Virus record (IMG/VR): IMGVR_UViG_3300045988_170206
Location: 32,001 to 96,000 of that record
Strand: one strand, 5' to 3'
DNA: 64,000 bases
Source of the DNA: a virus
Shown piece after piece: positions 1-64,000 of the stretch (positions are counted from its first letter, which is position 1; every line of letters begins with the position of its first letter). The notes under the pieces were generated by a model, which worked only from the letters and a program-made list of their open reading frames with translations, was not told the origin of the DNA and made no database searches. A program made the position numbers and the translations under genes.

Positions 1-75
1 CGGCTTGTCGAGTGTCAGGGGGATGGAGATGGACTCGTCTCCCACCTGTGGCCGCATGTCGTTTCTGGTGCTCAT
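1..75 (-). CDS. Hypothetical protein, N-terminal end only (gene runs off the left edge)
   Basis: ATG at 73-75 on the minus strand gives MSTRNDMRPQVGDESISIPLTLDKP..., open to the window edge. Third positions are G/C-rich. Same direction as the upstream operon. Confidence 0.35.
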   Translation of the reverse strand, partial: MSTRNDMRPQVGDESISIPLTLDKP

Positions 76-128
76 GCCCCTATTTTACTGTGTTTTTGAC
101 GGTAAAGGCTGGTATGTGGGGTGCGTGT

Positions 129-1088
129 TTACCCGAAATGGACGTATCCGGTAACCCACTGGTTGAGGTAGCCCTTCTGGAAGCCAACATCGTGAGTTGC
201 TGCGGAGGACTCGTCGGGGGAAACATTGAGGCCGGTTGCGCCGTAGTCGGAGGCGTGGACGATCCATCCGTCCCCGACGTAGATGCCGACGTGGCCGGGG
301 CCCGTGATGATGTCGCCGGGAGTGAGGACTGACTCGTCACCGTTGTAGGGGGTAGCGTGGGCAGCGAAGAAGGCGCTGTTGGCCGATAGGAGGCTGGTGA
401 CCTGCGCGGAGGATGACTGTCCGACGACAATGCGGTCCTGGTCAGCTCCGAGCTGTACGGGGTTGCCAGAGTCGTCCATGGTCCACCCGGCCATAAGGAT
501 GAGGGCGCTCACCCAGCCGGAGCAGTCGTAGCCGGTGGGGCCGCGGCCTCCCCAGTCGTAGGAGTAGTAGCCCTGTGCAGGGAGGTTCGCCATGGCGTAT
601 TTGGCGTTCGCGAGCATGGCGGGGCCGATTTGGCCGGGGGAGGCTGCGACGGTCGGAACACCGTTACCGCCGTCGTATGCGTTGACAGCGGATGCGGCAC
701 TGACGGTTCCGTTGTTGCCAATGCCCATAACCTCGGGGGAGACCTTATCCGACAGGTTGGTGAGCCAGAACCACCCGCCGCCCGCGAGGACGAGCGCGAC
801 GATAGCGAAGATCGCGAGGACGGTCACCCAGCCCATCATGACGAGGCTGAGGAGCGCATCGACGGCGCGGGCGGCGAACTTGATTGCCCCGAGGGTTGCC
901 TGTCGGGCGATGCGAATGATCTTGGTGGTGTCGCTGTTTTCGCTGCCCGTTGCCTTCGCTGTCCCCTCGAGGGCGGCTTTGGAGGCAACGTCTGCTGTGG
1001 CGACGGCGGCGTTGAGGCCGACGCGAGCGGTGAGGGCGACGATCTTGAGGGAGATCGACAGGCATAGGAGGAGGAAGGAGAGAATCAC
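129..1088 (-). CDS. Membrane-anchored NlpC/P60-family peptidoglycan endopeptidase (transfer-associated cell-wall hydrolase)
   Basis: C-terminal YDCSGW...GDIITGPGHVGIYVGDGWIVHAS matches the Cys/His core of NlpC/P60. Two N-terminal TM segments. GTGA overlap with the upstream gene. Confidence 0.8.
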   Translation of the reverse strand: MILSFLLLCLSISLKIVALTARVGLNAAVATADVASKAALEGTAKATGSENSDTTKIIRIARQATLGAIKFAARAVDALLSLVMMGWVTVLAIFAIVALVLAGGGWFWLTNLSDKVSPEVMGIGNNGTVSAASAVNAYDGGNGVPTVAASPGQIGPAMLANAKYAMANLPAQGYYSYDWGGRGPTGYDCSGWVSALILMAGWTMDDSGNPVQLGADQDRIVVGQSSSAQVTSLLSANSAFFAAHATPYNGDESVLTPGDIITGPGHVGIYVGDGWIVHASDYGATGLNVSPDESSAATHDVGFQKGYLNQWVTGYVHFG

Positions 1089-4000
1089 TTCGCCTCTCCC
1101 TTCTTCGCACCTCCTGAGCTCTTGCCGCCCACGAGTTTCTTAGCGCCTGCCTTGATCTTGGAGTTGATGCTGGAGGCAGTGCTTTGAGTCTGCTTCTTGG
1201 ACGACTGGACGGTATCGGTGAGAGCGTCGCGTCGGATCTTGTCGGCGAGGTCGGAGCGTCCGAGCTTTTCTTGCATCTCGGCTTCGGCCTGTGCTGTCTG
1301 GATCTTCGTCTGGCGCGTACTGGTTGCAGTGGCTTCGTCCTGCGCAGCCTGCGTCTTCTTGTCCTGTCGGCGCTGCATGACCTGCTGGCCTGCGTTGACG
1401 GTCCCGCCGACAGCGTTGGAGAAGCCCTGTTTCATTGCTGCACCGATGCCGCCCACTGCTGCGATCTTCGAAAGGGCGCTGCCGAACACGCCGGAGACGC
1501 TGTTGTACGCAGCGGTGGCGTAGTGACGCATGTCCTTGAACACTCCCCGCAGGGTGCGGAAGTACAGGAGGGCCACGATGACGTTGAGCGCGCAGATCGC
1601 GAGGAGCACGAACACTGGGTCACCGAGGCGCACGGATGAGCTGAGCTGTCCGGTCACTCCATCGACGGGATCGCCCATGAGGAGGCTGATAATCCACGTC
1701 ATGCCGAGCGTGATGAGGAGGAACTTGCCCAGTGGTGCGAGGATCGCTCTGGATGCCTTGGAGGCCAGTTTCCCGTCGGTCGCTTGGAAGACTGCGGCGA
1801 GGAGGAAAACGAGGGCGCACACGGCGATTGCGAGGAGTGTCCCGTACTTGAGGAGCGGGACCACGTAGATGCTCAGGAAGTCCGTGAGGATGAGCATGAC
1901 GGAGGTCGTCATGGACGATTCCTGCGTGACCTGCTTGTAGAAGTTGTAGTCGCCGGCCTCGAGAGCGTCCTTCTGGAGGCTGTTCGACAGGATGAGACGC
2001 AGGTAGGAGTCGTAGGAGAAGTTCTTGAGCTCGTAGGACTGTGGGTAGAGCTGCACGCCCTGCTTGATGCCGAAGAACTCCGTATCGGAGAACGCCCGGT
2101 TGAACTCGAACGTGGTGAGCATCGAGGTCGCACTGTTGAGCACGCTGTCCTGGAAGCTGTAGTAGTTCAGCATCTCGTTGAACGGCTTGCGGCTGTTCTC
2201 GAGGACGCTCATGATGCGCGCTTCGACGCTCGTCAGGTCGGCCTTGGTGAGGCCGTAGGCGTTCATCTCGGAGGGGGAGAACACCATGGGGCGCTCTTCG
2301 GGGTAGGAGGCCGGGTCGAGGGGGTCGGTGATCGTGTAGGTCTTGCCGTTATGGCGGATCGTCTGTTGCTTGGCGTAGGAAGCGTCGTAGAGCTGGTCCA
2401 CCCATGCGGAGTGCATGTTGGCGAGCTGGGCAACATTGACGTTCTGCCAATATTTCTGGCGGTTCTCGGGGTCGTCGCGGAACTCTGCGTCGTGACCTGG
2501 CTCGAACGGGAGGTTCGGGTAGGTCTTAAGGCTGTAGCGCTTGTCGTATTCGACGACGACGTTGTTAGCTGCCTTGAGGTAGGGGATGGTGTAGGTGAAG
2601 AGTTCCTTCATGCCCAGGTAGTCCTTGAGCTCGCCGTCGTTGTCGGCGGTCTCGTCCTCGTTCTCCCCGGAGGCGTTGTTGTAGAAGAACCCCTGGTTGG
2701 GCTTGTTCAGGAGCATATCCTTGTAGCCGCCGGACGCGCTGTTCTTCGCGGAGAGGCCGTGGTCGTAGGTGTACCAGGAGAAGTGGTAGTAGGGGGATTC
2801 GGATGCGAGCGCGAAGGCTCCCAGGCCGTTGTAGTCGGCATCCGTGTACGTCTCGTCGTCGGGGTTGTATCCGGCGGGGTTGGCGCTCTTGATCTGCTCA
2901 CGCGCGGACTTGCCCTGCGTGTAGGTGCCGAGGCTGAACTGGAATGCGCCGCCGGGGATGCCTACGTGGTCGTTGTACGACAGGTTGTCGAGCTTGTTCA
3001 CGTCGGCGAAGTGGTCGGCGACGATCTTGCTGGACAGGACGGGCGTGATGTAGGACAGGGTGGCGGGGTTGGAGTCGCCGGTTGGGCGGTTCGCAAAGCC
3101 GGACCCCATGTAGGTGTCGAGGTCCGCCTTGTAGTTCCCGTAGCTGTCCTTAAGGCCCTGCGGCCAGGTGTCGGTAGCGGGGTCGGTGTTGACGGTGGCC
3201 TTACCGTCGCCGCGGGCCGCTACGCCGAGGTAGGTGTAGCGGGAGGAGTTGGAGATGTCCACGTAGGAGCGGTACAGGTATGTGGAATTGGGGTCGTCGA
3301 GGTAGGTTTCGCCGCCGTAGGCCTGCTGAGTGGCGCTGTTGAGGAGCTTGGAGAGGCTGGGGCTGTTCTGTGTGGCGTTGGCGAGGTCTTTGCCGTATTC
3401 GACAGCGGTGCGCTTCTTCGGGGACTGCCACTTCAGGAGGATGTTTTCGCCGCCTCGGTTGCTGATCGAGTTGGCCTTGCCGTCGGTGCCGTCGGACACG
3501 AAGGAGCCCATGTCGGCACTGTTGTTGAACACGGTTTGCAGGTAGTTCGAGTAGTCGTCACCTGCTGCGGCCTTGTCGATCTCCGTGGAGTACGTCTGGT
3601 GGGTGATAACGGCCCAGTACGTGAACTTTTGGCTGTAGACGGCGTTGCTGAACCTGTTCGTCGTGTCCACGACTCCGTTGATGACGGGGAAGATAGACAG
3701 GGCGATGACGACGAAGATTGTGAAGGAGCCGAGGGCTTGCTTCCAGCTCATCATGCTCATGACGGTGTAGACGCACAGGACGATGAGGATGACGAGGAGC
3801 AGGTAGACAACGTAGTCGTTGTAGACCTTGATGAGGGTGTCGGTCCAAGACAGATCGTGCAGGTTGGGTGTGGACACGTATCCAGCGAAGCCGGTGTAAC
3901 GGGTGGTGCCTTGGACGATACTGATGGCCTGGGTGCCGGTCATGTCGTCGTGCCAGCGGATGAGAAGGCCGGAGATTTTGCTCGTGATGAGCTGCGCCGC

Positions 4001-5926
4001 GTAATTCGTGTGCTCCCAGTTCGGGGACAGGAAGAAGTACAGGTAGTTGGTGATCGCGTCGGCCTTCTCGTTTTTCACCTGCGCGGGGTCGGCCTCGAGC
4101 TTCACGTCGGACTTAACGGCAGGGAGGGATGCGTTGTACTTCCATCCCATCTTCTGATTCACCTTGTCGTCGCCGAATGCGGCCATGACGTAGCTGGCGT
4201 AGAGGCTGACGGCGGTGGGCTTGGGCATTGACGCTGCGGTCTGGGCGAGGTTCGACGCGGGGTCGAGGGCTTTCTGCCAGGCGTTTGAGGTCGTGTTCTT
4301 GTCGAGGTTGCCTGCCTTGGCGAAGACCTCACCGGAGGGAGCGGTGATCGCATCCTGGTACATGCCGTCTTCGGGCACGTCGCCCTTGAATGCCTGGATG
4401 TCGTCGAGGACGACCATCTTGTTGGTCGTGTAGACGGTCGTGGAGGCCTGTCCTTCGTGTGCGCCGACCCATTCCTTGTAGATGAACGGGGAGCGGGACT
4501 GGTTGGTTTGCGTCGCGGAGCGCATGACGGCGAAGGCGTTCTGGTTGTTGCCGCCGAACATGTTGTGCACGTAGTCGTCTGAGGCTACGCCTGCTGTCTT
4601 GTACTTCTCTTTGAGCTGTTCTTCGAGCTTTTCTTTGGTGGTGGTCCAGGAGTCAGTGAAGAACCCGTCGTTGGCGGTGGTGTTACTCGCGGAGCCGGGC
4701 TGCGTCTTACCGAAGAAGCTGGAGATCGGCATGAAGCCAGAGCCGTTCGCGTCATCGAGGGTTCCGCTGATCTTGGTGGTCGCGTAGTTTGTGTTGTAGC
4801 CGCTCGAGGTCTCCCAGGGAGTCGTGAGCTGCTGCTCGATGTTCGACAGGACAAGGTTCTGGAAGTTCACGGTGTTGTAGGCGCTCGCGGGCCCGTACTT
4901 GGTGCCGGAGGAGTCTACCTTGGTCCAGGTGCCAGGGTTCATGGATGCGGGGATCGCGACCCACGTGTGGTTGGGGCCGCGGTACACGATGTCGCCGAAG
5001 GGGCTGATCGCCATTTTGCCGGAGAAGCTGGACTGGTCGAGGGCAGTATCGGCGAGGGCTTTAGCTGCTGCGGTTGCGTCCACGCCGTCGGTGAATGCGT
5101 CGGCCTCACCCTTGGAGAGGTCCGCATCGGCGGTGGAGAGGTCGAACAGGCTGGAGCCGTATCCGTTGCCGAGGTCGGCCATGGCGAGCGCCTGGTAGAG
5201 GGCGACAGTGGAGGGAGTGAGGTTCACGCCGGTGGGATCCCAGACGAAAGCGGGAACTGTCTTACCGTCCACCTGGTAGACGAGAGCGTTCCACTTAGCT
5301 TTCATCGCCGGGTCGTCTTCCTTGAGGAAGGTGTAGTTCGGGTTGGTGAGGCTACCGCCGGACACCATACGCAGGAAGGAACGCCAGTCGGTCGGGTAGG
5401 AGTCCTTGACTGTCCAGGAGGTGTTCTGGTCCCAGTAGTCGCCGTCGGAGTATGCGAAGGATAGGTCGGTGCCGCCCTGCCAGACGTTGCCGATGATGTA
5501 GGCGGCAACCGAGTCGGCGGAGTCGGCGCTCATGCCGACGGTGGACTGTAGGGCGCTGGACACGGACTTCTGTGTCGCGTCGCGAGCGTCGCTGTCCTTC
5601 TTCATGATCGAGCCGTTGTAGTTGAACTGGCTCTGGAAGGGCACGTAGAAGTTCGATGCGAAGGTGCCGAGGATCCGCAGTTCTTCCGGCTTGAGGCTAC
5701 TGGCATTGGTGTCTGCGAGCTTCTGGTTCTTCGCCAGGTTGATGATCGCAGCGGTACGGCTCGTCGCGTTGCCGCCCGTGGGGGTTTTCTCGTCGGCGGC
5801 GAACGCTGCGGGGGCGACGATAACGCCGCTCGTGACGACGAGGGCCATGAGGAACATGACGACGCGGGGCGCTGCCTTCTTGATGCGGCGCACAGTCGAG
5901 CGCATAATGCTGCGGATCTTCTTCAT
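1085..5926 (-). CDS. Giant polytopic membrane protein (1613 aa), candidate VirB6/PrgH-like channel component
   Basis: Start MKKIRSIMRS preceded by GAAAGG. N-terminal signal/TM, a mid TM pair (VVYLLLVILIVLCVY.., FTIFVVIALSIFPV), a C-terminal cluster of at least 4 TMs and a Lys/Gln-rich tail. Two ectodomains of about 600 aa each. Confidence 0.55.
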   Translation of the reverse strand: MKKIRSIMRSTVRRIKKAAPRVVMFLMALVVTSGVIVAPAAFAADEKTPTGGNATSRTAAIINLAKNQKLADTNASSLKPEELRILGTFASNFYVPFQSQFNYNGSIMKKDSDARDATQKSVSSALQSTVGMSADSADSVAAYIIGNVWQGGTDLSFAYSDGDYWDQNTSWTVKDSYPTDWRSFLRMVSGGSLTNPNYTFLKEDDPAMKAKWNALVYQVDGKTVPAFVWDPTGVNLTPSTVALYQALAMADLGNGYGSSLFDLSTADADLSKGEADAFTDGVDATAAAKALADTALDQSSFSGKMAISPFGDIVYRGPNHTWVAIPASMNPGTWTKVDSSGTKYGPASAYNTVNFQNLVLSNIEQQLTTPWETSSGYNTNYATTKISGTLDDANGSGFMPISSFFGKTQPGSASNTTANDGFFTDSWTTTKEKLEEQLKEKYKTAGVASDDYVHNMFGGNNQNAFAVMRSATQTNQSRSPFIYKEWVGAHEGQASTTVYTTNKMVVLDDIQAFKGDVPEDGMYQDAITAPSGEVFAKAGNLDKNTTSNAWQKALDPASNLAQTAASMPKPTAVSLYASYVMAAFGDDKVNQKMGWKYNASLPAVKSDVKLEADPAQVKNEKADAITNYLYFFLSPNWEHTNYAAQLITSKISGLLIRWHDDMTGTQAISIVQGTTRYTGFAGYVSTPNLHDLSWTDTLIKVYNDYVVYLLLVILIVLCVYTVMSMMSWKQALGSFTIFVVIALSIFPVINGVVDTTNRFSNAVYSQKFTYWAVITHQTYSTEIDKAAAGDDYSNYLQTVFNNSADMGSFVSDGTDGKANSISNRGGENILLKWQSPKKRTAVEYGKDLANATQNSPSLSKLLNSATQQAYGGETYLDDPNSTYLYRSYVDISNSSRYTYLGVAARGDGKATVNTDPATDTWPQGLKDSYGNYKADLDTYMGSGFANRPTGDSNPATLSYITPVLSSKIVADHFADVNKLDNLSYNDHVGIPGGAFQFSLGTYTQGKSAREQIKSANPAGYNPDDETYTDADYNGLGAFALASESPYYHFSWYTYDHGLSAKNSASGGYKDMLLNKPNQGFFYNNASGENEDETADNDGELKDYLGMKELFTYTIPYLKAANNVVVEYDKRYSLKTYPNLPFEPGHDAEFRDDPENRQKYWQNVNVAQLANMHSAWVDQLYDASYAKQQTIRHNGKTYTITDPLDPASYPEERPMVFSPSEMNAYGLTKADLTSVEARIMSVLENSRKPFNEMLNYYSFQDSVLNSATSMLTTFEFNRAFSDTEFFGIKQGVQLYPQSYELKNFSYDSYLRLILSNSLQKDALEAGDYNFYKQVTQESSMTTSVMLILTDFLSIYVVPLLKYGTLLAIAVCALVFLLAAVFQATDGKLASKASRAILAPLGKFLLITLGMTWIISLLMGDPVDGVTGQLSSSVRLGDPVFVLLAICALNVIVALLYFRTLRGVFKDMRHYATAAYNSVSGVFGSALSKIAAVGGIGAAMKQGFSNAVGGTVNAGQQVMQRRQDKKTQAAQDEATATSTRQTKIQTAQAEAEMQEKLGRSDLADKIRRDALTDTVQSSKKQTQSTASSINSKIKAGAKKLVGGKSSGGAKKGEAK

Positions 5927-5940
5927 TTGCTTAACCTTTC

Positions 5941-6723
5941 TTAGTTCACTCCGGCGACCTGGAGGAACCACCCCATGATCTCATAGATACTGCCGCTCAC
6001 GAGGTAGACCAGCACGATGGCGAGTCCAGCCATGACGAAGACTCTCCGCTTGAACCAGATCCACACGGCGCTCTTATTGCTGTCCATTTCTTCGCGCACC
6101 GCTCGTCGGGCTGCTGACGAGACGAACCTGCGGGTGATGCCCTTGTCCGCGTCGCCGACTTGGAACACGGGGATCGCGATGAAGGCCAGGTCGATGAGGA
6201 GGCTCGTCGTCACGAAAACGATAATGAGGATCGCGACGAGCCCCAAGAATGTGCTGAATGGGCCAGTGAAGGGCTTGAGGAGCGCCATGGCGCTGTAGAA
6301 GTTTGCGGATGCGTCAGTCGTTAGGTTACTGACCGCTGCTGAGACCTTGCCGTCTTGCTGACTGATGAAGGAATAGAGCTTGGACTTACGCTGCCCACCG
6401 AGGCCGCTCTTGCTGGTAGCCGACAGCGCAGCCTGCATGAAGGTCTGCTTGTCCTTGCTGTCGAGCTTGTTGTACGTCGTGAAGTCAAAGCTGACGGATC
6501 CTTCTTTGGCATCGTAGGCCATGATCTCGGGCGAGTTTTTGAGGCTCCGGTTCGCCTCGGTAACGATGGCGGAGATGTTGACATCGTTCTTGGCGATGTA
6601 GGTGGTGGCGCGCACGTTGTCGTCCGCGAAGGCTGGCCCGACAGAGATGATGAGCGCGACGAGGGTAGCGAGGAGCGTCAGGAGCGCCTTGCGGGGGCCT
6701 GCGAGTGTCTGCGTGGGGGTCAT
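5941..6723 (-). CDS. Secreted/membrane protein, paralog A of a three-member family (signal peptide, ectodomain, TM hairpin, basic loop, terminal TM)
   Basis: Signal peptide ...SVGPAFA. C-terminus FTGPFSTFLGLVAILIIVF..LIDLAFIAIPVFQV...AVWIWFKRR aligns with the 6815-7780 product. Confidence 0.75.
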   Translation of the reverse strand: MTPTQTLAGPRKALLTLLATLVALIISVGPAFADDNVRATTYIAKNDVNISAIVTEANRSLKNSPEIMAYDAKEGSVSFDFTTYNKLDSKDKQTFMQAALSATSKSGLGGQRKSKLYSFISQQDGKVSAAVSNLTTDASANFYSAMALLKPFTGPFSTFLGLVAILIIVFVTTSLLIDLAFIAIPVFQVGDADKGITRRFVSSAARRAVREEMDSNKSAVWIWFKRRVFVMAGLAIVLVYLVSGSIYEIMGWFLQVAGVN

Positions 6724-6814
6724 TGGGTCATTTGCCTTTGCGTGAGCGTGTGCGTGTTGTGGATGTCGATGAGGGCAGGGGAGCTGGCATGTTGCTCCCC
6801 TGCCCTCGAGCGGA

Positions 6815-7780
6815 TCAGAAGAGGCTTCCGGTCACAAGGTCCATGGCCGTACCGACAAGGCTCCAGAGGAGGTTGTAGGCGAGGAAGCACAGAGCAAGGC
6901 CAACCATTAGGTACTTCATAAAGGCCTTCTTGAAGTACACCCAGACGGCGTTCTGGCCATTCTCTTCAGCTTCGACGGCCTTTCGGGCTGCTGTGGACAC
7001 GAGCTTGGTGCTCGCCTGACGTAGGCCACCGCCGCCGCCACTACCGTTACCACCACCGTTGGCGACGGCATCGGAAAGCACCTGGAACGCGGGGATGCTG
7101 ATGTACGCCAGGTCGATGACCGCTGAAATTGTTGTCCCCGCGAGGATCAGGATAGCCAGGAAGCCCAGGGCGGTGGACAGTGGGCCGCTGAACGGCGCGA
7201 ACCAGCGCGCGCCGCCGTCAAGGTCGGCATACACGCCGCGAGCGAGCGTCGAGGTCAGGAGCTTCGAACCGAGGCCCGAGTTGGAGCGCAGTTCCTTGAA
7301 CCAGTTCTGCTTCGTCTCTGAGCTCACGCCAGCGGACTTAGCAAGGGACGGAGTGTAGTCCTGAGCAGTCGGCTCCGTGTAGCTGTCGGTCTTGGCCATC
7401 AGGTCGTTGGCGAACTGGCTCTGTGCCGAAGATGTGAGCTGTTCGTAGATGGCCTGGTTAATCGTGCCCTCGGGCTTGATAATGTCCGAACCGTTGACGG
7501 TGCCGCCGCCGCTGAGCTGGTAGGTGTTCCCAGCCAGATCCTTAGCGACGGTGGTACGTAGAGCCTTGTCGGCCTCCTGTGTGGCGTTACCAGCGCCGTT
7601 GCCGTCGGCTGCGGGCAGCACGCCAACTGTTGTGGGTGCAGTGACGCTGATCGACGCGCTCGCGGGCGCAGTGACGGGAGCCGCTGTCGCAGCGGTTGTG
7701 GTGGCAACGATTGGGGCGACGGCCAGGAACAGCGTTGCGAGTGCCGCTCGGCCCATGCCCATGCGTGGGGAGAGTTTCAT
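6815..7780 (-). CDS. Secreted/membrane protein, paralog B of the same family
   Basis: Signal peptide. FSGPLSTALGFLAILILAG..VIDLAYISIPAFQV, a Gly-rich loop, then AVWVYFKK and a terminal TM. Confidence 0.75.
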   Translation of the reverse strand: MKLSPRMGMGRAALATLFLAVAPIVATTTAATAAPVTAPASASISVTAPTTVGVLPAADGNGAGNATQEADKALRTTVAKDLAGNTYQLSGGGTVNGSDIIKPEGTINQAIYEQLTSSAQSQFANDLMAKTDSYTEPTAQDYTPSLAKSAGVSSETKQNWFKELRSNSGLGSKLLTSTLARGVYADLDGGARWFAPFSGPLSTALGFLAILILAGTTISAVIDLAYISIPAFQVLSDAVANGGGNGSGGGGGLRQASTKLVSTAARKAVEAEENGQNAVWVYFKKAFMKYLMVGLALCFLAYNLLWSLVGTAMDLVTGSLF

Positions 7781-7804
7781 TCTTCGGTGTCTTTCTGTGT
7801 CGAT

Positions 7805-8569
7805 TCAGATGATCTGGAACGATGTGTACGGGGCGATTCCGAGCCTGTAGATCAGCCAGCCCAGGAGTCCTAGGTTGACTGCGTGCAGGATGTTGAACAC
7901 GATCTTCTTCTCCCAAGTGCCACCAGTGGAGAAGAAGCCGGGCTCGCCCTTTCGTCGGGGTTTGACGTGAGGGATTATTTTGATCCGTTCGGGCAGGATC
8001 TTCTTCCTGAGTATCACTCGGTTGATGAAGAGTCCCGTTGCGAACGGTAGTCCCTCGGGGGTGAGGAGGTCGAGGGTGAGGTGGGCGATGAGGCCCATGA
8101 TGATGCCGGTGAGTACAAGCTGGGTTAGAGCCTCCCCTAGGTTGGTCGTGAGTGGATTAAGTTGCGTGAGTGCTCCGAAGAGGAGCAGGAATGGCAACTC
8201 GCTGTGGGTCTGCCAAGACCTGTGCTTACAGTCAAGGATACTGAGTATCTGCGCCGTTCGTGACTTACGGGGCGCAATGTCACGCAGTGGTCGCGTGAGG
8301 TGCAGGATATGGCTGATTGTCCTGGATACGGGATCCTGGGAGGGGATCGTGTGGCCTGAGCGTTCGCCGGCGAGCTTCACTTCATCCCACACGCTGCCGG
8401 GGTGGTGGTCAAGGTCGCTTGCTGTGGATCCCCACAGGGCGAAGGGGTAGAGGACGACCAGTGAGGCGAGCGGGGCTGCTTCAATGAGTGGCGCGTGGTG
8501 TGCTGCGAGGGCCGTGTAACCGATCATGCACGCTGCTGCGCCTCCGGCGCGGTGGGTTGCTCCCTGCAT
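7805..8569 (-). CDS. YdjM/DUF457-like membrane-bound metal-dependent hydrolase
   Basis: N-terminal MQGATHRAGG and SDLDHH motifs on a multi-TM body resemble the DUF457 family. Recalled by eye only. Confidence 0.45.
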   Translation of the reverse strand: MQGATHRAGGAAACMIGYTALAAHHAPLIEAAPLASLVVLYPFALWGSTASDLDHHPGSVWDEVKLAGERSGHTIPSQDPVSRTISHILHLTRPLRDIAPRKSRTAQILSILDCKHRSWQTHSELPFLLLFGALTQLNPLTTNLGEALTQLVLTGIIMGLIAHLTLDLLTPEGLPFATGLFINRVILRKKILPERIKIIPHVKPRRKGEPGFFSTGGTWEKKIVFNILHAVNLGLLGWLIYRLGIAPYTSFQII

Positions 8570-9057
8570 TAGGCTGTGGCCTCCTGTAGGTCGTTGAAGC
8601 GCTGACGGAAGGCAGGGTTAACGCATGTGCGGAACGTGGTGTCGGTGCCGTCCCATTTGGCGACGGCGGTTGCCCGGTTGAATCGGACTTTCCCGGTGTC
8701 GCTGACGTGGAGTGCGCCGATACCGCGGAGGACTGCGCGCCCCGACGTGGCGAGCTCTCGGATGATGGCGTTCGCGTATGCGGCGAGCACCATGCGGGCG
8801 AGTTCAATGTCGTAGCCGTAGTCGGCTGCGAAGGCTGCGTACTGGGCCTCGAGGGGCTGTCGCTCGTTCAGCCCGTAGCTGGGGGTGCCGTTGGAGAACT
8901 CGATGATGCCGAGGTAGCTGACGGTGGTTGGCTGGGTAGCGCTGGTTGCCTGGCTGGCCGTCCATTCACCGTATCGGGTGATGATCTCGTGTGCGAGGGC
9001 GTGGCTGACCTGGCATGTTTCCGCTGTCTGTCGGATGCGGGGGGTTCTGACGGTCAT
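8569..9057 (-). CDS. Hypothetical protein, possible HU/IHF-like fold in the C-terminal half
   Basis: 162-aa ORF coupled at both ends. ..IIRELATSGRAVLRGIGALHVSDTGKVRFNR.. resembles the HU arm region. Weak. Confidence 0.6.
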   Translation of the reverse strand: MTVRTPRIRQTAETCQVSHALAHEIITRYGEWTASQATSATQPTTVSYLGIIEFSNGTPSYGLNERQPLEAQYAAFAADYGYDIELARMVLAAYANAIIRELATSGRAVLRGIGALHVSDTGKVRFNRATAVAKWDGTDTTFRTCVNPAFRQRFNDLQEATA

Positions 9058-9347
9058 GCGAACTCCAGGGTCTTGATGGAGGCGTAGTACTTGGTGCGTA
9101 CCTCCGTGTCCTGCCAGATGTTGTATGTGGCCATGATCTTGGGGTCGGACATGGCCTGAATGACGGCGGCTTCCTCTGCTGTCCGGGTGATGTCGAACTC
9201 GAGCACGTCTCCGTTAGTGGGGACGTGCTCCTTGAGCATGGTGAGGAGTGCGTCTGCTGTGGATGCGGAGACGCGCGCGCTTTCGGTGGCCTGGCGGCGG
9301 CTGTTAGGCATGAAGCGCTGCTTGAACACTTCCTTGAAGGTGCTCAT
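9054..9347 (-). CDS. Hypothetical protein (97 aa)
   Basis: ORF in operon register, overlaps the downstream gene by 4 nt, G/C-rich third positions. Confidence 0.65.
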   Translation of the reverse strand: MSTFKEVFKQRFMPNSRRQATESARVSASTADALLTMLKEHVPTNGDVLEFDITRTAEEAAVIQAMSDPKIMATYNIWQDTEVRTKYYASIKTLEFA

Positions 9348-9422
9348 GGGCTTCCTTTCTGGCGGGTGCGGGGGCGACGCTCCCCACTGTTGTTTGGCGG
9401 ATGAGCGTCGCCCCGGTGGGGG

Positions 9423-10370
9423 TTAGAAGATCTGGGACAGGATCCAGTAGAGAACCTGGCTGAGGCCGTTGCCGAAGGCGATACCGGTATCAACAAGGAC
9501 GCTGGACAGGACCAGGAGAATGATCGCTACGCCGAGGGCTACGAGCTCGAGTGCCTGCTTCTGGAGGTAGTAGCGGATCGGCGTGATGGGCTTCGCGCTG
9601 CCTCCAACCTGCTGCGGGGCCCCGCCGAAGCTGCCGGGCATCATTGCGCCCATCTGGTTACCAGAGGGGCCTCCGCGTTCGCCAGACTCGGCCATCTCGA
9701 CTGCCTGAATAGCTGCGGCGGGGATAACTCGGATGCCTTTGAGCCAACCGCCCTGCGCCTTTGCACCACCGTTGGGGTTACCGCTCATGCCCATGCCCAT
9801 TCCCATGGAGTTCGCGCCGGACTGGCTTCCGGTGCCGTTGCCGTACATGCCACCCGAGAGGATGGTGCGGATGAAGCCGATACTGACGGCGACGTAGAAC
9901 AGGCCAAGCATGTTGCTAACTGTGACGAGCGCGATCATGATGCTGAGAAGCCAGCCGATAGCAAAAGAGAGGAAGCCCAGGAGTGGGCGGGCGCTCTCTG
10001 CGCCCTGCTTGACGCTCTCATCGTCGGTCCAACCGCCCGACAGCCAGCCGCCCTTGTCCTTCGAGTGGTCGGTTTTGACCAGCGGATCATTGCCGGGGTT
10101 GGTCACGTCGATCTGGGGCTTGGATGGGCCGCTGCTACCCTGCGTGGGCTGCGGCTGGTTGGGGGTCTGCTGCGTGCCCTGCTGAGTAGTGCCGGGCGCT
10201 TGCGTGGGCTGTGGGGTGGGCGTGTTGGTGTTCGCGTCACTGTCGTAGGCGGCGACGACTCCCTGCGTGGGGGCGGCGAGGGCTGCGCTAACGGCTGTTC
10301 CGGTGGCTGCTGGGGCCACGATGAGGGCGCATGTCAGAGCAGCGCGTGTGATCGCGGGGGCGAGTTTCAC
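9423..10370 (-). CDS. Secreted/membrane protein, divergent paralog C (Pro/Gln/Thr-rich ectodomain, TM hairpin, Gly/Met-rich loop, terminal TM)
   Basis: Signal peptide MKLAPAITRAALTCALIVAPAATG. Same C-terminal topology as 5941-6723 and 6815-7780. Confidence 0.7.
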   Translation of the reverse strand: MKLAPAITRAALTCALIVAPAATGTAVSAALAAPTQGVVAAYDSDANTNTPTPQPTQAPGTTQQGTQQTPNQPQPTQGSSGPSKPQIDVTNPGNDPLVKTDHSKDKGGWLSGGWTDDESVKQGAESARPLLGFLSFAIGWLLSIMIALVTVSNMLGLFYVAVSIGFIRTILSGGMYGNGTGSQSGANSMGMGMGMSGNPNGGAKAQGGWLKGIRVIPAAAIQAVEMAESGERGGPSGNQMGAMMPGSFGGAPQQVGGSAKPITPIRYYLQKQALELVALGVAIILLVLSSVLVDTGIAFGNGLSQVLYWILSQIF

Positions 10371-10447
10371 GGCAGGCGTTCCTTTCTTGCGGTTGATGGG
10401 TGTGGGGTAAGAGCGTTGACGACCGTGCGGGGATACGTCTTGCTCTG

Positions 10448-11239
10448 TCAGTCGCCGCTGTCGGGGTAGAGGTCGGAGAACAGCTTCGACATCTTCGCTG
10501 ATTCCTCAGCCACCTTCTGTTCTCGGCTCTTCTTGGGGGCAGGTGGGTTGTCGGCGGCGTTGTAGCCGAGTGGTGCGAACTTGGTCCCCTCGAACTCGGG
10601 GCGTAGAGCTCTATAGCCCTTGGCCTTGAAATACTGAACCCCTTCGCTTTCCTCGTATCCTTCCGTCTGGACGTAGTTGAGGACGGGGATCTCGGGATAC
10701 AGGCCGATGAGCGTCTTGGCTCCCATGGCGCGAGTGTCGGGGCGCAGGAGGACTGCGCTGGGGCGACTGTCAGGGCCGGAGCCGCGGCCCCATCGCGCCT
10801 CGATCATGAGAGCCTGCTCCTGGTCGATGTCCGGGTTCTGGCCGGTAATGCGTGTGCCGACCTTTCCTGCGAATGCGGCGAGTTCCCCTCGCGTGAGGTC
10901 GAAGTCTGTGTCCGCTTCGATGTTCTTGTAGCGTGTGGGGTCTTCGACTGCGTAAGCGTCGCGCCGGAACTTGTCTCCTGTTCCGAAGTCGGGGATGCGC
11001 AGCGGGACGTTGGTGTGGAACCTGTATCCGACGACCGTGCCCCGCTGTGGCGTACCGTCGGGGTTCTTCTTACCGGGGATCACCTTGGATGGGTCGGTGA
11101 TGAGGCCAACGAGGTAGATCTCGTCCGCGAGTGCCTTGAGGTTCTGGGCGGCAGGAGCGTCTTCGACGCGCTTGAGCACGTCTCGTTTCGTCATGCCCTT
11201 CGAGCGGGCAATGTGTGGAGGTGTGATTGGTGTCGGCAT
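10448..11239 (-). CDS. Hypothetical soluble protein (263 aa)
   Basis: Long ORF in operon orientation. No TM and no motif recognised. Confidence 0.75.
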   Translation of the reverse strand: MPTPITPPHIARSKGMTKRDVLKRVEDAPAAQNLKALADEIYLVGLITDPSKVIPGKKNPDGTPQRGTVVGYRFHTNVPLRIPDFGTGDKFRRDAYAVEDPTRYKNIEADTDFDLTRGELAAFAGKVGTRITGQNPDIDQEQALMIEARWGRGSGPDSRPSAVLLRPDTRAMGAKTLIGLYPEIPVLNYVQTEGYEESEGVQYFKAKGYRALRPEFEGTKFAPLGYNAADNPPAPKKSREQKVAEESAKMSKLFSDLYPDSGD

Positions 11240-11326
11240 GAATATGGCCTTTCGTGCGGAGGTAGTTTCTGCGTGTTTATCTCCATTATCCCCTATGGGA
11301 TCGTGTTGCGGTGTGTACGGCGCTCG

Positions 11327-11959
11327 TTAGCGGACGATAGCGATGCGACCGTCCTGATCGACTCGGTACTGCACGTCAATGAGGGAGCCTGATTCGTAGG
11401 AGTCGTACTGGCTCTTGGTAACGACATAGTCGACGGTACCGCCCTGCGCAGCTTGGGGGATGTTGGGGATGTTGATGCGCAGGGTGAAGACCAGCTGACC
11501 GTTGACTGCGGTGATGTCTTTCCCGATGACGACGGCACGCGCCTGCTGTGCCGGTGCGAACGTCAGACTGTTGGGGTCGATGGTCGCGTTTGGTGTCGGC
11601 TGCGCGGGGGTGGCTGGTGCTGTGGTTGCAGGGTCTTGCGTGGGTGTCTGCTGGGAGGGTGCCGGCTGCGGGGCTGCTGTCGTGTCGGGTGCGGGGATTG
11701 TGGGTGCGATGGTTGCTTGCGGCGTGGAGGCTTCTGCCCCTGCGTTGGCGGGGGTGCTGTGCCAGTTTTTGAGGCCGATAGCGACCACGAGGGCCACGAG
11801 GATCACGAGGGCGAGCGTGATGCTGCCGAGGATCACGGTGCGCGCGTTGCGCTTCTTCTCCACTTCGGGAGCTGGCTCGTCTGCGGTGGGGAGTGTCGTT
11901 GTCTCGTAGGTGTCTTCGTCGGCGACTGGGAGATCCCAGAAGTCATCGTTGTTGTCCAT
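11327..11959 (-). CDS. Single-pass membrane protein with a Pro/Thr/Ala-rich linker and a small C-terminal beta-rich domain
   Basis: Acidic N-terminus, TM ILGSITLALVILVALVVAIGL, PT-rich stretch. Confidence 0.75.
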   Translation of the reverse strand: MDNNDDFWDLPVADEDTYETTTLPTADEPAPEVEKKRNARTVILGSITLALVILVALVVAIGLKNWHSTPANAGAEASTPQATIAPTIPAPDTTAAPQPAPSQQTPTQDPATTAPATPAQPTPNATIDPNSLTFAPAQQARAVVIGKDITAVNGQLVFTLRINIPNIPQAAQGGTVDYVVTKSQYDSYESGSLIDVQYRVDQDGRIAIVR

Positions 11960-12197
11960 TGGGGGTGTCCTTTCTGAGTGTTCCGTATCGGCGTGTGGTC
12001 CTGCACGCCTGTTCGTATTTGCGCCATGCGATTTGGCGCAGGACGGCTTTCGGATTGATTGCGGGGTCGGGGGTGAGGATGTCGCGGGCTTCTGCGAGCT
12101 CGGCGAGGGCGTGGGGGCCTTCTTGTTCGGCGGCGCGCGCGGGGAGGCCTACGTCGTTGATGGGGGCGACCCATAGGCTCGTGTAGTCGTCGATCAT
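11943..12197 (-). CDS. Small hypothetical protein (84 aa)
   Basis: MIDDYTSLWVAPIND... The ATG overlaps the upstream stop as ATGA, and its 3' end overlaps the next start by 17 nt. Fills an otherwise non-coding gap in the operon. Confidence 0.5.
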   Translation of the reverse strand: MIDDYTSLWVAPINDVGLPARAAEQEGPHALAELAEARDILTPDPAINPKAVLRQIAWRKYEQACRTTRRYGTLRKDTPNGQQR

Positions 12198-12958
12198 AGT
12201 TCGCTCACTCTCACTTGCGCTTGGAGGTGGAGGATCACCTGCTGGGGTGTGGTGAAGTCGGGGTGCGCGTTGAGGATCGCGACGATGAGGGGCAGGGGGA
12301 TGTGGGCGCTGCCGGAGGCCATGTTCTCGGCCCATTCTGCGAAGGAGTAGCCCTGGCGCTTGTAGGCTGACAGGTTGAGGTTCACGGTGCCTGTTGCGTG
12401 GGTTTCGCGTACTGCTCCGACGCGGAGTCCAGCGTCCATGAGGGCACGTAGTCGGCGCATGTGGGCGGTGAGTGCCTGCTGTTTGCCCTGGGGTGGGAGC
12501 TTGGCCCATTGGAGGAGGTCAGCGTCGATAGCGAGTGCTGGTTCCATGAGATCCACCCATGAGAACAGGTCCGTGTAGGTGGAGCTGTAGGGAGCGTTGT
12601 GGAGGATGTTGAGGGCGGGCGCGTACCAGGTGGCGGGGTTGCGTGTTGGTAGGAGAGTGTCGGGGGCCGTGTGCTTCAAGGGGCTGGGCGCGTGGTCTTG
12701 GAAGGCGACGTAGTAGAACTCTGAGCGCAGGGCTGCGTTGTTGTGCCCGTAGGGGCGGTTGCGGGGATCCTTAGCGGCTTCTGGCGTTGGGGAGATCGGC
12801 GCGCTGCCTGGACCGGCTGGCCCCATTGCTGGGGGCTGCGGGATGGGTGCTGTAGGGACAATCGGGCCGGAGAGGACGCTCTGGGGGCCGCGGAGTGTGA
12901 AGGTTTTGTTGTGGCGCACGAAGATTCGTAGCGCACTTTTGATGCTAGTAGAGGTCAT
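12194..12958 (-). CDS. Hypothetical protein (254 aa)
   Basis: Long ORF in operon register, overlapping its neighbours. Confidence 0.7.
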   Translation of the reverse strand: MTSTSIKSALRIFVRHNKTFTLRGPQSVLSGPIVPTAPIPQPPAMGPAGPGSAPISPTPEAAKDPRNRPYGHNNAALRSEFYYVAFQDHAPSPLKHTAPDTLLPTRNPATWYAPALNILHNAPYSSTYTDLFSWVDLMEPALAIDADLLQWAKLPPQGKQQALTAHMRRLRALMDAGLRVGAVRETHATGTVNLNLSAYKRQGYSFAEWAENMASGSAHIPLPLIVAILNAHPDFTTPQQVILHLQAQVRVSEL

Positions 12959-14027
12959 TGTTGTACTCCTCGAGGGTGGCGTTTGGTGTCATCGTGTAAG
13001 TGACGACATGGCCGGGTGCGGCGTGCGTAATTCCTGGTTCGGCGGCGTGCTCGACGGTGATTTGGTCCAGTGGTGGGAGAGGGACGGATGAGGGGAGTCC
13101 TGCGAGGTCGGGGTCGTCGATGCTGATGGTATCGCCGTTGAGGTGGAGAGTGAGACTGTCTCCATAGGTGAGTGGGCCTGCGAGCCCGAGGTCGATGAAT
13201 GGGGGGCGGGCGAACAGGTCGGTGGGTTCGAGGCTGGAGTACTCGTCAGGGAAGGCGACCATCTGTCGCCCGAGGGTGAAGTCGATGGTCCACCATCCGC
13301 CTCGTGAGCGCCATTCGTTCTCGTCAAGGCGCGCCGGTAGTGGGGCATCGTCGGTGGCGAAGTGTTCCCAGGCCCATTTCTGCCAGGGTTGCCCGTCGTG
13401 TGTGCGCATCCAGTTGAGTGATGCGTCTGTGAGGGGCGTGTGTTGGCCGGTGGAGAATTGGCCGTCGAGGGCTACCCACATGTCGAAGCCTGCGGGGAGC
13501 GCGTCGAGGGCTTCGATCATGGGCGTGGTGGTGCCGATGGTGTTGTGGAAGAGTTCTTGCACGTCGGGGTGTTCCCACCATGTATGGAAGGTGGGCATTC
13601 CTTGTCCGAAGGTGCGTGCCTCGAGGATCCATCGGCAGTTGGGGGTGTTGGTTTTGCGGCGTTCGAGGCGGGTGTCTGCGTCGAGTGTTTCTTGGTTGGT
13701 GTGCAGGTCGAGGAGGTGTGTGCGCCAGCGGAGGGCCTGCCATGCGTCGTAGATGATCTGCTTATCGTCGTCGGTGATGAAAGGGTCGTCTTTGATGGTG
13801 GAGTAGGCGAGTCGGTAGTGGGCTGCTGTGGTGATGGCTGTGCCGTCGAGCTTCCAGCTGAGGGTGGGGATGATGGAGCGCGCAACGTCGTGCAGCTCCG
13901 TCTTGTTGAGGATCCACGGTTGGGTTTGCGCGTAGGCGAGGTAGAGGTTCGCGAGGTGCAGCTTGTAGAGCCCGAAGTAGGACAGGGCGCTCACGGTGCG
14001 TTTTTCGAGGGTTTCGATGCTGCTCAT
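12945..14027 (-). CDS. Hypothetical protein (360 aa)
   Basis: Start MSSIETLEK chosen because it forms an ATGA overlap with the sortase stop. The longer track ORF (to 14129) would overlap the sortase by about 100 nt. Confidence 0.7.
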   Translation of the reverse strand: MSSIETLEKRTVSALSYFGLYKLHLANLYLAYAQTQPWILNKTELHDVARSIIPTLSWKLDGTAITTAAHYRLAYSTIKDDPFITDDDKQIIYDAWQALRWRTHLLDLHTNQETLDADTRLERRKTNTPNCRWILEARTFGQGMPTFHTWWEHPDVQELFHNTIGTTTPMIEALDALPAGFDMWVALDGQFSTGQHTPLTDASLNWMRTHDGQPWQKWAWEHFATDDAPLPARLDENEWRSRGGWWTIDFTLGRQMVAFPDEYSSLEPTDLFARPPFIDLGLAGPLTYGDSLTLHLNGDTISIDDPDLAGLPSSVPLPPLDQITVEHAAEPGITHAAPGHVVTYTMTPNATLEEYNNDLY

Positions 14028-14911
14028 GCGTCCCCCTGTGGTCGTGGGCGTTTCTTCTTGGGTATCGCCATGACGATGCCCGTGGTGAGAGCGCCGAGGG
14101 ATGCGGCTCCCATGAGACGCATGTACCAAGGTAGGGGTGTGATTGTGTTGAGGATGAACTCGACGGGGCCGGGAGTCGTTGTTGTTGCAGCGGGGTCTGT
14201 TTCGGGGTTGTAGGGGATGCGTTCGCCGGTGACGAGGAGGCGGTGGGAGTTGACTGCGTAGGGGGTGCAGGTCATGAGGGTCACGAGGTCTTTGCCGGGG
14301 ACGGGGGCGAGGGCTTCGATTTGGTCGGGTGTGATGACATCAATGCTGGTGACTTCGTAGGCGAGGGTTTCGCCGTACACGTCCACGTAGAACATGTCGC
14401 CGACCTTTACGTCGCTGAGGCGGTCGAAGAGTGTGGCGCTGCGTAGGCCTGTGTGGGTGGAGAGGACGGGGCGGGTACCCGTGTCGCCGACGGGGAGTGC
14501 TGTGCCGTAGAGGTGGCCTGCGCCGGTACGCATGGCTTCGTCACTGGTGCCATGGTGGACGGGTAGGTCGATGCTGACGTTGGGGACTCTGATGCGAGCC
14601 ATTACGTCGGTGTCGGCGAGTTGGTGCAGGTAGTTGTCGTAGGCGGCTGCGTCGTGTTCACTCGGGGCAGTGTAGGGGTCGGCGAGGGGAACGCCTGCGA
14701 GGGACTGGTTGTAGGCGTGAGCGTCGCGGAGTGCTTGTTCGACTTTCTCGGGCTGCTGTCGCTTGAGGGTTTCGGCCTGCTGGGCTTGCTGGGCTGCTGC
14801 TTCGCGCGCCTGCTGATTCTCCCAGATGGTGCCTACAGTGGGGTAGGCGAGCATGAGGGCGACGGCGAGCATGAGTGCTGCTGCGAAGCGTCGCATGGTT
14901 GCTGCCTTCAT
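14024..14911 (-). CDS. srtC: Class C (pilus-polymerising) sortase
   Basis: TLMTC catalytic motif, upstream LSTHTG His, downstream RLLV Arg, DPY lid motif (LADPYTA), N-terminal signal/TM and a C-terminal TM followed by KKKRPRP. Confidence 0.9.
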   Translation of the reverse strand: MKAATMRRFAAALMLAVALMLAYPTVGTIWENQQAREAAAQQAQQAETLKRQQPEKVEQALRDAHAYNQSLAGVPLADPYTAPSEHDAAAYDNYLHQLADTDVMARIRVPNVSIDLPVHHGTSDEAMRTGAGHLYGTALPVGDTGTRPVLSTHTGLRSATLFDRLSDVKVGDMFYVDVYGETLAYEVTSIDVITPDQIEALAPVPGKDLVTLMTCTPYAVNSHRLLVTGERIPYNPETDPAATTTTPGPVEFILNTITPLPWYMRLMGAASLGALTTGIVMAIPKKKRPRPQGDA

Positions 14912-15023
14912 GACTTCCCTTCCTGCATTGACGTTACCGTATAAAGAATATCATCTGTCTAGGGTTTTCCAGATGAATTGCTGCTGTTTGTCCCGTGTTA
15001 TGTAGTCGATTTTGAGGCATGGG

Positions 15024-15068
15024 GAAGCCCCGCGCTTCGCAGCATGTGGCCGGTCAGCGCGGGGCTTC
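15024..15068 (-). terminator. GC-rich hairpin just after the shaft-pilin stop (terminator/attenuator)
   Basis: Perfect 12-bp inverted repeat GAAGCCCCGCGC (15024-15035) / GCGCGGGGCTTC (15057-15068) with a 21-nt loop. No clear U-tract. Confidence 0.45.
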
Positions 15069-15080
15069 AAGAGGCAGGGG

Positions 15081-16727
15081 TCAGGCGGTCTCGCCCTGCT
15101 TGCTGTTGCGGCGCGAACGGAAGGCGAAGAACCCAGCTGCGCCCGCCATGATGGTAGCGGCAGAGCCGATCAGGCCGATGCCTGCGCCACCCGTGAACGG
15201 GAGGAGCTGCTTCTTTGTGTCCACGATGGTGCGGGAACCACCCGCGTTGTCCGTGGTGTCTGCGTCGCGCTGTGCGTCGGCGAACGCTGCGGCCATGTCA
15301 GTGACCTCACCGGCGACAGTCAGGTCGAACTTGACGGGGCTCGGTAGGAGGTTGTAGCCCTCGGGGGCCTTGGACTCGACGAGGCAGTAGGAGTGCAGGT
15401 CGGTCTGCTCTGCGCCGTTGTACCAGTTGGAGAGCTGGAGGCCGGAGACCTTTGTGAGGCCCTGAGCGTCGGTGGGTGCAGACGTGGCGATGGGCTCGCC
15501 GGAGACGGCGGCAGCGTCACAGACGGTACCACCTGTGGCGCGGTAGACCTTGAACTCCGCGCCCGCGAGCACAGTGCCGTCAGTCCCCGTCTTCTTGAGC
15601 ACGATGTCACCGTACTTGGAGACGACCTCGGGCGACTTTGGCGGCTTGTTGGGGGTCTCAGGCGGGGTGTTGCCGGGGGTGCCCGGCTTGTTGCCGTTAT
15701 TGATGAGCCAGTTGTTTGACGGGATGAACCAGGCCTGGTTCTTCAGCTCACCCGTGACGTTGTTCGCCGTCACGCGGGTGACGATCTCGACGGTGAACTT
15801 CTTGCCGGTGTTGGCGGCGAGCTTGTTCAGGCCGTCCGATGTCACGGACCAGCCGAGCTGGTTGCCGGTCTGGGAGAGCACGTAGTCCGCGCCTTCGGTG
15901 AGCGCAGTGTCGCCGACGGAGACCTTGCTGGACACGTACTCGGTGCCCTCGGGGAGGGTGTCCTGCACGTAGTAGTAGCCCAGGTCTGCGCCGTTGACCT
16001 GGCCGTCGCCGTTGCTGTCACCTGCGAGGACGGTGGAGGCGAGTGTGTAGGTCAGGTTCTCGCCGACCTTGTAGCCGTCCTGGTTCTGGGTGCCGGTGTT
16101 GCCGTCCTTGACGGTCTTCTCGATGCTGTTCTCCGTGTTCTTCGGGTAGATGTCGATGTCGTACATCCAATCCGAGTGATTACGAGGGTTCGTCTGAGGC
16201 ATGATCGCCAGGAACGGCGCTGCTGGCGTGATCGCCGATGCGTCACCTGGGTAGTTCGCCAGGTTCTCGTTGACGATGTACACACCGAGCTCGACGGTCG
16301 CTGATGCGTCGCCGGTGGCGTTGGTGGTGACGCTCGTCGCCTTCGTGAAGGTGTAATCCTTGCCGTCGATGGACAGCTTGCCGGAGGCGACGATCTCCGG
16401 GGTGAGCGTGAGGTCCGCGGCCTTCTCTGCGATGGCCATGCCTGCGGTGGAGTGCAGGTCGATGCCGTCGATCTTGTAGAGATCGAACGTCACGTCGGCG
16501 AGGGGTTCGCCGAGTGCCTGGCGGGCCTGGTCGGAGAGCGGCGTGCCGTCAGCGCGGGTACCGCTCTCCACACCCTTGATCTTGTGGATCTTGATGGTGC
16601 CCTGGGTGGGGCCACCGTCGAGAATGGGGCTGGGGGCTGCGTTGGCGATACCTGCGCCCATGAGGCTCACGAGCGCGAGGGCGGCGGTCGCGGATGCGAC
16701 GGTGTATCGGTGGGTCGTCTTCTTCAT
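15081..16727 (-). CDS. Major (shaft) pilin of a sortase-assembled pilus
   Basis: Signal peptide, pilin motif WMYDIDIYPKN, E-box YCLVESKAPEGY, and the sorting signal LPFTGG followed by a hydrophobic stretch and RSRRN. Confidence 0.9.
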   Translation of the reverse strand: MKKTTHRYTVASATAALALVSLMGAGIANAAPSPILDGGPTQGTIKIHKIKGVESGTRADGTPLSDQARQALGEPLADVTFDLYKIDGIDLHSTAGMAIAEKAADLTLTPEIVASGKLSIDGKDYTFTKATSVTTNATGDASATVELGVYIVNENLANYPGDASAITPAAPFLAIMPQTNPRNHSDWMYDIDIYPKNTENSIEKTVKDGNTGTQNQDGYKVGENLTYTLASTVLAGDSNGDGQVNGADLGYYYVQDTLPEGTEYVSSKVSVGDTALTEGADYVLSQTGNQLGWSVTSDGLNKLAANTGKKFTVEIVTRVTANNVTGELKNQAWFIPSNNWLINNGNKPGTPGNTPPETPNKPPKSPEVVSKYGDIVLKKTGTDGTVLAGAEFKVYRATGGTVCDAAAVSGEPIATSAPTDAQGLTKVSGLQLSNWYNGAEQTDLHSYCLVESKAPEGYNLLPSPVKFDLTVAGEVTDMAAAFADAQRDADTTDNAGGSRTIVDTKKQLLPFTGGAGIGLIGSAATIMAGAAGFFAFRSRRNSKQGETA

Positions 16728-16752
16728 GGAGAAGGTTCCTTTCTTTTGGGGG

Positions 16753-18999
16753 TCAGTTCTCGTCGCTCGAGGCAGAGCGGCGCTTGTATGTGAGGGTCAT
16801 TCCTGCGACTCCGAGGAGCGCGATGGTGGCGATGCCTGCGATGAGGATGATGCCGGTGCCGCCGGTCATGGGCAGACGCGGGCTGACCGTGACAGGAGTC
16901 AGTTTACCCACAGTTTTGGCTGTAGATTGCGCCGACTCGACATTGCGGTTGCGCCCGTCGGAGATGCCGGTTGCGTGCGCAGTGTTTGTCACATCGCCCT
17001 GTCGGATGTCGTCGTCGTTCGTGTCGGATGTGGCCGTGCAGGTCATGGATGCGCCTGCGTCGAGCGTCGTGCCGGGGCATGTGACCGTTGACAGGGGCTT
17101 GTGGCCGTTGTAGGAATCCTCGACGACGGTCACGTCGTGCAGGCTGATGTCGCCGGTGTTACGCACGGTGAAGGTCCAGGTGAGTTTGTCGCCGGAGTGG
17201 AACTCTGGCTTATCTACGGTCTTCTCGATTTCGAGCGCCGGCTTGGCGGGGACGTAGGTGGATGAGTCGGAGGACGGGTCGGACGTGACAGGGATGCCTG
17301 CGGGGCTCATGCCGGTGGCCTTCGCCGTGTTCGTGATGGTCTTGCCTGCGTCAGGGAAGTCAGCGTCCACGAGGGGGCTGGTGATGTTCTTCCAGGTGCA
17401 GGTGTTGCCGGGCTGGACGGTTGCGCAGGCTTCGGTGACGGTGTTGACGGTGTTCGGGTCGGTGCCTGTGTAGCCGCCGTCGTAGGTGTCGTCGATGATG
17501 TGGACGTTCGTCAGGGGGACGTTGCCGGTGTTGGTGGCCGTGTAGGTCCAGTGGAGTTCCGTGGCCGTGTCGCCGTAGGTCTTTTCGGTGACGGTCTTAG
17601 TCAGGGCGATGGAAGGGGTTTCGGGGGTGAAGGTGCCGTGCCATTCGCGTGCTTCGCCGGAGCGCGCCCAGGTGTCGATGATTCGACCGTCGCCGTGCGT
17701 TCCTCGTTCTGACAGCGCACATTCGGGGTGGAGCTTCGGGTTCGCGTTGTTCACGTTCCAGCCGTGCACACCGGAGGGGGTGTCGGAGTTTACGCCTGCG
17801 AGAGCTTCCCATGGGGTGCGGGTGTTCTCTACGTAGCGGCAGGACGTGAGGTTACGGTCGTCCCAGTAAACGGTTGCGTCACCTGCGGAGGGGCCGTTGA
17901 GGGCCTTGATGGTGAGGCCTCCAAGCATTTCTACGTCACTGAACATCAGGTGCATCTCGTTACTCGATGCGGCCTTGAGGGTCCAGTCCACGGCCTTGTC
18001 TGCGTCGATGTTGATGGTGACGCTGGTCTTGCCCTGGACGGTAGTTTCCTTGCCTGCGGCGGTGAATGTGTAGGCGGCGAACTTGTCGAGGCCTGTGATG
18101 ACTGCCTGGGCTTTGTGGTTGCCGAGGTCTTTCAGTTCGACGGTGGGGGTGCCCAGCGTCTTGGGGGTGGGGAGGATACTCTCGGGGAGGTCGGCTGCGG
18201 GGGTGGTGAAGAACAGCTTGTAGCGTTCGCCGCACTTGTAGTTGGTGCGGTAGTGGTTGACCCAAGAGCCGGCGAGTTGCCCGTTAGGTGCGTATGCGTC
18301 GTAGCCGGAGCCGTCACGGATAGCCCAGTCGTCGTATGACTGGTAGGTCGGCTCACAGTAATCCTGCCCGTCCTTCGTGACGATCTTGTTGATGCCGGAC
18401 GAGGTGGCGGCAATGACTGACTGGATGCCACCGTACTCACGGGCCACGAATTGATACCTGTAGCCAGTCGGTGAGACAGCGATGAGGCTGACCTCGCCGA
18501 TAGAGCCCGGCTGCGGGGTTGAGGGGTTGTCCCAGTCGAAGGAGGCTCGCTGGCCGACGAACACCTTGTCGGCCCATACGCGACCTGGGATCGTCTTGTC
18601 ATCATGACTAACGGCCTGGATGTTCCAGAAGAACTGGTTGTCCGAGTACTGGTTGTTCGCGTCGATGTGGGGCACGTAGTACACCTGAAAGATGCCGTCG
18701 TGCTTTGCGTAGTGGGAGGCCATGCCGCCCTGCCACGCCGTCATGTTGGCGATGTTGCCGTCCTCGTCGAGGACGTACTCGGGTTGCTTTCCAAGGAAGG
18801 TGTACCACAGGTATTCACCCTTCTTCACGTAGACGTAGAAAACGTCGGGCGCGAAGGTGGGCGTGTTGTAGGCGGGCACCGTTTCCGCGTGTGCTGCCTG
18901 TTGGACGGTGGGGGTAGCAACAAGTCCCACTGCTGCGATGGCGGCAACTGCGAGCGCAGTAATTGCTCGCCGCAGTCGGGACGGCTTTCTGGATACCAT
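16753..18999 (-). CDS. LPxTG-anchored large pilus-associated adhesin (tip/minor pilin candidate) with DUF11-like repeats
   Basis: Start MVSRKPSRLRR preceded by AAGGAG. Two NTG(N/D)(V/I)(P/S)L(T/H)(N/D)V..(I/V)(D/E)D repeats. LPMTGG followed by a TM and KRRS. No YPKN motif. Confidence 0.8.
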   Translation of the reverse strand: MVSRKPSRLRRAITALAVAAIAAVGLVATPTVQQAAHAETVPAYNTPTFAPDVFYVYVKKGEYLWYTFLGKQPEYVLDEDGNIANMTAWQGGMASHYAKHDGIFQVYYVPHIDANNQYSDNQFFWNIQAVSHDDKTIPGRVWADKVFVGQRASFDWDNPSTPQPGSIGEVSLIAVSPTGYRYQFVAREYGGIQSVIAATSSGINKIVTKDGQDYCEPTYQSYDDWAIRDGSGYDAYAPNGQLAGSWVNHYRTNYKCGERYKLFFTTPAADLPESILPTPKTLGTPTVELKDLGNHKAQAVITGLDKFAAYTFTAAGKETTVQGKTSVTINIDADKAVDWTLKAASSNEMHLMFSDVEMLGGLTIKALNGPSAGDATVYWDDRNLTSCRYVENTRTPWEALAGVNSDTPSGVHGWNVNNANPKLHPECALSERGTHGDGRIIDTWARSGEAREWHGTFTPETPSIALTKTVTEKTYGDTATELHWTYTATNTGNVPLTNVHIIDDTYDGGYTGTDPNTVNTVTEACATVQPGNTCTWKNITSPLVDADFPDAGKTITNTAKATGMSPAGIPVTSDPSSDSSTYVPAKPALEIEKTVDKPEFHSGDKLTWTFTVRNTGDISLHDVTVVEDSYNGHKPLSTVTCPGTTLDAGASMTCTATSDTNDDDIRQGDVTNTAHATGISDGRNRNVESAQSTAKTVGKLTPVTVSPRLPMTGGTGIILIAGIATIALLGVAGMTLTYKRRSASSDEN

Positions 19000-19082
19000 A
19001 TCTGCTCCTTCTGGCTGATGTTTCCTGAACAATCCTAGCATTTTCCAGGTGCCCCTCTTCTACTTGTATCGGGGCATGTCGA

Positions 19083-19122
19083 AGGGGGAGGGGATTCCAA
19101 CATGGTGCTGGTCCCCCTCCCC
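19083..19122 (-). terminator. G/C hairpin between the giant adhesin gene and the pilus genes
   Basis: GGGGGAGGGG (19083-19092) pairs with CCCCTCCCCC (19113-19122), 20-nt loop. Overlaps a C5-T-C8 tract at 19112-19125. Confidence 0.4.
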
Positions 19123-19143
19123 CCCCTTATCGGTGAGCGCGGG

Positions 19144-22100
19144 TCAGTTGTCCGCGTTCTTGCGTCGGCGTGCCAACACGATCAGCGCTGCGGCTGCTGC
19201 GAGGATGCCGCCTGCGGCGCTGGTTGCGAGCACGTGGTGGCGGATCCAGTTGATGACCTGCCCGAAGGTGGAGGCGTTGACATACACGTCGCTGATAGTC
19301 GTCTCGGTGACGTTGCCTGCCATGTCGGTGGCCTTGAGGACAACCGTGTGCGCGCTCGTGGACTGCGGCAGAGTGCCCGTGTAGATCCCATTCTCGTCGG
19401 AGAGGAGCTGCATAGGCTTTCCGTCCACCTGGGCCTCGAGAGTCACGGTGGTCATGTCTCGGGGGGTGACGGTGAAGTCGCGGCTTTCGGAACGGTAGGC
19501 CGCGTCGGTTCGGATGCCGGACACCTGGAGCTCAGGGTTCGTGGAGTCCACGACGAAGGAGTAGCTGAGGCGGCTCACCTGGTCGAGGCCTCCCTCAGTC
19601 TGGGAGACAACCTGGATGAGGTAGGTGCCTTCCTTCTGGAATGCTGCCTTGTCGATGTGGTAGGCGTACACGTAGTCCCCGGCGTCTCCGCCCGTGCGGG
19701 TGGTGGACTGGAGCGCGGGGGCGACGGGGTAGGGTGCGCCGTCGAGGGTGACCTTGATGTCGGTCTTGTCCTCGTTGAGGGCTTCGACGGTGGTCTCCTC
19801 GAGGTCAACGTCCACGGGGGCTTGGAGGTAGCGGCCCTGGTAGTTGGTGCCGGTCACGTCCACGTTGGAGCCGTAGCGGTTGAGGATGAACTCGACGCTG
19901 GCGGTCTGGTCGTTGCCTGCGAGGTCGGTGCCCTTGATGGTGAGGGTGTAGAGGTCGTCGTACTTGGCTTCATCGGGGATCTCGGAGAGGTCGAGGTAGC
20001 CGCCGCTGACTGCGGGCTTGAAGACGTTGCCCTTGCGGCCTACGAGGACGGCGGTGACGCTGCTCGTGTCCGCGTTGGTGTCACTGTAGGTCACGCCGAC
20101 GGTGGGGAGCTGGTAGTAGGCGGTGCCCTTCGTGAGGCCACTGATGCTGATTTCCGGCTTCGTGGTATCGACGATGAACTCGCCTTCGGTGACCTCGTTG
20201 CTGGGGTTGCCTGCCTGGTCGGTGGTGCGGAACCCGAAGGTGTGGACTCCCTCGGGGAATGTCACGGTCGCCGTGTGCGTGGATCCGACGCTGCTCCAAC
20301 CACTGATGCTGCCGGTGCCGGTGAGCTGGTTGAGGGCGGGGTCGAAGTGCTCTTCGACGACGGTGATAGTGGCAGTACGTACTTGGTTGTAGTACTTGCC
20401 GTTGCGCACGTCGGTGGTGTTCCAGGCGACGGAGACGACGGGGGCTACCTTGTCTACGGTGAAGCGGCCCGATGTGAAGGTGTTGGACTGGTGGCCCACC
20501 ATGTCCGCTGCGGACAGGGTGAAGTCGTAGTCCGTGTTGTCGGAGAACGTGATGGTGTTCGTCCAGGTGTCGCCGGAGTGGACCCATGTGCCCCACGTGC
20601 CGACGAGGCCGGTGGTGGTGAGGCTACCGGGGTCGAAGTTGTTGTCGCGGACGGTAACCGTGGCGTGGCGGTCGGTGTTGTAGAAGCCGGACTGGTTGGT
20701 CTGGTCGAACGTGACCGTGAGCTCGGGGGCGGTTGCGTCCACGCTGATGGTGCGGCGCGTTTCGGCCTCGTAGCCAGCATTGTCGGCGACGTGGATCCAC
20801 ACATCCTGAGCGGGGTATTCACCGGCGAGCGTCAGGGGGACGGATACGCCGGTGACGAGGTTCTTGTCGGTGGCGGTCACCTGGACTGCGGGGTTATCGA
20901 CCTGGCCGTCGGGGGAGACGGTTGCAGTACCCAGGGTTGTGTCACCGTATCCCCAGGTGAGGGTACGGATGCCAGAGTGTGTGGCGACGGCGGTGAGAGT
21001 GCCGGATGCGGAGTCCTTGTAGAGGGGCACGCCAGCGCTGTTGGTCGCTGCTGGGGCTCCGAGTTCGACGCTCAGGTCGGTGCTGGTGATCGTCGTGTTC
21101 GAGTCCTCGGACACGAGGCCGTCGGGGCGCTGGCTGTCGCTGATGTTGCCCACCTTGTCGGTGGCGGTAGCGGACACGAAGCCCTTGAAGCCGCTGGGGA
21201 TGTCGAACTCGGCCACGCCGGAGTTGATGGGGGCCGACTCGGTGCGGATGACGGTGCCGGACGGCGTGTAGAACGTCATGAGAGCGTTACCCATGCCCGA
21301 AGATGGGGCGGGGTCGGAGACCTGAGCCTTGATGCGTGTGGCTCCCTGAACGAACAGGCCGTAGCGGTCGGAACCGTTGATGGTCTTGCCCGGCGCGTAG
21401 GACGGGTTCACGACGACGAAGTTCGTGATCGTCGGTGCCTGGTCGTCCACGTAGAACGTGTAGTTGCGGGCACTGACGTTACCTGCGAGGTCAGTCATGG
21501 TGATGGTGACCTGGTAGGAACCATCCTCCGCGCGTGCGGCTTTCGCGTAGTCCACGTCGAGGGTTCCAGTAGTAGCGGCTTCACCGGCCTTGTCGCTGGG
21601 GTTGACGGTGGCGACTTGGGTGCCGTTGACGGTGGCTGTCATGGTGGCGATGCCATTGTCGTCGTGGGCGGTGAAGCTGTTGATCGCCCCGCTGGTTGAT
21701 GAGAACCATGTCCCATCCGTGGCAGTGATGTCGGTGGTCATCGTGGGGGCCTGAGTGTCCACGGCTGCGTGCTTGGATGGCCAGCCGAGTGCGGTTGCGA
21801 CGTGGAGTGTCTGGGAGCGGCCCAGCGGGTCGGTGACGGTGACGGTGGGGTCGTTGACGCTGCCGGTGATGGTGGCAACGCCGTCGGGGGAGACGGTCAT
21901 GCCACTGCTGGGGTCGTTGTAGGTCTGCGCGAGGCCACCGCCGCCCTGTGGGGTGAGCTGCACCTGGATGGGGGTGCGGGAGAACACGCCGTAGGGGGTG
22001 ACGTTCATGTCGCCGGGGTTGCGGACAGTGGCGTTGATGGTGGCCTGGCTGGTGGATGTGGAGATCGTGCCGGTCCAGGAGGTGCGGTGGAGGCCGCGGT

Positions 22101-23535
22101 CTGCGCCGTAGAAGTCGATCTGGTGGCGCGTGCCGTCGGTGAACTCGGACGCGGGGATCGTGAAGGTGTACTTGTTGTCGGCTTCGCGGGTGGGGGCGAT
22201 GGGGCGACCGTCGAAGATGAGGCTCATGCCGCGCGGGGAGAGGGCCTGGTCGTCGCTGAATGTGAACGTCAGGTCTTCTGTGGGGGCGGAGGTGAGCCAG
22301 TACTGGCCGTCGCCGAGGGTCTTGGCGTTGGTGATCGCGTCGGGGACGGTGAGGGTGGGGATGGTGGAGTCCACGGCTACCACGTCGGTGTCGCCGCCGG
22401 TGAAGGCGCTGAGACCGACCTCGTTGGTGAGGCCTGCTTCGTCCATGGTCTGTACCTTGTAGGTGCCTGCTTCGGTGATCGTGAATGTGAAGTTGCCGCC
22501 CTGGCGCTTGAGGGTGGTGACAACTTCGCCGTCCTTGACGAGCTCCACGGAGTACACGCCCGATGGGCTGTCGGTGGCGGTGCCGCTGATGGTGACGTTG
22601 CCGGAGGTGGCGTAGTCGCCGTATGCGTTGACCTGGCCTCCGGTTGCGCGGAGGTTGGAGAACTGCGGGCCTTCGTCGTCGTAGGGGACGTTGATGGACT
22701 GGCTGGCGGTGCGGCCAAACTCGTCGGTGATGCGCAGTGTGGCCTTGCTGGGCTTGCCAGTCAGGTTGATGGTGGCGGTGGTGCCGCTGACGCTCACCGA
22801 GTAGCCCTCATCGGTCGTTGCGGACACGATCTGCGTGTCGGAGCTGATCGTTGCCGTGAGGGCGGGGATGGTTGTGTAGAAGCCCCATGCGGGGCCGGTG
22901 GCCGGGTCGAGCATCATGGCTGTGATCGACGGTTCGCCGACGGTGGTGTGTGCGCCGAGCGTGAAGGTCGTGTTGTCCCACGTGACGGTGGGGGTACCGG
23001 ACGCGGGGACGCGACTGGTGCCGACAGTGTAGGAGCCGTCCGCGAGCGCGAGCGCGCCGGAGTCCGTGGGGATGACTCCGGTCATGGTGATGGGTGTTGC
23101 TCCGGTGTTGGTGGCGAGGATGCCCGCAGCGTACACGCCCTTGTCGGTGTGGACGATGTAGACGATGCGTGTGGGGGCTGTGATGTCGGTGGGGAGCTGG
23201 TTCACGCCCGCTGTCCCCTGGCCTGCTGCGGTGAGCGCGCCGGAAGCGTCGTAGCGGCGCATTTCGACGCTGGTGATCGTTGCGCCGGATTGTGGGGCGA
23301 TGGTGGCGGTGCCCCGCCACTTGCGAACCTGCGAGTAGTTGCCGAGGTCGAAGTCAACGGACGCTGTAGGGGCGGGCGCTGCGGTGACGGCTGCGGGTGC
23401 GACGGTGGCGGCGGGCTGGGTGGTGCCGAAAGCGTTGGTGGCGAGCGCTGCGGGTGCGACGGTGGTGGTGGCTGTGGCGAATGCCAGGAGGGCAGCGATG
23501 CGCACTGTCGTCTTGGTCGTCTTCCGGGGAGTCAT
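19144..23535 (-). CDS. Giant surface adhesin (1463 aa) built of tandem Ig-like modules
   Basis: Signal peptide. At least 8 modules of about 90-110 aa, each ending in a (T/A)Dx(A/V)GNx(S/T) motif (TDLAGNVS, TDKVGNIS, TDQAGNPS, TDMAGNVT...). C-terminal TM followed by RRRKNADN. Confidence 0.8.
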   Translation of the reverse strand: MTPRKTTKTTVRIAALLAFATATTTVAPAALATNAFGTTQPAATVAPAAVTAAPAPTASVDFDLGNYSQVRKWRGTATIAPQSGATITSVEMRRYDASGALTAAGQGTAGVNQLPTDITAPTRIVYIVHTDKGVYAAGILATNTGATPITMTGVIPTDSGALALADGSYTVGTSRVPASGTPTVTWDNTTFTLGAHTTVGEPSITAMMLDPATGPAWGFYTTIPALTATISSDTQIVSATTDEGYSVSVSGTTATINLTGKPSKATLRITDEFGRTASQSINVPYDDEGPQFSNLRATGGQVNAYGDYATSGNVTISGTATDSPSGVYSVELVKDGEVVTTLKRQGGNFTFTITEAGTYKVQTMDEAGLTNEVGLSAFTGGDTDVVAVDSTIPTLTVPDAITNAKTLGDGQYWLTSAPTEDLTFTFSDDQALSPRGMSLIFDGRPIAPTREADNKYTFTIPASEFTDGTRHQIDFYGADRGLHRTSWTGTISTSTSQATINATVRNPGDMNVTPYGVFSRTPIQVQLTPQGGGGLAQTYNDPSSGMTVSPDGVATITGSVNDPTVTVTDPLGRSQTLHVATALGWPSKHAAVDTQAPTMTTDITATDGTWFSSTSGAINSFTAHDDNGIATMTATVNGTQVATVNPSDKAGEAATTGTLDVDYAKAARAEDGSYQVTITMTDLAGNVSARNYTFYVDDQAPTITNFVVVNPSYAPGKTINGSDRYGLFVQGATRIKAQVSDPAPSSGMGNALMTFYTPSGTVIRTESAPINSGVAEFDIPSGFKGFVSATATDKVGNISDSQRPDGLVSEDSNTTITSTDLSVELGAPAATNSAGVPLYKDSASGTLTAVATHSGIRTLTWGYGDTTLGTATVSPDGQVDNPAVQVTATDKNLVTGVSVPLTLAGEYPAQDVWIHVADNAGYEAETRRTISVDATAPELTVTFDQTNQSGFYNTDRHATVTVRDNNFDPGSLTTTGLVGTWGTWVHSGDTWTNTITFSDNTDYDFTLSAADMVGHQSNTFTSGRFTVDKVAPVVSVAWNTTDVRNGKYYNQVRTATITVVEEHFDPALNQLTGTGSISGWSSVGSTHTATVTFPEGVHTFGFRTTDQAGNPSNEVTEGEFIVDTTKPEISISGLTKGTAYYQLPTVGVTYSDTNADTSSVTAVLVGRKGNVFKPAVSGGYLDLSEIPDEAKYDDLYTLTIKGTDLAGNDQTASVEFILNRYGSNVDVTGTNYQGRYLQAPVDVDLEETTVEALNEDKTDIKVTLDGAPYPVAPALQSTTRTGGDAGDYVYAYHIDKAAFQKEGTYLIQVVSQTEGGLDQVSRLSYSFVVDSTNPELQVSGIRTDAAYRSESRDFTVTPRDMTTVTLEAQVDGKPMQLLSDENGIYTGTLPQSTSAHTVVLKATDMAGNVTETTISDVYVNASTFGQVINWIRHHVLATSAAGGILAAAAALIVLARRRKNADN

Positions 23536-23560
23536 TCTTGAACCTTTCCGATGATGGGGT

Positions 23561-24211
23561 TTATTGCCAACTATGGGCTTCTGCTACCAAGGTTACGCGA
23601 CTGAGCGGGTCGGTTGGCTGCGCGGATGGTTGTGGCGCAAGGTTTGCGGCAGGAATCTCGGTGTCCTCGAAGAAGGCAGTGTCTGCTTCTTCGGTGGTTT
23701 CCGTGCTTGCGTCTGAGAAGAACGTGGTGTCGTCGTCTTCTCCGACGTTAGCGGAGCGCTCGAGCGGTGCCGGTGCGGGTGGCTGTGTGGTTCGCGTGGG
23801 GGTGTCTGCGACCTGTAGGGGTGCAGGCTGAGCTGGCGCAGGCTTGGGGGCGGCAATGGGCGCAGGGGCGACTGTGGTGGGCTGTGGTGGGGTTGGGGTG
23901 AGGTCGCCGGAGAGCACGCCGCTTGTGTCGTCGGCGAGTGTACCGCTATCGAACGAGTCACTGTTCGTCGCGTCGTTCAGGGGCGAGTGTTCACCGAGAG
24001 ATAGGGCGGACATCTTGCGGTACGCTTCGACGGCTCCGTCGCTACTCAGTGTCGAGGTGAGGGTTTCAACGGTGTCGGTGAACGCCTGTCCCTTGAGTTC
24101 CCTGCGTGCTGCTGGGATGTCCCATTGGAAGAACAGGATGAGAGCGGTGAAGAACAGGATGAGGGCTGCGACTGCGAGGCCGATTGCCGTTGCGGTGAAT
24201 ACGGTCATCAC
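23561..24211 (-). CDS. N-terminally anchored protein with a Pro-rich, acidic cytoplasmic tail
   Basis: TM IGLAVAALILFFTALILFF. ATGA overlap with the kinase stop. Confidence 0.7.
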   Translation of the reverse strand: MMTVFTATAIGLAVAALILFFTALILFFQWDIPAARRELKGQAFTDTVETLTSTLSSDGAVEAYRKMSALSLGEHSPLNDATNSDSFDSGTLADDTSGVLSGDLTPTPPQPTTVAPAPIAAPKPAPAQPAPLQVADTPTRTTQPPAPAPLERSANVGEDDDTTFFSDASTETTEEADTAFFEDTEIPAANLAPQPSAQPTDPLSRVTLVAEAHSWQ

Positions 24212-25920
24212 TTGGTGGCTCCTTCGGCTGCGTACACAGCATCGACGAGGGTGCGGGACTGGTCGAGCTTCGTGGAGAGCTGGGCTGACAGTTCAGCCGG
24301 TCTTCCTGGTGTCGGGTTGGGGTGCTGCGTGAGGTAGTCTTTCGCGCGCTCGAGCTGCGCGTCAACGTCGGCTTTGGGCACGCCGTCGGTTCGGAGCCTG
24401 TATGTGTAGTTGTTGATGCAGTCCACGATGTAGTTGAGGAGCTGCAACTGTACGACCTCGCCGGAGTTGTCGGTGTTGAGGCTGGTGAGGTTGTTCCAGT
24501 AGGCCCGGTACATGCCGGTGTCGCTGCTGGTTTGGATCGCGGATGCGATGTCGCGGTTGAACGAGCCCATGTTGTAGAGGGCGCTCGCCTGTTCGACGTT
24601 GTAGTTGCCGCTGATCGCGTCCTTGAACCATGGGGCGGATAGGGCGAGGCCGTCGGCGTTTGCGTCGCTGGTGTAGAAAAACCAGTAGAGTTCACCGATC
24701 TGGTAAGCGAGCTCAGGGTAGCGCGGGTTGTCCTGAATGTCCTTAATGTGTTCGCGGACGAGGGGGATGAAGGCAGCTTCCTCAGCGGAGGTGAACCTGC
24801 CGTCTCCCTGCTTGATGGCGGTAATCGTGTCGAAGTATGAGTCGATGTTGGAGGGGCGCGCGTTGATGACTGGCTCCCACGCTTCGACGGTGCCGGCTTT
24901 TTGGGCAGCGCTGGTTAGTGCTGCGTAGGAGTTCGCGTCGGCGTTGGCCCCGTAGGTGTAAGTGCCCGCTGACGCTATTGACATGACGAGGGCTGCTGCT
25001 GCGAGCGCGCCGACGGTGCGGATGCGCCTGCGGTGCTTGGCTCGGTGACGACTATCGGCGGTCTTGTAGGTGTTGAGCGCAGCGATAACTTCGACCATGG
25101 ACGAGTAGCGGTCATCTGGGCGCAGGGCGACACATTTGGCGATCACGTCGGAGAGGGCGCGGCTAACTTCGGGGTTGGCTGCGTGCGCGTCCACGGGGCC
25201 TGTGGGGATGCCCCTGCGGTCGGACGCGGGAAGGTCGCCGACGAGGAGCTGGTACATCGTCATACCGAGGCTGTAGATGTCGCTTCGGATGTCGAGCGGC
25301 GCGCCCTTGGTGATCTGCTCGGGGGGCGCATATCCCTTGGTGCCGAGGGCGTGGGTGTTGATCTGATTGTCAGGGGTGATGACTTCGGCCAGGCCGTAGT
25401 CCATGAGCACCATGGAACCGTTCTGGTACATGATGTTCTTCGGCTTGATGTCGCGGTGGACGACAGGGCCGGGGTGAATATGTGGCGGGAGGGTGTGGAG
25501 GTACTGGAGGATGGTGGCGACCTGCACCATCTTGGAGACAACGAACTGCTCACTGAACCGGCCTTTGTCGGTGCGCTTGGCCGCATCAGCGAGGTCGTAG
25601 CCGCCGATGTAGTCCATGAGGACGGAGTACTTGCCACCCGGCTTGTCGGTACGATCTCGCACGTCGAGGATGCGAGGAATACCGGGGTGGGTGAGGGGCT
25701 GCATGAGGCGCGTTTCGCGCTTGAGGCTATCAACGGCGATTTTGCCGCGGCCTTTAGGGTCGGGGACGGGAGCTGCAACCTCTTTGAGGACGACGAGCTT
25801 ACCGTTCTTAGCGTCGGAAACTCCGTACACCTGGCTAAAAGTGCCGTTGTGGAGTACGGAGCTGATGACGTAGCGGTCCCCCTTGCCGAAGGTTGAGCCC
25901 TTTTTGCGCAGGTTCGTCAT
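24208..25920 (-). CDS. Hanks-type Ser/Thr protein kinase with one TM and an extracytoplasmic domain of about 250 aa that is not PASTA
   Basis: VVLKEV (Lys), HRDIKPKN, DYG, GTKGYAPPE. TM VGALAAAALVMSIASAG. Start MTNLRKKG overlaps the PP2C stop (ATGA). The track ORF extension to 26073 is rejected. Confidence 0.9.
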   Translation of the reverse strand: MTNLRKKGSTFGKGDRYVISSVLHNGTFSQVYGVSDAKNGKLVVLKEVAAPVPDPKGRGKIAVDSLKRETRLMQPLTHPGIPRILDVRDRTDKPGGKYSVLMDYIGGYDLADAAKRTDKGRFSEQFVVSKMVQVATILQYLHTLPPHIHPGPVVHRDIKPKNIMYQNGSMVLMDYGLAEVITPDNQINTHALGTKGYAPPEQITKGAPLDIRSDIYSLGMTMYQLLVGDLPASDRRGIPTGPVDAHAANPEVSRALSDVIAKCVALRPDDRYSSMVEVIAALNTYKTADSRHRAKHRRRIRTVGALAAAALVMSIASAGTYTYGANADANSYAALTSAAQKAGTVEAWEPVINARPSNIDSYFDTITAIKQGDGRFTSAEEAAFIPLVREHIKDIQDNPRYPELAYQIGELYWFFYTSDANADGLALSAPWFKDAISGNYNVEQASALYNMGSFNRDIASAIQTSSDTGMYRAYWNNLTSLNTDNSGEVVQLQLLNYIVDCINNYTYRLRTDGVPKADVDAQLERAKDYLTQHPNPTPGRPAELSAQLSTKLDQSRTLVDAVYAAEGATK

Positions 25921-26618
25921 GCTAGTCCTTCCGTTGAGGCGAGTAAAGCGGTGATGTTGTCCTGTTCTCCCGCTGTTTGTGCGCGCGTAGCGAGGTCGTT
26001 GAGGCCTGCTTCTGTGAGAGCGTCGAGCTTGTTGCCGACGGCCTCGTAAGCGTGCCAAAACCCGTCTGAGCATAGGAGGAATGTGTCGCCACTCTGGTAG
26101 GTGCCGGTGTAGATGTCAGGGGTGTGACCGTCGGCTTTGGGCTTTCCGAGTGCGCGGGTGATGCGGCTGGCGTAGGTGCGGGCGATGTCGGGGGTGATGG
26201 TGACTCCGCGGCGCTTGAAGGCGTTGAGGGCTGAGTGGTCCTCGGTGAGCTGTGTGCCCTCGAGGGTGCCTGCTGGGATCTTGTAGGCGCGGGAGTCGCC
26301 GATTTGGAGGATCCAGTACTGGCCGTCGTAGAGGCGTAGGAGGGTGAGAGTTGTACCTCCTCCCGTGTCGGTGACCTTCTGGTGGGCGGTGGTGACGGCT
26401 TCGATGAGGGTGTCGTCAGTGATGTCTCCGGCCTTGATTGCGTCCATGTAGGTGCGGGCGGCGCTTTGGGAGGCTTGTGCGCCGTTGGCGACTCCGCCCA
26501 TGCCGTCGGCGATGAGTGCGAGGATGCCGGTCTTGCCGTCGGCGGTGAAGGTGGCCCAGGCGTAGGTGTCCTGGTTTTCTTTTCGTTGGTTGCGGTGGGT
26601 GATCGTGTGGACGCTCAT
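25917..26618 (-). CDS. PP2C-family Ser/Thr phosphatase
   Basis: RKENQDTYAW, ADGMGG and CSDGFWH motifs. Confidence 0.85.
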   Translation of the reverse strand: MSVHTITHRNQRKENQDTYAWATFTADGKTGILALIADGMGGVANGAQASQSAARTYMDAIKAGDITDDTLIEAVTTAHQKVTDTGGGTTLTLLRLYDGQYWILQIGDSRAYKIPAGTLEGTQLTEDHSALNAFKRRGVTITPDIARTYASRITRALGKPKADGHTPDIYTGTYQSGDTFLLCSDGFWHAYEAVGNKLDALTEAGLNDLATRAQTAGEQDNITALLASTEGLA

Positions 26619-27733
26619 GCCTGCTCCTTGACGACGTTGAAGGCGACGTGGCCGAGGCGTAGGAGTGCGCCGTCGGGGACGATGGTGGGGGTGTGTGGTT
26701 GGAGGCGGTGTGCGCCGATGTGGGTACCGTTCTTGGAGCCCAGGTCGGTGACGATGACTTGGCCGTCCTGCTCGTAGATCTGGGCGTGGCTGCGGCTGAG
26801 GCTGCTGTCGCGGCTGACGCTGATCTCGCTGCGTGTGGAGGAGCGCCCGATGATGACGGGGCGGGTGAGGATCGGCCAGCTTTCCTCTGTGGTGAGGCTG
26901 TGGAGGCTGTAGGTCGTGGCCGTGGGTTCGTCGTCGTCGAAGAAGCCGGTCATGTCGTCTTCGTTGGTTGCGGCGGATGCTACCGGCTTGGGTACGACAG
27001 GCGCAGGGGCGACGGGCGCGGGGGCAGGTGCGGGGCGCACCGGGGTTTCGACAACTGGAGTTGGCGCGGGAGCCGGTGCTAGAGGTGGCGTAACCGGCGC
27101 GGGGGACTGAACGATGGGGGCCGGTGGGGCTGGAGGTTCAGGGAGCGTCGGCGCAGGGAGAGCTGCTTGTGGCTGTGGCGGCTCTGGGGCTACTACCGGC
27201 GGGGCTGGCGGCTGCGGGGTGGACGCACGGTCGAACAGGGACTTGCGTGCGGGTTGTGGGGTCATCATGGCCTCGAGCTCGGCCACCGCTGACTGTTCGA
27301 CGGCTGGGATGCTCTTGTCCTTGACTGATGAGCGTAGGGCTGCTGCGAGAGCGTCGGGAGTGCCGATGGTCGCGAGAGGACCGTTGGCGGGGGCAACGAT
27401 CTGGCTGAGCGTTACGGGCGACAGGTTGGTGGATACGAGGCGAGGTCCGCCGTTTGCGAGCGCCGCCCAGTGTGGTGCGACCTTGGGCATGATGAAGGTC
27501 CACAGGTTGAAGGTGGGGTTGTCCTGCGGCGGTGCGACGGCGACCCAGAAGTCGCCTTGGCCGTTGGTGACGATGCCGGTTGCTGTGCGGTAGTCGCCTC
27601 CTTCACGGATGAAAGCTCGCCACACGTTGATGATGCCGTCGAGGGAGGCTTTCCCGTTGAGGGTTTCGACGGGGGCGAGTCCGAGCTGCTGTGCGTGGGC
27701 TGCGGGGACGGCTGTCATTGGGGTGATGGTCAT
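26615..27733 (-). CDS. FHA-domain protein (N-domain, Pro/Ala-rich linker, C-terminal FHA)
   Basis: IIGRSSTRSEISV..SLSRSHAQIYEQDGQVIVTDLGSKNGTHI. Start MTITPMTAV lies just after the upstream stop. The track extension to 27952 is rejected. Confidence 0.85.
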   Translation of the reverse strand: MTITPMTAVPAAHAQQLGLAPVETLNGKASLDGIINVWRAFIREGGDYRTATGIVTNGQGDFWVAVAPPQDNPTFNLWTFIMPKVAPHWAALANGGPRLVSTNLSPVTLSQIVAPANGPLATIGTPDALAAALRSSVKDKSIPAVEQSAVAELEAMMTPQPARKSLFDRASTPQPPAPPVVAPEPPQPQAALPAPTLPEPPAPPAPIVQSPAPVTPPLAPAPAPTPVVETPVRPAPAPAPVAPAPVVPKPVASAATNEDDMTGFFDDDEPTATTYSLHSLTTEESWPILTRPVIIGRSSTRSEISVSRDSSLSRSHAQIYEQDGQVIVTDLGSKNGTHIGAHRLQPHTPTIVPDGALLRLGHVAFNVVKEQA

Positions 27734-27740
27734 TGTCTGC

Positions 27741-29222
27741 TCACTTTCCGCTGGAGGGGTTTCCGGCGAGGACGCGGAACCAGATCGGATTGGTGGATCG
27801 GTCGTAGGAGGCTCCCCAGATGAGGTAGAGCTCGGAGAGTCGCGTAGAGGAGGTCCAGGACTCGAGAGTCCCAGATTCACCTGGCGCGAGGGTAACGCTG
27901 TTCGTGAGGCCGTACACGGTGCCGGTCCTGGTGTAGGGGTTGCGTGTGGCATCGACGAGGGTGTCGTCGGGGGTGAGTGTGATGGTCTCGGTGCCGAGGT
28001 TGCGGACCTTGAACGTGTAGAAGGCGTACTGCACTTCGCTCGCTTCGACGAAGCCTCGGTTTTGTGCAGACTTTTGGCTCATGGCGCGGAATGCGTCGGG
28101 GCCGGTGAGGAACGCACTGAGGGTAACTTCGATGGGGGTGTCGGTACCGTCGGTGGTTTTGACGACGACGGGCGTGTTCAGACCTGCGGGAGCGTTGAAG
28201 GTGCCATCTCCAACTCGGGGGAGCGCGCTCGTATCAGGCAGGGATCCGTCTTGTCCTGCACTGGTGAGGGCGTGTGCGCCGATCCAGTTGGGCTCGGTGT
28301 AGTAGTTATCCGCGTATTTGCGGCTGGTTTTGGCTTCTTCGGTGTCTTCGTCGCGCGTGGTGGCGGTAGTATGCTCGGGATCGAGAGCGTCTACGGCGAG
28401 TTCGCTGAATGTGTCTTGGAGCTTGTGGAAGCTGTCGGACGCGAACAGGGTGTCATCCATATACACGTCCTCAGCGCTGGAGAGTCGGCAGGAGGAGCCG
28501 AGGCCGGTGCCGGTGCAGTCCATGACGGGAGGGCGGCTGACGGTGGTCGTGGGGAGGTTGGCGGCGTTGGCTGCAATGTAGCTGGCGAACGCATCCGTGA
28601 CTTTACGGCTGAACTCCACGTCGCTGATCGACGTGAGCTTCGCTTTGGCGAGCGCGTCCTTCACGCCGGTCTTGTCGAGGGTGACTGCCCCGTAGTCTAC
28701 GAGCTGGAAGTCCACGTTCTCACCGTTGTTGAGCGTCGAGGGGGCGGTGGTGGGTTTCCAGGTGAAGGGGTTGCGGTGGGGCTGGCCTGTCCAAGTGAGC
28801 TGCCCAGTTTCAGGAAGCTGGTAGGTGACGGTGGCGAGGATGGCTCGCACGGCGTTGGTGCGTGCTTCGTTACCGTTGAGGTAGTCGTACTCCCGCGCCA
28901 CCCAGGACTGCTCGATGACCGAGTTGAGTCCGTCGGTGTCGAAGTCGTGGAGGGCCGTCATGTAGGGCACGAACGTGGAGGTGCCTTTAGCGGCCTCGGG
29001 GAGGCTCTTCGCCGGCGGGACAATGACCCCGAAGTAGGTGCCGATCAGTGCGACGGGCACTAGGGCGATGAGGGAGCGCTTGAGGAGCTTCTTCTTTCCG
29101 CGCTTCTTCTTGGCTGACGTTGCAGGTGTAGCGGGTGACCCCCACGAGTCCCAGGCCTCGCCTTGCGCGGGCACGTTGTTCTGCATGGGGGTGGTGGGGA
29201 TGTTGGTGTCCCAAGAAGCCAT
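27741..29222 (-). CDS. Single-pass membrane protein with a large ectodomain (C-terminal DUF4352-like Ig fold)
   Basis: KKKRGKKK followed by TM LIALVPVALIGTYFGVIV. C-terminal FKVRNLGTETITLTPDD...LAPGESGTL pattern. Confidence 0.7.
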   Translation of the reverse strand: MASWDTNIPTTPMQNNVPAQGEAWDSWGSPATPATSAKKKRGKKKLLKRSLIALVPVALIGTYFGVIVPPAKSLPEAAKGTSTFVPYMTALHDFDTDGLNSVIEQSWVAREYDYLNGNEARTNAVRAILATVTYQLPETGQLTWTGQPHRNPFTWKPTTAPSTLNNGENVDFQLVDYGAVTLDKTGVKDALAKAKLTSISDVEFSRKVTDAFASYIAANAANLPTTTVSRPPVMDCTGTGLGSSCRLSSAEDVYMDDTLFASDSFHKLQDTFSELAVDALDPEHTTATTRDEDTEEAKTSRKYADNYYTEPNWIGAHALTSAGQDGSLPDTSALPRVGDGTFNAPAGLNTPVVVKTTDGTDTPIEVTLSAFLTGPDAFRAMSQKSAQNRGFVEASEVQYAFYTFKVRNLGTETITLTPDDTLVDATRNPYTRTGTVYGLTNSVTLAPGESGTLESWTSSTRLSELYLIWGASYDRSTNPIWFRVLAGNPSSGK

Positions 29223-29231
29223 GTCTTTTCC

Positions 29232-29858
29232 TTACCCGAATATGTTGCTGAAGAAGGTATCTGCGTTCGCCGTGTCTTCCGGCTCTGGTTCCGGCTCTGG
29301 CTCGTCTGCCCTGTGGGGCGATGGAGTGTCGTCGATGCGGGGGGCGAAGTCGTCCTCGTTGTCACCCGTGGGGAACACCCAAGGGCTCACAGCGTTAGAA
29401 CCAGTTGTTTCCACCTGAACCTGTTGGGGTTCTTGGGGTTTTTGCTGGGTTCTGAGCAGTTCTCGGACGAGGGATTCAAGCTCGTCCATACGGTCGTCCT
29501 TCTTGGGCTGTGCCTGTGGGGCCTGAACGACGACCTGCGGTTGTACGGGCGCAACCTGCTCGAAGTAGCTTATCCCCTGCTGTGTGCGCATGGTGAGTGA
29601 GTCAAGCATGAACTGGAGGCGGTCGTTCTCCCGCTGCGCTTCATCCAGGGCTGTTTGGAGCTGAGCGCGCTCGAAGTCTTCCTCGTAGCCGAGCATGACG
29701 TTGACGATGCGTCGCACTTCCTCATTGTCGCGGTAAGCGGTCAGTAGGGTGATGACGAGGGGGGATGCCTGCCGTTGCTGAGCGAACGGGCGGATCACGT
29801 CGTCGTAGATGTCCTGCGGGAGGCCCTTGACGACCAGTGTGTGTTTACTCGATGACAT
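29232..29858 (-). CDS. Hypothetical protein with a ribbon-helix-helix-like N-terminus and a coiled coil (ParR-like adaptor candidate)
   Basis: KHTLVVKGLPQDIYDDVIRPFAQ fits a beta-strand/helix RHH start. The rest is a coiled coil and an acidic tail. Inference only. Confidence 0.65.
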   Translation of the reverse strand: MSSSKHTLVVKGLPQDIYDDVIRPFAQQRQASPLVITLLTAYRDNEEVRRIVNVMLGYEEDFERAQLQTALDEAQRENDRLQFMLDSLTMRTQQGISYFEQVAPVQPQVVVQAPQAQPKKDDRMDELESLVRELLRTQQKPQEPQQVQVETTGSNAVSPWVFPTGDNEDDFAPRIDDTPSPHRADEPEPEPEPEDTANADTFFSNIFG

Positions 29859-31206
29859 CGGTCAGCCTATCTCCCTCGCGGACAACGTTCGTAGCAACTG
29901 ATCTGGCGATGAACTGGATCAACTGCTGCGCCTGCCCAGCTGTTGAGGGTTTGTAGATGAGGGCTCGAGGCTGAGGGTTCAGGCCTCCGAGGTTGATGAG
30001 GGTCGCTCGTAGCGACTGGATGATTCCGTCGATGATGACGGTGGGGAGCTTGTGGGCTGCGAACGCCATGTAGAGGACGCGCGCGACCATGCTGTTGGCG
30101 GGTGGGCCGACGAGGATGATCTGCTTGCCGTCGTGGGCGACCTGTGCGAGGCGAGCTGCCCAGTCCACGAGCAGATAGGAGAGGTCGTTCATGTAGGAGC
30201 GCGCTCCCATGGTGATGAAGCTGACCTGGTTGACACTGGTGTCCGTGTAGGGGACCGGGCCGGTGCCTTTGGTGAGCCATGTGCGCCCATCGGTCACATC
30301 GTTGGTGCCGAAGCGGTAGTCGATGAGGCTGTCCACGTTCAGGTCGATGATGCAGACGGGACCGTTGTAGGCGAGTTCTGCGGCGTACTTCTGGATGAGC
30401 TTGTACGTCGTTTGGACGGCTCCCCCGGTGCCGGGGAAGAGCACGTGTAGGCTCTTGACGACCGTCGGTGAGAGTGTGGCGACCGTCGGCAGGCTCAGCG
30501 TCAGGATGGAGTCTGCGTTGGAGAATGCGTCAAGGCGCGCGAACGGGGATCGCTCAAAAGCTGCGAGCCGTTTGCGGAGTTCCACGTCACTGCCGCCGTG
30601 CATGACCTGCTTTTCGAGTTCGGCCTTTTCTCGGGCGAGGCGCGTCGCGTCGGCTTCGAGCGCGGCAATGCGGTCACTCTCTGACGCTCGAGTGTTCAGG
30701 AGAGCTTCCTGTTCCGCGAGCTTCTGGTTCGCTGCGTCGAGGTCGGCTTGCAGTCGCGCCACGTCGGCATTGGGGGACGTGACGGCAGGCGCGACAGTTG
30801 AGGTGGCCAGTTGGGGAGTCACCGTGTTAGCTCCTTGAGCGGCGGCAAACGTGGCGAGCACCTGCATGAAGGCTGTGGGATCTAGCGGCTGTTCTCCCGT
30901 GGGAGCGTCGAGCTTCGCTCCTCGAGCATTCAGAGCTTCAGCGAGGCGCGCGTCAGTTGAGTAGGGGATGTACTTGTCGGTGCTCACGATGCTGGGTGCG
31001 ATGCGACCACTATCCGCGTACCCGTCAGGGACGATGAAGGCCACCACGTCATTGCGCGTGGCGCTCCTGTGCGACTGGAGCTTGAGGCTGGTGGCTGACA
31101 CTTCCGACAGTTCGACAACATCCTCAGCCCCGTAAATCTGCGCGAAGCCCTCGCGTGCGAGTTTCACCGCGGAGGCGGGGAGGCCGTAGTAGTAGGCCTT
31201 GAACAT
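29845..31206 (-). CDS. Three-part protein: receiver-like N-domain, coiled coil, degenerate MinD/ParA-like C-domain (TadZ/CpaE-like architecture)
   Basis: The C-domain has LFPGTGGAVQTT where a deviant Walker A would sit (no Lys), then VCIIDLNVD and IILVGPP. Central ARLQADLDAANQKLAEQEAL... coiled coil. Confidence 0.6.
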   Translation of the reverse strand: MFKAYYYGLPASAVKLAREGFAQIYGAEDVVELSEVSATSLKLQSHRSATRNDVVAFIVPDGYADSGRIAPSIVSTDKYIPYSTDARLAEALNARGAKLDAPTGEQPLDPTAFMQVLATFAAAQGANTVTPQLATSTVAPAVTSPNADVARLQADLDAANQKLAEQEALLNTRASESDRIAALEADATRLAREKAELEKQVMHGGSDVELRKRLAAFERSPFARLDAFSNADSILTLSLPTVATLSPTVVKSLHVLFPGTGGAVQTTYKLIQKYAAELAYNGPVCIIDLNVDSLIDYRFGTNDVTDGRTWLTKGTGPVPYTDTSVNQVSFITMGARSYMNDLSYLLVDWAARLAQVAHDGKQIILVGPPANSMVARVLYMAFAAHKLPTVIIDGIIQSLRATLINLGGLNPQPRALIYKPSTAGQAQQLIQFIARSVATNVVREGDRLTDVIE

Positions 31207-31307
31207 GCTGGGCTCCTTCCTATGTGGTGGGGCCTCCGCGCCCCTACCTGTTCGACTGGGTGAGCAGGGGGCCAGTGAACCGTGGGGGCGCGGAGGGGCT
31301 TGTGGGA

Positions 31308-32573
31308 TTACTTCTTCGCGTTCTTGTCGGCGAATCGCGCGAAGTTGATGGCACCTTCAATGTTGAGGGTGCGCAGGTTGACGCCCTCCTTGATGGGGAG
31401 GAGTTCGATGTCGGGGGCGAAGGAGCGGACCTGACGTACAACCGACTCAGCGATGGGTTCCATCTCTTCTGCCCTGTCGAGAGAGGGGTCTGTCTGTTCC
31501 GTCTTGATCGCGCCGCCGCCTATGACGAGGAGGTAGGCGAACTCATCGGGCGCGAAGCGGTTGGCTTCGAAGGTGTTTCGCAGGTTGGCCGTGATAGTGC
31601 CTGCAACCTCGTTGCGGGCGGCGTTGACCTGGCGGGACACGTCCTTGCGCTTCACGCCTGAACGGATGGTGCCGGTGAGGACCGCTTCTGTGGCGGCTTC
31701 ACGGGAGAGTGCGCGACCGTGTTCCTGGTGCACGTACTTGGCGACCAGGGAGGCAATGGTGTTGCCGCCAACGGGGTAGGAAGCGGACGCGGACGTAATG
31801 GGGTTGAGGTTCTTGATGAACGTCACGTCGGCAGTGCCGGCCCCGAGGTCGAGGACAATGATCGGCTCGTTTACACAGTCTGCATAGTCGGCGACTGTGC
31901 CCATCGCAGGAGTGAAGACGGTGGCACTGAAGCCTGCCAGACCCTCCGCGAGGACGGACACGTCGCCCACCTTGATCGGGATGCTGACACGCTCAGGAGC
32001 GATGACCTCCACGCTCTTCGAGAGCGTGAAGATCTTCTTGAAGGTCTCTCCCTTTCCGGTCTCGCTGGGCGGGGCGAGGAGAGTCACGTCCCAGGTGATC
32101 TCCAGAGACTCCGGCTTCTTACGCAGGAGCTTCGCAACGAGTTCACGCCCGACGAAGACGGCGTAGTGGAAGCTCCACAGTGTCGTCTCGGACTGTGCCT
32201 TCGTCGCAATGGCAGAACTGGGGCGTGTTGCCGACATGGCGAACTCTCGGTCAGCGAGAGGCCCTGCGGCGTACAGGTGAGTTGGTTCACCAGCTGCGAG
32301 GCCCTGGGGTGCCCGGAAGATGATCGAGCGGAGCTCGTTGGGCTTGCCATTCACCTCGTCGGCGACGTACTGCTCTGGGATTACGTAATCGTCCCCGATG
32401 GCCGCGAAGGCGTTGGGGAGGATCGTGATGGGGCTGGCCTTGCCGTTCACGAGGACAGCAACTCGGGTTTCCGAGTTGCCGAAGTCGATAACCAGGCGCG
32501 CCTGCACCTTGGTCTTGGTCTGCTCACTCACTGCGCTGCCTTTCTGTCGGTTTTTCTGCGCTGTTTGCATCAT
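31308..32573 (-). CDS. Actin-like ATPase of the ParM/Alp (plasmid segregation) type
   Basis: Phosphate-1 LVIDFGNSETRVAV, phosphate-2 IVLDLGAGTADVTFI, adenosine motif LLVIGGGA. Confidence 0.75.
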   Translation of the reverse strand: MMQTAQKNRQKGSAVSEQTKTKVQARLVIDFGNSETRVAVLVNGKASPITILPNAFAAIGDDYVIPEQYVADEVNGKPNELRSIIFRAPQGLAAGEPTHLYAAGPLADREFAMSATRPSSAIATKAQSETTLWSFHYAVFVGRELVAKLLRKKPESLEITWDVTLLAPPSETGKGETFKKIFTLSKSVEVIAPERVSIPIKVGDVSVLAEGLAGFSATVFTPAMGTVADYADCVNEPIIVLDLGAGTADVTFIKNLNPITSASASYPVGGNTIASLVAKYVHQEHGRALSREAATEAVLTGTIRSGVKRKDVSRQVNAARNEVAGTITANLRNTFEANRFAPDEFAYLLVIGGGAIKTEQTDPSLDRAEEMEPIAESVVRQVRSFAPDIELLPIKEGVNLRTLNIEGAINFARFADKNAKK

Positions 32574-32601
32574 TTTATCGGTAAATGGCCTGTCTGTGTG
32601 T

Positions 32602-33441
32602 TTAGGCGCGTCTGTGTCGTTGATTAGCGACGTTCGCTTCGAGAGCTCGGGCGTTGACTGTGGCGTTGCTGAGTCCCGGCATGAGGAGTTCTCGGGTGAG
32701 GGTTCCTTTCTCCCACCCTTCTTGGATGCGGGCTATCTGAGTGCCGGAGTACTGGAAGCTACCGTCCTCGTTCTGGGAGGAGAGCTGCTGCATGAGGCCG
32801 GGAACCGTGTCGGGGATGCGTGTGGCGTACATGTCGGCGAGTGCTTCGAGGGTGTCGGCCTGGCTGTTCCTCGTGAGGGGCAGGTCGGCGAGGATTGGTG
32901 CCCGGCTGATCTGGTGGAGTTGTTCCTCGTTGAGGCCTGCGCGCGCGAGGCTGGGGCGCGCGAGGCTGAGGAGGGAGCGTAGGGCCGTGTCGGAGGAGAT
33001 GCCCGCGTTGAGGTAGGGCTTGATGTCCATGCCTTGTGCGAGGGCGCTCTCGTAGAGGGAGAGCTGGGTTTCGCGCATGTACCGGAAGTCGCATCCTGTG
33101 GTGGGGTATCCGCGCGCTGTCCATTCGAGTACTGCTGCGAGGACGGGAACAGTGAGGCCCATCTTGAGGAAGGGCCTGAAGCTGTTGAGGTTGCCCTGGT
33201 TGTGGGCGTGGTTGCGGACGATACGCAGGATGGGGGCGGGGAGTACGAAGAATGGCTCGGGGATGGTTTCGAGCATGGCGAGCCGGATCTGGTGGAGGTC
33301 GTCGGGATCTCGGTCGATGTAGGGCATGATCGGGGTGCCGTCGAAGATGGCGCTGCGTACCTCGTCGAGGATGTCGAGGGGGTAGCCGGTGAGGATTGCT
33401 CGGTAGTTCTCGAGCGTGAGTTCTTTGCCTGCATACTTCAC
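32602..33441 (-). CDS. Hypothetical protein (279 aa)
   Basis: GTG start (VKYAGKELTL) forms a GTGA overlap with the upstream stop. The Pro/Arg-rich track extension to 33687 looks non-coding. Confidence 0.65.
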   Translation of the reverse strand: MKYAGKELTLENYRAILTGYPLDILDEVRSAIFDGTPIMPYIDRDPDDLHQIRLAMLETIPEPFFVLPAPILRIVRNHAHNQGNLNSFRPFLKMGLTVPVLAAVLEWTARGYPTTGCDFRYMRETQLSLYESALAQGMDIKPYLNAGISSDTALRSLLSLARPSLARAGLNEEQLHQISRAPILADLPLTRNSQADTLEALADMYATRIPDTVPGLMQQLSSQNEDGSFQYSGTQIARIQEGWEKGTLTRELLMPGLSNATVNARALEANVANQRHRRA

Positions 33442-34088
33442 TGGTCGGTGCCTTTCGTCGTGGTGGTGAGCGCTGCGCGTCGCTGGGCTGTGGCGTGCAC
33501 GAGTTCGTCGAGCACATGAGGGTAGAGGCTGCACATCCAGGAGCGGTTGGTGCTCCACCCGTCGGTGGGATGGTGGAGTGCTGTGGGGATGCGGGCGGCG
33601 TTGAGGCTTTCGAGGTAGGAGGTGACTGCGGCGTGAGGGCTGAGGTCTTTGTAGTGGAGGCGCGCTGTGGGTGGCATGTTGGCCCACGTGTAGGAGCCGT
33701 CGTGCTGCTGCTGGAGTTGCTGTGCGGTTACGTCGAGGATGAGTGCGTCGTAGGCCAGGCCTCGGGTGGCTTCAGCGGCGCGGGTGCCATTGCTCGAGCG
33801 GGGGCTGGTGATGGCGACGGCGAGGACATGTCCGTCGTCGTAGTGGAGGGCGTATTCGTCCTTCTTGATGGTGCGGGCCCCTTCTCGGTTGTAGATGGGC
33901 AGGGGGATGGTGGCGAGGCGCGCGAGAGTGTGCAGGCGAGCGAAAGACGGGTGGGCGCACAGGTCGATGCGGGCCGTTCGTTCGACGGTTGCTCCGGCGC
34001 GTCGGCACGTGGAGTAGGCGACGTGGCCGCGGTGTGGGGCGTGGACCGTCGTGTATGGGGTGGAGCTGATGAGCTCTCGGAGGTTCAT
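33438..34088 (-). CDS. Hypothetical protein (216 aa)
   Basis: ORF coupled at both ends within the operon. Confidence 0.7.
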   Translation of the reverse strand: MNLRELISSTPYTTVHAPHRGHVAYSTCRRAGATVERTARIDLCAHPSFARLHTLARLATIPLPIYNREGARTIKKDEYALHYDDGHVLAVAITSPRSSNGTRAAEATRGLAYDALILDVTAQQLQQQHDGSYTWANMPPTARLHYKDLSPHAAVTSYLESLNAARIPTALHHPTDGWSTNRSWMCSLYPHVLDELVHATAQRRAALTTTTKGTDQ

Positions 34089-35110
34089 TCGTCGTTGTCC
34101 TCAGTGGCTAGGTGTCGTGTCGCTTCGAGCTGTACTCGTTGCGCGAGGTCGGGTGGGGGGAGTTCGCCGTGCGTGTCCCAGGCTGGCGGTTGTCCGTTGA
34201 GGGCTTCGGCGTTCTCGAGCTTGAAGCGTTCACGGTCGAAGTCGATGCCGCGCTGGGAGAGCGCCCAGTAGGCGAGGTCTACCTCGGACAGGATAGTGGG
34301 CGTGAGCTGTCCATCGCGGGTGACGACTGTGGGCACGGTGTTGGTCTGGTCGATGGGTTCGATCATGTACGGCTCTTGGTAGCCGAGGTAGCCGACGGCG
34401 CAGTCGGCGAGATGGTAGGAGGCATCGTGGGGTTGGGGCGGGGCGATGAGGTCTGTGTACTTCCACCTGTCGGCGAGGGGGATGTTGCACAGGTCGGTGA
34501 TGGAGTCTTCGATGGTGCCGTTGATCGGCCAGGCCTGTAGGTCCAGCTGGTCGCTGGTGGCGGGGTCGTTGCGGACAACGGCGAGGGTGCAGCCAGTGAG
34601 GCGCGGGTAGGAGCCTGCCGTTGAGGCGGTGGAGAGGCGCGAGTGGACGACGACGACGCTGCCGGTGGTGAACCAGGCGGCGGCGCGTTTCTCTTCGACG
34701 GTGGCCGGGCGGAACGTGTCGAGCTCGCGGGTGACTCCCTGCCAGAGCACATAGTCGATGTCCCTGTAGGTCGCGTTCGTCGTGTCGATGTCGATGTCGG
34801 GGTTGTTGAGCTGCCAGAGGAGGAGCGCGAGCGGCTGGAAGATGCGTCGGTTCTTCACGTGCGCGACCGGGGGCGTGATGAGCGCTCGCGGGGTGGGGGT
34901 GGTGCGGGCCCAGTGGGCGAGGCCGCTCATGTAGGCGGTGACAGTCTGTGCGTCGGTGAGCTTCGGCTCCGTGGAGACGGTGACGGTCGTCGTGTCTCCC
35001 TCACGGGTGAGGGTGGCGCGCTTGTGGGGGCGCTTCTCAGTGTGGAGTAGGGTCTCCCACTGCTGTTTGTAGGGGAGTGCTTGTCGGGCTTGGGTCTGCG
35101 GGTTCATCAT
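34085..35110 (-). CDS. Hypothetical protein (341 aa)
   Basis: ORF coupled at both ends within the operon. Confidence 0.7.
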   Translation of the reverse strand: MMNPQTQARQALPYKQQWETLLHTEKRPHKRATLTREGDTTTVTVSTEPKLTDAQTVTAYMSGLAHWARTTPTPRALITPPVAHVKNRRIFQPLALLLWQLNNPDIDIDTTNATYRDIDYVLWQGVTRELDTFRPATVEEKRAAAWFTTGSVVVVHSRLSTASTAGSYPRLTGCTLAVVRNDPATSDQLDLQAWPINGTIEDSITDLCNIPLADRWKYTDLIAPPQPHDASYHLADCAVGYLGYQEPYMIEPIDQTNTVPTVVTRDGQLTPTILSEVDLAYWALSQRGIDFDRERFKLENAEALNGQPPAWDTHGELPPPDLAQRVQLEATRHLATEDNDE

Positions 35111-35766
35111 CGGCGGGCCTCATTTCGGAGCTTCTGGGCAAACATGTACTGGTCGTTCGAGTTGCCGCCGGTGCCGGTGATGAGTGCTGCGACGTAGGCG
35201 AGAGTTCCCGCGTCGAGGGCGTGGAGTTCGTCGTGGATGCGAGCCTTCGAGAACTGCATGACGTAGGCGAGGGTCTGCTGGAGCAGCTCGATGTCTGGCG
35301 AGGCCGTGGAAGTCGTGCCATTGGTCGCTGCTTTGAGTTGGGCGATGAACTCGGAGTCGAAGTAGTCCTCGAGGCTCCCGGTGCCGGTGTCGCGGGCGAC
35401 GGCGCGGTCGAGGGTGCGGGCGGCGGCTGCGAGAGAATCGGGGGTGTCGGTGGTGATGAGGGTGAGGAAGTTCTTCCCGAGGCGAGCTTCGACTTCGCGC
35501 AGTCCTTTTTCGACTTCGATGCGCACGGTTGTCTCTTTGCGGTTGAGGTGCTTGCCGATCTCCTCGTAGCTCATGCCTTTATGGGCGAGCGCCCCATCGG
35601 GAGTGCCGGGGATACGGAGCCGGATTGCCTGCGGGTAGAGGCGGGTTTGCCGGTAGGACGCTCCCCTGATGTAGACGACGGTGCGGTTGATGAGGGTTTG
35701 CGCGTCGGCGGACAGGGTATGCGCGTTTGAGACAAGCCTCGTTAGTTGCGTGTAGAACCTCGCCAC
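35107..35766 (-). CDS. Transcription regulator with a sigma-70 region-4 / LuxR-type HTH
   Basis: GMSYEEIGKHLNRKETTVRIEVEKGLREVEARL. GTG start at 35766 lies 5 nt after a perfect AAGGAG. First gene downstream of the iteron array. Confidence 0.6.
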   Translation of the reverse strand: MARFYTQLTRLVSNAHTLSADAQTLINRTVVYIRGASYRQTRLYPQAIRLRIPGTPDGALAHKGMSYEEIGKHLNRKETTVRIEVEKGLREVEARLGKNFLTLITTDTPDSLAAAARTLDRAVARDTGTGSLEDYFDSEFIAQLKAATNGTTSTASPDIELLQQTLAYVMQFSKARIHDELHALDAGTLAYVAALITGTGGNSNDQYMFAQKLRNEARR

Positions 35767-36187
35767 GATGCTCTCCTTCTGACCACTGATTGAGGGGGTG
35801 ATCGTTGATGTGGGAAAAACCATCGTTTTTTGTCCACGCGCTTTTGCTGGCGGCGTTTTGGGCCTCCTGGAGGGGTTCACCGCCGGTTTGGAGGTGCGCG
35901 TGGACTCAAAATGATGTCTGAAACCATCATTTCACGATCAACATTTTTCATCACTTTGAGCGGTCGGAGGGTCGCAGATTGAGATGCGGGTCGGGCGTTG
36001 GGGACGCGGTAGAGGTGGCTAGAGGGGGTTGTTGGCGCGGCGACGCGAGAGTCAGGAATGGGGTGTTTTATCGGGGTTTGTCCAGTTGTGCCACTGCCGG
36101 GTGCTTGTCGGTGGGATGTAATCCCCGCCTGTGTGGACCTATAGTTGCGCCGTGTATATCCTCGCTTCTCTCGGTGGGAACTGGCTC

Positions 36188-36673
36188 TAGTGCTACCTAG
36201 ATGTCCGCTAGTACACCCCTGAACTATGTCTAGTGCAACCATGATCTAGGCATGGTTAACCTGGATGTCGATAGGTTCAACCTATATCTTCTATATTGCG
36301 TGTGGACCTAGCCTCTGGTAGTACCAAGAACTAGCTCTAGTTACACCTGTATCTACGCAGGGTTAACTTGGATGTCGATAGGGTTAACCTGTATCTCGAC
36401 AGGTACAACCACTATCTATGTTTTCTCGTGCTGATCTAGGCCTAGGTACAACCTCTATCTGCGCAGGTATAACCTCTATCGCTACAGGTACAACCGTTAT
36501 CTCGGTCAGGTGCAACCTGTATCTTCGATATTGCGTGTGGACCTAGGGGCTAGTAGTACCAAGAACCAGGTAGAGGCAACCCGGATGTCGGGAGGGTCAA
36601 CCTAGATGTTGGCGGCGGTGTACCTGGATGTGGGTCTAGTGCTACGCGGATGTGGCGCTAGGTGCACTTCCTT
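36188..36673. repeat. Iteron array: about 18 same-orientation copies of (T/C)AGGTNCAACCNNNATCT at about 21-bp periodicity, containing a nested pair of 54-bp direct repeats
   Basis: Examples: AGGTACAACCACTATCT, AGGTACAACCTCTATCT, AGGTATAACCTCTATCG, AGGTACAACCGTTATCT, AGGTGCAACCTGTATCT, GGTTAACCTGGATGTC. Long repeats at 36278-36331 and 36513-36566 (about 46/54 identical). Confidence 0.85.
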
Positions 36674-36693
36674 CCCTGTGTGAGCATAAGGAG

Positions 36694-36728
36694 CGGCCCC
36701 TCGCTCGTGGTTATGAGCCGAGGGGCCG
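36694..36728 (-). terminator. Hairpin terminating the ATPase/J-domain transcription unit
   Basis: CGGCCCCTCG (36694-36703) pairs with CGAGGGGCCG (36719-36728), 15-nt loop, 20 nt downstream of the 36749 stop. Confidence 0.5.
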
Positions 36729-36748
36729 ACTTGTTGGAGTGGAAGGTT

Positions 36749-37066
36749 CTAGCGTGAGCACTCCGTGGCGTGGGAGTAGATCTTTGCGAGGTCGTCGGGT
36801 GCGACGTTGGCGAGCGAGTGGGTGTCTTGGATCTGGGAGATGGCTACGGGGTCGAGGTCGCTCCATGATTTCTCAACCATGCACTGTGTGGTGGTGGCCG
36901 TGTACTCGCCGAGGCCAACGATGCCCTCGGGCACGTAGGAGCTGGTCCACGGGTGCCAGAGGGTCACGAGGTAGATGACGGCGGCTGCTAGGAGGATGGA
37001 GAGGATCGACTGGACGATGCCGCGGGTTTTGTGCGCCATGCGGAATGGCGTGAAGATGCTGAACAC
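36749..37066 (-). CDS. Small single-pass membrane protein (105 aa)
   Basis: TM IVQSILSILLAAAVIYLVTLW. Follows the J-domain gene. Confidence 0.65.
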   Translation of the reverse strand: MFSIFTPFRMAHKTRGIVQSILSILLAAAVIYLVTLWHPWTSSYVPEGIVGLGEYTATTTQCMVEKSWSDLDPVAISQIQDTHSLANVAPDDLAKIYSHATECSR

Positions 37067-37078
37067 GGCTGGGGCCTT

Positions 37079-37318
37079 TCAGTTGTTGCGCACGGTGTAG
37101 CGCAGTGGGTGGCGGTCGTGGATGAGGACGGGGCGGGCGAGTGCTTCCTTGAGGCGCTGGTGTGCGTTGTTGAGTTCTTGGAAGGCGTGGGGGTCGCCGC
37201 CCCTGTCGGGGTGGAGGGTGCGAGCTCGGGCGCGGAACGCTCGGTTGAGGTCGGCGAGGGTCGCGGTGGAGGTCACGCCGAGGAGCTTGAGGTCGTGGGG
37301 GTTAGGGCGGGGGGTCAT
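37079..37318 (-). CDS. Stand-alone J-domain protein (79 aa)
   Basis: LLGVTSTATLADLNRAFRARARTLHPDRGGDPHAFQELNNAHQRL with the HPD tripeptide. ATGA overlap with the giant ATPase gene. Confidence 0.85.
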   Translation of the reverse strand: MTPRPNPHDLKLLGVTSTATLADLNRAFRARARTLHPDRGGDPHAFQELNNAHQRLKEALARPVLIHDRHPLRYTVRNN

Positions 37319-40300
37319 GCTTGTTCCTTGTTCTTCATCTGCTGGCGGTAGTTGGCGATGCCGCCGCCGATCATGGAGGCGAGGCTGCGCACGCCCCTGG
37401 ATGCGACGTTGGCGGCTCCCATGGCGAGGGTGCCGGTGAGGCCTGCGGTGATGCGCCAGGTCTTGCTCAGGCCTCCGAGGTCGGTGCGCTGCCAGGTCTT
37501 GCGCGTGTAGTCGCTGGCGTTGCGTTGGCCTGTGGAGAGGATGTGCGTGGCGGCGGACATGGCGCGCTGCATTTCGTCGTAGCGTCGCACGCCTGATGGT
37601 GTGCCGTTGATGGTGCTCCAGGTCTGGCGGTCGAACTCTTCGCCTTCGATGCTGATGTGCTGGAGGAGCGGCATGTCAGCGAAGAGCTGGGAGATTGACG
37701 AGTCGGGCTTGTACCCGAGGTCGGGGCAGACGTAGGAGCAATAGAAGTCCCAGGAGTCGAAGGACAGTCGGCGCAGGTTGGGCATCTCCCGTAGGACGGT
37801 CCAGTTCATGATGGGCGCGATGTTGGAGGAGCGGATCGCGTCGGTCATGTACGGGGGGATGACTTGGTTGTTGCGCCAGTCGTCGGTTACCTGGGTGCGG
37901 TAGGCGACTCCGTTCATGATGATGGTTTCGCCGACGACTCCGACGCGCTTGACGCGAGCCCAGGTGCCGGCCCATTCGTTCATGTCGGCGTAGAGCGCTG
38001 CTTGCACTGCGTCGGGGGTCATCTCTGTGGGGGTGATGGTGCGGGGGGTGCTGGTGTTGAACTCGTAGCCGCCGCCGGTGGTGGGTCGCACGGGGCTGGT
38101 GGAGTAGTCCCATGTGGGGGCGGGCGCGTCGGGTTCGTCGGGCATGGCCATGCGGTCGGCGTTGGGGTCGGTGGTGTCGTCCATGTCGGGGACGGTGGGG
38201 GCCGGGGGCATGGGTGGCGGTGGGGGGACAGGTGGGATTGGCGCAGTGGGTGTGGCGACGGTCGGGGGTTGGGGGATCGCTGTGTGCGCGTCTTGGGTGT
38301 CGCTGGCGGCGCGCTCGGCGGCTGGCTTATCGTCGTCGCCGGTGAGGCCGCTCATGTCCCACTCTTCTGCGTCGCTGCCCGCGAGCGCGAAGCCGCTGTT
38401 GGTGTCTTCTGACTCGAAGGCCTGGGGGTAGACGTGACGGAATAGGGTGACGGACTGGGGATCGTACTCGTAGCCCTGGAAGACGTTGTAGATGTCCTCG
38501 ACGGAGGCGATCCACTGCGGGCGCAGGTCGGACACCCATTCTTGCCAGGTGCCCTCGTAGCCGAGTTTGCGGACGGTGAGGTTCGCTGCGTCGGAGAGCT
38601 TCTGGAGTGTGGCCGCGGCTTGCTCGCGGGTGACTCCGGCTTTCGCGAGGTAGCCCTCAAAGCCGAGGGAGGGGTCGAGCTCGCCGGTGTCGGTGGACAC
38701 GTCGCGTCGGACGGCTTCTACGTCCACGCCTGCACTCTTCATGTAGGAGATGGAGTTGTTCCAGCAGTAGCCGTCTTCACTGCCGTCGGCGAACAGGAGG
38801 CCGGGGCGCAGGTAGGTGGCGGTGCGCGCGACGGATTCGTCGCCGTTCATGATCTTGTGGATGTTATCGCCGCTGAATCCGGGGAGGTAGGCGAAGCATC
38901 GCATGGTGGAGGACAGCTTGTCGGAGGCGTAGGAGCCGGGGGTGAGCTGGTTCAGGTAGTTGCGTCCAGGGTGATGGCCGATGAGCACGTCGGTCTTGCC
39001 GATGGAGGCGTAGCTGTAGATGAAGTTGTCAGCCTCCTTGAAGGGGATCGAGATGTTCTTCGTGCTGGCGTTGAGCGGTTTGCCTGCGGGGAAGAACTGG
39101 CCGATGTCAGTGACGGGGTTGACGGGATCCTGGCCGATCATGAAAACGCGGGAGCGTTTGGCTTCGGCGTTGTTGAAGCCTGCGTTGCGTAGCTGGGATA
39201 GTTTCTCGAAGGAGCGGCGCATCATGAAGTACATGCTGGTAAACCACAGTTCGCCGGGGTTCACTTCCTGCTTGGGCTTCTTCTTGTCGTCGAAGTCGGA
39301 CTGCTCCCACGCGACCCACTCGGACTCGTAGTTCGTGTAGCACATGTGGCCTTGCATGTTGGACTGGAAGAACGTCTGGATCTGCTGGTTCGTGTTACTG
39401 ATTTCATCGAACACGATGCAAATACCGTCTTTTCCGCCTAGTTGTTCAGCGATTTCGGGGCTGATTGTGCGGGCTGCGAGCATTCCGAGCGCGAGGATCA
39501 TGTATCGCAGGTAGACGACGGTGCCGAGGGTGCCCGTGTAGCCGGGGGCCCACGCGAGGTTGTTCTTGTTCAGGTACTCGGGGATGTGGGCGCGGGCTTC
39601 GAGCTCGGCGACCTTTGCTGCCGTGTACTGCATGAACATGTCCGTACCCTCTTCGGGGTTGCTGGCGATGTTCGAGCCGTTGATGACGAAAGCGTCGGGG
39701 TTGATCGACAGGAGAAGAGAGGCCATGTCGGGCTTGTTGTCGCCCAGGCCCGGCGCGATGCCGGCGATGAGGTGCATTGCAAGGATCGTCTGCGTGGTCA
39801 GGCCCTTACCGGATCGGGAGCCCGCGAAGATGCCGTGGCTGGTGTGATCGTTGAACTGCCTGATCTCCTTGCCGGTGGTCACTACGTCATCATCGAGGCC
39901 GATGCCGAGGATCATGTTGCTGGCGCTGGGCTTGCGTCCCTGGCGTTGCATCGCGTCGAGGATCTTGCCTGCCCACACGGGTGAGGCGTTGGCGAGTACC
40001 TTGTCCATGTCGTGCCGGAACTCCCAGAAGATCCCCTCGTTGATGGGGTCGTAGTTCTGGGCTGTTGTGCCGCCTGCGAAGCCGAGGGCTTCGACGATGG
40101 CGCGCTCGACGATGTTCTCGCTGAAGCCTTCGTAGGGGGTGAGGACTCGGACCTTGACCTTGACGGGGATGTTGCTCGGGGAGTTGTCGTAGGCGGAGAC
40201 GAGGACGCACGTCGTCATGGCCTTGTAGATGCTCTCGAGCGCGCCGACGACCTTGGTCATCATGGAGGGGTCGTGGTAGGCGAGGCCGTTGTCGGCTTCG

Positions 40301-41895
40301 CTCTTGAGGAGGGCGCGGACGACGGCGGTGAGCATGGCTTGCAGGCTCTTCTTGACTTCGCGTTCGCGGTAGGTGTCCCAGGAGGATGCGTCGCTGTGGC
40401 GGGGGTAGAGGTCTTGCGCGCCGTCGTTGGACTCTCGTCCAAAGGCATACTCGAGCATCTTGTAGGGGAAGTAGAAGCGTGTGCCGTTGGGGTAGGTGTT
40501 GCCCTGGCGGTCCTTCCCGTTAATCAGGATCTCGGCGATCTCGTTGATGTTTCTCGTCGGCATGGGGGTCAAGTGCTGCGCTGCTTGGATCTGTTCCCAG
40601 AGGCGCAGGAGGACGAGGTTGTGGGTGCGCTGGTAGGCGCGTCCGTCGGAGGAGAGGGCCATGAGTCGGCCTTGGCCTTCTTCGTCGCAGGTGAGGACAC
40701 CGGCGGGCTGGAGGACGCTGTAGCCGGACTTGAAGATGCGGTCGTACTCGTCGAGGATGCTTTCGGCGCGGGCGACGATCTGGCCTTGGTAGAAGGTCAT
40801 GGCCTCTTCGGGCACGTTGTCGCCGGCGGTTTCACCATTGAGGGCTGCGAGTACCTTGTCGATGGTGATGTCGCGGGTGATCTTCTCGAAGCCCAGGTTC
40901 GTGCGCGCATCCTGGGGGAGGGAGGCGAGGTAGAGGGCGGCTGAGCGTTCGTCGCTGGCTGCGTCAAGGAGGATGCCGCGGCTTTGAGAGTTGACCTTGG
41001 AGGCGAGTGCCTTGTGGTTGGCGAGGGTTGGCCACCATCCTGGCTGCGTGTCGAGGTCGGTGAGGTCGCGACACTGGGAGGCCATCGCCGCCGTGTAGGG
41101 CTCGCCTTTTTCGAGGCTGGCTTTGAGAAGGGCCAGGATCTTGGTGTGGTGGGGGCTGGTCTCGAAGTCGTGGAGACGATCAGCGAGGTCGTCGCCGGGG
41201 GTGTCCTCGTCGGGCGCGGGGATGCGGGCGGGCGCGTCCGTGTCGGTGTCGTCGCGCATCTGCTCGCGCTTGGGGGCCTTGAGGGAGGACAGGTAGGTCT
41301 CGAGGGTACCGCCGATCTGGTCGGAGGCGTAGACGTTGGGGGCGAGCTGGTAGGACTCGACGACCTGCGCGAAGGGGCGCAGTTGCGTGTAGTGGCCGTG
41401 TGTGGCGAAGTCGGTGGCCAGAGCGAGGCGCGCGCCTTCGGGTGCGTCGGGGATGAGGGGGCGGGGGTCGCCTTTCGCGCCGGAATGGGCCGACATGTAG
41501 GCTTCGCGTTCGAGGCGCAGGCTCCGGGCGATCTGCTCGATGGGGGGCATGATGTCGTCGGGGATCTGGTAGTAGCCGCCAAGGCGCACGCCTTCACTGA
41601 ACATGCTTTCGACGTTGACTCCCTCGAACATGCTGGCGGGGGCGACGATGGCTTCGAGTGCGCCGAACTGCTTGTGGGAGAGGGCGCGCAGCGGAGACTT
41701 CGACGTGGAGGAAGGTTTCGTGGCGGCGCGCGTGAGCTCGCCCTTCGTTTTGCCGTGACGTTCCACGTACACGCCGTCATGGGCGATGATGAGGGTCTTG
41801 ACCGTGTTGGGGGTCCATGTCCCGTAGTCGGTGCCGTCGCCGTCGGTGATGTAGTGGCCTCCGAGGGCCTTGATGGTGTCGTCGTAGGTAGTCAC
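37315..41895 (-). CDS. Giant (1526 aa) soluble P-loop protein with a TraG/VirD4- or FtsK-HerA-like ATPase core, a Pro-rich linker and a distinct C-terminal domain
   Basis: Walker A FAGSRSGKGLTT, Walker B ICIVFDEISN about 120 aa later, then RVFMIGQD. No N-terminal TM. PPVPPPPPMPPAPT linker. GTG start. Confidence 0.6.
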   Translation of the reverse strand: MTTYDDTIKALGGHYITDGDGTDYGTWTPNTVKTLIIAHDGVYVERHGKTKGELTRAATKPSSTSKSPLRALSHKQFGALEAIVAPASMFEGVNVESMFSEGVRLGGYYQIPDDIMPPIEQIARSLRLEREAYMSAHSGAKGDPRPLIPDAPEGARLALATDFATHGHYTQLRPFAQVVESYQLAPNVYASDQIGGTLETYLSSLKAPKREQMRDDTDTDAPARIPAPDEDTPGDDLADRLHDFETSPHHTKILALLKASLEKGEPYTAAMASQCRDLTDLDTQPGWWPTLANHKALASKVNSQSRGILLDAASDERSAALYLASLPQDARTNLGFEKITRDITIDKVLAALNGETAGDNVPEEAMTFYQGQIVARAESILDEYDRIFKSGYSVLQPAGVLTCDEEGQGRLMALSSDGRAYQRTHNLVLLRLWEQIQAAQHLTPMPTRNINEIAEILINGKDRQGNTYPNGTRFYFPYKMLEYAFGRESNDGAQDLYPRHSDASSWDTYREREVKKSLQAMLTAVVRALLKSEADNGLAYHDPSMMTKVVGALESIYKAMTTCVLVSAYDNSPSNIPVKVKVRVLTPYEGFSENIVERAIVEALGFAGGTTAQNYDPINEGIFWEFRHDMDKVLANASPVWAGKILDAMQRQGRKPSASNMILGIGLDDDVVTTGKEIRQFNDHTSHGIFAGSRSGKGLTTQTILAMHLIAGIAPGLGDNKPDMASLLLSINPDAFVINGSNIASNPEEGTDMFMQYTAAKVAELEARAHIPEYLNKNNLAWAPGYTGTLGTVVYLRYMILALGMLAARTISPEIAEQLGGKDGICIVFDEISNTNQQIQTFFQSNMQGHMCYTNYESEWVAWEQSDFDDKKKPKQEVNPGELWFTSMYFMMRRSFEKLSQLRNAGFNNAEAKRSRVFMIGQDPVNPVTDIGQFFPAGKPLNASTKNISIPFKEADNFIYSYASIGKTDVLIGHHPGRNYLNQLTPGSYASDKLSSTMRCFAYLPGFSGDNIHKIMNGDESVARTATYLRPGLLFADGSEDGYCWNNSISYMKSAGVDVEAVRRDVSTDTGELDPSLGFEGYLAKAGVTREQAAATLQKLSDAANLTVRKLGYEGTWQEWVSDLRPQWIASVEDIYNVFQGYEYDPQSVTLFRHVYPQAFESEDTNSGFALAGSDAEEWDMSGLTGDDDKPAAERAASDTQDAHTAIPQPPTVATPTAPIPPVPPPPPMPPAPTVPDMDDTTDPNADRMAMPDEPDAPAPTWDYSTSPVRPTTGGGYEFNTSTPRTITPTEMTPDAVQAALYADMNEWAGTWARVKRVGVVGETIIMNGVAYRTQVTDDWRNNQVIPPYMTDAIRSSNIAPIMNWTVLREMPNLRRLSFDSWDFYCSYVCPDLGYKPDSSISQLFADMPLLQHISIEGEEFDRQTWSTINGTPSGVRRYDEMQRAMSAATHILSTGQRNASDYTRKTWQRTDLGGLSKTWRITAGLTGTLAMGAANVASRGVRSLASMIGGGIANYRQQMKNKEQA

Positions 41896-42089
41896 GAGGA
41901 CTCTACCTTTCCGTTGTGGTCGCAGGTGTTCAGTGTGTGAGTGTTAGTGCTGGCGGGATGGTGCCCGTAATGCAGGGCACCCCCACCCATCGAGCGCTTG
42001 TCTCGCTGGTTGCGTCACCTGGTGGCAATAGGTGGCGTTCTCGGCGAGGGGCGTATCGGGGTGAGGGTGCGGCCTGTGGGGGACTGGGG

Positions 42090-42248
42090 TCACCAGTCGG
42101 AGCCACCTCCAGCGGAAGCGGTAGCGATGTCGCTGCGACCTTCGGCGCGGATTTTGCTGCGCTCGACTGCGCGACCGACCTTGTAGCCGATGAAGGCGGG
42201 AACGCCAATGACGGCGATGATGGCGAGGATTGTGAGGGCCAAGTGCAT
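42090..42248 (-). CDS. Small membrane protein (52 aa)
   Basis: MHLALTILAIIAVIGVPAFIGYKVGRAVERSK... Below the ORF-track cutoff. AAAGGA upstream. G/C-rich third positions. Confidence 0.4.
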   Translation of the reverse strand: MHLALTILAIIAVIGVPAFIGYKVGRAVERSKIRAEGRSDIATASAGGGSDW

Positions 42249-42272
42249 GATGGGTCCTTTGCTTGGTTGGGG

Positions 42273-42526
42273 TTAGGCTACGACGAGTGCCGCGGCCTTT
42301 TCGATGCGGTCGGGGCGGAACCCGCCCCAGGTCTCCAGGATAGCGCCGTCCCCACTGCGGACTGCGACGACAGGCGCTTGGCTGTATCCGAGGCCCTTGA
42401 TGAGGTTGAGGGAGTCCTCATCCTTGGTGACATCAACGGACTCGTGGCCACGCCCAGCTTCTTGAGCTTCCTGTAGGTCGCGTCGCACTGGGGGCAGCGG
42501 GGCTTGGAGTAGACGGTGATCGACAT
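42273..42526 (-). pseudogene. nrdH: NrdH-type glutaredoxin-like protein interrupted by a -1 frameshift
   Basis: Frame A gives MSITVYSKPRCPQCDATYRKLKKLGV. Frame B gives HESVDVTKDEDSLNLIKGLGYSQAPVV...WGGFRPDRIEKA. The frames meet at about 42446-42448 (GTGGCC|ACGAG). One extra C would restore an ~84-aa NrdH with the CxxC and WxGFRP hallmarks. Confidence 0.75.
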
Positions 42527-42761
42527 GAGTGGTTCCTTCCTATCCCCACGGTGGGGGCTTGGGTTTGGTCTTCTGGGTTACGAGTATCCATCGTGGGGAG
42601 CGTCATGAGTGTAGCGGCGCACCCAAGGGTGGACATGTGCCCATCATGCCACACAAACTCAGACGTGCACGAACTGGACAGGCCATTCGCAGCGTAAATG
42701 TGCGAGATGCCTAGACGTTCTGTGCTGTTAGGCGCAGATATGTTGCCTCAGAGGTGAGGGG

Positions 42762-42861
42762 GTAGTCCAAGTTTTGGATGACGTTCACCACCCAAGCAGG
42801 TCACTTTTTCGGGGGGGGGTAGTCCAAGTTTGAGACGACCCCGTAGTCCAAGTTCTGGACG
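42762..42861 (+). promoter_or_regulatory. Three direct copies of GTAGTCCAAGTT(N)(T/G)(G/A)GA(C/T)G in the divergent hub (candidate operator or promoter element)
   Basis: Copies at 42762-42780, 42819-42837 and 42843-42861. A G9 run at 42811-42819 abuts copy 2. Confidence 0.5.
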
Positions 42862-43058
42862 TAAACGTATATAGAAACCATTGAAGATAAAGAACTACCC
42901 CCTCTAGTCCCCCAAGCCGTTCACGCGAGGCTGTCCAAAGCGCATGGCTGGTTGAGCAGGCGCGCGCTTCGCGCACGCGAGCGAGAGACACACGTAGTTG
43001 AATTGCACACAAAGGGAGGTGTGTGTAGACTGACGATCACCAGAAAGGAAGGAGCAAC

Positions 43059-43499
43059 ATGCTTACCACCGACCCCGTTATCCAGGCAGGCGTACTCGCC
43101 ACACGCGAGTGCATGATCCCCGGAAGAGCCCGAATCAAGCACTCTGTCCAGTGCTTCCTCCGAGAGCTCATGAGGGAATGGCCTACTGACGAAAGCGAAG
43201 ATCTCCTCTTCAGCATCACCGCCGCCTCTAAGCGCGTTGGCCTCGACCGCTCCGTCCTGTATGTCGGACGGCGCAACCTCGTCGCTGACGACGCGATACG
43301 TTTCCGCCAGCGCGAAGACGGCGGCATCGTCTACTACGTGGACTGGGCCAAGATCGTCAACGCTTACGGTATGAAGCGTCTTGGCGTTCAGGCTCACGGC
43401 GAGTCTCACTCGTTCGAGTCTGCGGGGTGTCCCAAGGAGCCTTGCACCCCGGAGCCGGACCCGAAACAGCACAAGCGCTCATCCAAGAAGGGAGAATGA
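43059..43499 (+). CDS. Small DNA-binding protein candidate (HTH, Xis/MerR-like)
   Basis: Strong RBS GGAAGGAG. FSITAASKRVGLDRSVLYVGRRNL resembles an HTH_17-type motif. Confidence 0.55.
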   Translation: MLTTDPVIQAGVLATRECMIPGRARIKHSVQCFLRELMREWPTDESEDLLFSITAASKRVGLDRSVLYVGRRNLVADDAIRFRQREDGGIVYYVDWAKIVNAYGMKRLGVQAHGESHSFESAGCPKEPCTPEPDPKQHKRSSKKGE

Positions 43500-43502
43500 G
43501 CG

Positions 43503-44138
43503 ATGTCTAGCTTCGAAGAGTGCAACGCGCAGCTCGCAGCACCCAAGCGCACGGGGGAAGATAGCCCCCTGTACGGTCTGGGAGCTGTGTCCCACCCGGC
43601 CATCGCAGTCATCCATTTCGACCCGCTGCTGGAGCACAAGCTCACGCGCAAAGAGAGGGCCTTCATGGTCTGGTTCTTCACGCGCTGGAACGATCCCTAC
43701 GTTGAGTACGACGTTGAGGGGATCATGAAGCTGACAAACATGAAGCGCGATGAAGTGCACATGACTCTCTACAACCTGTGCGCGCGCGACATCATCCGCA
43801 TGAAGGCCATGCAGCGGAAGGATGACGAGACAAAGGTTGCGGTCTTCCTGTACTTCGAGCCCTCCCACCTTTTCGTGCCCGAAGCTGTGAACCTGGCTGG
43901 CTGCTTCAATGGGTGTGTCCACTCGTTCTCCGAGTGGGTTGACCCCGCACGACCAGTCACCCTCGAAGAGATCGAAGCGTCACTGCCTACCTACGAGTGG
44001 ATCGATCCGCGCAACATGAAGTGGCTTCAAGCCCAGCGCGAGAAGGGGAGCAACCAGACCCGAACGCAGAAACGTCTTGCTTTCGAGGCTCAGGCCAAGA
44101 AGGACGAAGCCGGGGCGGAAACCCGGACGCAGAAGTAA
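43503..44138 (+). CDS. Winged-helix (MarR-like) protein, paralog 1
   Basis: LTRKERAFMVWFFTRW...GIMKLTNMKRDEVHMTLYNLCARDIIRM..VAVFLYF aligns with the N-domain of the next gene. Confidence 0.6.
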   Translation: MSSFEECNAQLAAPKRTGEDSPLYGLGAVSHPAIAVIHFDPLLEHKLTRKERAFMVWFFTRWNDPYVEYDVEGIMKLTNMKRDEVHMTLYNLCARDIIRMKAMQRKDDETKVAVFLYFEPSHLFVPEAVNLAGCFNGCVHSFSEWVDPARPVTLEEIEASLPTYEWIDPRNMKWLQAQREKGSNQTRTQKRLAFEAQAKKDEAGAETRTQK

Positions 44139-44143
44139 AAGCA

Positions 44144-44173
44144 AGAGGGGGAACCCCTTGAGGCTCCCCCTCT
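44144..44173 (+). terminator. Short hairpin after the 43503-44138 gene
   Basis: AGAGGGGGA (44144-44152) pairs with TCCCCCTCT (44165-44173), 12-nt loop. Confidence 0.35.
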
Positions 44174-44214
44174 CTCATAGAAAGATAGCTATATTGTATC
44201 AGCTTTTTGACGGA

Positions 44215-45642
44215 ATGCACGTGTCTGCACTCCACGCTGCCGTCAACTTCCGCAAGCACCTCAAGGTGGACCTGAGTCGCAGGGAAGTTCTGACACTCAT
44301 GGCGCTGTTCACCTTCTGGCAGTGCAAGATCATCAGCCCCTCCTACAACCTCCTCCTCGAGCGGTGTGTTGGCGCAAAGCGCTCCACGATGTTCACCGCC
44401 ATGAAGTCCCTCGAGGACCGAGGCCTCCTCATTCGACGCTCGTTCCTGGATCGCAAGGACGGGTCGCGCCACGTCGTGTTCTTCCTGGACCTCCCTGGGA
44501 TCTTCACCGACGAATGCTGCGCGCAGCTCGACTCCGATCCCAAGTCGCCGATCACGACCCGTCACACCATCGAAGTGGGGCGAACTGCCAGCACTGAGGA
44601 AATCCTCGCCATGGTCACGTTCGCTGACGTGTCCCAGTGGCAGGAAATCGACTGCAAGCTGACACGTAGGAAGCTGCCACTAGGTAACTTCGACGACCTA
44701 AGCGGCTTCCTCCTGCCCTGCCCGGACAACTTTCCTGTGCACGAAGAGGAAGAGCCAAAGCCGGAGCTGTGCGTCGCAGTCAGCGACAACCAAGGCGATC
44801 TCTTCGACATGCTGCACGAAGCGAAGACACAGGAAACCAGCAACAAGGCCGCGGCAACGCATGGCACGGAAGACCAAGGCGCATATGGCACGTTGTGGCC
44901 TACTGCCGCCACCATCCCTGGCGGCTCAGTGTGGACCCCTGCCGACGTGGAGGACACGTCCACGGTGCCCGCTACTCCAGCAGCGGGAGAGAGCGTCCAG
45001 GAGCGCGCTGAGCGCATCATCCGCGACCATCCTGGCGACGACATGATCGATGCTGAGATCATCGACGTGGAGATCGTCGAAGACGAAACCCCCTCGGACG
45101 CGCTGATCGACGTTCCCGCGTCCCAGGAGCTCGCCATCGCCACCCCTGCGGTGCCCGTGAAGGCCAAGAAGCAGACCGGCTACACCGATGACTTTGAGAA
45201 CTTCTGGCGCACCTACCCGCGCCGCATCGAGAAGAAGTCCGCCTTCAAGGCATGGAAGACTGCGCTCAAGAGCGGAGCAACCGCCGACGAGATCACCGCA
45301 GGCGCAGCCCGCTACGCCAAGTACCGCGCAGGCGAACCCGAGCGCTTCACAAAGCACCCCTCGACCTGGCTCAACCAGGGATGCTGGGAGGACGAGTACT
45401 CGACCGCCGGCATCGGCTACGGATACAACGGCGGCAACGGCACTGGCCTCGTTGCTCGCACACCAGAGGAGGCCGAATACCTCCGCCAGCTCGACAACTC
45501 CTGCTCGGAGATGTTCTACCGCAGCCTCGGCTTCAACAGCGCTGAGGAATACGTTGAGTACCAGCGAGGAATCGCCGAACTCAACGCCCGAGAAGCCGAA
45601 GCTGCATACGCCGAAGCCGCAGCCCGACGCATCGCTTTCTGA
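44215..45642 (+). CDS. Winged-helix paralog 2 fused to an acidic linker and a C-terminal FxxFWxxYP...WLNxxCW module (candidate replication initiator or replisome organiser)
   Basis: LSRREVLTLMALFTFW...STMFTAMKSLEDRGLLIRR..HVVFFL. C-terminus DDFENFWRTYPRRIEKKSAFKAWKTAL...HPSTWLNQGCWEDEY. Start after the hairpin. The track extension from 44077 is rejected. Confidence 0.5.
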   Translation: MHVSALHAAVNFRKHLKVDLSRREVLTLMALFTFWQCKIISPSYNLLLERCVGAKRSTMFTAMKSLEDRGLLIRRSFLDRKDGSRHVVFFLDLPGIFTDECCAQLDSDPKSPITTRHTIEVGRTASTEEILAMVTFADVSQWQEIDCKLTRRKLPLGNFDDLSGFLLPCPDNFPVHEEEEPKPELCVAVSDNQGDLFDMLHEAKTQETSNKAAATHGTEDQGAYGTLWPTAATIPGGSVWTPADVEDTSTVPATPAAGESVQERAERIIRDHPGDDMIDAEIIDVEIVEDETPSDALIDVPASQELAIATPAVPVKAKKQTGYTDDFENFWRTYPRRIEKKSAFKAWKTALKSGATADEITAGAARYAKYRAGEPERFTKHPSTWLNQGCWEDEYSTAGIGYGYNGGNGTGLVARTPEEAEYLRQLDNSCSEMFYRSLGFNSAEEYVEYQRGIAELNAREAEAAYAEAAARRIAF

Positions 45643-45660
45643 CCCCGAAAAGAGCCTCCA

Positions 45661-46464
45661 ATGCCGAACTTCTCATACGACACGCTCGCGAAACTCATGA
45701 AGCGAGCCATCGACACCAACCAGCTGGCCTCGAAACCGAACAGCCCCCAGGAGTTCCCCCAATTCGTCGCATCCTGGGCGGAACTCATCCTCCCCTGCGC
45801 CACAGACAAGAACCTCCAGGAAGCCTTCGCAGCAGTGGTCGGAGGCCAGTACGGCCCCTACAAGATCAGCGTGGCAGCACTCAACCAAGCTATCCGCGAA
45901 GCCCGCTCGAAGCGCGTGAGAGACTGGCTAGAGCGCTCGCGCATCGCCATTGACTTCCAGCCGCCCTACGAGCGGGAACTCCTCTACGAGAAGGTCTTCT
46001 ACGACTGCATCGCCGGCGGTGGCAGCGACACAGCAGCCGACCAATATGGCAGGCAGGCACTCGAGCGCGCCAACGAGTACTTCGCAACAAACAGCAAGAT
46101 CACCTGGCGCGACATCCTTGACCAGACAGAAGCGAGCCTGAAAGCAGGCTCATTCCGCCGCCCCGAACTCGCCCTCCCATCAAGCCGCACAAAGGACAAC
46201 TACCTCGTCTCCGCGCGCGACATCGTGACCATGATCCCCGAAGCGGGACAGAAGCGACAGCTGACAGCAGGCACCCAGACCGCCAGCAATGAGCCTGTGG
46301 AACGTCCTCGTGCCGTCCAGGCAGCTATCGAAGCAGCCCGACGCAAGATGAGCCTCCATGCAGCAGAAGAACGCCGCAAGCAGGAACGCCTGCGCCAGAA
46401 CCTTGACGGACGCTTCCAGCGCCTTACAGGCATCGACCCCACCACCATCGAACCACAACGATAA
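45661..46464 (+). CDS. Hypothetical protein (267 aa)
   Basis: Long ORF in the plus-strand operon. No motif recognised. Confidence 0.75.
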   Translation: MPNFSYDTLAKLMKRAIDTNQLASKPNSPQEFPQFVASWAELILPCATDKNLQEAFAAVVGGQYGPYKISVAALNQAIREARSKRVRDWLERSRIAIDFQPPYERELLYEKVFYDCIAGGGSDTAADQYGRQALERANEYFATNSKITWRDILDQTEASLKAGSFRRPELALPSSRTKDNYLVSARDIVTMIPEAGQKRQLTAGTQTASNEPVERPRAVQAAIEAARRKMSLHAAEERRKQERLRQNLDGRFQRLTGIDPTTIEPQR

Positions 46465-46477
46465 GAAATCGCACACC

Positions 46478-46873
46478 ATGAACTCCCAGATCGCCCTCCT
46501 CAACATCACCTTTGGAATGCTTGTATGCCTAGTGTGGCATCCCCTGCTCGCATCTCCCTCCTTGTGGAGGAAACGCAAGAATCTGAGCGAAGAACAACGC
46601 GCTAGACTGTATTTCACGCGAGCGCTGGCCATTATCGCCGTACTCGGTCTAGCCCACATGTTGAGTGTAGTAACCCTAGGGTGGTCATCTGCGCATGAGC
46701 TGCTGTCGGCTAAAAGCTACACGCTTCTCATTACTGCGGCGGGCATTTCCTCGTGCATTGTTGGATCATGGATGCTCCTAATTCAACGGAAGCGCGAAAC
46801 CCCCGAATATGACGGGCGATCCTTTATCGCCATTGGGCTGTTCATCCTCGTCACAAACTTCCTCATCTCCTGA
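46478..46873 (+). CDS. Small polytopic membrane protein (131 aa), lower GC than its neighbours
   Basis: MNSQIALLNITFGMLVCLVW..., about 4 hydrophobic segments. AT-richer codons by eye. Confidence 0.65.
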   Translation: MNSQIALLNITFGMLVCLVWHPLLASPSLWRKRKNLSEEQRARLYFTRALAIIAVLGLAHMLSVVTLGWSSAHELLSAKSYTLLITAAGISSCIVGSWMLLIQRKRETPEYDGRSFIAIGLFILVTNFLIS

Positions 46874-46894
46874 CACGCCCCCGGAAGGACCAAC

Positions 46895-47959
46895 ATGAAC
46901 ACCCAGGAAATCACGCTGGACCACAACAGCGACGACGGCCTCTACACGAAACTCCTACGAGGCCGCTACGTTACCAGCGTCGAAGGCAGCATCATCACTC
47001 TCGACGACGGGACAGAACTCCACATCTACGGCAACGAAGGATGCGGCGGCTGCTCGAGCGGCTGGTACTGGCTCGAAGAAACCTTCAAGCGCGGCAACCG
47101 CAAGGCCCGTATCATGAGCGCCTACGTAGCCTACAGTGAGGACAGGACAGAAGACGAACCTGCCAGATCCGTCTACACGATCTTCGTGCTGGTGGACGGC
47201 AACCCCACCCAGCTTCCCCTCGCGACCGTGCGGGGCACCGACGGCAACGGCTACTACGGCACCGGCTTCACGCTCACCGCCACCATCCAAAAGCCCCCGA
47301 CAGTGACCGCCACGGTCACGTCACGGGACATCATCAACGCGCTCGTGGACGGGCAAACACCCTCTGATGTCCCTGACATCCGCAACCGTGAAGACCTCCT
47401 CAACGCCGTCGTCTACACGCTCCAGCAGACGCGGGGCTTCGACTCTCCTCTGCGCATCACCGGGCCAGAGGCCCAGCTTTTCCGCAAGCTGGCCTCTATT
47501 CAGTACGGAGACCGCGGCCCCTACTATGTGGGCGCATGGTATGGCTTCCACCAAACACTCCTCCTCTGGTTTGCCGACATGGAGGGAGGCCTATCCCTCG
47601 TCCTGCGCGACTTATCCAACGGAGCGGAAGGCTACGTGGCGAAACTACGCGACTTTACAGAACGAGTGCGCGCCTCCAAGGAGCCTATCAAGACCTTCGT
47701 CACCGGCTACGACTTGAAAGGCGACACAGCCACCGTCAACGGAGTCCGAGTGCCGGCCACCGACTTCCTCCTCTCCGAAGTCTGCGGCTTCCACGGCAAT
47801 CGCATCGGCTACGAGAGCACTTACATCCATGATTGGATCTTCTTCCGCTACGGCGCGCGCATCATCAAGCACCGTGCAGGCGGACGCGGAGACGTTACAA
47901 TCACCTCAGACACCCAGAGCGTTTGGGCAGTAAACCCCCAGAAAGGCATCGCATCATGA
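46895..47959 (+). CDS. Hypothetical protein, member 1 of the GNEGCGxC family
   Basis: ITLDDGTELHIYGNEGCGGCSSGWY...ARIMSAYV...YTIFVLVDGNP..LPLATVRGTDGNGYYGTGF. C-terminal GDTATVNGVRVPA. Full-length paralog of 54551-55651. Confidence 0.8.
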   Translation: MNTQEITLDHNSDDGLYTKLLRGRYVTSVEGSIITLDDGTELHIYGNEGCGGCSSGWYWLEETFKRGNRKARIMSAYVAYSEDRTEDEPARSVYTIFVLVDGNPTQLPLATVRGTDGNGYYGTGFTLTATIQKPPTVTATVTSRDIINALVDGQTPSDVPDIRNREDLLNAVVYTLQQTRGFDSPLRITGPEAQLFRKLASIQYGDRGPYYVGAWYGFHQTLLLWFADMEGGLSLVLRDLSNGAEGYVAKLRDFTERVRASKEPIKTFVTGYDLKGDTATVNGVRVPATDFLLSEVCGFHGNRIGYESTYIHDWIFFRYGARIIKHRAGGRGDVTITSDTQSVWAVNPQKGIAS

Positions 47960-48489
47960 CCAAGAAGACCCGCAGCAAGCACCGCGGCGCGCCACGTCGA
48001 GGAACCCCCCTCCGTGGCCTTGCCCGACTCGTCCGCCCACTCACCGCCATCATTGGTGTCGCCAGCGGCATCATGGCATCGTTCGCACTCGCGGACATGA
48101 ACCGAGCCATCAGCATCAACGACGCTGTACTCGCCTCACACCCCCCGCAGGACGCGACAACCACGATCCCTAACCCGCTCCCCGAGGGCACCATCACCGC
48201 TCTCGTCTCCTCCCACGCCGGTAGTGCGGGCTACAGCTCCACCGCCGGAGTCCTCATCGAACCTATCTGGCTCTTCCACCCACGCATGAGCTTCATCCTG
48301 GCACTCATCGCAGTCCTCGCGCTCGCATCCTGGATCACCAAACACAGCAGATGGAACACCCTCCCCTTCGTCCGCAAGTTCCACATCGAGGCCCCCAAAC
48401 CTCGCTGGTGGTGGGAGTTCACCGGCTACGCCGAAGTCTTCCTCCTCGTCAGCCTCACCGCCACCGTGATCTACACGCTCGGCAGATAG
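47956..48489 (+). CDS. Membrane protein (177 aa, about 3 TMs)
   Basis: MTKKTRSKHRGAPRRG... ATGA overlap with the upstream stop. Confidence 0.7.
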   Translation: MTKKTRSKHRGAPRRGTPLRGLARLVRPLTAIIGVASGIMASFALADMNRAISINDAVLASHPPQDATTTIPNPLPEGTITALVSSHAGSAGYSSTAGVLIEPIWLFHPRMSFILALIAVLALASWITKHSRWNTLPFVRKFHIEAPKPRWWWEFTGYAEVFLLVSLTATVIYTLGR

Positions 48490-48502
48490 CACTCAGCACG
48501 AC

Positions 48503-48545
48503 AAAGCGGCCCGGCACCCCACCATGGGGAACGCCGGGCCGCTTT
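48503..48545. terminator. Bidirectional terminator hairpin between convergent genes
   Basis: AAAGCGGCCCGGC (48503-48515) pairs with GCCGGGCCGCTTT (48533-48545), 17-nt loop. A/T flanks on both sides. Confidence 0.65.
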
Positions 48546-48554
48546 CGTATGCGA

Positions 48555-49520
48555 TCAGTCGCCGATCAGGGAACCATCAGCACCGATACGCGCCGTGAGT
48601 TTGTAGGTGTAGCCCCACTTGTACTCCTTTTCCTTGTAGCCGAGGTCGTGAAGCAGCTGCATCCACGACTCGTAGCCGCCCTTGGTGAGAGCGTCACGGA
48701 AACGCTCCAGATCATCCTCTGCGAGCTCAGGCGAAACCTCAACACGCTCAACGCTTGGGAGGATGGGCTCTCGCTCACCAAACGCGCCCAGAACATACGG
48801 CTCCGCACTGTAGATGACTGTCACTTCATGCTCGCCGGAGTCGAGTCCAAACTCAGACAGACGCTCCTTCAACGTGAACCGCTCGCGAGGCTTCCAGCCC
48901 TCGCAACGGTCCAGGCGCTCGCTCAGGTCGCGCACGGCAGCAAGCATCGGACGCGACGCTGCGATGGTCAATGCAGCAAGCTCGAGCGGCACGATGAACC
49001 GATCATCTTCCTCTTCGGCGGGCTTGACGTACTCGAACTCTGCGCCACAGCAGTCAAAGCCGATAGGCGCACTGAATCGCCGCTCCTGCGTAGCATCAGG
49101 GGTCACGGGAACCCGCAGAACAGCAACAACCTCCTCGCCCTTGTTGTACTTGTCGTCAAAAGTCCACGTGAGGACCAGAACACCACCACGCAAGGCAGCT
49201 GAAACGCTGCGAAGAGGTCCAGCGGCAAACGTCACGTCAGACTCCTCGTTGAGATCTACCTCAAAGCACTGAGCGAAGGTCCGCGCAGCGCCCCTGTGAG
49301 AATCTGTTGCGATCAAGCAGTCCACAGCGATATGCGCATAGAGCCTAGGGTTCCCTGACTCAATAGCTCGTTCGACATCGTGCTTGAGGAAGTTCTCGAA
49401 CCAAGTCCGAGCCTTCGCGAAGTCAGGGTGCGCCTTCTCGTAGGCGATGTAGTACTCCTGCTGAGCGGTCTCGAACCTGTCGTGAGCTTCCTTGAGGCTG
49501 GCGGGGGTGTAGGTGGACAT
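48555..49520 (-). CDS. Hypothetical acidic protein (321 aa)
   Basis: Long minus-strand ORF with AGGAG 7 nt before the ATG. Confidence 0.75.
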   Translation of the reverse strand: MSTYTPASLKEAHDRFETAQQEYYIAYEKAHPDFAKARTWFENFLKHDVERAIESGNPRLYAHIAVDCLIATDSHRGAARTFAQCFEVDLNEESDVTFAAGPLRSVSAALRGGVLVLTWTFDDKYNKGEEVVAVLRVPVTPDATQERRFSAPIGFDCCGAEFEYVKPAEEEDDRFIVPLELAALTIAASRPMLAAVRDLSERLDRCEGWKPRERFTLKERLSEFGLDSGEHEVTVIYSAEPYVLGAFGEREPILPSVERVEVSPELAEDDLERFRDALTKGGYESWMQLLHDLGYKEKEYKWGYTYKLTARIGADGSLIGD

Positions 49521-49555
49521 TGCGGGGCTCCTGACGTTCTGGGTAGTAGGGGGTG

Positions 49556-49723
49556 TTAGCGGTGGTTGAGTCTCGAGCTTCGAGCTGTCACCCGTCGCCT
49601 GTCGGCTTTTGACGCGCGCCGCTTGGAGGAGGGTGCGTAGGTGAACATGAAGACGATGGCGGGGAGTGAACCCAGCACAGGGGCGAGCACTGCAATGAGG
49701 GCAATCGAGCTGGCAAGTGACAT
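49556..49723 (-). CDS. Small membrane protein (55 aa)
   Basis: MSLASSIALIAVLAPVLGSLPAIVFMF followed by a basic tail. AAGGGAGG 6 nt upstream of the ATG. Confidence 0.5.
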   Translation of the reverse strand: MSLASSIALIAVLAPVLGSLPAIVFMFTYAPSSKRRASKADRRRVTARSSRLNHR

Positions 49724-49808
49724 GTGGGGCCTCCCTTTCTCACATATCCACAGGAGTTGTGAACAAGACTGAGTGTAGCATCCCAAAATGGAGTACGCAA
49801 GTAGGGTA

Positions 49809-49827
49809 GTAGTCCAACATGGGGACG
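49809..49827 (+). promoter_or_regulatory. Additional copy of the GTAGTCCAA motif
   Basis: GTAGTCCAACATGGGGACG in the 49724-50277 intergenic region. Confidence 0.4.
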
Positions 49828-49857
49828 AGAGAAAGCCTCCCGCCCCTACGCGCGCAT

Positions 49858-50043
49858 CTATCGGCCAATCGCTGCCCGATCACCACCAACACGCTGCCGA
49901 CCAGGAGTTCCCACACCGCTCTGATAGCCGTCCACTTCGCCCCGGCTCACGCCGTTACGGTAGAGCGTCATCCGACTCTTGCTGACACGTTGGTTCGGGA
50001 ACGCCTCATTGATGCGACGCTCAGCACGCGAAGCCCTCCCCAT
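49858..50043 (-). CDS. Possible small HTH protein (61 aa)
   Basis: AAGGAG 9 nt before the ATG. ..NQRVSKSRMTLYRNGVS resembles a resolvase/Xis-type HTH. G/C third-position bias is weaker than in neighbouring genes. Confidence 0.25.
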   Translation of the reverse strand: MGRASRAERRINEAFPNQRVSKSRMTLYRNGVSRGEVDGYQSGVGTPGRQRVGGDRAAIGR

Positions 50044-50277
50044 GGCCACCAGCTCCTTCGACGTTCCCAATGCTCCATCTCTCACAGCTGCGCGAACTCG
50101 AGCGCAGACAGATACAGAGTAACAACGCACACAACAAGCAACCTGTAGCAGCAGGCCAATACACAGCCCCCTCCACGCCTTACGCCGCAGGAGTCTAAGT
50201 TGGATTACATGGCTTGCGCGACCGTCCAACCTAGACTACAGTCTAACCCAAGGAACTCAGAAAGAAAGAAGGCCGTC

Positions 50278-50748
50278 ATGCTCACCCGGAAAATAATCGC
50301 CATCGGTGCACGCTCCAACCTCGCCGAGGTAACTATCTTCGACAGCAATGAAGTTGTCGAATACCTCAAACAGCGCGACTGGTATCTCCCCAGTGAGTCC
50401 TTCATTAAGATCGCGCCAGACGAATACTGCCTGATCGATAATTTAGCAATCATGCCCGGCATGGATGTCGTTGATGAACAGCGTACCCGTGAGCGGATCG
50501 CAGCCAAAACCGCAGGGCTAAAAGAGTTGCAAAAACGTAAGCGCCATGCAGCTATCATGAGTATGATCCTCGCAGTAGGGATCGCAATGGTGCTCGCATA
50601 TCTGATGCTAAGTACAACTGAAAGTTGGGACCATATGACCACAAAAGAAAGCGTACTTACTTTCGTAATGGCATTTTTTACCTTCTTCCCTTTCGTTGGG
50701 ATCGGCGTCCTGGCAGTAATTGACTTGAAAGGAGGGTGTCATGACTGA
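50278..50748 (+). CDS. Membrane protein (156 aa: soluble N-domain and 2 C-terminal TMs), in the low-GC islet
   Basis: MLTRKIIAIG... TMs AIMSMILAVGIAMVLAYLML and LTFVMAFFTFFPFVGIGVLAVI. Confidence 0.65.
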   Translation: MLTRKIIAIGARSNLAEVTIFDSNEVVEYLKQRDWYLPSESFIKIAPDEYCLIDNLAIMPGMDVVDEQRTRERIAAKTAGLKELQKRKRHAAIMSMILAVGIAMVLAYLMLSTTESWDHMTTKESVLTFVMAFFTFFPFVGIGVLAVIDLKGGCHD

Positions 50749-51052
50749 GGAAGAAACACCCATGGAATGCTTGATTAAGTCTCTGGTGACGGTGGTTCAA
50801 GTCATCGTTATTGCTACCTTGCTCGGTGTGTTTTTCGGAGCGTCAGCTGTTTTCGCGTACAAGGGCACGCTCGTCGCGATTGACGAGTTTGGGTTCACGC
50901 CTGTATGTGTTGCAGCCTTCGTCACCTTCGGATTCCTGGCGGCTGCGGTTCAAGAATGGAAGGAGTCGAGGTGCAAGCAGAGCGACGCTCAACACTCGAG
51001 AGGCGAAGGCCCGGCAGAAAACGACAACCGCCCCACCAAGGATGAGAACTGA
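50741..51052 (+). CDS. Small membrane protein (103 aa, 2 TMs), in the low-GC islet
   Basis: 8-nt overlap with the upstream gene. TMs VTVVQVIVIATLLGVFFGASAVFAY and VCVAAFVTFGFLAAAV. Confidence 0.65.
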   Translation: MTEEETPMECLIKSLVTVVQVIVIATLLGVFFGASAVFAYKGTLVAIDEFGFTPVCVAAFVTFGFLAAAVQEWKESRCKQSDAQHSRGEGPAENDNRPTKDEN

Positions 51053-51053
51053 C

Positions 51054-51773
51054 ATGTACCTACAGACCGACCATACGTGCAGCATCGCCGACCTGTACGC
51101 CAGGCGAGACAGTATCGGCTTGTCCCGCAGTGAATGCAAACAGCCTCATCATCACCGCTCCCTGTTTGAGTGGGGGAGGGGTCAGCAAGCCTACTATCTG
51201 AACAATCTCACGCTGAACCTCTCTAGCCCTCCAGTTGTCTACATCTGGGAACCCTCAGACGGGTTTGGTAGGGGCGCTGTCCTGGATGGTCGCCAGCGCC
51301 TCAAAGCATTCTTCTCCTACCTCGATGGCAACTATCGGCGGAGAGAAATTGCCCCTAGTGAATGGGGTGGAAAAGACTTCATCCACCTAGTTGCAAAAGA
51401 CCCATCCCTCGCACAAATACTCCAACAAACCCCAATCCAGGTGGTCACCATCCAAGCTCCCTCCTACTGGGAAGCTGCCATCGCCACCTATCCCCAGATC
51501 TGCGGACACACTCGCGAAACCGTGTCGAATGAGCAGCAGATGCTCATGCACCATCTTGACGCGGGCGACAATATCTTCGGCAGCAGGGACTTCTGCGACC
51601 GAAAAGTAGCGAGCCTGAAAAAGAGCATCAATGGGATCGAGTTCCGCTACGCGGGGCTGCGAGTTCCAGTCCCCCAGCTTTCACCTCGCAACTGCTCAAA
51701 GATCGTAGAGTGGCAGATCAGGGCCACCGAGTTCGTCGCCAGACACCACCACAGAGGAGTCATCCCATGCTGA
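51054..51773 (+). CDS. DUF262-like (ParB/Srx-fold, GmrSD N-domain type) protein
   Basis: ..VVYIWEPSDGFGRGAVLDGRQRLKAFFSYLDGNY matches the DGQQR core. Start MYLQTDH 2 nt after the upstream stop. Confidence 0.55.
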   Translation: MYLQTDHTCSIADLYARRDSIGLSRSECKQPHHHRSLFEWGRGQQAYYLNNLTLNLSSPPVVYIWEPSDGFGRGAVLDGRQRLKAFFSYLDGNYRRREIAPSEWGGKDFIHLVAKDPSLAQILQQTPIQVVTIQAPSYWEAAIATYPQICGHTRETVSNEQQMLMHHLDAGDNIFGSRDFCDRKVASLKKSINGIEFRYAGLRVPVPQLSPRNCSKIVEWQIRATEFVARHHHRGVIPC

Positions 51774-52309
51774 GCACATTCATTATCCCTGACCCGGCAA
51801 CTGTCCCCGATGACTACGACCTTCCGACAGAGCTCACCGTCCGCGGCCTCCCTACCCGCTGGATCGGTGAGTTCTGCGAGCACACCGGAAACGATGTCCG
51901 CATCGCCTTCTACGACCAGGCCTACGGGTACGACACCGAGGAAGACGGCGGCGACGCGCTCGTATGGAACCCCAACACTCACGAGGTCTGGTACCTGTCC
52001 AGAGGCGACGTAGAAGCCATACAGCGCACCACCCCCGGCACGCCGTTCGCGCACTTAGGCTACTCGTACTACGTCCTCACCGAGGACATGAACCATGACT
52101 TCGACGTGCTCCAGCGTGAAGGGCTCAACTGCCAGATCTGCGCCAGCCACCTCGACGGAACCGACATGGAACCAGCCATCGACATCCTGGACCTTTACGG
52201 CGACTTCGGCAATCTCGCCTACCCCGGCGACATGATCGTCTACACCAGCGGAGTACTCTACGAAACGATCCCCGAGGAGGTGGTCAAAGCCGTCAGGTCC
52301 ACGTCCTGA
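51767..52309 (+). CDS. Hypothetical acidic protein (180 aa)
   Basis: MLSTFIIPDP... Start overlaps the upstream gene by 7 nt. Confidence 0.7.
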   Translation: MLSTFIIPDPATVPDDYDLPTELTVRGLPTRWIGEFCEHTGNDVRIAFYDQAYGYDTEEDGGDALVWNPNTHEVWYLSRGDVEAIQRTTPGTPFAHLGYSYYVLTEDMNHDFDVLQREGLNCQICASHLDGTDMEPAIDILDLYGDFGNLAYPGDMIVYTSGVLYETIPEEVVKAVRSTS

Positions 52310-52419
52310 CCTCCTCATGTATGAAGCGCTCCTCCCCACTGACCACCAGGGGAGGGGTGCTTCCATATGTGGAGGGTTATCGAAAGTGGGCACCCATTAT
52401 GGACTTGCGCCAACTTGCA

Positions 52420-52438
52420 GTAGTCCAATATGGGATAT
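52420..52438 (+). promoter_or_regulatory. GTAGTCCAA motif copy lying in the spacer of a putative promoter
   Basis: TTGCAG (52415-52420), 17 nt containing GTAGTCCAATATGGGA, then TAGGCT (52438-52443), 24 nt before the 52468 ATG, with a GAAAGGAG RBS in between. Confidence 0.4.
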
Positions 52439-52467
52439 AGGCTGAGGGGCAGAAAGGAGTCCCCTCT

Positions 52468-52995
52468 ATGGCCGCACGTAAGGCGATTCTTGCCCTCGAC
52501 TTCGACGAGGTGTTCATCCTCGCTCCCGGCACCCCAACCGCGAAAGGGGCATACTCAGATCGTGCCCGCACTCTGGTCACGGTCAAGCTCGACAGCGGAC
52601 TCGTGGGCACGGGGGATGTCTGGTACTCGCCCCGCATGATCGAAGCCCTCAACGTCATCGTCAGCGACTCAGACAAGATTCTCCTCGCCTCATCGTGGGG
52701 CAAAGCGAGCATGAAAGCAGTGAAGGCCGTGGGCCTGCACCTCCCGCGTCGAAAGACCGTCAACCTGTTCCCATACCTCACGCCGGGCACCATCAGCCAG
52801 GAGCGCAAGCTCCGCCGTGCCCACGACCTCATCCTCGACCACCTCACCGACACAGACACCCGCATCGCATGGGTGGACGACCAGCACCCCCGAGGCTACG
52901 GGCAGGTAGACGGTATCAACACTATCGGCACCGACCCCATCACCGGCTTAACCCGAGCTGACCTCGCGCACATCCGCGACGTGCTCTTCTACTGA
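52468..52995 (+). CDS. HAD-superfamily-like phosphatase
   Basis: Motif I LALDFDEV, LASSWG, C-terminal IAWVDDQ. Weak call made by eye. Confidence 0.45.
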   Translation: MAARKAILALDFDEVFILAPGTPTAKGAYSDRARTLVTVKLDSGLVGTGDVWYSPRMIEALNVIVSDSDKILLASSWGKASMKAVKAVGLHLPRRKTVNLFPYLTPGTISQERKLRRAHDLILDHLTDTDTRIAWVDDQHPRGYGQVDGINTIGTDPITGLTRADLAHIRDVLFY

Positions 52996-53007
52996 AAGGA
53001 ACCACCC

Positions 53008-53727
53008 ATGCCATTGACGCTCAAGTGGGCGAACGGCACCTGCACGGGCGACCTCACGCAGGTCGCGAGCCTCGTTACGGCCATCACCCAGAAGAAGCCC
53101 TGGACACAGACGACACGCAAGCCTGGTGGGCTCATCGTGTGGCAGAAGTGGGACGAGTCGGAGCAACTAATGTCAGTGGGTGACCCCACCATCGCTGACG
53201 ACCTCGCCGACCTCCTCGCCGACCACCTGGGAGTCCCCCAGGACGAGGTGACCATCAAGCCTGACCCGCGTGACTCGTCGCAGCTGACCGCCAGCGAACT
53301 ACGCGCTCGACGACTCCGCGCCCACCTCAGCAAGGCCGATCTCGCTGAGATGTGTGGTGTCAATGCGTACACGGTGCGCAACTGGGAGCAAGGCGTGCGC
53401 ACCGTCATCCCCACCCGACTCCTGCGCGTTTTCCAGCGCCTCGACTCCTACAGGGAGGAAGCCCATACAACAGTCCACGCCGAAGCAGTGCGCCTCGCCG
53501 GAAACGAGGACGCGCTCACGCAGACTGACTTCACCGGCTACGCCGTCTACGCGCCCAACGACCACGCATACGCAACCCTCTGGCCGGACGCTGTAATCAA
53601 CGCCGACATGTGGCGTGATGTCATCATCGAGTGCGGGCGCTTCCGCACCGTTGCAAGCGACTACGAGGCAAGACTCATGGGCCTTAAGCTCATGACCATC
53701 GAACCACCACGAAAGGGCAAGCCATGA
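53008..53727 (+). CDS. XRE-family HTH protein with extra N- and C-terminal domains
   Basis: LRARRLRAHLSKADLAEMCGVNAYTVRNWEQGVRTV. Confidence 0.7.
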   Translation: MPLTLKWANGTCTGDLTQVASLVTAITQKKPWTQTTRKPGGLIVWQKWDESEQLMSVGDPTIADDLADLLADHLGVPQDEVTIKPDPRDSSQLTASELRARRLRAHLSKADLAEMCGVNAYTVRNWEQGVRTVIPTRLLRVFQRLDSYREEAHTTVHAEAVRLAGNEDALTQTDFTGYAVYAPNDHAYATLWPDAVINADMWRDVIIECGRFRTVASDYEARLMGLKLMTIEPPRKGKP

Positions 53728-54539
53728 GAATCGCGCCAGCGCCACAACAACCAGAGCGGCCCACCCTCGAGACCGCCTGGGTCGAAGACGAGAGCGCCCC
53801 TGCGCCATCGCGTAAGCGCGCCATCATCGTCATCCTCATCGCCGTTGTCGCTCTCATCGCGTCAGGTGTCGCAGCATGGGTGTGGAGCACCCCCCAGCCG
53901 CAAACACCCGCACCCCAGCCTGCGGCTACACAGACGGCACGCGCGTACACGGCCAGCGACTACGAGGAAAACCGCGCAATCTGCCGAGAGATGTACGAGA
54001 CCCGCGACCTCCAGCTCTACTGGTCATGCGTCGTCGGCGACATCCGCCTCGGACAGGAAACAGACCCAGCGGTCCCGCTCACGGATCTGCCACCCGTCCG
54101 CCTAGCACCAAAGGCCAGCCTCGGAGGCCAAACCGACATCGCCTTCGCGCCCGACGCAACCGCGCGATGCTACGCCACCGGCTACTGCCTCACCGACGCA
54201 ACCTTCAACGCGGGCCACACCAACGTCAAGGTCATGTTCACGCGAGGCGACGGCGACATCATGGGCATCTTCGTCCCCACAACAGACGCGTCCACCGTCA
54301 TGACGCAAGAAGTCCTTGCACCCTACATGCCCACCGGAGCCGCCCCGGACCCCACCGTCCACCAGGCGACCCTCAGCCGCATCCACATGGGAGCCGACAC
54401 CCTCGTCGGCTACGTGTTCTCACAGCCCCGCTACTGCGGCGACACGCCCGACGAGTGCTCCGCAAAGTACACGGCCCGCACACCCATCCCCTTCACGGGC
54501 ACCACACACATCACCACCCAAGCCGAAGCCCAGAACTGA
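53724..54539 (+). CDS. Single-pass membrane-anchored extracytoplasmic protein (271 aa)
   Basis: ATGA overlap with the upstream gene. TM AIIVILIAVVALIASGVAAWVW. Confidence 0.7.
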   Translation: MRIAPAPQQPERPTLETAWVEDESAPAPSRKRAIIVILIAVVALIASGVAAWVWSTPQPQTPAPQPAATQTARAYTASDYEENRAICREMYETRDLQLYWSCVVGDIRLGQETDPAVPLTDLPPVRLAPKASLGGQTDIAFAPDATARCYATGYCLTDATFNAGHTNVKVMFTRGDGDIMGIFVPTTDASTVMTQEVLAPYMPTGAAPDPTVHQATLSRIHMGADTLVGYVFSQPRYCGDTPDECSAKYTARTPIPFTGTTHITTQAEAQN

Positions 54540-54550
54540 GAGAGTCCGTC

Positions 54551-55651
54551 ATGTCAGTCGAGAGAACCACCATCGAGCACTACGCGCCCAGTAGCGACTT
54601 CGCGCGCGTCCTCCAAGGCCGCTACGTCGTGGAGATCGACGAAGAGTTCGACACCATCACTCTCGACGACGGCACGATCCTCGAGGTCGAAGGCAACGAA
54701 GGATGCGGATGGTGCAGGTCAGGCTGGTACGACTTCATCAACGTCTTCAAGCAGGGCGACAGCCACGCGCGCATCATGAGCGCCCACGTCGCCTGCGACA
54801 TCGACGAGGAGAACGACGATGAGGGAGCAGTTGACCCACACGTCTACACCCTGTTCGTCATGGTGGACGGCAACCCAGGGTTCCTGCCTCTCGCGACGAT
54901 CCGCGGCGACGACGGTGCTGGCGGTTACGGCACCGGGTTTAGGATCTTCGCGAACGTCGTTGTCCCTCCGACTTCGGCGACGCGCCAAGACCTAGCCAAC
55001 GCCATAGCAGGAGGCCTCTACCCGCTCAACGACACAACGGAAGATGTGCTCACCTTCGTCGCAGGCATCCTCTACGACGCGCGTGGAGCTAACGTCCCCG
55101 TCCGCATCTGCGGCGATGAGGCAACCCGCTTTCACGTGGACCTTCTGGATATGCGCGACCAGACCGACAAGGAGATCGGCCTGCCCTACAAGCCGTCATT
55201 CCATCACCTCGAGAATGGCCTCACTCTCCTATGGCACAAAGACACGGACGGTAGCTTCACGTTCGTCCTTCGAGACCTGAGAGCCCACACGGGAGGACTC
55301 AGCGTGTATGCGCGAAACCTCAGCGCCTTCCTCAACGCCATCCACGAGCGCGCACAGCACGCCGAAGTCGTCAGGTTTGTAGCCGCATCAGCATCACGCA
55401 ACAACTACCTCACAGTAGACGGCGAACGCATCCCCTCATGCGGTTTCCTCCTGTCGGAACTCGACGGCACCTACATGTACGCCGAACAGGAACGATCTGA
55501 CCAACTCGACAAGCCAAGCCAATACGTCATGAACCAGAAAACCGGCAGAGAAATGCGCTATACCTCAAACCTGCGCACCATCAAGCCACTCGCCGATAAC
55601 GGAGTGATCCTCGTGGCCACAAGCGATACGAAGGACGTGTGGGCGCTCTAA
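54551..55651 (+). CDS. Hypothetical protein, member 2 of the GNEGCGxC family
   Basis: ITLDDGTILEVEGNEGCGWCRSGWY..ARIMSAHV..YTLFVMVDGNPGFLPLATIRGDDGAGGYGTGF. The N-terminal 225 aa of the 53876 track ORF are an out-of-frame shadow. Confidence 0.8.
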   Translation: MSVERTTIEHYAPSSDFARVLQGRYVVEIDEEFDTITLDDGTILEVEGNEGCGWCRSGWYDFINVFKQGDSHARIMSAHVACDIDEENDDEGAVDPHVYTLFVMVDGNPGFLPLATIRGDDGAGGYGTGFRIFANVVVPPTSATRQDLANAIAGGLYPLNDTTEDVLTFVAGILYDARGANVPVRICGDEATRFHVDLLDMRDQTDKEIGLPYKPSFHHLENGLTLLWHKDTDGSFTFVLRDLRAHTGGLSVYARNLSAFLNAIHERAQHAEVVRFVAASASRNNYLTVDGERIPSCGFLLSELDGTYMYAEQERSDQLDKPSQYVMNQKTGREMRYTSNLRTIKPLADNGVILVATSDTKDVWAL

Positions 55652-55725
55652 GCGGCGTTACGTTGCATCCTGCTCATCAGCGGATGCTCACACCGTGAAC
55701 CGTCCGCGCACGAAAGGAAACCGTC

Positions 55726-56889
55726 ATGGCGCTCATCAACAAGGACACGCGCATCGCGCGATACTCAGCCGAAGAAGGCGTGGGCTGGGTGCCCCTCGTC
55801 CCCGGCCTGGAAACATCCCCGTCGTTCGACAAGTACCTGGAAGAAACCGGCTACTACATCAACGACTACAGCGACCGTGATGAAGACAATCTGCTTCGAG
55901 ACTCACTCTTGGACCCTCTGGGCCCCGTGTGGGACGACATGAACGAAGAGTTCCTGCTCGACCTCTACGAGGGCTGGGGCCACATCCCCATGGTCGGCCC
56001 GGACACTCCCGTCTTCGCGTTCGTCGAAGGCAAAGCCCCCACCTCGGCACCACTGTCGAAGGCCATCAGCTCACCCCTGATCGGCGGAGGCGAAACACTC
56101 GCCCTGAAAGTCCTGCACGAAGTCGCTGACAGGCGGAACATCTACGTCCCCAGCGACGCGACCGTGTACGACGTTCTGAACCTCATCAGCATGGCAACAA
56201 ACAGCCCCCTCTGGGCCCTCAACTGCCTCCTACGCGCCCAAAGCAGCCAGAGCGGCAACCAGCTCACACTCGGCTACCACGAGAACCAACGCGAAAGCAG
56301 CTGGATCGCAGCCACCCACAACAGCGGCTACGCCTGCGCCTTCGACCTACTCGACCAAGACCTACGACGCGACTACGGCGTGAACTACGTGATCGTCCCC
56401 GACGACGACCACAACGACTACTTCTACACCAACGCCCAGTACCGCGACAAGAACATGAAAGTCATGCGATACAAGGAAAACGGCGTAGTCGGAGACGCTA
56501 TCGAACTACTCGACCTCGACGGCGGCAACGCATACCCCAACCTCCATGGATGCCAGCCCAAGACACGAATGCCTGAACTCCTGCGTCTCGACAAGTACCT
56601 CGCGACGATGAAAAACCTGCCCCAAGGTACTCAGGTACCCATCGCGATCTACTCCACCAACAAGGGGGACACAATCACGATCAACGGTACACGCATCCCC
56701 GCATTCAAGATCGTCGCCGAAGACCTCTACGAGCGCTGTGAACTCTACGACCGCACCGACTTCCGAGTCATGCGGCAACCCATCCGCTCATACGGTCGCT
56801 TCCAACTGCGCCCACAGTTCGGCAAGCACATCCTCACTCCAACACCCAGCGGGAACGCCGTCCTCGCCCACATCCAGAAGCAACGGTGA
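55726..56889 (+). CDS. Hypothetical protein (387 aa) sharing the C-terminal TITxNG motif
   Basis: ..IAIYSTNKGDTITINGTRIPAFKIVAEDL. Confidence 0.75.
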   Translation: MALINKDTRIARYSAEEGVGWVPLVPGLETSPSFDKYLEETGYYINDYSDRDEDNLLRDSLLDPLGPVWDDMNEEFLLDLYEGWGHIPMVGPDTPVFAFVEGKAPTSAPLSKAISSPLIGGGETLALKVLHEVADRRNIYVPSDATVYDVLNLISMATNSPLWALNCLLRAQSSQSGNQLTLGYHENQRESSWIAATHNSGYACAFDLLDQDLRRDYGVNYVIVPDDDHNDYFYTNAQYRDKNMKVMRYKENGVVGDAIELLDLDGGNAYPNLHGCQPKTRMPELLRLDKYLATMKNLPQGTQVPIAIYSTNKGDTITINGTRIPAFKIVAEDLYERCELYDRTDFRVMRQPIRSYGRFQLRPQFGKHILTPTPSGNAVLAHIQKQR

Positions 56890-56895
56890 CACCAC

Positions 56896-57825
56896 ATGCG
56901 CATCAACGACAAGTCCCTCTTCCCCTACCGGGGGAAGTACGGTTCGCGCCCACCCCTCAACTTTGGGCGCACCAAAACCCACATGCAAAGCTCCATCGGA
57001 ACCAGCATCCTCCTCACCGACGCATACGACGGCCTCATCGGCCCCGTCTGGATCGCCATTCCCGACCCGGCGTTCAGCGACCCCGAGACGATGCCGGTTC
57101 CCCCCTACAAAATCGCCGTAAACCTACGCGCCCGCGAAGTCATCAACCAGACAGTCACGCCCCAGGTTGAGATCGTGGCCTACGCACGTACACACATGTC
57201 CCCCGCGTCTGCGATGCAGGCCAGCATCGACGCGATTGTTCACTTTCCAGGTGGCGGAGCTGGGCTTGCTGAGGTCACCAAAACACGAGACAATCCCAAC
57301 GGCCCAGGCAAGGTGACACGAACATCGACCCTAAAGCCAGACAGTCACCTCGTCATTGGAGCCAACGAGGTCTGGCCCGTAGACCCGATCCCCGTGCGCA
57401 CATGGTCAGGCCGCAACCCCGTGTACGTCCTCCACGCCGACGACGTGAAGAATATGTCCGACAAGACCCTCGACCTCATCCTCCGACGCACCCCATCCGT
57501 GCTCGCACACAACCGAGGTCGCGAGTACGGTGAAATCTGGGACGAAGAACTCGAACAAGACCCAACCGACTGGGACACCCCGTTCCTCCTACGTATTCTC
57601 GCGCGCAGCATCCCCGGAAACACCAAGGTCGGACGATCAGACACCCAAACCAAAGGCCTGTGGACGTACTGGGTGAGCCGCGACGGGCGCAAGCCCCGTA
57701 AGCTCGCCGACTTCACCAACCCGCTGGTCTACACTGGAGCGACCCTCAGCTTCCTCGCCTGGAGCGTGTACGGAAACCTCGAGGAAGACCTCGCAAGAAA
57801 GACAGAAGACCTGCTCCACCGTTAA
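56896..57825 (+). CDS. Hypothetical protein (309 aa)
   Basis: Long ORF in operon register. Confidence 0.75.
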   Translation: MRINDKSLFPYRGKYGSRPPLNFGRTKTHMQSSIGTSILLTDAYDGLIGPVWIAIPDPAFSDPETMPVPPYKIAVNLRAREVINQTVTPQVEIVAYARTHMSPASAMQASIDAIVHFPGGGAGLAEVTKTRDNPNGPGKVTRTSTLKPDSHLVIGANEVWPVDPIPVRTWSGRNPVYVLHADDVKNMSDKTLDLILRRTPSVLAHNRGREYGEIWDEELEQDPTDWDTPFLLRILARSIPGNTKVGRSDTQTKGLWTYWVSRDGRKPRKLADFTNPLVYTGATLSFLAWSVYGNLEEDLARKTEDLLHR

Positions 57826-57845
57826 CCCCCGAAAGGGAACCCCAC

Positions 57846-59039
57846 ATGCTCACACGCGCCCGACGAGTACTCCTCGCTCTCATCGCCGCGGCCACCGTCA
57901 TGCTGCCGCTCACCCCAGCTCCCGCATACGCTCTCCCAGCCAACCCCAATGTCTCCGATGAGGTCATCGAGGCGAACTGGGCGACCCTATCCGCTGAGCA
58001 GCAGGAAGCAGCCAAGCAGGTTGTTGCAGAAGCCAAGGCCGAAGGCTACTCGGCGGAGGCCGCAGCGGCCATCGCCGGTAACTTCTGGCGCGAGTCCCAC
58101 TTCAACGTGGACGCAGTGAACGCCTCATCGGGCGCGTGTGGCATGTACCAGGCCCTCGGAGATCGACAGACCCTCCTGTTCACCTACAACGGAGTCTCAG
58201 GCTGTTCAGGCCTCAAAGCCAAAGAAACCACCCAAGCGGCGCTCGCGGACGGACGCAGCGAATGGCTCGGCTGGCCCACCACCAGCAGCATCTACGGCGG
58301 CATGGCATCCTACGCGCTCAACGAAGCCGACACCTGGGGCATCACCGGCGGCACCGTCCCCTCCGCCGACGACTCATTCGGGAGCCTCGAAGGCTTCAAG
58401 AGCACCGACAACTGGTACTTCGCGACCTGGATCTGGATGACGAACTGGGAAGCCCCCGGCGCAGCTGAAGCAGGCTTCATGGAGCGCGCCTCCTACGCTG
58501 CAACCGTCCTCAAGAAAGTCGGCAACACCGACCCCACCGCAAAGTCCACCACAAGCGGCGCACAGTCCGGCTCAGGCGGGGGAGTCCTCGACGAGTGGTC
58601 CCTCCCTGGTATGCCCAAGAAACCCGAAATCACTAAAGGCCAGTCCCTCACGTTCGCGGACGGTTCACAGCTCACGGCGAAGCAGCGCGCAAACGCCTCC
58701 GACCTGAAAACGCAGCTCGAAGAAGAACGGGACCGAGAAGCAGCTGAGTCAGCTCGAACATGGGTCGCCGTCGTCGGTGTCGTCCTGTTTGTCTACGCTC
58801 TCGTCATCCTCCTAGCCCTCCTGATCGACCTGTCGTTCCCGCTGTTCTCTGTCCTCAAGGGTGTGACCTTCGGGCGGATCAAGTACTCACCGCTACCAGC
58901 CGACGAGCGCCCGAAAGGCACCTACGGAGTCGCCGGAGTCCTAGCCACCTGTTTCGCCTTCGCAGCCCTCGGTGCCCTCATCTTCACGGGCGTGATCCAA
59001 ACCTGGCTCGCGCACCTCGTCATCGCTCTCACCTCTTGA
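57846..59039 (+). CDS. Secreted lysozyme-like peptidoglycan hydrolase (phage-tail-lysozyme-type domain) with 2 C-terminal TMs
   Basis: Signal peptide. AAAIAGNFWRESHFNVDAVNASSGACGMYQALGDR. C-terminal TMs VAVVGVVLFVYALVILLALLI and VAGVLATCFAFAALGALIF. Confidence 0.6.
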   Translation: MLTRARRVLLALIAAATVMLPLTPAPAYALPANPNVSDEVIEANWATLSAEQQEAAKQVVAEAKAEGYSAEAAAAIAGNFWRESHFNVDAVNASSGACGMYQALGDRQTLLFTYNGVSGCSGLKAKETTQAALADGRSEWLGWPTTSSIYGGMASYALNEADTWGITGGTVPSADDSFGSLEGFKSTDNWYFATWIWMTNWEAPGAAEAGFMERASYAATVLKKVGNTDPTAKSTTSGAQSGSGGGVLDEWSLPGMPKKPEITKGQSLTFADGSQLTAKQRANASDLKTQLEEERDREAAESARTWVAVVGVVLFVYALVILLALLIDLSFPLFSVLKGVTFGRIKYSPLPADERPKGTYGVAGVLATCFAFAALGALIFTGVIQTWLAHLVIALTS

Positions 59040-59052
59040 AAGGAACCCTCCC

Positions 59053-59736
59053 ATGACCCGCCAGTCCGAAACCGACTTCGCAACGAACCTCGTCACCAAG
59101 TACGGGCAGCAATGCGCCGAGCTCTTCGCCCTGTTCCTCCACACCATCCCCCTCGGATGCTCATGGGCGTTCCTGCACCCCCAGCAGGTCGAAGACCTTG
59201 GCCTGCCCTGCAACCCAGAAGGCCCCGTCCCCCTCATCTGGGATCCCCAACACAAAGCGGTCACCACTCGCACCGCCGCCAACGCGAACGCCTCCACCCT
59301 GACGTTCGTCCTCATCCCCGTCGTCGGTGGCTTCATCCTCGAAACCGCCTACAGCGTCGCCGTCAACGTCATCGAACAGTGCGGGGGACTCTACGACGAA
59401 GACATCCTCACGACAGCGGGGGAGAGCCGCACCAAAGCCAAGGAGCTGTTCGCTAAGCGCCTCGAAAAAGCAATCAACGACGGTGGCGAGCTCCGCTTCG
59501 GCTACTACTGCGTCAACGGCTCCCAGACGATCACCATGAACGGTGTCGCCTACCCCGCCTACTCGCTCCCACTACGCGCCATCGCCGAAATCGCAGCACA
59601 ACAGGGCCTCTCCTTCCGCGTCCCCCAACATGCCCCCATCCTGGCCTCCACTGTCGCCGCAAGCCCCTGGGACACCCTCTCCCGATCAGTTGCAGCCCCC
59701 TCTGGCAACGCAATCCTCGGATCCCTCGCCCGCTGA
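59053..59736 (+). CDS. Hypothetical protein (227 aa) carrying the TITMNGVAYP motif
   Basis: ..YYCVNGSQTITMNGVAYPAYSLPL. Shares 9 of 11 aligned residues with GETIIMNGVAY in the C-terminus of the 1526-aa ATPase (TI and MNGVAY identical in both). Confidence 0.75.
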   Translation: MTRQSETDFATNLVTKYGQQCAELFALFLHTIPLGCSWAFLHPQQVEDLGLPCNPEGPVPLIWDPQHKAVTTRTAANANASTLTFVLIPVVGGFILETAYSVAVNVIEQCGGLYDEDILTTAGESRTKAKELFAKRLEKAINDGGELRFGYYCVNGSQTITMNGVAYPAYSLPLRAIAEIAAQQGLSFRVPQHAPILASTVAASPWDTLSRSVAAPSGNAILGSLAR

Positions 59737-59747
59737 AAGACACTGCC

Positions 59748-60374
59748 ATGTTCATCCACATTCCAGAGCGCCCCACCCATGAAGGCATCGCCCCCACCCT
59801 CGAACTCCAGATCCGCGCCCGACTGGACAACGCCCCGACAGAACCCGCCAGTGAAGCTGTCACCATCAGCTCACCCCAATACGAGACCTTCATCGCGCAA
59901 TGCACAGAAGCTCTCCAGCGCGACAAGTCCATCGACCTCGAAGTCTCACCCGCGAGCGCAAACGACACTGAGACCATCACCATCGTCAATGACTCCGGCA
60001 TCACCGTAGAAGACATGCGCGAAACCCTGAACGACCTCATTGGAGACGCGCCCGACATCGGAGTCACGATTAGCGTCAACGACGGCCAGTACACCATCAC
60101 TCTGACCGCCGTCCCCGACCTGCCCGTCCTCGAAGCCCACGTCGAAACACTCACCTGGTCCGCAGATGGACACACCCTCACGCCCACCATCCACACAACA
60201 ACGGGAACCGAGATCCCCACATGGACCCCGGCGATCCTCGCTCAAACCGAAGCGTACCCAGGTGGGACCGTCCGCTACGTCGATACCACCTACGGGCCGA
60301 TCCCCTGCACCCCACAGGGGACAGTCATCATCGACGCAGCCATAGCCACCTCAATACACCACGCCAGCGTGTAA
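59748..60374 (+). CDS. Hypothetical protein (208 aa)
   Basis: Long ORF in operon register. Confidence 0.7.
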   Translation: MFIHIPERPTHEGIAPTLELQIRARLDNAPTEPASEAVTISSPQYETFIAQCTEALQRDKSIDLEVSPASANDTETITIVNDSGITVEDMRETLNDLIGDAPDIGVTISVNDGQYTITLTAVPDLPVLEAHVETLTWSADGHTLTPTIHTTTGTEIPTWTPAILAQTEAYPGGTVRYVDTTYGPIPCTPQGTVIIDAAIATSIHHASV

Positions 60375-60461
60375 CACTCCTTCCGCATCCCTTCCAGTTG
60401 GTACCCTTAAAGAAACTAGGGCAAAAGCCCCGGTTATGGCACCCGCAGGAAGGGAGGCGCT

Positions 60462-60728
60462 GTGCGCCGCTACATCGAACAAACCACACAGCCCGACGGG
60501 ACCGTCACTGAGACCCCCGTTGACGGCATCGTGCTCACCGAGCGCGAGTACCAGGAACAGCGCGACCAGCTGGAAACCCTCATCGTCACCGCCGACACCT
60601 TCCTCCAGCAAGCACAAAGCGCCCTCGACTCCCTCATGGACACCTACAGGGCACAGCGCCCCACCGACAAGGCGTACCTCGCAGCCTTCGGTCTCGAAGA
60701 CGACCCCCAGCCCGAAACCATCCTCTAA
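60462..60728 (+). CDS. Small coiled-coil protein (88 aa)
   Basis: GTG start 5 nt after GGGAGG. Confidence 0.55.
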   Translation: MRRYIEQTTQPDGTVTETPVDGIVLTEREYQEQRDQLETLIVTADTFLQQAQSALDSLMDTYRAQRPTDKAYLAAFGLEDDPQPETIL

Positions 60729-60749
60729 GCTCCCATCGAACGGATCACC

Positions 60750-62564
60750 ATGAACGACTACAACGACATTGAAGACCTCGACGAGACGACGGAAGACACC
60801 ATCGTCCTGAACCTTGATGACGACATTGACGACCTTGACGAAGCCGACCTCGAGACCCCAGACGAGGATGAGGACGACTACGACGAATACGAGGACGACG
60901 AAGATGACGATGATGAAGACGAGGACGACGTAACCTCAGCTCCCGTCACCACCTTCGCGCTCACCCCACTACGAGACGAGGCCGACAAGGCCGACGAGGA
61001 TGCTGCGGACGACAGCGACGAAGCGCCCGAGGATGATACGGACCTCAACGAGGGCGCTGACGACGAAACCAGCACCGACACCGAGGGCACTCCCTTCCGC
61101 ATCGACATCGACACGGACAACCTCGACAGTGCGGCAGTCGAAGCGATCAGTAGCGTCAACGACGTTGTGACCGTCAAGAGCGACGCATACTCTGTCCGCT
61201 ACACGCACATCAGCCCTCACCAGGTCGTCGGCACCAAGCCCGTCAAGGACTACCGCGCCGACACCTACAGCGGACTCTTCAACGTGATCCGCGAAATGGG
61301 GGTTATCGTCCCCGTCGTCGTCACGCCGCTCGCTGAGTACGCCGACTTCCTCGCCGCCAACAACATCACCACAGGCGCAGAAGCCGACGAGCTCGGCTAC
61401 GCGGGCCCACGCTACCGAGTCCTCGACGGGTGGCGACGAATCTTCGCGTCCCTCAAGAACCATCATGACGAGATCCCCGCCGCCGTCGTCACCTTCCACG
61501 ACCCCGAGGTTGGGCGCGACCTATCCAACCTCATGCACCTCGTCCTCAACCGCACCCAGGAGCACACGTGGCCCGAGAAGTGGGCGATGCAGCAAGTGTT
61601 GGAAGAGTCTTACTCTCTCACCCCATCCATGCTCGACTGGCTCCTCCTCATCGAGCCGGGCGACTCCATGCGCCTCAAGGAAGTCATGCTCGCCGAGTAC
61701 CCCGAAGTGACTGAGGGCTTCCTGTCGGGCAAGAAAGACCTCACACGGTCCTACAAGGCCCTCGAAAAGCTCCGCAAGGCAGAAGCGAACCCAACGGCAG
61801 GCGACGACGACCGGAAGATCTCCAGCGTTGACGAAGCCGGCGACCTCGCAGCCGCCGACACGGAAGATGCCCCCCTTACCGACGAGGAAGTCAAGAACCT
61901 CCTCGAAATGGGCGACGAACTCCGCGAAGTCCGCGACCTCCTCAACAAGGAAGCCGACACCGACGACGCAGACATCGACGATGAGAACTACGGCGGCGAC
62001 CCCATCCCCGAAAACGCAGCCGAACAGGTCGGCTTCGAGGGCGGCGACGACGACGAGGACATGTTCGGCGAAGTCGATGAGAACACCGTCCAGGACACGA
62101 AGGACCGAAAGCCCCTCTCCAAGGAGCTACGCACGGCGATCCTCGCGCGCGACGAGTTCACCTGCCAGGCCTGCGGCTACGGCAAGGGCATCACGTCCAT
62201 GGTTCACCTCGGACAGCTCGAAGCCCACCACAAGACCAGCGTCTACGTGGGCGGCTCTGACGCGATGAGCAACTTCGTGACGCTCTGCCAGCGCTGCCAC
62301 GGCCTCGTGCACATCCTCGCTGGCTTCAACGCCAAGATCGGCATGACCAAGGAAGAGTTCGAGAACGTCCCCGACAACGATCAGACGATGTTCCGCGTCT
62401 GCATCAAGCTCGCAAAGGTCATCCTTAAGGCTGAGGAGGAGACCGGCAAGGCGCTCAGGAAGTACAAGCCTGTGCGCAACCCGTTCTGGGAGCAGCAGAA
62501 GCAGGCGCAAGAAGTCGTCAAAACCCTAAAGGGTGAGGAAGCATTGGAGGATACAGCGCAATGA
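60750..62564 (+). CDS. Fusion protein: poly-acidic N-region, ParB/Srx-like nuclease domain, acidic linker, HNH endonuclease
   Basis: N-terminal run EDEDDYDEYEDDEDDDDEDEDD. YRVLDGWRRIFAS (ParB DGxxR core). CQACGY...LEAHHKTSVYVGGSD..NFVTLCQRCHGLVH (HNH). Confidence 0.75.
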   Translation: MNDYNDIEDLDETTEDTIVLNLDDDIDDLDEADLETPDEDEDDYDEYEDDEDDDDEDEDDVTSAPVTTFALTPLRDEADKADEDAADDSDEAPEDDTDLNEGADDETSTDTEGTPFRIDIDTDNLDSAAVEAISSVNDVVTVKSDAYSVRYTHISPHQVVGTKPVKDYRADTYSGLFNVIREMGVIVPVVVTPLAEYADFLAANNITTGAEADELGYAGPRYRVLDGWRRIFASLKNHHDEIPAAVVTFHDPEVGRDLSNLMHLVLNRTQEHTWPEKWAMQQVLEESYSLTPSMLDWLLLIEPGDSMRLKEVMLAEYPEVTEGFLSGKKDLTRSYKALEKLRKAEANPTAGDDDRKISSVDEAGDLAAADTEDAPLTDEEVKNLLEMGDELREVRDLLNKEADTDDADIDDENYGGDPIPENAAEQVGFEGGDDDEDMFGEVDENTVQDTKDRKPLSKELRTAILARDEFTCQACGYGKGITSMVHLGQLEAHHKTSVYVGGSDAMSNFVTLCQRCHGLVHILAGFNAKIGMTKEEFENVPDNDQTMFRVCIKLAKVILKAEEETGKALRKYKPVRNPFWEQQKQAQEVVKTLKGEEALEDTAQ

Positions 62565-63724
62565 CAACATGGGTTTACTTCCAGAGGCCAGGTTTTGCTC
62601 TCTACCAGGAGGACGGTGGCGTGCTCACGTCCACCGCACAGACCGTCAAGCGCGCCCAAGCCCTGCGTGACATGGCGACGCGACGCGCGCCCAACCTGCA
62701 AGCCGCACCCTACAACCCGGCAGGCTACGAGTACTGCGCCTACGATGGGCAACGAGTCGTTAGCCTGTTCTCCCGAGACGGCCTCACCATCACCCCCGGC
62801 ACCGTCGTCAAGACAGACCAGGGCAACAAGACCCTCGCGCAGGTTCTCGCCGACTACGAGATCACCGACCAGGGTATCGACCCCAAGGCCGCGGCGTGGG
62901 ACATCCAAGCCCTCCGTGAGGCCGTTCGATACGCCAATGCCTACATGCTCACCCGCATCGACCCCCAAGACGATGGTCCCTTCAAGCCGGCCGGATTCAC
63001 ACGGCCAATCTACTGGGCTCTCACGCGCCCCGAAACTGACACCGAGTGCATCCTGCGCACGTGTTGCTATACGCAAGGAACCCCCCAGGCCCACAAGCCC
63101 ACCCTCGAGGCCCGCATCGGCAACTCCGGCTACTTCCTCGTCTCCCTCCCCAAGGACTGCATCCCCCTGTTCGACGGAACAGGAGCGACCCCTACGCAGG
63201 AAATGCTACGAGCGCTCGCCCGAGCGGTAGACGACGCAGCCGCCAACCCCTTCTGCCTCGAACGAGACATTAAGGGCGTAGCCTATGCCCTTACCCGCGG
63301 CGGCGAACGTCTTGAGTTCTGCCTCGAAAACGTCGGCTCCTTTACCTACACGGGCGACGACTTCGTAGCACACGAGAGTCATGGCGACCCTGCATACACC
63401 ATGGGCCGCTCCATGCTCGTCAAGGGAGCACTCAAGAACTACGGTGGGGGGTGCTTCGCCGGCGTGTATGAGATCATCGACACTCTCGTTCGACAGAGAG
63501 GCGACCGCTCCGACCGTCCCTTACTGTCCGTTGACAGGTATCGAGCTGCGCGAAACGGCAAGTGGGACGTGTACGCCGATGCGCGCACCCCCTACGTGCC
63601 GTCACGCAGCACGCACCCCGAAACTCGACGCAACGAGCCGTACAGCACCTACGACCGCTACGTCATGCACTACAGGAACCTCATCAAAGCCGACGCAGTA
63701 AACGTGACCCCACGAGCAGACTAG
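62561..63724 (+). CDS. Hypothetical protein (387 aa)
   Basis: ATGA overlap with the ParB-HNH gene. Confidence 0.75.
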   Translation: MTTWVYFQRPGFALYQEDGGVLTSTAQTVKRAQALRDMATRRAPNLQAAPYNPAGYEYCAYDGQRVVSLFSRDGLTITPGTVVKTDQGNKTLAQVLADYEITDQGIDPKAAAWDIQALREAVRYANAYMLTRIDPQDDGPFKPAGFTRPIYWALTRPETDTECILRTCCYTQGTPQAHKPTLEARIGNSGYFLVSLPKDCIPLFDGTGATPTQEMLRALARAVDDAAANPFCLERDIKGVAYALTRGGERLEFCLENVGSFTYTGDDFVAHESHGDPAYTMGRSMLVKGALKNYGGGCFAGVYEIIDTLVRQRGDRSDRPLLSVDRYRAARNGKWDVYADARTPYVPSRSTHPETRRNEPYSTYDRYVMHYRNLIKADAVNVTPRAD

Positions 63725-63732
63725 GCCAGCAT

Positions 63733-64000
63733 ATGAACATGCCCCGTAGTGCCATTGCGCGACGTAACGCCCGCCAGGCGCACACCCATGAGGCGCGCAG
63801 CCGTCTCGAATGGGCGGCAGAAGTCCGCGCCATCCTCGAAGCCGCCGCCACTACCTTCGACGAGACCGTGGTCCAGCAACAGATCACGGTCCCAGCGAAC
63901 CGCACGCGCGGCCCAGTGCAAGCACGAGGCATCCTGGACATGTGCCAGGCCCTCAGCATCGTAGGCATGGCTACCAGCACTCCAACCGGCGATATCATCC
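63733..64000 (+). CDS. Hypothetical protein, N-terminal part (runs off the right edge)
   Basis: ATG at 63733 gives MNMPRSAIARRNARQAHTHEARSRLEWAAEVRAILEAAATTFDE..., open to the edge. G/C-rich third positions. Confidence 0.5.
   Translation, partial: MNMPRSAIARRNARQAHTHEARSRLEWAAEVRAILEAAATTFDETVVQQQITVPANRTRGPVQARGILDMCQALSIVGMATSTPTGDII

Follow-up and report, generated by a model that had tools for sequence, protein, structure and literature searches.

In Gram-positive transfer systems, variability and host specificity are typically greatest in the mating adhesins, and in pCF10 the genes prgA/B/C are located directly upstream of the T4SS genes. Plasmid-borne sortase pilus clusters other than that of L. 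lactis pSH74 (spaCB-spaA-srtC1-srtC2) include the bee locus of E. faecalis and the pilA cluster of an E. faecium megaplasmid. The C. perfringens plasmid pCW3 encodes a sortase, SrtD, that is needed for efficient transfer. Gram-positive conjugation systems have been described as having no conjugative pili and relying on adhesins anchored in the cell wall (PMC12857230). When the plasmid-borne sortase pili of pSH74 were over-expressed, lactococcal conjugation increased 16-22-fold via clumping (PMC5152845). In pXO16, mating aggregation is driven by large plasmid-encoded surface proteins and aids transfer without being required for it (PMC9673590).

The locus described here, a trio of genes for a tip pilin, a shaft pilin and a sortase, is carried by a ~140-kb plasmid of oral Actinomyces/Schaalia, inside a long leftward DNA-transfer operon that is homologous to and collinear with the conjugation region of the Bacillus thuringiensis plasmid pXO16. 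The 64-kb stretch of DNA that was analysed is referred to as the window. Its two gene arms diverge at 42000..45642, where a switch in GC skew coincides with a replication-initiator-like gene (44077-45642, plus strand; phrog_270 replication initiation protein, 2.7e-32), and this region is likely the plasmid's replication origin. The leftward operon opens with a gene (37315..41895, minus strand) for a 1526-aa protein with Walker A and B motifs and a pXO16 homologue (25.6% identity over 800 aa, 3e-54); the AF2 model of this protein reached a pLDDT of 43 only. At the other end of the window, the pXO16-type transfer block starts (129..9347, minus strand; HMM matches and collinear pXO16 homologues) with genes for a 97-aa protein, an HU-like protein, a YdjM-like protein, two paralogous membrane proteins, a 1613-aa giant membrane protein with a signal peptide at its start and a TM segment at its C terminus, and an NlpC/P60 hydrolase. 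Past position 1, to the left of the window, the block goes on with genes for a VirB4-like ATPase (DUF87, 26 bits at a cut-off of 23.2; PDB 4AG5 at 3e-4) and an 829-aa TcpA-like FtsK coupling protein (PF01580, 1.4e-10; 6O1W, 2.7e-10), whose best PDB match is TcpA of pCW3. Ten proteins are collinear with or common to pXO16. The transfer-type operon proposed in the initial annotation was thus borne out and made specific by this collinear homology, and the paralogous membrane proteins, giant membrane protein and NlpC/P60 protein it had placed downstream are all present. Its upstream TraG/VirD4-like ATPase did not hold up: the 1526-aa protein has the Walker motifs but gave no family match in Pfam, NCBIfam, PHROG or PDB, TraG/VirD4 included, and the recognisable transfer ATPases are those downstream, outside the window.

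The region 14024-18999 is predicted to encode a two-component Actinomyces-type sortase-assembled pilus. The sortase (14024..14911, minus strand; 295 aa) belongs to the pilin-polymerising class C (NCBIfam class_C_sortase NF033745, 245.7 bits at a cut-off of 160, E 4e-73; Pfam Sortase PF04203, 7.7e-26). Direct reading identified a TLMTC active site, an 'ADPY' lid and a C-terminal TM segment with a basic tail. Its best match among solved structures is SrtC-1 of A. oris (2XWG, 1.2e-59), and its sequence is identical to that of WP_296530807.1, a 'class C sortase [uncultured Actinomyces sp.]'. The major (shaft) pilin (15081..16727, minus strand; 548 aa) matched the SpaH/EbpB major pilin family NF033902 with 302.6 bits (cut-off 95) and contains GramPos_pilinD1 and SpaA domains, a signal peptide, a YPKN motif, the E-box 'LVESKAPEGY' and a C-terminal LPFTG, TM segment and RSRR. 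FimP of A. oris (3UXF, 3.6e-33) is the solved structure most closely related to it, and the closest pilins that carry names are chromosomal ones of Trueperella pyogenes (~39% identity). The tip pilin (16753..18999, minus strand) was assigned 748 aa by gene callers, with its ORF reaching 19041 if begun at the first ATG. Two DUF7507 domains and a DUF11 domain form its stalk, followed by LPMTG, a TM segment and KRR; no pilin motif was found by motif reading. Its head, an all-beta, uncharacterised domain of ~430 aa, had relatives in just 184 clusters among 1.84 billion representatives, which are surface proteins with DUF7507/DUF11/DUF7927 stalks, and a PDB search gave no relative. No LPXTG protein other than the tip and shaft pilins was found in the window. 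The four genes previously noted at this locus, i.e. those for sortase, shaft, tip and a 1463-aa adhesin, were all recovered on the minus strand at the positions given, and the earlier reading of the first three, including the YPKN, E-box and sorting motifs, the sortase lid and the DUF11-type repeats of the tip, agreed with these matches.

To compare the trio between elements, loci were anchored on the giant membrane protein. In clades A and B (88-100% identity), the sortase and pilin genes were located directly upstream of p360, the first conserved backbone gene past the trio (12945..14027, minus strand), in 32 of 32 evaluable loci. The trio was found in none of the 20 loci of clade C (55-60% identity), where p360 directly follows the adhesin gene, nor in any of 16 from the more distant clades (D, E) and pXO16, yet clades C, D, E and pXO16 keep the whole transfer gene set. 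In metagenomes, the giant-protein clusters of clades C and A are similarly populous (790 vs 759 member sequences). The initial annotation had asked whether the cassette always travels with the transfer genes; among the relatives examined, the trio does so only in the sister clades A and B. Since it is missing from close relatives that possess the same transfer genes, the trio is an add-on and, on this distribution, a lineage-specific accessory module, most parsimoniously explained by a single gain in the common ancestor of clades A and B, with loss in clade C as the alternative. Clade C probably has a different host, since its GC content is 57% as opposed to 62% in clades A and B, so that the absence of the trio there tells little about the need for it in the A/B host. 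The trio has co-diverged with the backbone and has been kept under purifying selection: between clades A and B, its dS was 0.34-0.82 and its dN/dS 0.17-0.18, with values of 0.25-0.73 (p216, 1.0) and 0.09-0.28, respectively, for neighbouring genes. Pilin relatives with 47-55% identity lie in unrelated contexts on contigs of 45-49% GC, which suggests that pilus loci of this kind may be mobile.

The adhesin has a different history. This 1463-aa Ig-like-repeat surface protein (19144..23535, minus strand; Big_13, Big_3_3, Big_3_2, Big_3_4) carries a signal peptide, internal repeats of ~95-100 aa from about aa 430 to 1410 and a C-terminal TM anchor, without LPXTG; neither PrgB-type polymer-adhesin nor thioester domains were detected by domain search. 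Genes for a Ser/Thr kinase (570 aa; Pkinase, 1.7e-36) and a 215-aa protein lie directly upstream (23561..25920, minus strand). A homologue with 55% identity is present in the pilus-less clade C, and the 'Ig-like domain repeat protein' of pXO16 matched with an E of 2e-106. pXO16 repeats the arrangement of kinase, small gene and adhesin (STK, 283 aa, Ig-repeat protein). Because these homologues occur in clade C and, with the kinase upstream, in pXO16, the adhesin and its kinase constitute ancestral backbone in common with pXO16, apart from the pilus insertion. The four-gene cassette originally proposed is therefore reduced to tip, shaft and sortase as the variable unit, and the Ig adhesin may be the better candidate for the ancestral mating adhesin of the family.

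The ATG of p360 overlaps the stop codon of the sortase gene (ATGA). A strong hairpin (15024..15068, minus strand; -34.4 kcal/mol, z -5.7) is located just 3' of the shaft pilin gene in the 169-nt gap before the sortase gene, followed by an AT-rich motif, TAGaCAGATGATATTCTTTaTAcGGTAA, that is kept between clades A and B. Although it lacks a U-tract, this hairpin may act as a terminator. Another hairpin (19081..19126, minus strand; -36.3 kcal/mol, z -2.3) lies just 3' of the adhesin gene, in the 144-nt gap between adhesin and tip genes, and a 15-bp hairpin follows the adhesin gene in clade C as well. Recombination boundaries or a composition of its own, suggested earlier as marks of independent cargo, were not found at the trio: there were no flanking repeats, and GC, GC3 and codon use were backbone-like.

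Taken together, the comparisons suggest that the trio is probably an accessory adhesion or aggregation fimbria outside the core transfer machine. Colonisation cargo, the second of two roles envisaged in the initial annotation, fits the trio better than a mating pilus. According to established pilus biochemistry, tip and shaft pilin would be secreted and held in the membrane through their LPxTG sorting signals, the class C sortase would cut LPMTG or LPFTG behind the Thr, and this Thr would be joined to the YPKN Lys of the next shaft subunit, giving a covalently linked fibre that ends in the tip adhesin. The fibre would then be fixed to the wall by a housekeeping sortase of the host; no gene for one was found in the examined parts of the element (~110 of 144 kb). 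The pilus would be transcribed together with the transfer genes or just ahead of them and be separate from the DNA-transfer channel. It may help the host to stick to surfaces or other cells, and donor-recipient contact may therefore rise too.

A closer link to transfer is conceivable, in which the plasmid uses the covalent pilus, by itself or together with the Ig adhesin, as its mating-pair-formation device, selected for transfer rather than colonisation and required for efficient transfer in liquid. The position of the trio directly upstream of the T4SS block and inside the transfer operon, as for prgA/B/C in pCF10, agrees with such a role, as do the srtC-p360 overlap, which implies co-expression with the transfer genes, the lack of island boundaries or a compositional signature, and retention under purifying selection across a dS of ~0.3-0.8. 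Moreover, pili increase conjugation in L. lactis, pCW3 depends on its own sortase for efficient transfer, and a patchy distribution of the trio is compatible with a mating role because mating adhesins are typically variable. We nevertheless regard this role as unlikely, given that clades C, D, E and pXO16 have whole transfer gene sets without the trio and clade C is as populous as clade A. In addition, the top solved relatives, FimP and SrtC-1, are proteins of the A. oris type 1 fimbria, a host-adhesion organelle, strong hairpins bracket tip and pilin, and pilin relatives occur in unrelated contexts.

It is very improbable that the element is a virus or phage-plasmid, as listed by IMG/VR, with the pilus as lysogenic-conversion genes and the 'transfer' genes serving virion DNA handling. 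The contigs of the family are indeed UViGs (118-232 kb) with a Phage_lysozyme2 domain protein, an HNH/ParB protein and partition-like and replication-like PHROG matches, and the label phage-like has been applied to pXO16 as well (PMC6199540). However, no capsid, portal, terminase or tail match was obtained in the ~110 of 144 kb examined, the 1526-aa protein had no match in the phage collection, the coupling protein is most similar to TcpA, and conjugation by the homologous pXO16 system has been shown by experiment, with plaques never obtained. A split tip gene in one clade B assembly (L023) and non-pilin DNA upstream of srtC in one clade A contig (L031) could point to a decaying or silent, currently functionless remnant. 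Yet L023 is a long-read assembly, in which frameshifts are common, the window and 6/6 fully visible clade A loci have intact copies of the three genes, all motifs are preserved and dN/dS is low (0.17-0.18), making decay scarcely credible.

Several known systems share features with the locus. pXO16, with its 'tip' T4SS and Agr aggregation, shares the collinear YdjM-like protein, two paralogous membrane proteins, giant protein (4e-127), VirB4-like ATPase (1e-110), 355-aa protein and FtsK-like protein, and also the 1526-aa P-loop protein and the kinase/Ig-adhesin pair. It differs in size (350 kb vs ~140 kb) and in having a Firmicute host (B. thuringiensis sv. israelensis) rather than an Actinomycete, and its examined regions gave no homologue of the sortase or pilin. 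Like the present locus, pCF10 (PrgB) and pLS20 (TIE) have surface adhesin genes that lie among the T4SS genes or just upstream, in the same orientation, and TIE resembles the 1463-aa adhesin in being multi-domain and not sortase-anchored (PMC8092201; PMC12857230). Those adhesins are monomeric, whereas the present locus adds a shaft pilin and a polymerising sortase. pCW3 has a similar FtsK-like coupling protein, TcpA, but its SrtD is a class D enzyme that anchors a monomeric adhesin, with no pilin polymer. The pSH74 cluster likewise represents sortase-assembled pili as plasmid cargo; unlike the trio, the pSH74, bee and pilA clusters lie outside a transfer operon, on plasmids with unrelated transfer systems. 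The A. oris type 1 fimbria (fimQ-fimP-srtC1) is chromosomal, in contrast to the plasmid-borne trio within a conjugation operon, whose tip has an uncharacterised head domain with few relatives, but it has the same gene order of tip, shaft and class C sortase, the same two-component pilus with no basal pilin, and a host in the same bacterial family.

Three co-oriented genes at 14024-18999 (-), referred to here as the trio, lie in the order tip, shaft, sortase. The sortase (srtC; 14024-14911, -) was assigned to class C, as proposed in the initial annotation, with 245.7 bits against NF033745 (cut-off 160), and its TLMTC motif, DPY lid and C-terminal transmembrane (TM) anchor were all read. Its closest solved structure is A. 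oris SrtC-1 (2XWG, 1.2e-59), and it is identical to WP_296530807.1, named 'class C sortase [uncultured Actinomyces sp.]'. The assignment of the shaft pilin (15081-16727, -) likewise held, with 302.6 bits against the SpaH/EbpB major pilin model NF033902 (cut-off 95), a YPKN pilin motif, an E-box, an LPFTG signal and A. oris FimP as the closest solved structure (3.6e-33). The 748-aa tip protein (16753-18999, -), described initially as tip-like with DUF11-type repeats, was confirmed by its sorting signal (LPMTG, TM segment and KRR) and two DUF7507/DUF11 stalk domains; when its sequence was read for motifs, no YPK-type pilin motif was found. No LPXTG protein other than tip and shaft is encoded in the window, which contains one sortase. 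By its gene content, the trio appears to be a complete locus for a sortase-assembled heteromeric pilus, and a polymer on the cells is predicted. Relatives of the tip head domain are few (184 clusters among 1.84 billion) and are borne by surface proteins with DUF7507, DUF11 or DUF7927 stalks; an AlphaFold2 model of the head from a single sequence had a pLDDT of 36.

The trio lies inside a transfer operon and is co-oriented with the transfer genes. The srtC stop codon overlaps, in an ATGA, the start codon of p360, the first conserved backbone gene after the trio (12945-14027, -). Downstream of srtC, the operon encodes eleven proteins that are either small or located in the membrane, among them one HU-like, one YdjM-like and two paralogous ones, and next a giant 1613-aa protein (signal peptide, large extracellular part, C-terminal TM helices) and an NlpC/P60 peptidoglycan hydrolase (129-1088, -; 40.5 bits, cut-off 23), so the paralogous membrane proteins, giant membrane protein and NlpC/P60 protein previously noted downstream are all present. 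Just past the left window edge lies an 829-aa FtsK-family/TcpA-like protein (PF01580, 41.4 bits, cut-off 24), whose closest solved structure is TcpA, the coupling protein of pCW3 (6O1W, 2.7e-10, better than FtsK at 1.7e-7). A 770-aa VirB4-like ATPase is encoded ~3.6 kb beyond the window start (DUF87, 26 bits, cut-off 23.2; VirB4 structure 4AG5, 3.3e-4). No relaxase Pfam match was obtained among the ~90 proteins scanned. The first gene of the leftward operon (37315-41895, -) encodes a 1526-aa protein that had been taken for a TraG/VirD4-like ATPase upstream of the pilus genes. It matched neither of the TraG/VirD4 families (T4SS-DNA_transf, TraG-D_C) nor any other Pfam, NCBIfam, PHROG or PDB entry, and only a Walker A (GSRSGKG) and a Walker B motif (VFDE) were recognised; that label was thus dropped, the recognisable ATPases lying instead downstream, just past the left window edge. 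A tblastn search with this protein against phages was empty, phmmer searches of the PDB with it and with the giant protein gave no usable match, and an AlphaFold2 model of its P-loop region had a pLDDT of 43 (five-sequence alignment). The same operon also encodes an actin-like (ParM/MreB-like) protein (31308-32573, -; MreB-like_C, 2.7e-13; phrog_691 partition protein, 7e-17), after which come several proteins without known family. The ORFs at 32602-33687 (-) and 35877-36242 (-) have a GC3 of 0.44-0.50, compared with 0.72-0.87 in all neighbours, and several ORFs overlap at 32.6-33.7 kb.

Within the plasmid database, the giant protein (4e-127), the VirB4-like ATPase (1e-110, 35.5% identity), the 1526-aa protein (3e-54) and the Ig adhesin (2e-106) had close relatives only in pXO16, a conjugative plasmid of Bacillus thuringiensis sv. 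israelensis, while megablast of the 10-kb region against PLSDB returned nothing. Eight collinear homologues were located at ~204-228 kb of pXO16 (NC_018516), in the same order as here: YdjM-like, the two paralogues, giant, VirB4-like, 342-aa, 52-aa and FtsK-like. The trio was not found in the pXO16 regions examined. Over the transfer block (129-9347; L013, 11013-20680), homology to pXO16 is accompanied by collinearity; homology extends to the 1526-aa protein and to the pair of kinase and Ig adhesin. Conjugation of pXO16 has been demonstrated experimentally and proceeds via an atypical type IV secretion system (T4SS), the 'tip' locus, which comprises two ATPases and a wall hydrolase and has no known relaxase; mating aggregation by large plasmid-encoded surface proteins aids transfer and is not needed for it (PMC9673590, PMC6199540, PMC8835621). 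The transfer-type context proposed initially is thus borne out by the VirB4-like and TcpA-like ATPases, the NlpC/P60 hydrolase and the collinearity with pXO16. A type VII secretion-like reading of the giant protein, FtsK-like ATPase and FHA protein was rejected in view of the ATPase matches to VirB4 and TcpA and of the gene order shared with conjugative pXO16. Similarly, a tape-measure role of the giant protein was discarded on the grounds of its signal peptide, large extracellular domain and C-terminal TM cluster, and because no virion genes were found. The pXO16 system, otherwise an orphan, is hereby extended from one Bacillus plasmid to hosts of 32-62% GC, including a Mogibacterium MAG and [Clostridium] fimetarium.

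Between position 1 and ~42 kb, the minus strand carries all real genes; from ~43 kb onward, genes are on the plus strand. With a switch in the sign of the GC skew at 42-43.5 kb and a replication-initiator-like gene nearby (44077-45642, +; phrog_270, 2.7e-32), this layout of two diverging arms is read as that of a plasmid replication origin. Many metagenome contigs of 136-146 kb encode proteins identical to those of the window, and a fragment labelled Schaalia sp. is 89% identical to the first operon gene. The GC content of 62% and the NCBI names of two proteins point to an oral or gut member of the Actinomycetaceae as the host; a scan of GTDB species genomes yielded only two distant relatives, from Mogibacterium and C. 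fimetarium. IMG/VR lists these contigs (L078-L103, 118-232 kb) as viral genomes, yet no capsid, portal, terminase or tail family was detected in ~110 of the 144 kb of IMGVR_UViG_3300045988_174140, and a phage-related element is very improbable. The genes found in this part were for replication, partition, defence-like functions, DNA modification and surface cargo; Ro60/vWA, GmrSD, a Dam methylase, a GH16 glycosyl hydrolase and a choline-binding-repeat protein were among the products of these genes. The other arm of the window (46895-63724, +), together with contigs L117 (13533-17678) and L120/L138, carries cargo of defence-like, nucleic-acid and surface type (DUF7448, GmrSD-like, HAD_SAK_2, an HNH/ParB fusion, a Phage_lysozyme2 protein, a Ro60/vWA protein, a Dam methylase, GH16 and a choline-binding-repeat/metallo-beta-lactamase protein). 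Owing to the homology to pXO16, conjugative megaplasmid appears a better label than virus for an element known here from metagenome contigs only, with transfer being predicted. The IMG/VR records of 118-232 kb look like conjugative megaplasmids misfiled as viruses. The pXO16 conjugation system is carried by elements of 120-145 kb that abound in the human mouth and gut and are entered in IMG/VR as viruses.

The trio sits seamlessly between the conserved surface adhesin gene of the family and the T4SS block. Neither flanking repeats nor an integrase or IS were found around it; the repeat search gave only short matches at chance level, and it is therefore without att-like or IS boundaries. Its GC content (0.62-0.64), GC3 (0.75-0.87) and codon usage are inside the range of its neighbours, so that neither the recombination boundaries nor the deviating composition by which independent cargo was to be recognised are seen. 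Related elements were grouped into clades A to E by giant-protein identity, the present sequence being of type A. Between clades A and B, the trio shows a dS of 0.34-0.82 and a dN/dS of 0.17-0.18, and its backbone neighbours show values of 0.25-0.73 (p216, 1.0) and 0.09-0.28, respectively. From this co-divergence, the trio was already present in the A/B ancestor and has been under purifying selection. Tip and shaft lie between the two largest intergenic gaps of this 25-kb stretch, one of 144 nt behind the adhesin gene and one of 169 nt behind the pilin gene, and reading of these gaps revealed a strong hairpin in each (-36.3 and -34.4 kcal/mol, respectively, the latter with a z of -5.7). A scan for consensus promoters found none, and its terminator-like sites did not exceed the shuffled expectation. 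The AT-rich motif TAGaCAGATGATATTCTTTaTAcGGTAA before srtC (14912-15023, -) is conserved in clades A and B despite a dS of ~0.4 and could act on srtC and the transfer block as a promoter or operator. An alignment of the gaps across the three clades A, B and C, made in search of ancestral intergenic DNA, showed no similarity to clade C. Within clade A, mosaic recombination was noticed (5941-24211 against locus L003), with a dS of 0 from p210 through the tip gene and of 0.3-0.6 in the adjoining segments (YdjM to p315; p216). Other variants were an IS607-like element (resolvase and TnpB) upstream of the adhesin gene in clade B (L023/L024, 1235-3133), a split tip gene in one clade B assembly and non-pilin DNA right upstream of srtC on one clade A contig (L031, 1-1090).

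With the giant protein as anchor, 79 related loci with 10 kb of flank each were collected from metagenomes and IMG/VR, and further contigs were added by exact look-up; all locus counts include duplicates, as some contigs are in both collections. In clades A (giant protein 94-100% identical, contigs of 136-144 kb) and B (88-89%, 124-130 kb), sortase and pilin were present upstream of p360 in all 32 evaluable loci. They were absent from all 20 loci of clade C (55-60%, 117-123 kb), in which an adhesin homologue (55% identity) is followed after ~190 nt by p360 and all other genes are collinear as far as the FtsK-like gene, and from all 16 of clades D and E (30-50%, 118-232 kb), which include the Mogibacterium MAG and C. 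fimetarium. Given this distribution, the adhesin belongs to the backbone and the trio is lineage-specific. What had been described as one four-gene cassette was accordingly divided, only tip, shaft and sortase being variable; as to whether it always travels with the transfer genes, the trio does so in clades A and B but not in clades C to E or in the pXO16 regions examined. The 90%-identity clusters of the giant protein comprise 759 (A), 264 (B) and 790 (C) member sequences; as these sizes are similar, pilus-less elements are about as common, cluster size being a rough proxy for success that does not measure transfer.

The 1463-aa adhesin itself (19144-23535, -) contains Big_13 and Big_3 domains and internal repeats of ~95-100 aa, in agreement with its initial description as a giant Ig-repeat adhesin, and ends in a plain TM anchor without LPXTG. 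Just upstream, a Ser/Thr kinase, a PP2C phosphatase and an FHA-domain protein are encoded in a row (24208-27952, -). The order kinase, small gene, Ig-repeat protein seen here at 19144-25920 is kept in pXO16, whose Ig-repeat protein is encoded at 54913-62121 of NC_018516, and this linkage suggests phospho-signalling control over surface or transfer genes. Being homologous to a pXO16 protein, the conserved Ig adhesin is more likely than the trio to be the ancestral mating adhesin.

The next relatives of the pilin (47-55% identity) are on contigs of 45-49% GC, where they adjoin other giant tip adhesins and genes of unknown function and not transfer genes; the nearest named relatives are chromosomal pilins of Trueperella pyogenes (~39% identity). 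Since pilin relatives occur in other contexts and the tip head is found on varied stalk proteins, the pilus locus is itself horizontally mobile and modular. Three of the contigs with pilin relatives (L019, L021, L022), which probably represent other large mobile elements with pili, encode tip-like adhesins of 1118-2624 aa (LRR, CLIPPER); other genes near those pilins include a radical SAM enzyme, a thymidylate synthase, a dCMP deaminase and an ADP-ribosyl-toxin-like gene.

The trio is an accessory pilus module, most parsimoniously gained once, that is kept by selection, and it probably serves as an accessory fimbria for adhesion or aggregation. A decaying remnant is scarcely conceivable, given the dN/dS of its genes across clades A and B. 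The trio is not part of the conserved transfer machine, which argues against a conjugative pilus as a core component, and a dedicated mating organelle is rather unlikely. The trio may yet be an aid to mating, for four reasons: clade C, with 57% GC, probably resides in another host; in Gram-positive systems, it is the mating adhesins that vary most (PMC12857230); the position of the trio resembles that of prgB-type adhesin genes; and plasmid pili raised lactococcal conjugation 16-22-fold via clumping (PMC5152845). Pilus and adjacent Ig adhesin, expressed with the transfer genes, could conceivably form an aggregation or mating-pair-formation organelle for the pXO16-type T4SS, an interpretation that we put forward tentatively, as one that would more readily prove wrong than right. 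If this is true, a Gram-positive conjugation operon would here, for the first time, have recruited a covalently polymerised pilus for the promotion of DNA transfer. The question is raised whether covalent pili serve mating or are colonisation cargo spread by a plasmid among oral Actinomyces, and a complete pilus locus in a transfer operon, with natural sister elements that have no pilus, offers a ready comparison.

According to current reviews, Gram-positive conjugation systems encode no pili and use monomeric wall-anchored adhesins (PMC12857230). The trio resembles the Actinomyces fimQ-fimP-srtC1 type of locus in its gene order of tip, shaft and sortase and in having no basal pilin. Sortase pili encoded on plasmids are already known, as are sortases with a helping role in conjugation; what is new is that a complete pilus locus has been inserted within a transfer operon and that this operon, in human-associated Actinomycetaceae, is recognised as being of the pXO16 type.

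Follow-up and report, generated by a model that had tools for sequence, protein, structure and literature searches.

Garrett and Palmer (Microlife 2024, PMC11217815) assigned the components TsxJ, TsxF, TsxD, TsxH and TsxI to T7SSd and T7SSe, the variants of type VII secretion of Actinomycetota and Bacillota, respectively. Another close system is pXO16 (pBTHD789-1, NC_018516.1), a 350-kb plasmid of Bacillus thuringiensis sv. israelensis whose conjugation is aggregation-mediated and in which a 25-kb tip locus was delimited as the conjugation locus. Two reviews of pXO16 mention neither a kinase nor an FHA protein, so no need for the corresponding genes of this plasmid in conjugation is known. The five-gene set was previously described only as part of a variant type VII secretion system; here it is situated on a relative of pXO16, with no secretion ATPase found.

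The window (the whole 64-kb stretch of DNA analysed) contains genes for an FHA protein, a PP2C phosphatase, a kinase, a small single-pass protein and an Ig-repeat protein, which were shown to form a translationally coupled cassette (Table 1). By direct comparison, these genes are homologous to counterparts in loci with EssC, YukD and WXG100, and the set, whose components match those listed for T7SSd/T7SSe, was shown to be homologous to TsxJ, TsxF, TsxD, TsxH and TsxI. The lengths of the first three products are those of the gene calls on near-identical contigs, which match the coordinates of the earlier, sequence-only reading; because these calls are used there, two longer maximal ORFs, reaching 27952 and 26073, were rejected as genes. 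That reading had recognised the FHA protein, PP2C, transmembrane Ser/Thr kinase and TM/Pro-rich protein with overlapping junctions, and this was confirmed by Pfam, TM prediction and the sequence itself. It had given the junctions as ATGC(?), ATGA and ATGA. When read directly, all of them do overlap, and the PP2C stop/kinase start at 25917-25920 is ATGA, but the FHA stop/PP2C start at 26615-26618 is ATGA too, and the junction between the kinase and the small protein is GTGATG at 24206-24211, so that the overlap is GTGA or TGATG there. The triad plus a membrane protein had been regarded as the unit, to which the Ig-repeat protein must be added as a fifth member.

Table 1. Features of the cassette and its surroundings in the window (positions in nt)
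Feature	Position	Strand	Basis or content
Conjugation-type backbone, including 7 conserved unknown genes and two paralogues	129..14129	(-)	syntenic with pXO16 218-227 kb
NlpC/P60 hydrolase (backbone)	129-1088	(-)	
1628-aa polytopic membrane protein (backbone)	1085-5971	(-)	TM prediction
YdjM-like hydrolase (backbone)	7805-8569	(-)	
Class C sortase, pilin, CLIPPER/DUF7507 adhesin	14024..19041	(-)	Pfam; directly downstream of Ig-repeat gene
Giant Ig-repeat surface protein, 1463 aa (TsxI-like)	19144..23535	(-)	Pfam Big_13, Big_3_3, Big_3_2
Small single-pass membrane protein, 216 aa (TsxH-like)	23561..24211	(-)	TM prediction, composition, conserved position
Thr motif EADTAFFED in its tail	23663-23689		
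Thr motif DDDTTFFSD in its tail	23711-23737		
Its single strong N-terminal TM helix, aa 10-28	24128-24184		
Receptor Ser/Thr kinase, 570 aa (TsxD-like)	24208..25920	(-)	Pkinase E 1.7e-36
Its extracellular domain	24211-24918		
Its TM helix	24967-25023		
Its kinase domain	25036-25875		
PP2C/PPM phosphatase, 233 aa, catalytic domain alone (TsxF-like)	25917..26618	(-)	Pfam PP2C_2 E 1.1e-12
FHA protein, 372 aa (TsxJ-like)	26615..27733	(-)	Pfam FHA E 1.6e-14
Upstream backbone genes, same gene array, outside cassette	27741..32573	(-)	ParM/actin-like, 453 aa, 208 aa, 493-aa single-pass
ParM/actin-like gene	31308-32573		MreB-like_C and phrog_691 partition protein matches

The Ig-repeat gene lies downstream of the other cassette genes in 11 of the 11 related lineages examined, namely the window (L001), L002, L003, L004, pXO16, A. 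rectalis, L014 (Ornithinibacillus), L015 (Lachnospiraceae), L023 (Clostridiales), L025 and L026. L014 and L015 were found via the Ig-protein search alone, and in both a phosphatase and a full-length kinase are encoded directly upstream. The Ig-repeat protein is homologous to BTF1_RS28365 of pXO16 (E 1.6e-118) and to the Ig-like proteins of A. rectalis, L002-4, L014, L015, L023, L025 and L026. Behind its N-terminal signal peptide it has a variable N-terminal region and then Big_3/Big_13 repeats; the C-terminus is formed by a TM anchor and a short basic tail and contains no LPXTG. As the same cassette is present in pXO16 and four divergent actinobacterial relatives, its description as unusual on a mobile element was overstated.

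The kinase aligns to PknB (3ori) at E 8.5e-24; the Lys of VVLKEV, HRDIKPKN and APPE are present, and DYG replaces DFG. Since, in addition to this replacement, the glycine loop is degenerate in the actinobacterial clade (HNGTFS in the alignment to PknB), kinase activity is assumed. The ectodomain of ~236 aa (residues 335-570; about 250 aa in the sequence-only reading) carries no PASTA repeat, as had been noticed. Its AlphaFold2 model is all-alpha (pLDDT 89, pTM 0.85), and Foldseek against the PDB gave weak TPR-like matches only (best E 0.09); judging by the model, it is a TPR-like helical domain. Its profile matches 549 representative clusters, nearly all C-terminally in proteins of about 550-600 aa. 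The phosphatase aligns to PstP (1txo, E 3.5e-12) with conserved metal-binding motifs (ENQD, DGMGG, GDSR, CSDG and DNIT), and no TM segment was predicted in it. The FHA domain (residues 366-434 of the maximal ORF) retains GR, SRSH and NGT in the alignment with three actinobacterial homologues; hhalign against Firmicutes DUF6382-FHA proteins aligned this domain alone, and DUF6382 gave no match in the window protein even at E<=10. The catalytic and phosphothreonine-binding residues are all present, which supports the earlier idea of a putative switch that works by Thr phosphorylation and includes a membrane receptor kinase.

No Pfam match was found in the small membrane protein, whose gene occupies the same position in all related loci. 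Its 176-aa tail includes 25 Thr, 17 Ser and 22 Pro residues and is predicted to be disordered, acidic, Thr/Pro-rich and cytoplasmic, the positive-inside rule being the sole basis for this orientation. An acidic T-x-hydrophobic-hydrophobic motif is found twice in the tail and once in the FHA linker. This motif was observed 27 times in the small-protein tails of nine lineages (2.6 expected) and 21 times in the FHA linkers (4.6 expected); the observed value was reached in 0 of 2000 shuffles, the P values being optimistic because the motif was defined after seeing the sequences. Its stricter form was found in 4 of the 44 window proteins scanned. The recurrence in tail and linker suggests that these sites may be kinase targets and FHA docking sites.

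The window is part of a pXO16-like conjugative plasmid of ~140 kb, into whose backbone the cassette is integrated; the contigs cluster at 135-150 kb, and a Rep-like gene with a GC-skew switch is located at 42-45 kb. The host is probably Actinomyces; the G+C content is 62%, and the sortase is identical to WP_296530807.1 ('uncultured Actinomyces sp.'). The window contains homologues of RS29445-RS29460 from the FtsK-containing transfer region of pXO16, which we take to be the tip locus, as well as of ParM (RS29905), the 493-aa single-pass protein (RS29890), RS28215 and an HNH protein. Genes for a VirB4-like (DUF87) ATPase and a single-domain FtsK/SpoIIIE ATPase lie just beyond the window, in the left flank (L018-L020), and the upstream backbone genes are conserved in L003 and L004. 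With transfer genes of this kind, the placement of the module on a mobile element is borne out, while the supposed 1526-aa ATPase has a variant P-loop only and no ATPase family match. Both plasmids thus share a ParM-like protein, a 1400-1500-aa variant P-loop protein, an HNH protein, VirB4-like and FtsK-like ATPases, the kinase, PP2C, FHA (DUF6382-FHA in pXO16), small TM and Ig-repeat set and, in the FtsK-containing transfer region, a YdjM-like hydrolase, two paralogues and a giant polytopic membrane protein. However, pXO16 belongs to another phylum and has 350 kb versus about 140 kb here, the protein identities are 24-34%, 3 and 16 other genes intervene between its FHA, PP2C and kinase genes, and its cassette at 55-79 kb is far from the transfer region at 204-230 kb. 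The pXO16 counterparts are BTF1_RS28375 (kinase), RS28455 (PP2C), RS28470 (FHA), RS28370 and RS28365.

In our opinion, the chances are about even that this T7SSd/e-type cassette, with no EssC, YukD or WXG100 found, is the contact-sensing switch of the transfer machine of the pXO16-like plasmid; the gating of DNA transfer is a plausible inference from sequence. The Ig-repeat protein would span the thick wall, its variable tip contacting a partner cell or surface, and the kinase ectodomain would sense the state of either this protein, the small membrane protein or the envelope. The kinase could then phosphorylate the acidic Thr sites that recur in the small protein's cytoplasmic tail, where the hydrophobic residue at +3 would suit FHA binding. 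The FHA protein, which its own linker motif may keep closed beforehand in a GarA-like manner, would dock on the phosphorylated sites and turn on or assemble the FtsK/VirB4-type transfer machine, and PP2C would reset the switch.

It is possible, though doubtful, that the cassette serves adhesion or surface sensing on its own, carried by plasmids as an accessory for colonisation or mating aggregates. The Ig protein would then promote adhesion or aggregation, its display being tuned or its attachment signalled by the kinase, phosphatase and FHA protein, with no direct coupling to a translocation machine. The N-terminal ~260 aa of the Ig protein are unconserved between relatives in the alignment, as expected for a binding tip, other adhesins follow the cassette in the window and L004, and TadE-like genes adjoin it in L015. 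In the Clostridiales MAG (L023) it stands beside glycoside hydrolases and MatE with no adjacent secretion genes, a setting that would suit this reading just as well as the transfer switch, but these contigs are short and only ~1.2 kb downstream is visible, and in most lineages an FtsK-family translocation system (T7SS or transfer-type) adjoins the cassette. Aggregation dominates the biology of pXO16; yet its agr proteins are described as LPXTG proteins with collagen-binding B-type domains, and these features fit the surface proteins and sortase annotated at 268-293 kb and not the cassette, the reviews giving no agr coordinates.

We consider it unlikely that the cassette belongs to a complete plasmid-borne or host-assisted T7SS that controls toxin export for bacterial competition and not DNA transfer, with EssC, WXG100 and toxin substrates encoded in the unseen ~56 kb of the plasmid or on the chromosome. 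The sole published description makes these five components core parts of T7SSd/e, and a chromosomal T7SSc is present in B. cereus group hosts; it possesses, however, its own kinase and phosphatase (PMC11217815). The cassette adjoins WXG100, YukD or EssC genes in A. rectalis, L014, L025 and L026; in A. rectalis it is accompanied by EssC, YukD, WXG100 and an LXG-type toxin. With A. rectalis EssC as a query, EssC was found immediately behind the Ig gene in L025 (E 1.6e-117) and L026 (E 4.9e-59), and nothing in the window, complete pXO16, L001-4, L014, L015 or L023. No EssC (TsxC), YukD (TsxB), WXG100 (TsxA) or LXG gene was found in the 64-kb window and 10 kb on each side, WXG100 proteins being too divergent to be excluded by tblastn, and there is no T7SS gene annotation anywhere in the complete 350-kb pXO16. 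For the actinobacterial plasmid the EssC search covers ~84 kb of roughly 140 kb, which leaves room for an EssC gene in the rest. In T7SS loci, YukD and EssC come after the Ig gene; in L002 and, behind the pilus insertion, in the window, plasmid transfer-type genes take this place.

The earlier suggestion that the cassette controls how the neighbouring sortase-dependent pilus or adhesin is assembled is very improbable. The cassette is followed directly, on its own strand, by the pilin, sortase and CLIPPER genes, and a consensus scan of the coding strand at 14-33 kb found no terminator-like site; however, this block is a lineage-specific insertion, missing in L002, where homologues of window genes 12945..8569 directly follow the Ig gene, and also missing beside the cassette in pXO16, L014, L015 and L023, and sortase substrates are extracellular with no cytoplasmic phosphorylation target. 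A passively acquired orthologous copy of the chromosomal fhaA/fhaB-pstP-rodA-pbpA-pknA-pknB division cluster can practically be discounted: this cluster has the same three domain types in similar order and the closest solved structures (PknB and PstP), but the window has a TPR-like ectodomain in place of PASTA, NCBIfam scores below the cut-offs (PknB_PASTA 135 vs 450, FhaB 47 vs 125), a phosphatase with no TM segment, unlike PstP, no rodA, pbpA or pknA genes, and identity outside the family of <= ~35%, in the kinase domain only.

The cassette shares with T7SSd/e a membrane Ser/Thr kinase whose active site is intact and whose extracellular domain is helical, a PPM phosphatase, a separate FHA protein, a single-pass protein with an unstructured cytoplasmic stretch, and a very large protein that has a Sec signal, Ig-like repeats and, at its C-terminus, a TM helix. 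Because published T7SSd has neither a separate FHA protein nor a separate phosphatase (PMC11217815), the actinobacterial set is T7SSe-like in composition. It differs in being plasmid-borne and in that the FHA protein of the actinobacterial clade has no DUF6382. The acidic Thr motif beside the FHA domain may be likened to the ETTS motif of GarA/OdhI, which forms a self-binding switch with the FHA domain. In T6SS, a Hanks kinase and PP2C act with an FHA adaptor (PpkA/PppA/Fha1 in Pseudomonas; TssL-Fha in Agrobacterium), and a phosphorylated membrane component recruits FHA. A comparison of Tsx kinase components with the PpkA/PppA/Fha1 type was also made by Garrett and Palmer (PMC11217815). The likeness would lie in the logic of a membrane Hanks kinase, PP2C and FHA adaptor encoded with a translocation machine, whereas the setting here is Gram-positive, with no T6SS genes, another ectodomain and another membrane target; the resemblance to the T6SS checkpoint is therefore one of mechanism, by analogy, and the cassette is not a member of that system.

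The minus-strand gene array that extends from about 41.9 kb down to 0.1 kb of the window contains a cassette encoding an FHA protein, a PP2C phosphatase, a Ser/Thr kinase, a small membrane protein and a giant Ig-repeat protein. The sequence-only reading had treated it as a signalling triad followed by a transmembrane (TM) protein; the unit consists of five genes instead, the Ig-repeat protein being the fifth. The gene coordinates of that reading were correct: calls of 372, 233 and 570 aa on near-identical metagenome contigs fit them, and the longer maximal ORFs do not. The overlapping junctions described there were found as ATGA between the FHA and PP2C genes and between the PP2C and kinase genes, while the junction of the kinase and small-protein genes reads GTGATG, so that the overlap is GTGA or TGATG and not ATGA. 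A consensus scan of the coding strand at 14-33 kb gave no terminator-like site.

Features of the plasmid and of related contigs (positions refer to the window unless a contig is named)
Feature	Position	Strand	Description
1628-aa membrane protein	1085-5971		matches pXO16 BTF1_RS29445, E 5.6e-140
Adjacent paralogues	5941-7780	-	260 and 321 aa; each matches both BTF1_RS29450 and RS29455
Sortase/pilin/CLIPPER block	14024-19041	-	class C sortase, GramPos_pilinD1/SpaA pilin, 762-aa CLIPPER/DUF7507 adhesin
Ig-repeat protein	19144-23535	-	signal peptide, Big_13/Big_3 repeats, C-terminal TM helix
Small membrane protein	23561-24211	-	one TM helix only, strong, aa 10-28; 176-aa tail
Ser/Thr kinase	24208-25920	-	protein kinase domain, Pfam E 1.7e-36; 570 aa
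PP2C phosphatase	25917-26618	-	PP2C_2, Pfam E 1.1e-12; 233 aa
FHA protein	26615-27733	-	C-terminal FHA domain, Pfam E 1.6e-14; 372 aa
208-aa protein	29232-29858	-	two genes upstream of FHA gene; acidic-aromatic C-terminal peptide EDTANADTFFSNIFG
J-domain protein	37079-37318	-	79 aa, HPD motif, directly downstream of 1526-aa gene
1526-aa protein	37315-41895	-	matches pXO16 BTF1_RS28215 in two segments, E 4e-58 and 6e-9
Probable replication origin	42000-45642		
Rep-like gene	44077-45642		phrog_270 replication initiation protein, E 2.7e-32
HNH protein	60750-62564	+	604 aa, HNH nuclease domain, ParB-like N-terminal region; matches pXO16 BTF1_RS28890, E 1.3e-56
DUF5702 and TadE-like genes	L015 (Lachnospiraceae MAG):51-2789		precede the cassette
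TnpB (Cas12f1-like_TNB)	L018 (left-flank contig):16907-18475		between VirB4-like and FtsK-like genes; absent in left-flank contigs L019 and L020
FtsK/SpoIIIE ATPase	L019:18187-20676		single-domain
FtsK/SpoIIIE ATPase	L011 (pXO16):4229-6559		single-domain

Pfam families were assigned to three of the four genes in 23561-27733. The phosphatase aligns with PstP (E 3.5e-12) and has the motifs ENQD, DGMGG, GDSR, CSDG and DNIT, and the FHA domain contains GR, SRSH and NGT, which are phosphothreonine-binding residues. The kinase aligns with PknB (E 8.5e-24) and possesses the catalytic Lys of VVLKEV, HRDIKPKN and APPE, with DYG where DFG is expected and a glycine-rich loop that is degenerate (HNGTFS) in the window's clade. 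The tail of the small membrane protein includes 25 Thr, 17 Ser, 22 Pro and 27 acidic residues. At the C-terminus of the Ig-repeat protein, the TM helix is followed by a short basic tail with no LPXTG.

The kinase has one TM helix, at aa 300-318, with about 236-250 aa on the extracellular side; the AlphaFold2 model of this portion, based on a five-sequence alignment (pLDDT 89, pTM 0.85), is entirely helical, with 12 helices. When the PDB was searched with Foldseek, TPR-type folds were the only matches, and weak ones (best E 0.09, query TM-score <=0.47), so the ectodomain is described as a TPR-like solenoid with no closely related solved structure. It had been noted from the sequence that no PASTA repeat could be recognised, and both Pfam and the all-alpha prediction agree with this. 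With the ectodomain as sole query, a word-index protein search missed even the existing 99%-identical protein, and an exhaustive HMMER search was used in its place. The profile found 549 representative clusters at E<=1e-3, 246 of them at E<=1e-10, nearly all with the match C-terminal in proteins of 550-600 aa and all known from metagenomes only; the ectodomain thus marks a receptor-kinase family of considerable size. In the genome collection the ectodomain profile gave no relatives, only 92 pattern matches.

In spite of the PknB and PstP alignments, the cassette is not a copy of the chromosomal fhaA-pstP-pknB division cluster, the origin that the sequence-only reading had named as fatal to its idea: PASTA, rodA and pbpA are lacking. 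In the FhaA/FhaB-PstP-PknB cluster, rodA, pbpA and pknA lie between the phosphatase gene and pknB and PstP is membrane-anchored, whereas in the window the phosphatase and kinase genes overlap directly and the phosphatase has no TM segment. The window kinase scores 135 with the NCBIfam PknB_PASTA_kin model against a cut-off of 450, and the scores are far under the cut-offs of the FhaA-PstP-PknB families. When the main ORFs of the window were scanned with Pfam and PHROG, no T6SS family was detected; by analogy, the cassette would work like the threonine-phosphorylation checkpoint of T6SS without being a member of it, the resemblance being functional only.

At the nucleotide level, megablast searches of the plasmid and phage collections with the region were without a match, and the relatives were found at the protein level. 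Full-length relatives of the kinase are rare: a word-indexed protein search gave eight clusters, all metagenomic. In four of the relatives (99, 53, 44 and 39% identity), the kinase gene is followed by a small single-pass gene and then by a gene for an Ig-like-repeat protein of 1340-1460 aa. When an annotated plasmid collection was queried with the kinase, pBTHD789-1, which is the conjugative plasmid pXO16 of Bacillus thuringiensis, was matched at 96% coverage and 29.8% identity (E 9e-65), and a record of Agathobacter rectalis more weakly; in both, genes for PP2C, for an FHA protein and for a so-called "Ig-like domain repeat protein" lie near the match. As an independent test, one genome per species was scanned with patterns from the Ig protein only, which were derived from a four-sequence alignment, the six-sequence one being too divergent. 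Two bacterial loci were recovered, in Ornithinibacillus halotolerans and a Lachnospiraceae MAG, each with the order DUF6382-FHA, PP2C, full-length kinase of the family, small TM protein and Ig protein, and a Clostridiales MAG has the identical order. A word-index search with the Ig protein gave four matches, two of which served as controls for type VII secretion (T7SS). On the contigs L025 and L026, two further lineages reached via the Ig protein, the kinase is truncated by the contig start, and the order of kinase, small TM protein and Ig protein is kept. The kinase, small TM and Ig genes thus occur together in 11 of 11 lineages. The small TM protein keeps its position in all loci with only weak similarity of sequence (30% in the divergent actinobacterial relative L002; the TM region only in Ornithinibacillus). 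The genes in front of the Lachnospiraceae cassette suggest that a Tad-type pilus locus is its neighbour; some T7SS variants adjoin Tad genes (PMC11217815).

Genes common to the window and pXO16 were determined by local tblastn, with window proteins as queries on the complete pXO16 sequence and also in the reverse direction. The YdjM-like hydrolase and the two paralogues are ordered as at 224-227 kb of pXO16, and the common order is YdjM, two paralogues, giant membrane protein and, farther on, FtsK. A ParM-like protein with the adjoining 493-aa protein, the 1526-aa protein and the HNH protein, another backbone gene, are also shared. The features of the pXO16-type transfer region are all present: the giant membrane protein, YdjM-like hydrolase, wall hydrolase and, past the window's left end, a VirB4-like (DUF87) ATPase and a single-domain FtsK/SpoIIIE ATPase. 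In pXO16 the FtsK/SpoIIIE gene is within the 204-230 kb stretch, which we infer to be the tip transfer locus known from experiments, as the reviews give no coordinates. The FtsK/SpoIIIE proteins of L019 and pXO16 have in common an unusual N-terminal region, in which repeated DPF/DPFG motifs precede two TM helices and an acidic linker. Gene orientation and GC skew both switch at about 42-43 kb, beside the Rep-like gene, where the replication origin is probably located. There are hundreds of contigs with identical proteins, their lengths grouped at 135-150 kb, and the sortase has the same sequence as WP_296530807.1, a database entry under the name "uncultured Actinomyces sp.". Taken together, the shared genes, ATPases, Rep-like gene, contig sizes and sortase name indicate a pXO16-like plasmid of about 140 kb from the human microbiome, with a host that is probably Actinomyces-like on the strength of this one database name. 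A phage origin was rejected, PHROG matches being limited to partition, replication and HNH, with no capsid, portal or terminase in the 10 window ORFs scanned. The sortase/pilin/CLIPPER block seems to have been inserted into the plasmid backbone as an accessory; L002 is without it, and there the Ig gene directly precedes homologues of the window genes 12945..8569.

Several other genes should be mentioned. The protein called a "1526-aa ATPase" from the sequence has no Pfam, NCBIfam, PHROG or PDB sequence match, and as an EssC-like ATPase it was rejected, showing only the variant P-loop GSRSGKG and IVFDE without a family match. The 1628-aa protein was likewise dismissed as an ATPase, being a membrane protein with about seven hydrophobic segments. 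Beside the J-domain protein of the window, an 85-aa DnaJ-domain protein is encoded by pXO16. Since both paralogues match both pXO16 genes, their duplication is older than the split of the Bacillus and actinobacterial plasmids. Homologues of the 208-aa protein end in DADAFLASMF and DFDSLLSSINY, so the C-terminal peptide is conserved and its Thr is not, and DTFFSNIFG was rejected as a phosphorylation site for this reason.

The tails of the small TM proteins barely align between lineages, and all of them contain a motif consisting of an acidic residue and then T-x-hydrophobic-hydrophobic: DDDTTFFSD and EADTAFFED in the window, two copies of DTPTGFL in the actinobacterial relative L004, five TQ[IL]L-type repeats in pXO16, at least six GT[QE]VL in Ornithinibacillus and two DETTVL in A. 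rectalis. The linker before the FHA domain has it as well, as DDMTGFFDDD in the window, (S/G)(E/T)TTVL in Firmicutes and at least seven copies of EEATGL[LM]D in the Clostridiales locus. This arrangement near an FHA domain recalls the ETTS switch of GarA/OdhI, and FHA domains commonly prefer a hydrophobic residue at +3. The motif was observed 27 times in tails against 2.6 in composition-preserving shuffles and 21 times in linkers against 4.6, none of 2000 shuffles reaching the observed value, figures that are optimistic because the motif was defined after the data had been seen. A stricter form is present in 4 of 44 window proteins scanned (18,608 residues), including the small TM and FHA proteins. 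The recurrence of the motif across phyla is a stronger argument than these counts. The motif, not mentioned in the 2024 paper on the T7SS variants T7SSd and T7SSe (PMC11217815), offers a testable hypothesis on substrate and docking for plasmid systems and T7SSd/e alike.

In addition to its cassette, the A. rectalis locus, which wraps round the record start, encodes EssC, WXG100 proteins, an EsaB/YukD protein and a TNT-type toxin, and so has the T7SSe component list. On L025 and L026, YukD and/or EssC come directly after the Ig gene, and the A. rectalis EssC as tblastn query matched them with E 1.6e-117 and 4.9e-59, respectively. The same query found nothing in the window, its near-identical contig L001, the divergent actinobacterial relatives L002-L004, the Ornithinibacillus, Lachnospiraceae and Clostridiales loci or the complete 349,599-bp pXO16; on the actinobacterial plasmid the search covered about 84 kb of about 140 kb. 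In the 10 kb flanking the window on each side, none of the called genes matched EssC, WXG100 or YukD, the Pfam matches for called genes of L001 and L018-L022 included no WXG100 or YukD, and tblastn, which is insensitive for WXG100, found none. Among the pXO16 features examined, no T7SS proteins, including WXG100 and YukD, are annotated. The FtsK-family proteins that were found are single-domain, with 829 aa just past the window and 776 aa in pXO16. TsxC, by contrast, is a multi-domain FtsK-family ATPase of the EssC/EccC type, which in T7SSd and T7SSe also carries FHA domains (PMC11217815).

The analysis established the components with their predicted topology and conserved residues, the linkage in 11 lineages, the homology with T7SSd/e, the plasmid context and the lack of a detectable EssC. 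A scheme of five steps may be proposed, in which the Ig protein would span the wall and contact a partner by its variable tip, the kinase ectodomain would sense this contact or the envelope state, the kinase would phosphorylate the tail motifs of the small membrane protein, the FHA protein would dock on them and activate or assemble the FtsK/VirB4-type transfer machine, and PP2C would reset the switch. Such functional coupling of the cassette to the transfer machine is a tentative proposal, with somewhat less than even chances in our opinion. Conjugation of pXO16 has no known relaxase or oriT and needs a 10-minute recovery period of the donor, and it transfers "non-mobilisable" plasmids and chromosomal fragments of at least 791 kb. 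Self-transfer was demonstrated for pXO16 itself only (PMC9673590), the window plasmid being known from metagenome sequence alone. The pXO16 literature examined treats the 25-kb tip locus and, apart from it, the agr region for aggregation, with no mention of the kinase set, so the set is not known as a transfer requirement. One main rival, a stand-alone adhesin or sensor, is considered rather unlikely. The other, a complete T7SS with its remaining parts elsewhere, for example in the approximately 56 kb outside the searched part of the actinobacterial plasmid, is considered slightly less likely still.

A broader idea is that TsxJ/F/D/H/I (the T7SSd/e component names) form a portable module, an envelope-spanning Ig protein with a phosphothreonine switch, for different FtsK-family motors, and that pXO16-type conjugation is a cousin or hybrid of T7SS; we regard it as improbable. 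If true, the motors would be EssC in T7SSd/e versus a single-domain FtsK-like ATPase with a VirB4-like partner in the pXO16 type, the Ig protein would serve as a wall-spanning contact or conduit, and Thr phosphorylation set off by contact could determine when each transfer event takes place. A precedent for this kinship would be distributive conjugal transfer in mycobacteria, which depends on ESX systems. Conjugative megaplasmids of two phyla carrying the cassette without the secretion ATPase call into question the secretion-specificity of the five components and point to a reusable module for contact sensing or wall spanning. For pXO16, a "terra incognita" with an unexplained transfer mechanism, BTF1_RS28365-28375 (Ig protein, small protein RS28370 and kinase RS28375), RS28455 (PP2C) and RS28470 (FHA) become tractable candidate regulators. 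Moreover, pXO16-like plasmids extend beyond B. thuringiensis, relatives of about 140 kb being common in human metagenomes.

The closest known systems are T7SSd of Actinomycetota and T7SSe of Bacillota, whose components were proposed in 2024 as the core of new T7SS variants from gene neighbourhoods alone (PMC11217815). T7SSd comprises TsdA (WXG100), TsdC (an EssC-like ATPase with FHA domains), the membrane Ser/Thr kinase TsdD with a helical extracellular region, TsdH with a single TM helix and an unstructured cytoplasmic stretch, and the roughly 1650-aa TsdI, in which a Sec signal and Ig-like domains are combined with a C-terminal TM helix; further components in T7SSe are TseF, which is a PPM phosphatase, TseJ (DUF6382 and FHA), TseK and a protein resembling YukD (PMC11217815). 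The window kinase resembles TsxD in its conserved active site, one TM helix and helical extracellular C-terminal region, and it is homologous to the kinase of the A. rectalis EssC locus over the kinase domain and most of the ectodomain, and to those of L025 and L026 over the portions present on these cut contigs. The small protein is like TsxH (single TM helix, Thr/Pro/Asp-rich tail), and the Ig protein is like TsxI (very large, with Sec signal, Ig-like domains and C-terminal TM helix) and has homologues in the Ig proteins encoded ahead of YukD/EssC on L025 and L026. The phosphatase matches TsxF, a cytoplasmic PPM phosphatase absent from T7SSd. The FHA proteins of the Firmicutes loci carry DUF6382, that of pXO16 with 29.9 bits at a cut-off of 26.7; in those of the actinobacterial clade the N-terminal domain is conserved but cannot be recognised as DUF6382, and neither Pfam (E<=10) nor hhalign detected it in the window protein. 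The predicted features of the cassette thus match TsxF, D, H and I one by one and TsxJ in the FHA domain, and the identification as a whole is made with high confidence. Because EssC, WXG100 and YukD were not found in the parts searched, the cassette should not be filed as T7SS despite the shared defining parts, five with the TsxJ-like FHA protein; it is best described as the signalling-and-Ig module of T7SSd/e, separated from EssC and incorporated into conjugative plasmids of the pXO16 type in two phyla.

Follow-up and report, generated by a model that had tools for sequence, protein, structure and literature searches.

What does an actin-like ATPase do when its gene is followed by a gene for a degenerate ParA-like protein and by one for a small RHH-like protein? 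The question is raised by a locus in the 64 000-nucleotide stretch of DNA analysed here (the window), for which an initial annotation had offered two answers: a three-component hybrid segregation system or a cytoskeletal positioning device for an envelope machine. All three open reading frames were found on the minus strand where that annotation had placed them, and a fourth gene belongs with them. The products and their parts are as follows.

31308-32573, minus strand: Alp, a ParM-like actin-fold ATPase of 421 aa (PF21522, PHROG 691, tblastn and profile comparison with the PDB).
29845-31206, minus strand: p453, a three-part accessory protein (pseudo-MinD) of 453 aa (AlphaFold2, Foldseek).
30922-31206, minus strand: receiver-like N-domain of p453 (residues 1–95 of the AlphaFold2 model).
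30601-30774, minus strand: coiled coil of p453 (long helix, residues 145–202; AlphaFold2).
29848-30468, minus strand: MinD/ParA-fold C-domain of p453 with a degenerate P-loop (residues 247–453; AlphaFold2).
29232-29858, minus strand: p208, a small adaptor-like protein of 208 aa (homologues 3′ of the pseudo-MinD gene in all groups).
29724-29858, minus strand: conserved N-terminal strand-helix-helix-like module of p208 (from relatives; AlphaFold2 confidence is low there).
29235-29264, minus strand: conserved C-terminal hydrophobic tail of p208, TFFSNIFG (comparison of all groups).
27741-29222, minus strand: bitopic membrane protein of 493 aa, product of the fourth cassette gene (homologues 3′ of the adaptor gene).

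The three actin-fold motifs claimed for Alp are intact: the phosphate-1 motif DFGNSETR occupies residues 30–37 (32463-32486), the phosphate-2 motif DLGAGTAD residues 242–249 (31827-31850) and the adenosine motif GGGA residues 352–355 (31509-31520), and aligned relatives (27–34% identity) show no change in any of the three. Alp scores 51 bits with the Pfam model MreB-like_C (PF21522), whose gathering score is 27.8, and PHROG 691 (‘partition protein’) matches at 7e-17. A single-sequence search gave no match to any solved ParM, the identity being too low; an Alp profile has as its best PDB matches BtParM (8e-14), C. botulinum ParM (Cb-ParM; 1e-9) and pSK41 ParM (2e-7), with weaker matches to MamK (9e-6), MreB (2e-5) and the best DnaK (1.7e-3). 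Neither PilM nor FtsA is among the best 60 of the 105 PDB matches of this profile (E ≤ 1). A sugar-kinase or Hsp70 placement was also looked for, and Alp sits among the plasmid-partition ParMs instead. It is presumed to be the cytomotive filament protein.

The second protein, p453, had been described as a receiver-like N-domain, a coiled coil and a degenerate MinD/ParA-like domain in the style of TadZ, and the AlphaFold2 model and Foldseek searches bear this out. In the model (mean pLDDT 89.7), a β–α N-domain is followed by a long helix and an α/β C-domain; the N-domain has four strands alternating with helices, with no acidic pair after strand 1. Foldseek matched the model to FleN, BcsQ, MinD, FlhG, McdA, Soj and Wzc in the PDB (probability 1.0, E of ∼4e-6; target-normalised TM-scores of 0.5–0.6 for the first six) and aligned the two-domain (receiver and MinD-like) structure 3fkq across 464 columns, also with a probability of 1.0. 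The MinD/ParA (SIMIBI) fold, for which p453 was specifically checked, is thereby the modelled fold of its C-domain.

The P-loop-like segment PGTGGAVQTT (residues 258–267; 30406-30435) departs from the deviant Walker A pattern KGGxxGK[ST]. Across the pseudo-MinD family, which forms 176 clusters at 50% identity, the loop consensus is SGSxES[RN][KR], and GK[ST] occurs in this loop in none of 157 members. The earlier remark that the Walker A lysine is missing applies to the allele in the window, which has Gln, but not to most close relatives, which keep Lys: among the 120 closest homologues (at least 91% identical), 104 read GTGGA[IV]KTT, and ten have Gln and three Thr at the lysine position. Variation between K, Q and T at one site within so similar a set of proteins suggests that constraint has relaxed. 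Going only by the sequence pattern, the p453 strand QIILVGPP shows Gly at the position of the Walker B aspartate of MinD (hhhhD). A C-domain profile aligned, below significance, with the part of the BY-kinase BceF that follows its Walker A. Judged by its motifs, p453 lacks a working deviant Walker A and is an enzymatically degenerate pseudo-MinD.

TadZ/CpaE proteins are polar localisation factors for Tad pili. Like them, p453 combines a receiver-like domain and, after it, a MinD-fold domain whose nucleotide site is noncanonical, and 3fkq aligns over both of its domains. Unlike in TadZ/CpaE, these domains lie ∼150 residues apart, the 58-residue coiled coil included, the receiver domain is replaced by hundreds of coiled-coil residues in most members of the family, and the partner is an actin-like protein with no Tad genes nearby. 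In Pfam and NCBIfam, p453 matched no CpaE/TadZ model, nor anything else beyond coiled-coil noise.

The p208 gene starts 14 nt inside the end of the pseudo-MinD gene, overlapping its stop codon. The first 55 residues of the protein are conserved among relatives and its middle consists of a coiled coil and an acidic disordered linker; AlphaFold2 predicts a coil (residues 1–14) and two helices (15–28 and 33–41) at the N-terminus with a pLDDT of only 41–55. Of the earlier label ‘RHH-like’, the order of elements stands as compatible with an RHH protein, but profile searches of the PDB and Pfam found no RHH family and the model is weak. From its sequence, p208 appears to be built like ParR: a conserved, putatively DNA-binding module at the N-terminus is joined by an acidic flexible linker to a conserved hydrophobic peptide at the C-terminus, and this architecture is kept across all groups of relatives. 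Type Ib ParA–ParG and ParF–ParG loci encode a small Walker ATPase and then an RHH centromere-binding protein, and the last two genes of the trio, MinD/ParA-fold and then small RHH-like, follow the same order, so that by analogy a type I locus co-opted by an Alp may be the origin of the pair. Unlike type Ib loci, however, the ParA-fold protein of the cassette has lost the Walker A lysines and glycines, and the adaptor carries its putative DNA-binding module at the N-terminus and its tail at the C-terminus, which is the arrangement of ParR and not of ParG.

The bitopic membrane protein is a conserved component that the initial annotation had overlooked. A short cytoplasmic N-tail with W/G motifs and a basic run, a single transmembrane helix near residues 50–68 and a large external domain make up the chain, and [WF]G motifs are enriched in the cytoplasmic tails of the cassette membrane proteins. 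Homologues (25–51% identity) lie 3′ of the adaptor gene in all representative relatives except L001 and L003, and also in the Bacillus thuringiensis plasmid pXO16.

That the cassette occurs beyond this element had likewise gone unnoticed; it recurs on dozens of metagenomic elements of 100–280 kb and on pXO16. Among 40 Alp-homologous IMG/VR loci, with Alp identity down to 22% and GC contents of 34–63%, the pseudo-MinD gene lies 3′ of the Alp gene in 39, directly in 37, and the 40th ends too early; gaps of 1.0 and 2.2 kb separate the two genes in L034 and L039. The reverse search from pseudo-MinD found the Alp gene directly upstream in four of four contigs. Gene order in relatives is Alp, pseudo-MinD, small adaptor (usually overlapping pseudo-MinD, at −4, −8 or −14 nt) and membrane protein. 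Exceptions are L003, where the pseudo-MinD gene is absent 3′ of the Alp gene, and L001, where a PARP gene lies between the pseudo-MinD and adaptor genes; L001 alone has a T2SSE-type ATPase, ∼5 kb upstream. The joint working of three genes suggested by the initial annotation is strongly supported by this synteny, which is kept in very divergent elements and mostly comes with translational coupling. What is new here is that the Alp, pseudo-MinD and adaptor genes are, by sequence comparison, one conserved unit.

Where related mobile elements keep the same gene order, common descent and not function can be part of the reason. The genes might accordingly be neighbours only through a shared conserved backbone, with pseudo-MinD working independently of Alp, and an upstream DHH-like protein, a UvrD helicase and a downstream kinase module are indeed syntenic too in those relatives. 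Those neighbours vary, however: the window and both high-GC groups of relatives lack the DHH-like gene, and the region downstream of the pXO16 cassette has no annotated FHA, phosphatase or kinase gene, whereas the four cassette genes stay contiguous, with overlapping or near-abutting frames, at 22–40% protein identity and across the full range of GC content (34–63%). We regard such independence as doubtful in the extreme.

The iterons cited in the initial annotation are real, with 21-bp units between 36178 and 36660, and it had escaped attention that they stand at the head of the operon, 3.6 kb upstream of the Alp gene with four genes intervening. This upstream part of the operon contains the following features.

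36178-36660, unstranded: intergenic iteron array with ∼20 copies of a 21-bp unit, which may serve as centromere and/or operator (repeat structure).
35107-35880, minus strand: 257-aa protein, product of the first gene after the iterons, with a segment resembling an HTH or sigma region 4 (Pfam, sub-threshold).
32602-35110, minus strand: three packed or overlapping genes for proteins of 341, 216 and 361 aa between the HTH gene and the Alp gene (open reading frames).

Each iteron consists of the minus-strand consensus GATAGAGGTTGTACC and a spacer, and higher-order repeats of 107 and 235 bp are superimposed. The core ATMNNGGTNNNAC occurs nine times in the array, compared with 2.2 copies expected for the whole window, and its total of 11 in the window was reached by none of 100 shuffles; the array is unique to the operon head. 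All close relatives carry that core at the equivalent site, and relatives at 40% identity carry different iterons of 21–22 bp, with the core TTGGTCAT, at the position of the window’s array. Such swapping at a fixed place is the pattern expected for a site that co-evolves with its binding protein. The adjacent 257-aa protein (sub-threshold matches to HTH_38, 1.8e-4, and Sigma70_r4_2, 1e-3), which has homologues in L017, L018, L024 and L025, is by its sequence an alternative candidate for the iteron binder, or an autoregulator. The three proteins of 32602-35110 gave no match in Pfam or NCBIfam; homologues of 34085-35110 and 32602-33687 lie upstream of the Alp gene in relatives.

The source of the window is a large plasmid-like element of an oral actinobacterium. 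A replication initiator (44077-45642; PHROG 270, 3e-32) adjoins a GC-skew switch, and none of ParA, ParB and TubZ was found among the larger open reading frames of the window. Downstream of the cassette, on the same strand, follow FHA, PP2C and STPK genes and genes for a giant Big-domain protein, a DUF7507 protein, a pilin and a sortase; the pilus genes comprise the sortase and a Gram-positive (sortase-assembled) pilin, and Tad components were not found in the window. The block from FHA to the giant Big-domain protein is kept in L010 and L018, and in many relatives an FHA, PP2C and Ser/Thr-kinase module lies downstream of the cassette, followed by giant surface proteins.

Only one plasmid type among 72 556 plasmids carries the cassette, namely pXO16, where all four homologous genes keep their order (pBTHD789-1, NC_018516.1; BTF1_RS29905 to RS29890). 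Alp matches its ‘ParM/StbA family protein’ by tblastn (4e-24 over 90% of the length) and is 24% identical to it, the pXO16 pseudo-MinD was found with a C-domain HMM (7e-15) and the membrane proteins are 33% identical. The two giant proteins of the window (1526 and 1628 aa) match pXO16 only among the PLSDB plasmids. Of the four genes only that for Alp is named in the pXO16 annotation, its partners being hypothetical, and we found no paper that discusses them. The pXO16 replicon differs from the window in its Firmicute host, its size (350 kb) and a DHH-like gene directly 5′ of the Alp gene; no FHA, PP2C or STPK gene is annotated within 20 kb downstream of its cassette, where most genes are merely hypothetical.

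Were the element a phage or phage-plasmid, Alp and the adaptor might organise the replication or packaging of viral DNA, for which AlpC/AlpA of the Corynebacterium prophage CGP3 are a reported parallel. Close and distant relatives alike are filed in IMG/VR as viral contigs of 100–280 kb, the top BFVD structural match is a 456-aa ‘ParA’ from an uncultured siphovirus and the host is actinobacterial, as with CGP3. Yet the 20 proteins scanned against PHROGs include no capsid, portal, terminase or tail family, the sole tail-type match being a lysozyme or transglycosylase domain; neither Alp nor pseudo-MinD matches any of 50 697 GenBank phage records; and the only cultured relative is the conjugative plasmid pXO16. 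We consider this reading very unlikely.

The closest solved relatives of Alp belong to type II ParMRC systems (R1, pSK41, pBMB67 BtParM/BtParR and Cb-ParM), which the cassette further resembles in the small protein encoded downstream, which like ParR has a conserved module at its N-terminus and a peptide at its C-terminus, and in the tandem iterons that head the operon. In pSK41 parC the iteron period is roughly 20 bp, resembling that of the window array. Unlike type II systems, the cassette has an obligate pseudo-MinD gene between the motor and adaptor genes, its linked fourth gene takes it beyond two proteins and its iterons are set 3.6 kb upstream, with four other genes in between. This distance from the Alp gene, unlike that of parC, and the adjacent HTH protein, which could bind the iterons, count against a partition reading. 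A precedent for a third protein in cytoskeletal (type III) partition is TubY, an HTH and coiled-coil protein for which membrane binding and DNA binding have been reported (PMC7762940). TubZRC with TubY is likewise a cytomotive-filament partition system with an additional linked protein bearing oligomerising helices (PMC7762940), although its motor is tubulin-like and TubY is not of the MinD fold.

We lean, with some reserve, towards the cassette being a partition or positioning system akin to type II, in which a pseudo-ParA accessory protein is obligate and a membrane anchor is included. Most probably it represents a multi-component variant, not yet described, of the actin-driven segregation of plasmids, and we propose that the region serves a giant plasmid like pXO16 as its maintenance cassette, for partition or positioning. 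In such a system p208 would bind the iterons and, in the manner of ParR with ParM, use its C-terminal tail to capture the ends of Alp filaments driven by ATP, and the growing filaments would move plasmid copies apart or hold them apart. Pseudo-MinD would be a non-enzymatic hub, a constitutive dimer held together by its coiled coil and not by ATP, which might control the filament, bundle it, or connect the adaptor–DNA complex with the membrane protein, with the [WF]G-rich cytoplasmic tail of the latter as its docking site. The outcome would be a membrane-referenced address for low-copy replicons of 100–350 kb.

The two extra conserved partners, with the downstream FHA/PP2C/kinase module and giant surface proteins, point to an envelope link that simple partition would not need. 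The cassette could instead be a scaffold that positions an envelope machine for the element’s atypical conjugation, aggregation or pilus apparatus, with Alp and pseudo-MinD docking on the membrane protein and DNA segregation not the main role; TadZ/CpaE with Tad pili, and the actin-fold PilM with the cytoplasmic tail of PilN, would be its analogues. The TadZ-like two-domain architecture of pseudo-MinD (with the 464-column match to 3fkq), the invariable linkage of a bitopic membrane protein with abundant [WF]G motifs in its cytoplasmic tail and the same-strand FHA, PP2C, STPK, giant Big-domain, DUF7507, pilin and sortase genes all fit such a scaffold. So do the unusual transfer system of pXO16, which has no recognised T4SS parts (PMC9673590), and the reported stimulation of conjugation by R1 ParM and ParR (PMC4949242). 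Set against this, the Alp profile matches partition ParMs, with no PilM or FtsA in its best 60 of 105 PDB matches, the conserved N-terminal module of the adaptor is of a type usual in DNA binders, an iteron array heads the operon, the window has no Tad genes and pXO16 keeps the four-gene cassette although no FHA, phosphatase or kinase is annotated among the mostly hypothetical genes of the next 20 kb downstream. We judge the scaffold rather unlikely.

More of a long shot is a membrane-anchored actin machine with a role beyond partition, in which the cassette would tie the giant plasmid physically to the unconventional transfer apparatus that elements like pXO16 use: filaments of Alp, tethered to the [WF]G-rich tail by the pseudo-MinD hub, would deliver DNA to the mating site or hold it there. 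As described, pXO16 is a low-copy, conjugative 350-kb plasmid (PMC6199540, PMC9673590) that is transferred in ∼4 min. It is a tractable test bed for the cassette. If coupling to transfer proved true, it would represent a cytoskeleton-assisted form of conjugation and might help to explain how pXO16 is transferred so fast without a recognisable relaxase or oriT (PMC9673590).

The four-gene cassette of the window is most economically read as a system for actin-driven partition or positioning to which two conserved components have been added. Its genes lie on one strand in the following order.

31308-32573, minus strand: Alp, a ParM-like actin of 421 residues
29845-31206, minus strand: pseudo-MinD, a protein of 453 residues
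29232-29858, minus strand: the adaptor, a protein of 208 residues
27741-29222, minus strand: the membrane protein, of 493 residues

The three actin-fold nucleotide motifs named in the initial annotation are present in Alp and do not vary when Alp is aligned with relatives at 27-34% identity. Alp passes the Pfam MreB-like_C profile with 51 bits (gathering score 27.8), its remaining family matches are all filament-forming actin relatives (ParM, BeeR, MreB, MamK and PilM-like proteins) and it matches PHROG 691, 'partition protein', with 7e-17. Against PDB sequences, the profile of the Alp clade ranks BtParM (8e-14), C. botulinum ParM (1e-9) and pSK41 ParM (2e-7) first, followed by MamK and MreB, with the best DnaK at only 1.7e-3. 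Because the Pfam, PHROG and PDB profile matches are of the ParM/actin type, Alp is placed at the sequence-profile level outside the sugar-kinase and Hsp70 clades that had been considered as alternatives. In the proposed mechanism Alp would be the filament motor. A motor of the ParM type argues for partition and against the main rival explanation, in which the same parts position envelope or transfer machinery instead of segregating DNA.

Pseudo-MinD matches none of the library families. An exhaustive HMMER search defines its own family of 176 clusters at 50% identity, with lengths of 400-1250 residues and a common C-terminal domain of ∼200 residues placed after a long coiled coil. The AlphaFold2 model (pLDDT 89.7), calculated from an alignment of 40 family members, contains a four-stranded β-α N-domain (residues 1-95), a 58-residue helix (residues 145-202) and an α/β C-domain (residues 247-453). 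Foldseek matches the modeled C-domain to FleN, BcsQ, MinD, FlhG, McdA, Soj and Wzc with a probability of 1.0, in support of the ParA/MinD fold proposed earlier, and the model also to the two-domain protein 3fkq over 464 columns. The only match of the C-domain profile against the PDB, which is sub-significant, aligns with the segment of the BY-kinase BceF after the Walker A motif; the corresponding search with the whole-length family profile was discarded because coiled-coil hits to myosin and SMC dominated it. At the position of the P-loop the window protein reads GTGGAVQTT, the family consensus is SGSxES[RN][KR] and GK[ST] occurs in none of 157 family members. Among 120 close homologues (at least 91% identical) the Walker-lysine position (motif at 30406-30435) is occupied by K in 104, Q in ten and T in three, and the window carries one of the ten Q alleles. 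The Walker A motif is accordingly degenerate in both the window and the family, as had been claimed, but the claimed absence of the lysine holds for the window allele and not for 104 of the 120 near-identical homologues. The simplest reading of this polymorphism is that constraint has been relaxed at a site no longer hydrolysing ATP; the Lys alleles may still bind nucleotide weakly. Pseudo-MinD would act as a hub, dimerised through its coiled coil.

The adaptor homologues of related loci have in common a conserved N-terminus of 55 residues, a coiled coil, a low-complexity acidic stretch and, at the C-terminus, a short hydrophobic tail (FFSNIFG, SSIGGF, SIQGW, SGFG or SFSFGG). ParR has the same layout. 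An RHH fold, as assigned earlier, is no more than compatible with the data; the AlphaFold2 model, built from close homologues only, has a pLDDT of 57 and is poor at the N-terminus, and profile searches against the PDB and Pfam matched no RHH family. The protein would be a ParR-like adaptor, an architecture that again argues for partition rather than envelope positioning.

The 493-residue protein is a single-pass membrane protein. In 11 of 13 family members, WG or FG dipeptides are about ten times as frequent in the cytoplasmic N-terminal tail as elsewhere in the protein (20-86 versus 2-8 per 1000 residues), with WG in high-GC and mid-GC relatives and in the plasmid pXO16 and FG in low-GC relatives. 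Such tails were noted in the window protein and in the homologues of pXO16 and the related loci L018, L024, L035 and L036. The adaptor tail also ends in an aromatic-Gly motif resembling these dipeptides. The [WF]G elements of the membrane-protein tail and the adaptor end might each serve to dock the same partner. The 493-residue protein would provide the membrane anchor, and its presence in the cassette speaks for envelope positioning.

The grouping of Alp, pseudo-MinD and the adaptor as one unit is borne out by their conserved linkage in relatives. Starting from the pseudo-MinD family, an Alp gene lies immediately upstream in all four contigs chosen at 25-30% identity. An Alp profile search of IMG/VR gave 40 loci, on contigs that range from 7 to 278 kb and, for 32 loci, reach at least 97 kb. 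A pseudo-MinD gene lies downstream of Alp in 39 (directly in 37); the 40th contig ends too early. An adaptor-type gene comes next: the N-terminal HMM detects it in 18 of the 40 loci, and all five divergent-group loci inspected have a gene of adaptor architecture at the same place. In most loci the pseudo-MinD stop and the adaptor start overlap by 4, 8 or 14 nt. A homologue of the membrane protein then follows in 13 of 15 representative loci. The exceptions, L001 and L003, are two deviating Logan contigs (29-35% GC), the former with a PARP gene before the adaptor gene and the latter without partner genes. The GC content of the cassette loci, 34-63%, implies very diverse hosts. A gene for a DHH-like protein of 480-560 residues is found directly 5' of the Alp gene in 29 loci (among L010, L017, L018, L031-L057 and pXO16; 28-36% identity to the pXO16 protein) and is absent from the window and both high-GC relative groups.

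All predicted genes from 1 to ∼42000 are on the minus strand and those from 43500 onward on the plus strand, and the switch of GC skew (42000-45700) coincides with this change. The cassette is part of a long series of genes that abut or overlap, starting after a large intergenic region (35881-36748) and reaching at least 19144. In order, the genes from this region onward encode a 257-residue HTH-like protein, three unknown proteins (341, 216 and 361 residues), the four cassette proteins, an FHA protein, a PP2C phosphatase, a Ser/Thr kinase, a 216-residue protein, a 1463-residue Big-domain protein, a DUF7507 protein, a pilin and a sortase. A promoter and terminator scan of 27000-37400 found nothing exceeding chance. 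The FHA, PP2C and kinase genes (24208-27952) directly adjoin the cassette, occur in the same order in the distant relatives L010 and L018 and could form a regulatory module for either the cassette or the following surface-protein genes. Together, the kinase and surface-protein genes downstream favor envelope positioning; no FHA, PP2C or kinase gene is annotated downstream of the pXO16 cassette, which favors partition. Both readings could hold at once. The surface genes at 14024-23535 (sortase, SpaA-type pilin, DUF7507 protein and 1463-residue protein, all on one strand) may be the functional counterpart of the pXO16 aggregation region. In the close relative L006 an IS605-type OrfB/TnpB gene and a resolvase gene are inserted (19067-20961) between a 232-residue gene and the giant Big-domain gene, so this junction tolerates insertions.

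The iterons reported previously exist as ∼20 units of 21 bp (36178-36660), ordered in 107 bp and 235 bp higher-order repeats. The core motif has nine copies in the array and 11 in the whole window, compared with 2.2 expected by chance, and all close relatives have it at the same site. At 40% Alp identity, relatives carry a different iteron (core TTGGTCAT, period 21-22 bp) in the equivalent position, immediately upstream of the homologue of the HTH gene. Retention of position with divergence of sequence fits a protein-binding site. The array is a candidate centromere, operator or both, with the 208-residue and 257-residue proteins as candidate binders, and its presence is a further point for partition over envelope positioning. 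Between the array and the gene for a 1526-residue protein lies a 79-residue ORF (37079-37318); in the close relatives L006 and L007 its syntenic counterpart is a 79-residue PF00226 (DnaJ) gene.

A DnaD-like replication initiator (44077-45642; PHROG 270, 3e-32) is encoded beside the skew switch and a 24 bp tandem repeat is present at 42819-42869; the region 42000-45700 is likely to be the replication origin, ∼6 kb from the iteron array. A protein with a ParB_N-like segment and an HNH nuclease domain (60750-62564), whose gene carries 23 consecutive GAC triplets (60861-60930), is probably not a partition ParB. A phage origin is unlikely, as PHROG scans of 20 window proteins, from 64 kb of ∼140 kb, gave no structural or packaging family; Alp and pseudo-MinD had no match in 50,697 GenBank phage records. 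Loci L011-L057, filed in IMG/VR as viral contigs, may be plasmids misfiled as viruses, with no capsid, portal or terminase family among the 20 scanned window proteins.

Close relatives of the window are many metagenomic contigs of 135-165 kb with conflicting MAG labels (Schaalia sp. versus Rothia mucilaginosa). A scan of 185,579 GTDB species genomes for the host gave no match, and a search of plasmids found no close DNA relative. At the protein level, Alp, the 493-residue protein, the 1526-residue protein (37315-41895) and a 1628-residue protein (1085-5971) match, among 72,556 plasmids, only the ten copies of B. thuringiensis pXO16 (26% identity, 3e-54 for the 1526-residue protein; 30%, 4e-127 for the 1628-residue protein), which carries the same four-gene cassette. 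Since the cassette and the giant proteins match, the window derives from an actinobacterial relative of pXO16-like giant plasmids. pXO16 is a low-copy 350 kb conjugative plasmid, the sequence of which has been called 'terra incognita' and the transfer system of which has no recognisable T4SS parts (PMC9673590, PMC6199540). Low-GC giant elements with the cassette (L035-L056; 34-38% GC) form IMG/VR contigs of 44-278 kb, most >175 kb, and several of their sample identifiers resemble those of the Human Microbiome Project. They are closer to pXO16 (DHH-like protein 33-36% identical) and, by size, GC content and replichore layout, might overlap the Streptococcus 'Inocle' elements, the description of which does not mention ParM, partition or pXO16 (PMC12340149).

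Literature searches yielded neither an account of an Alp that has a pseudo-ParA as partner nor a discussion of the pXO16 ParM locus and its neighbours. For DNA segregation, actin-like (type II) systems are regarded as an alternative to ParA-like (type I) ones. In this cassette a ParM-like actin has as its obligate partner a ParA/MinD-fold protein that has lost the catalytic loop, and this pairing, together with a ParR-like adaptor and a membrane protein, is kept across elements of 34 to 63% GC. The nearest precedent for a third partition-system protein is TubY of the cytoskeletal type III systems (PMC7762940). The cassette offers a first approach to function in pXO16, most of which lacks annotation, and this plasmid, described as almost exclusive to B. 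thuringiensis israelensis, gains many relatives in the human oral microbiome. As the host of pXO16 is a genetically tractable Bacillus, the hypothesis is directly testable. If the mechanism is true, the cassette would clearly exemplify the recruitment of a pseudo-ATPase to a structural role alongside a bacterial actin, and would be a multi-component partition machine with a membrane reference.
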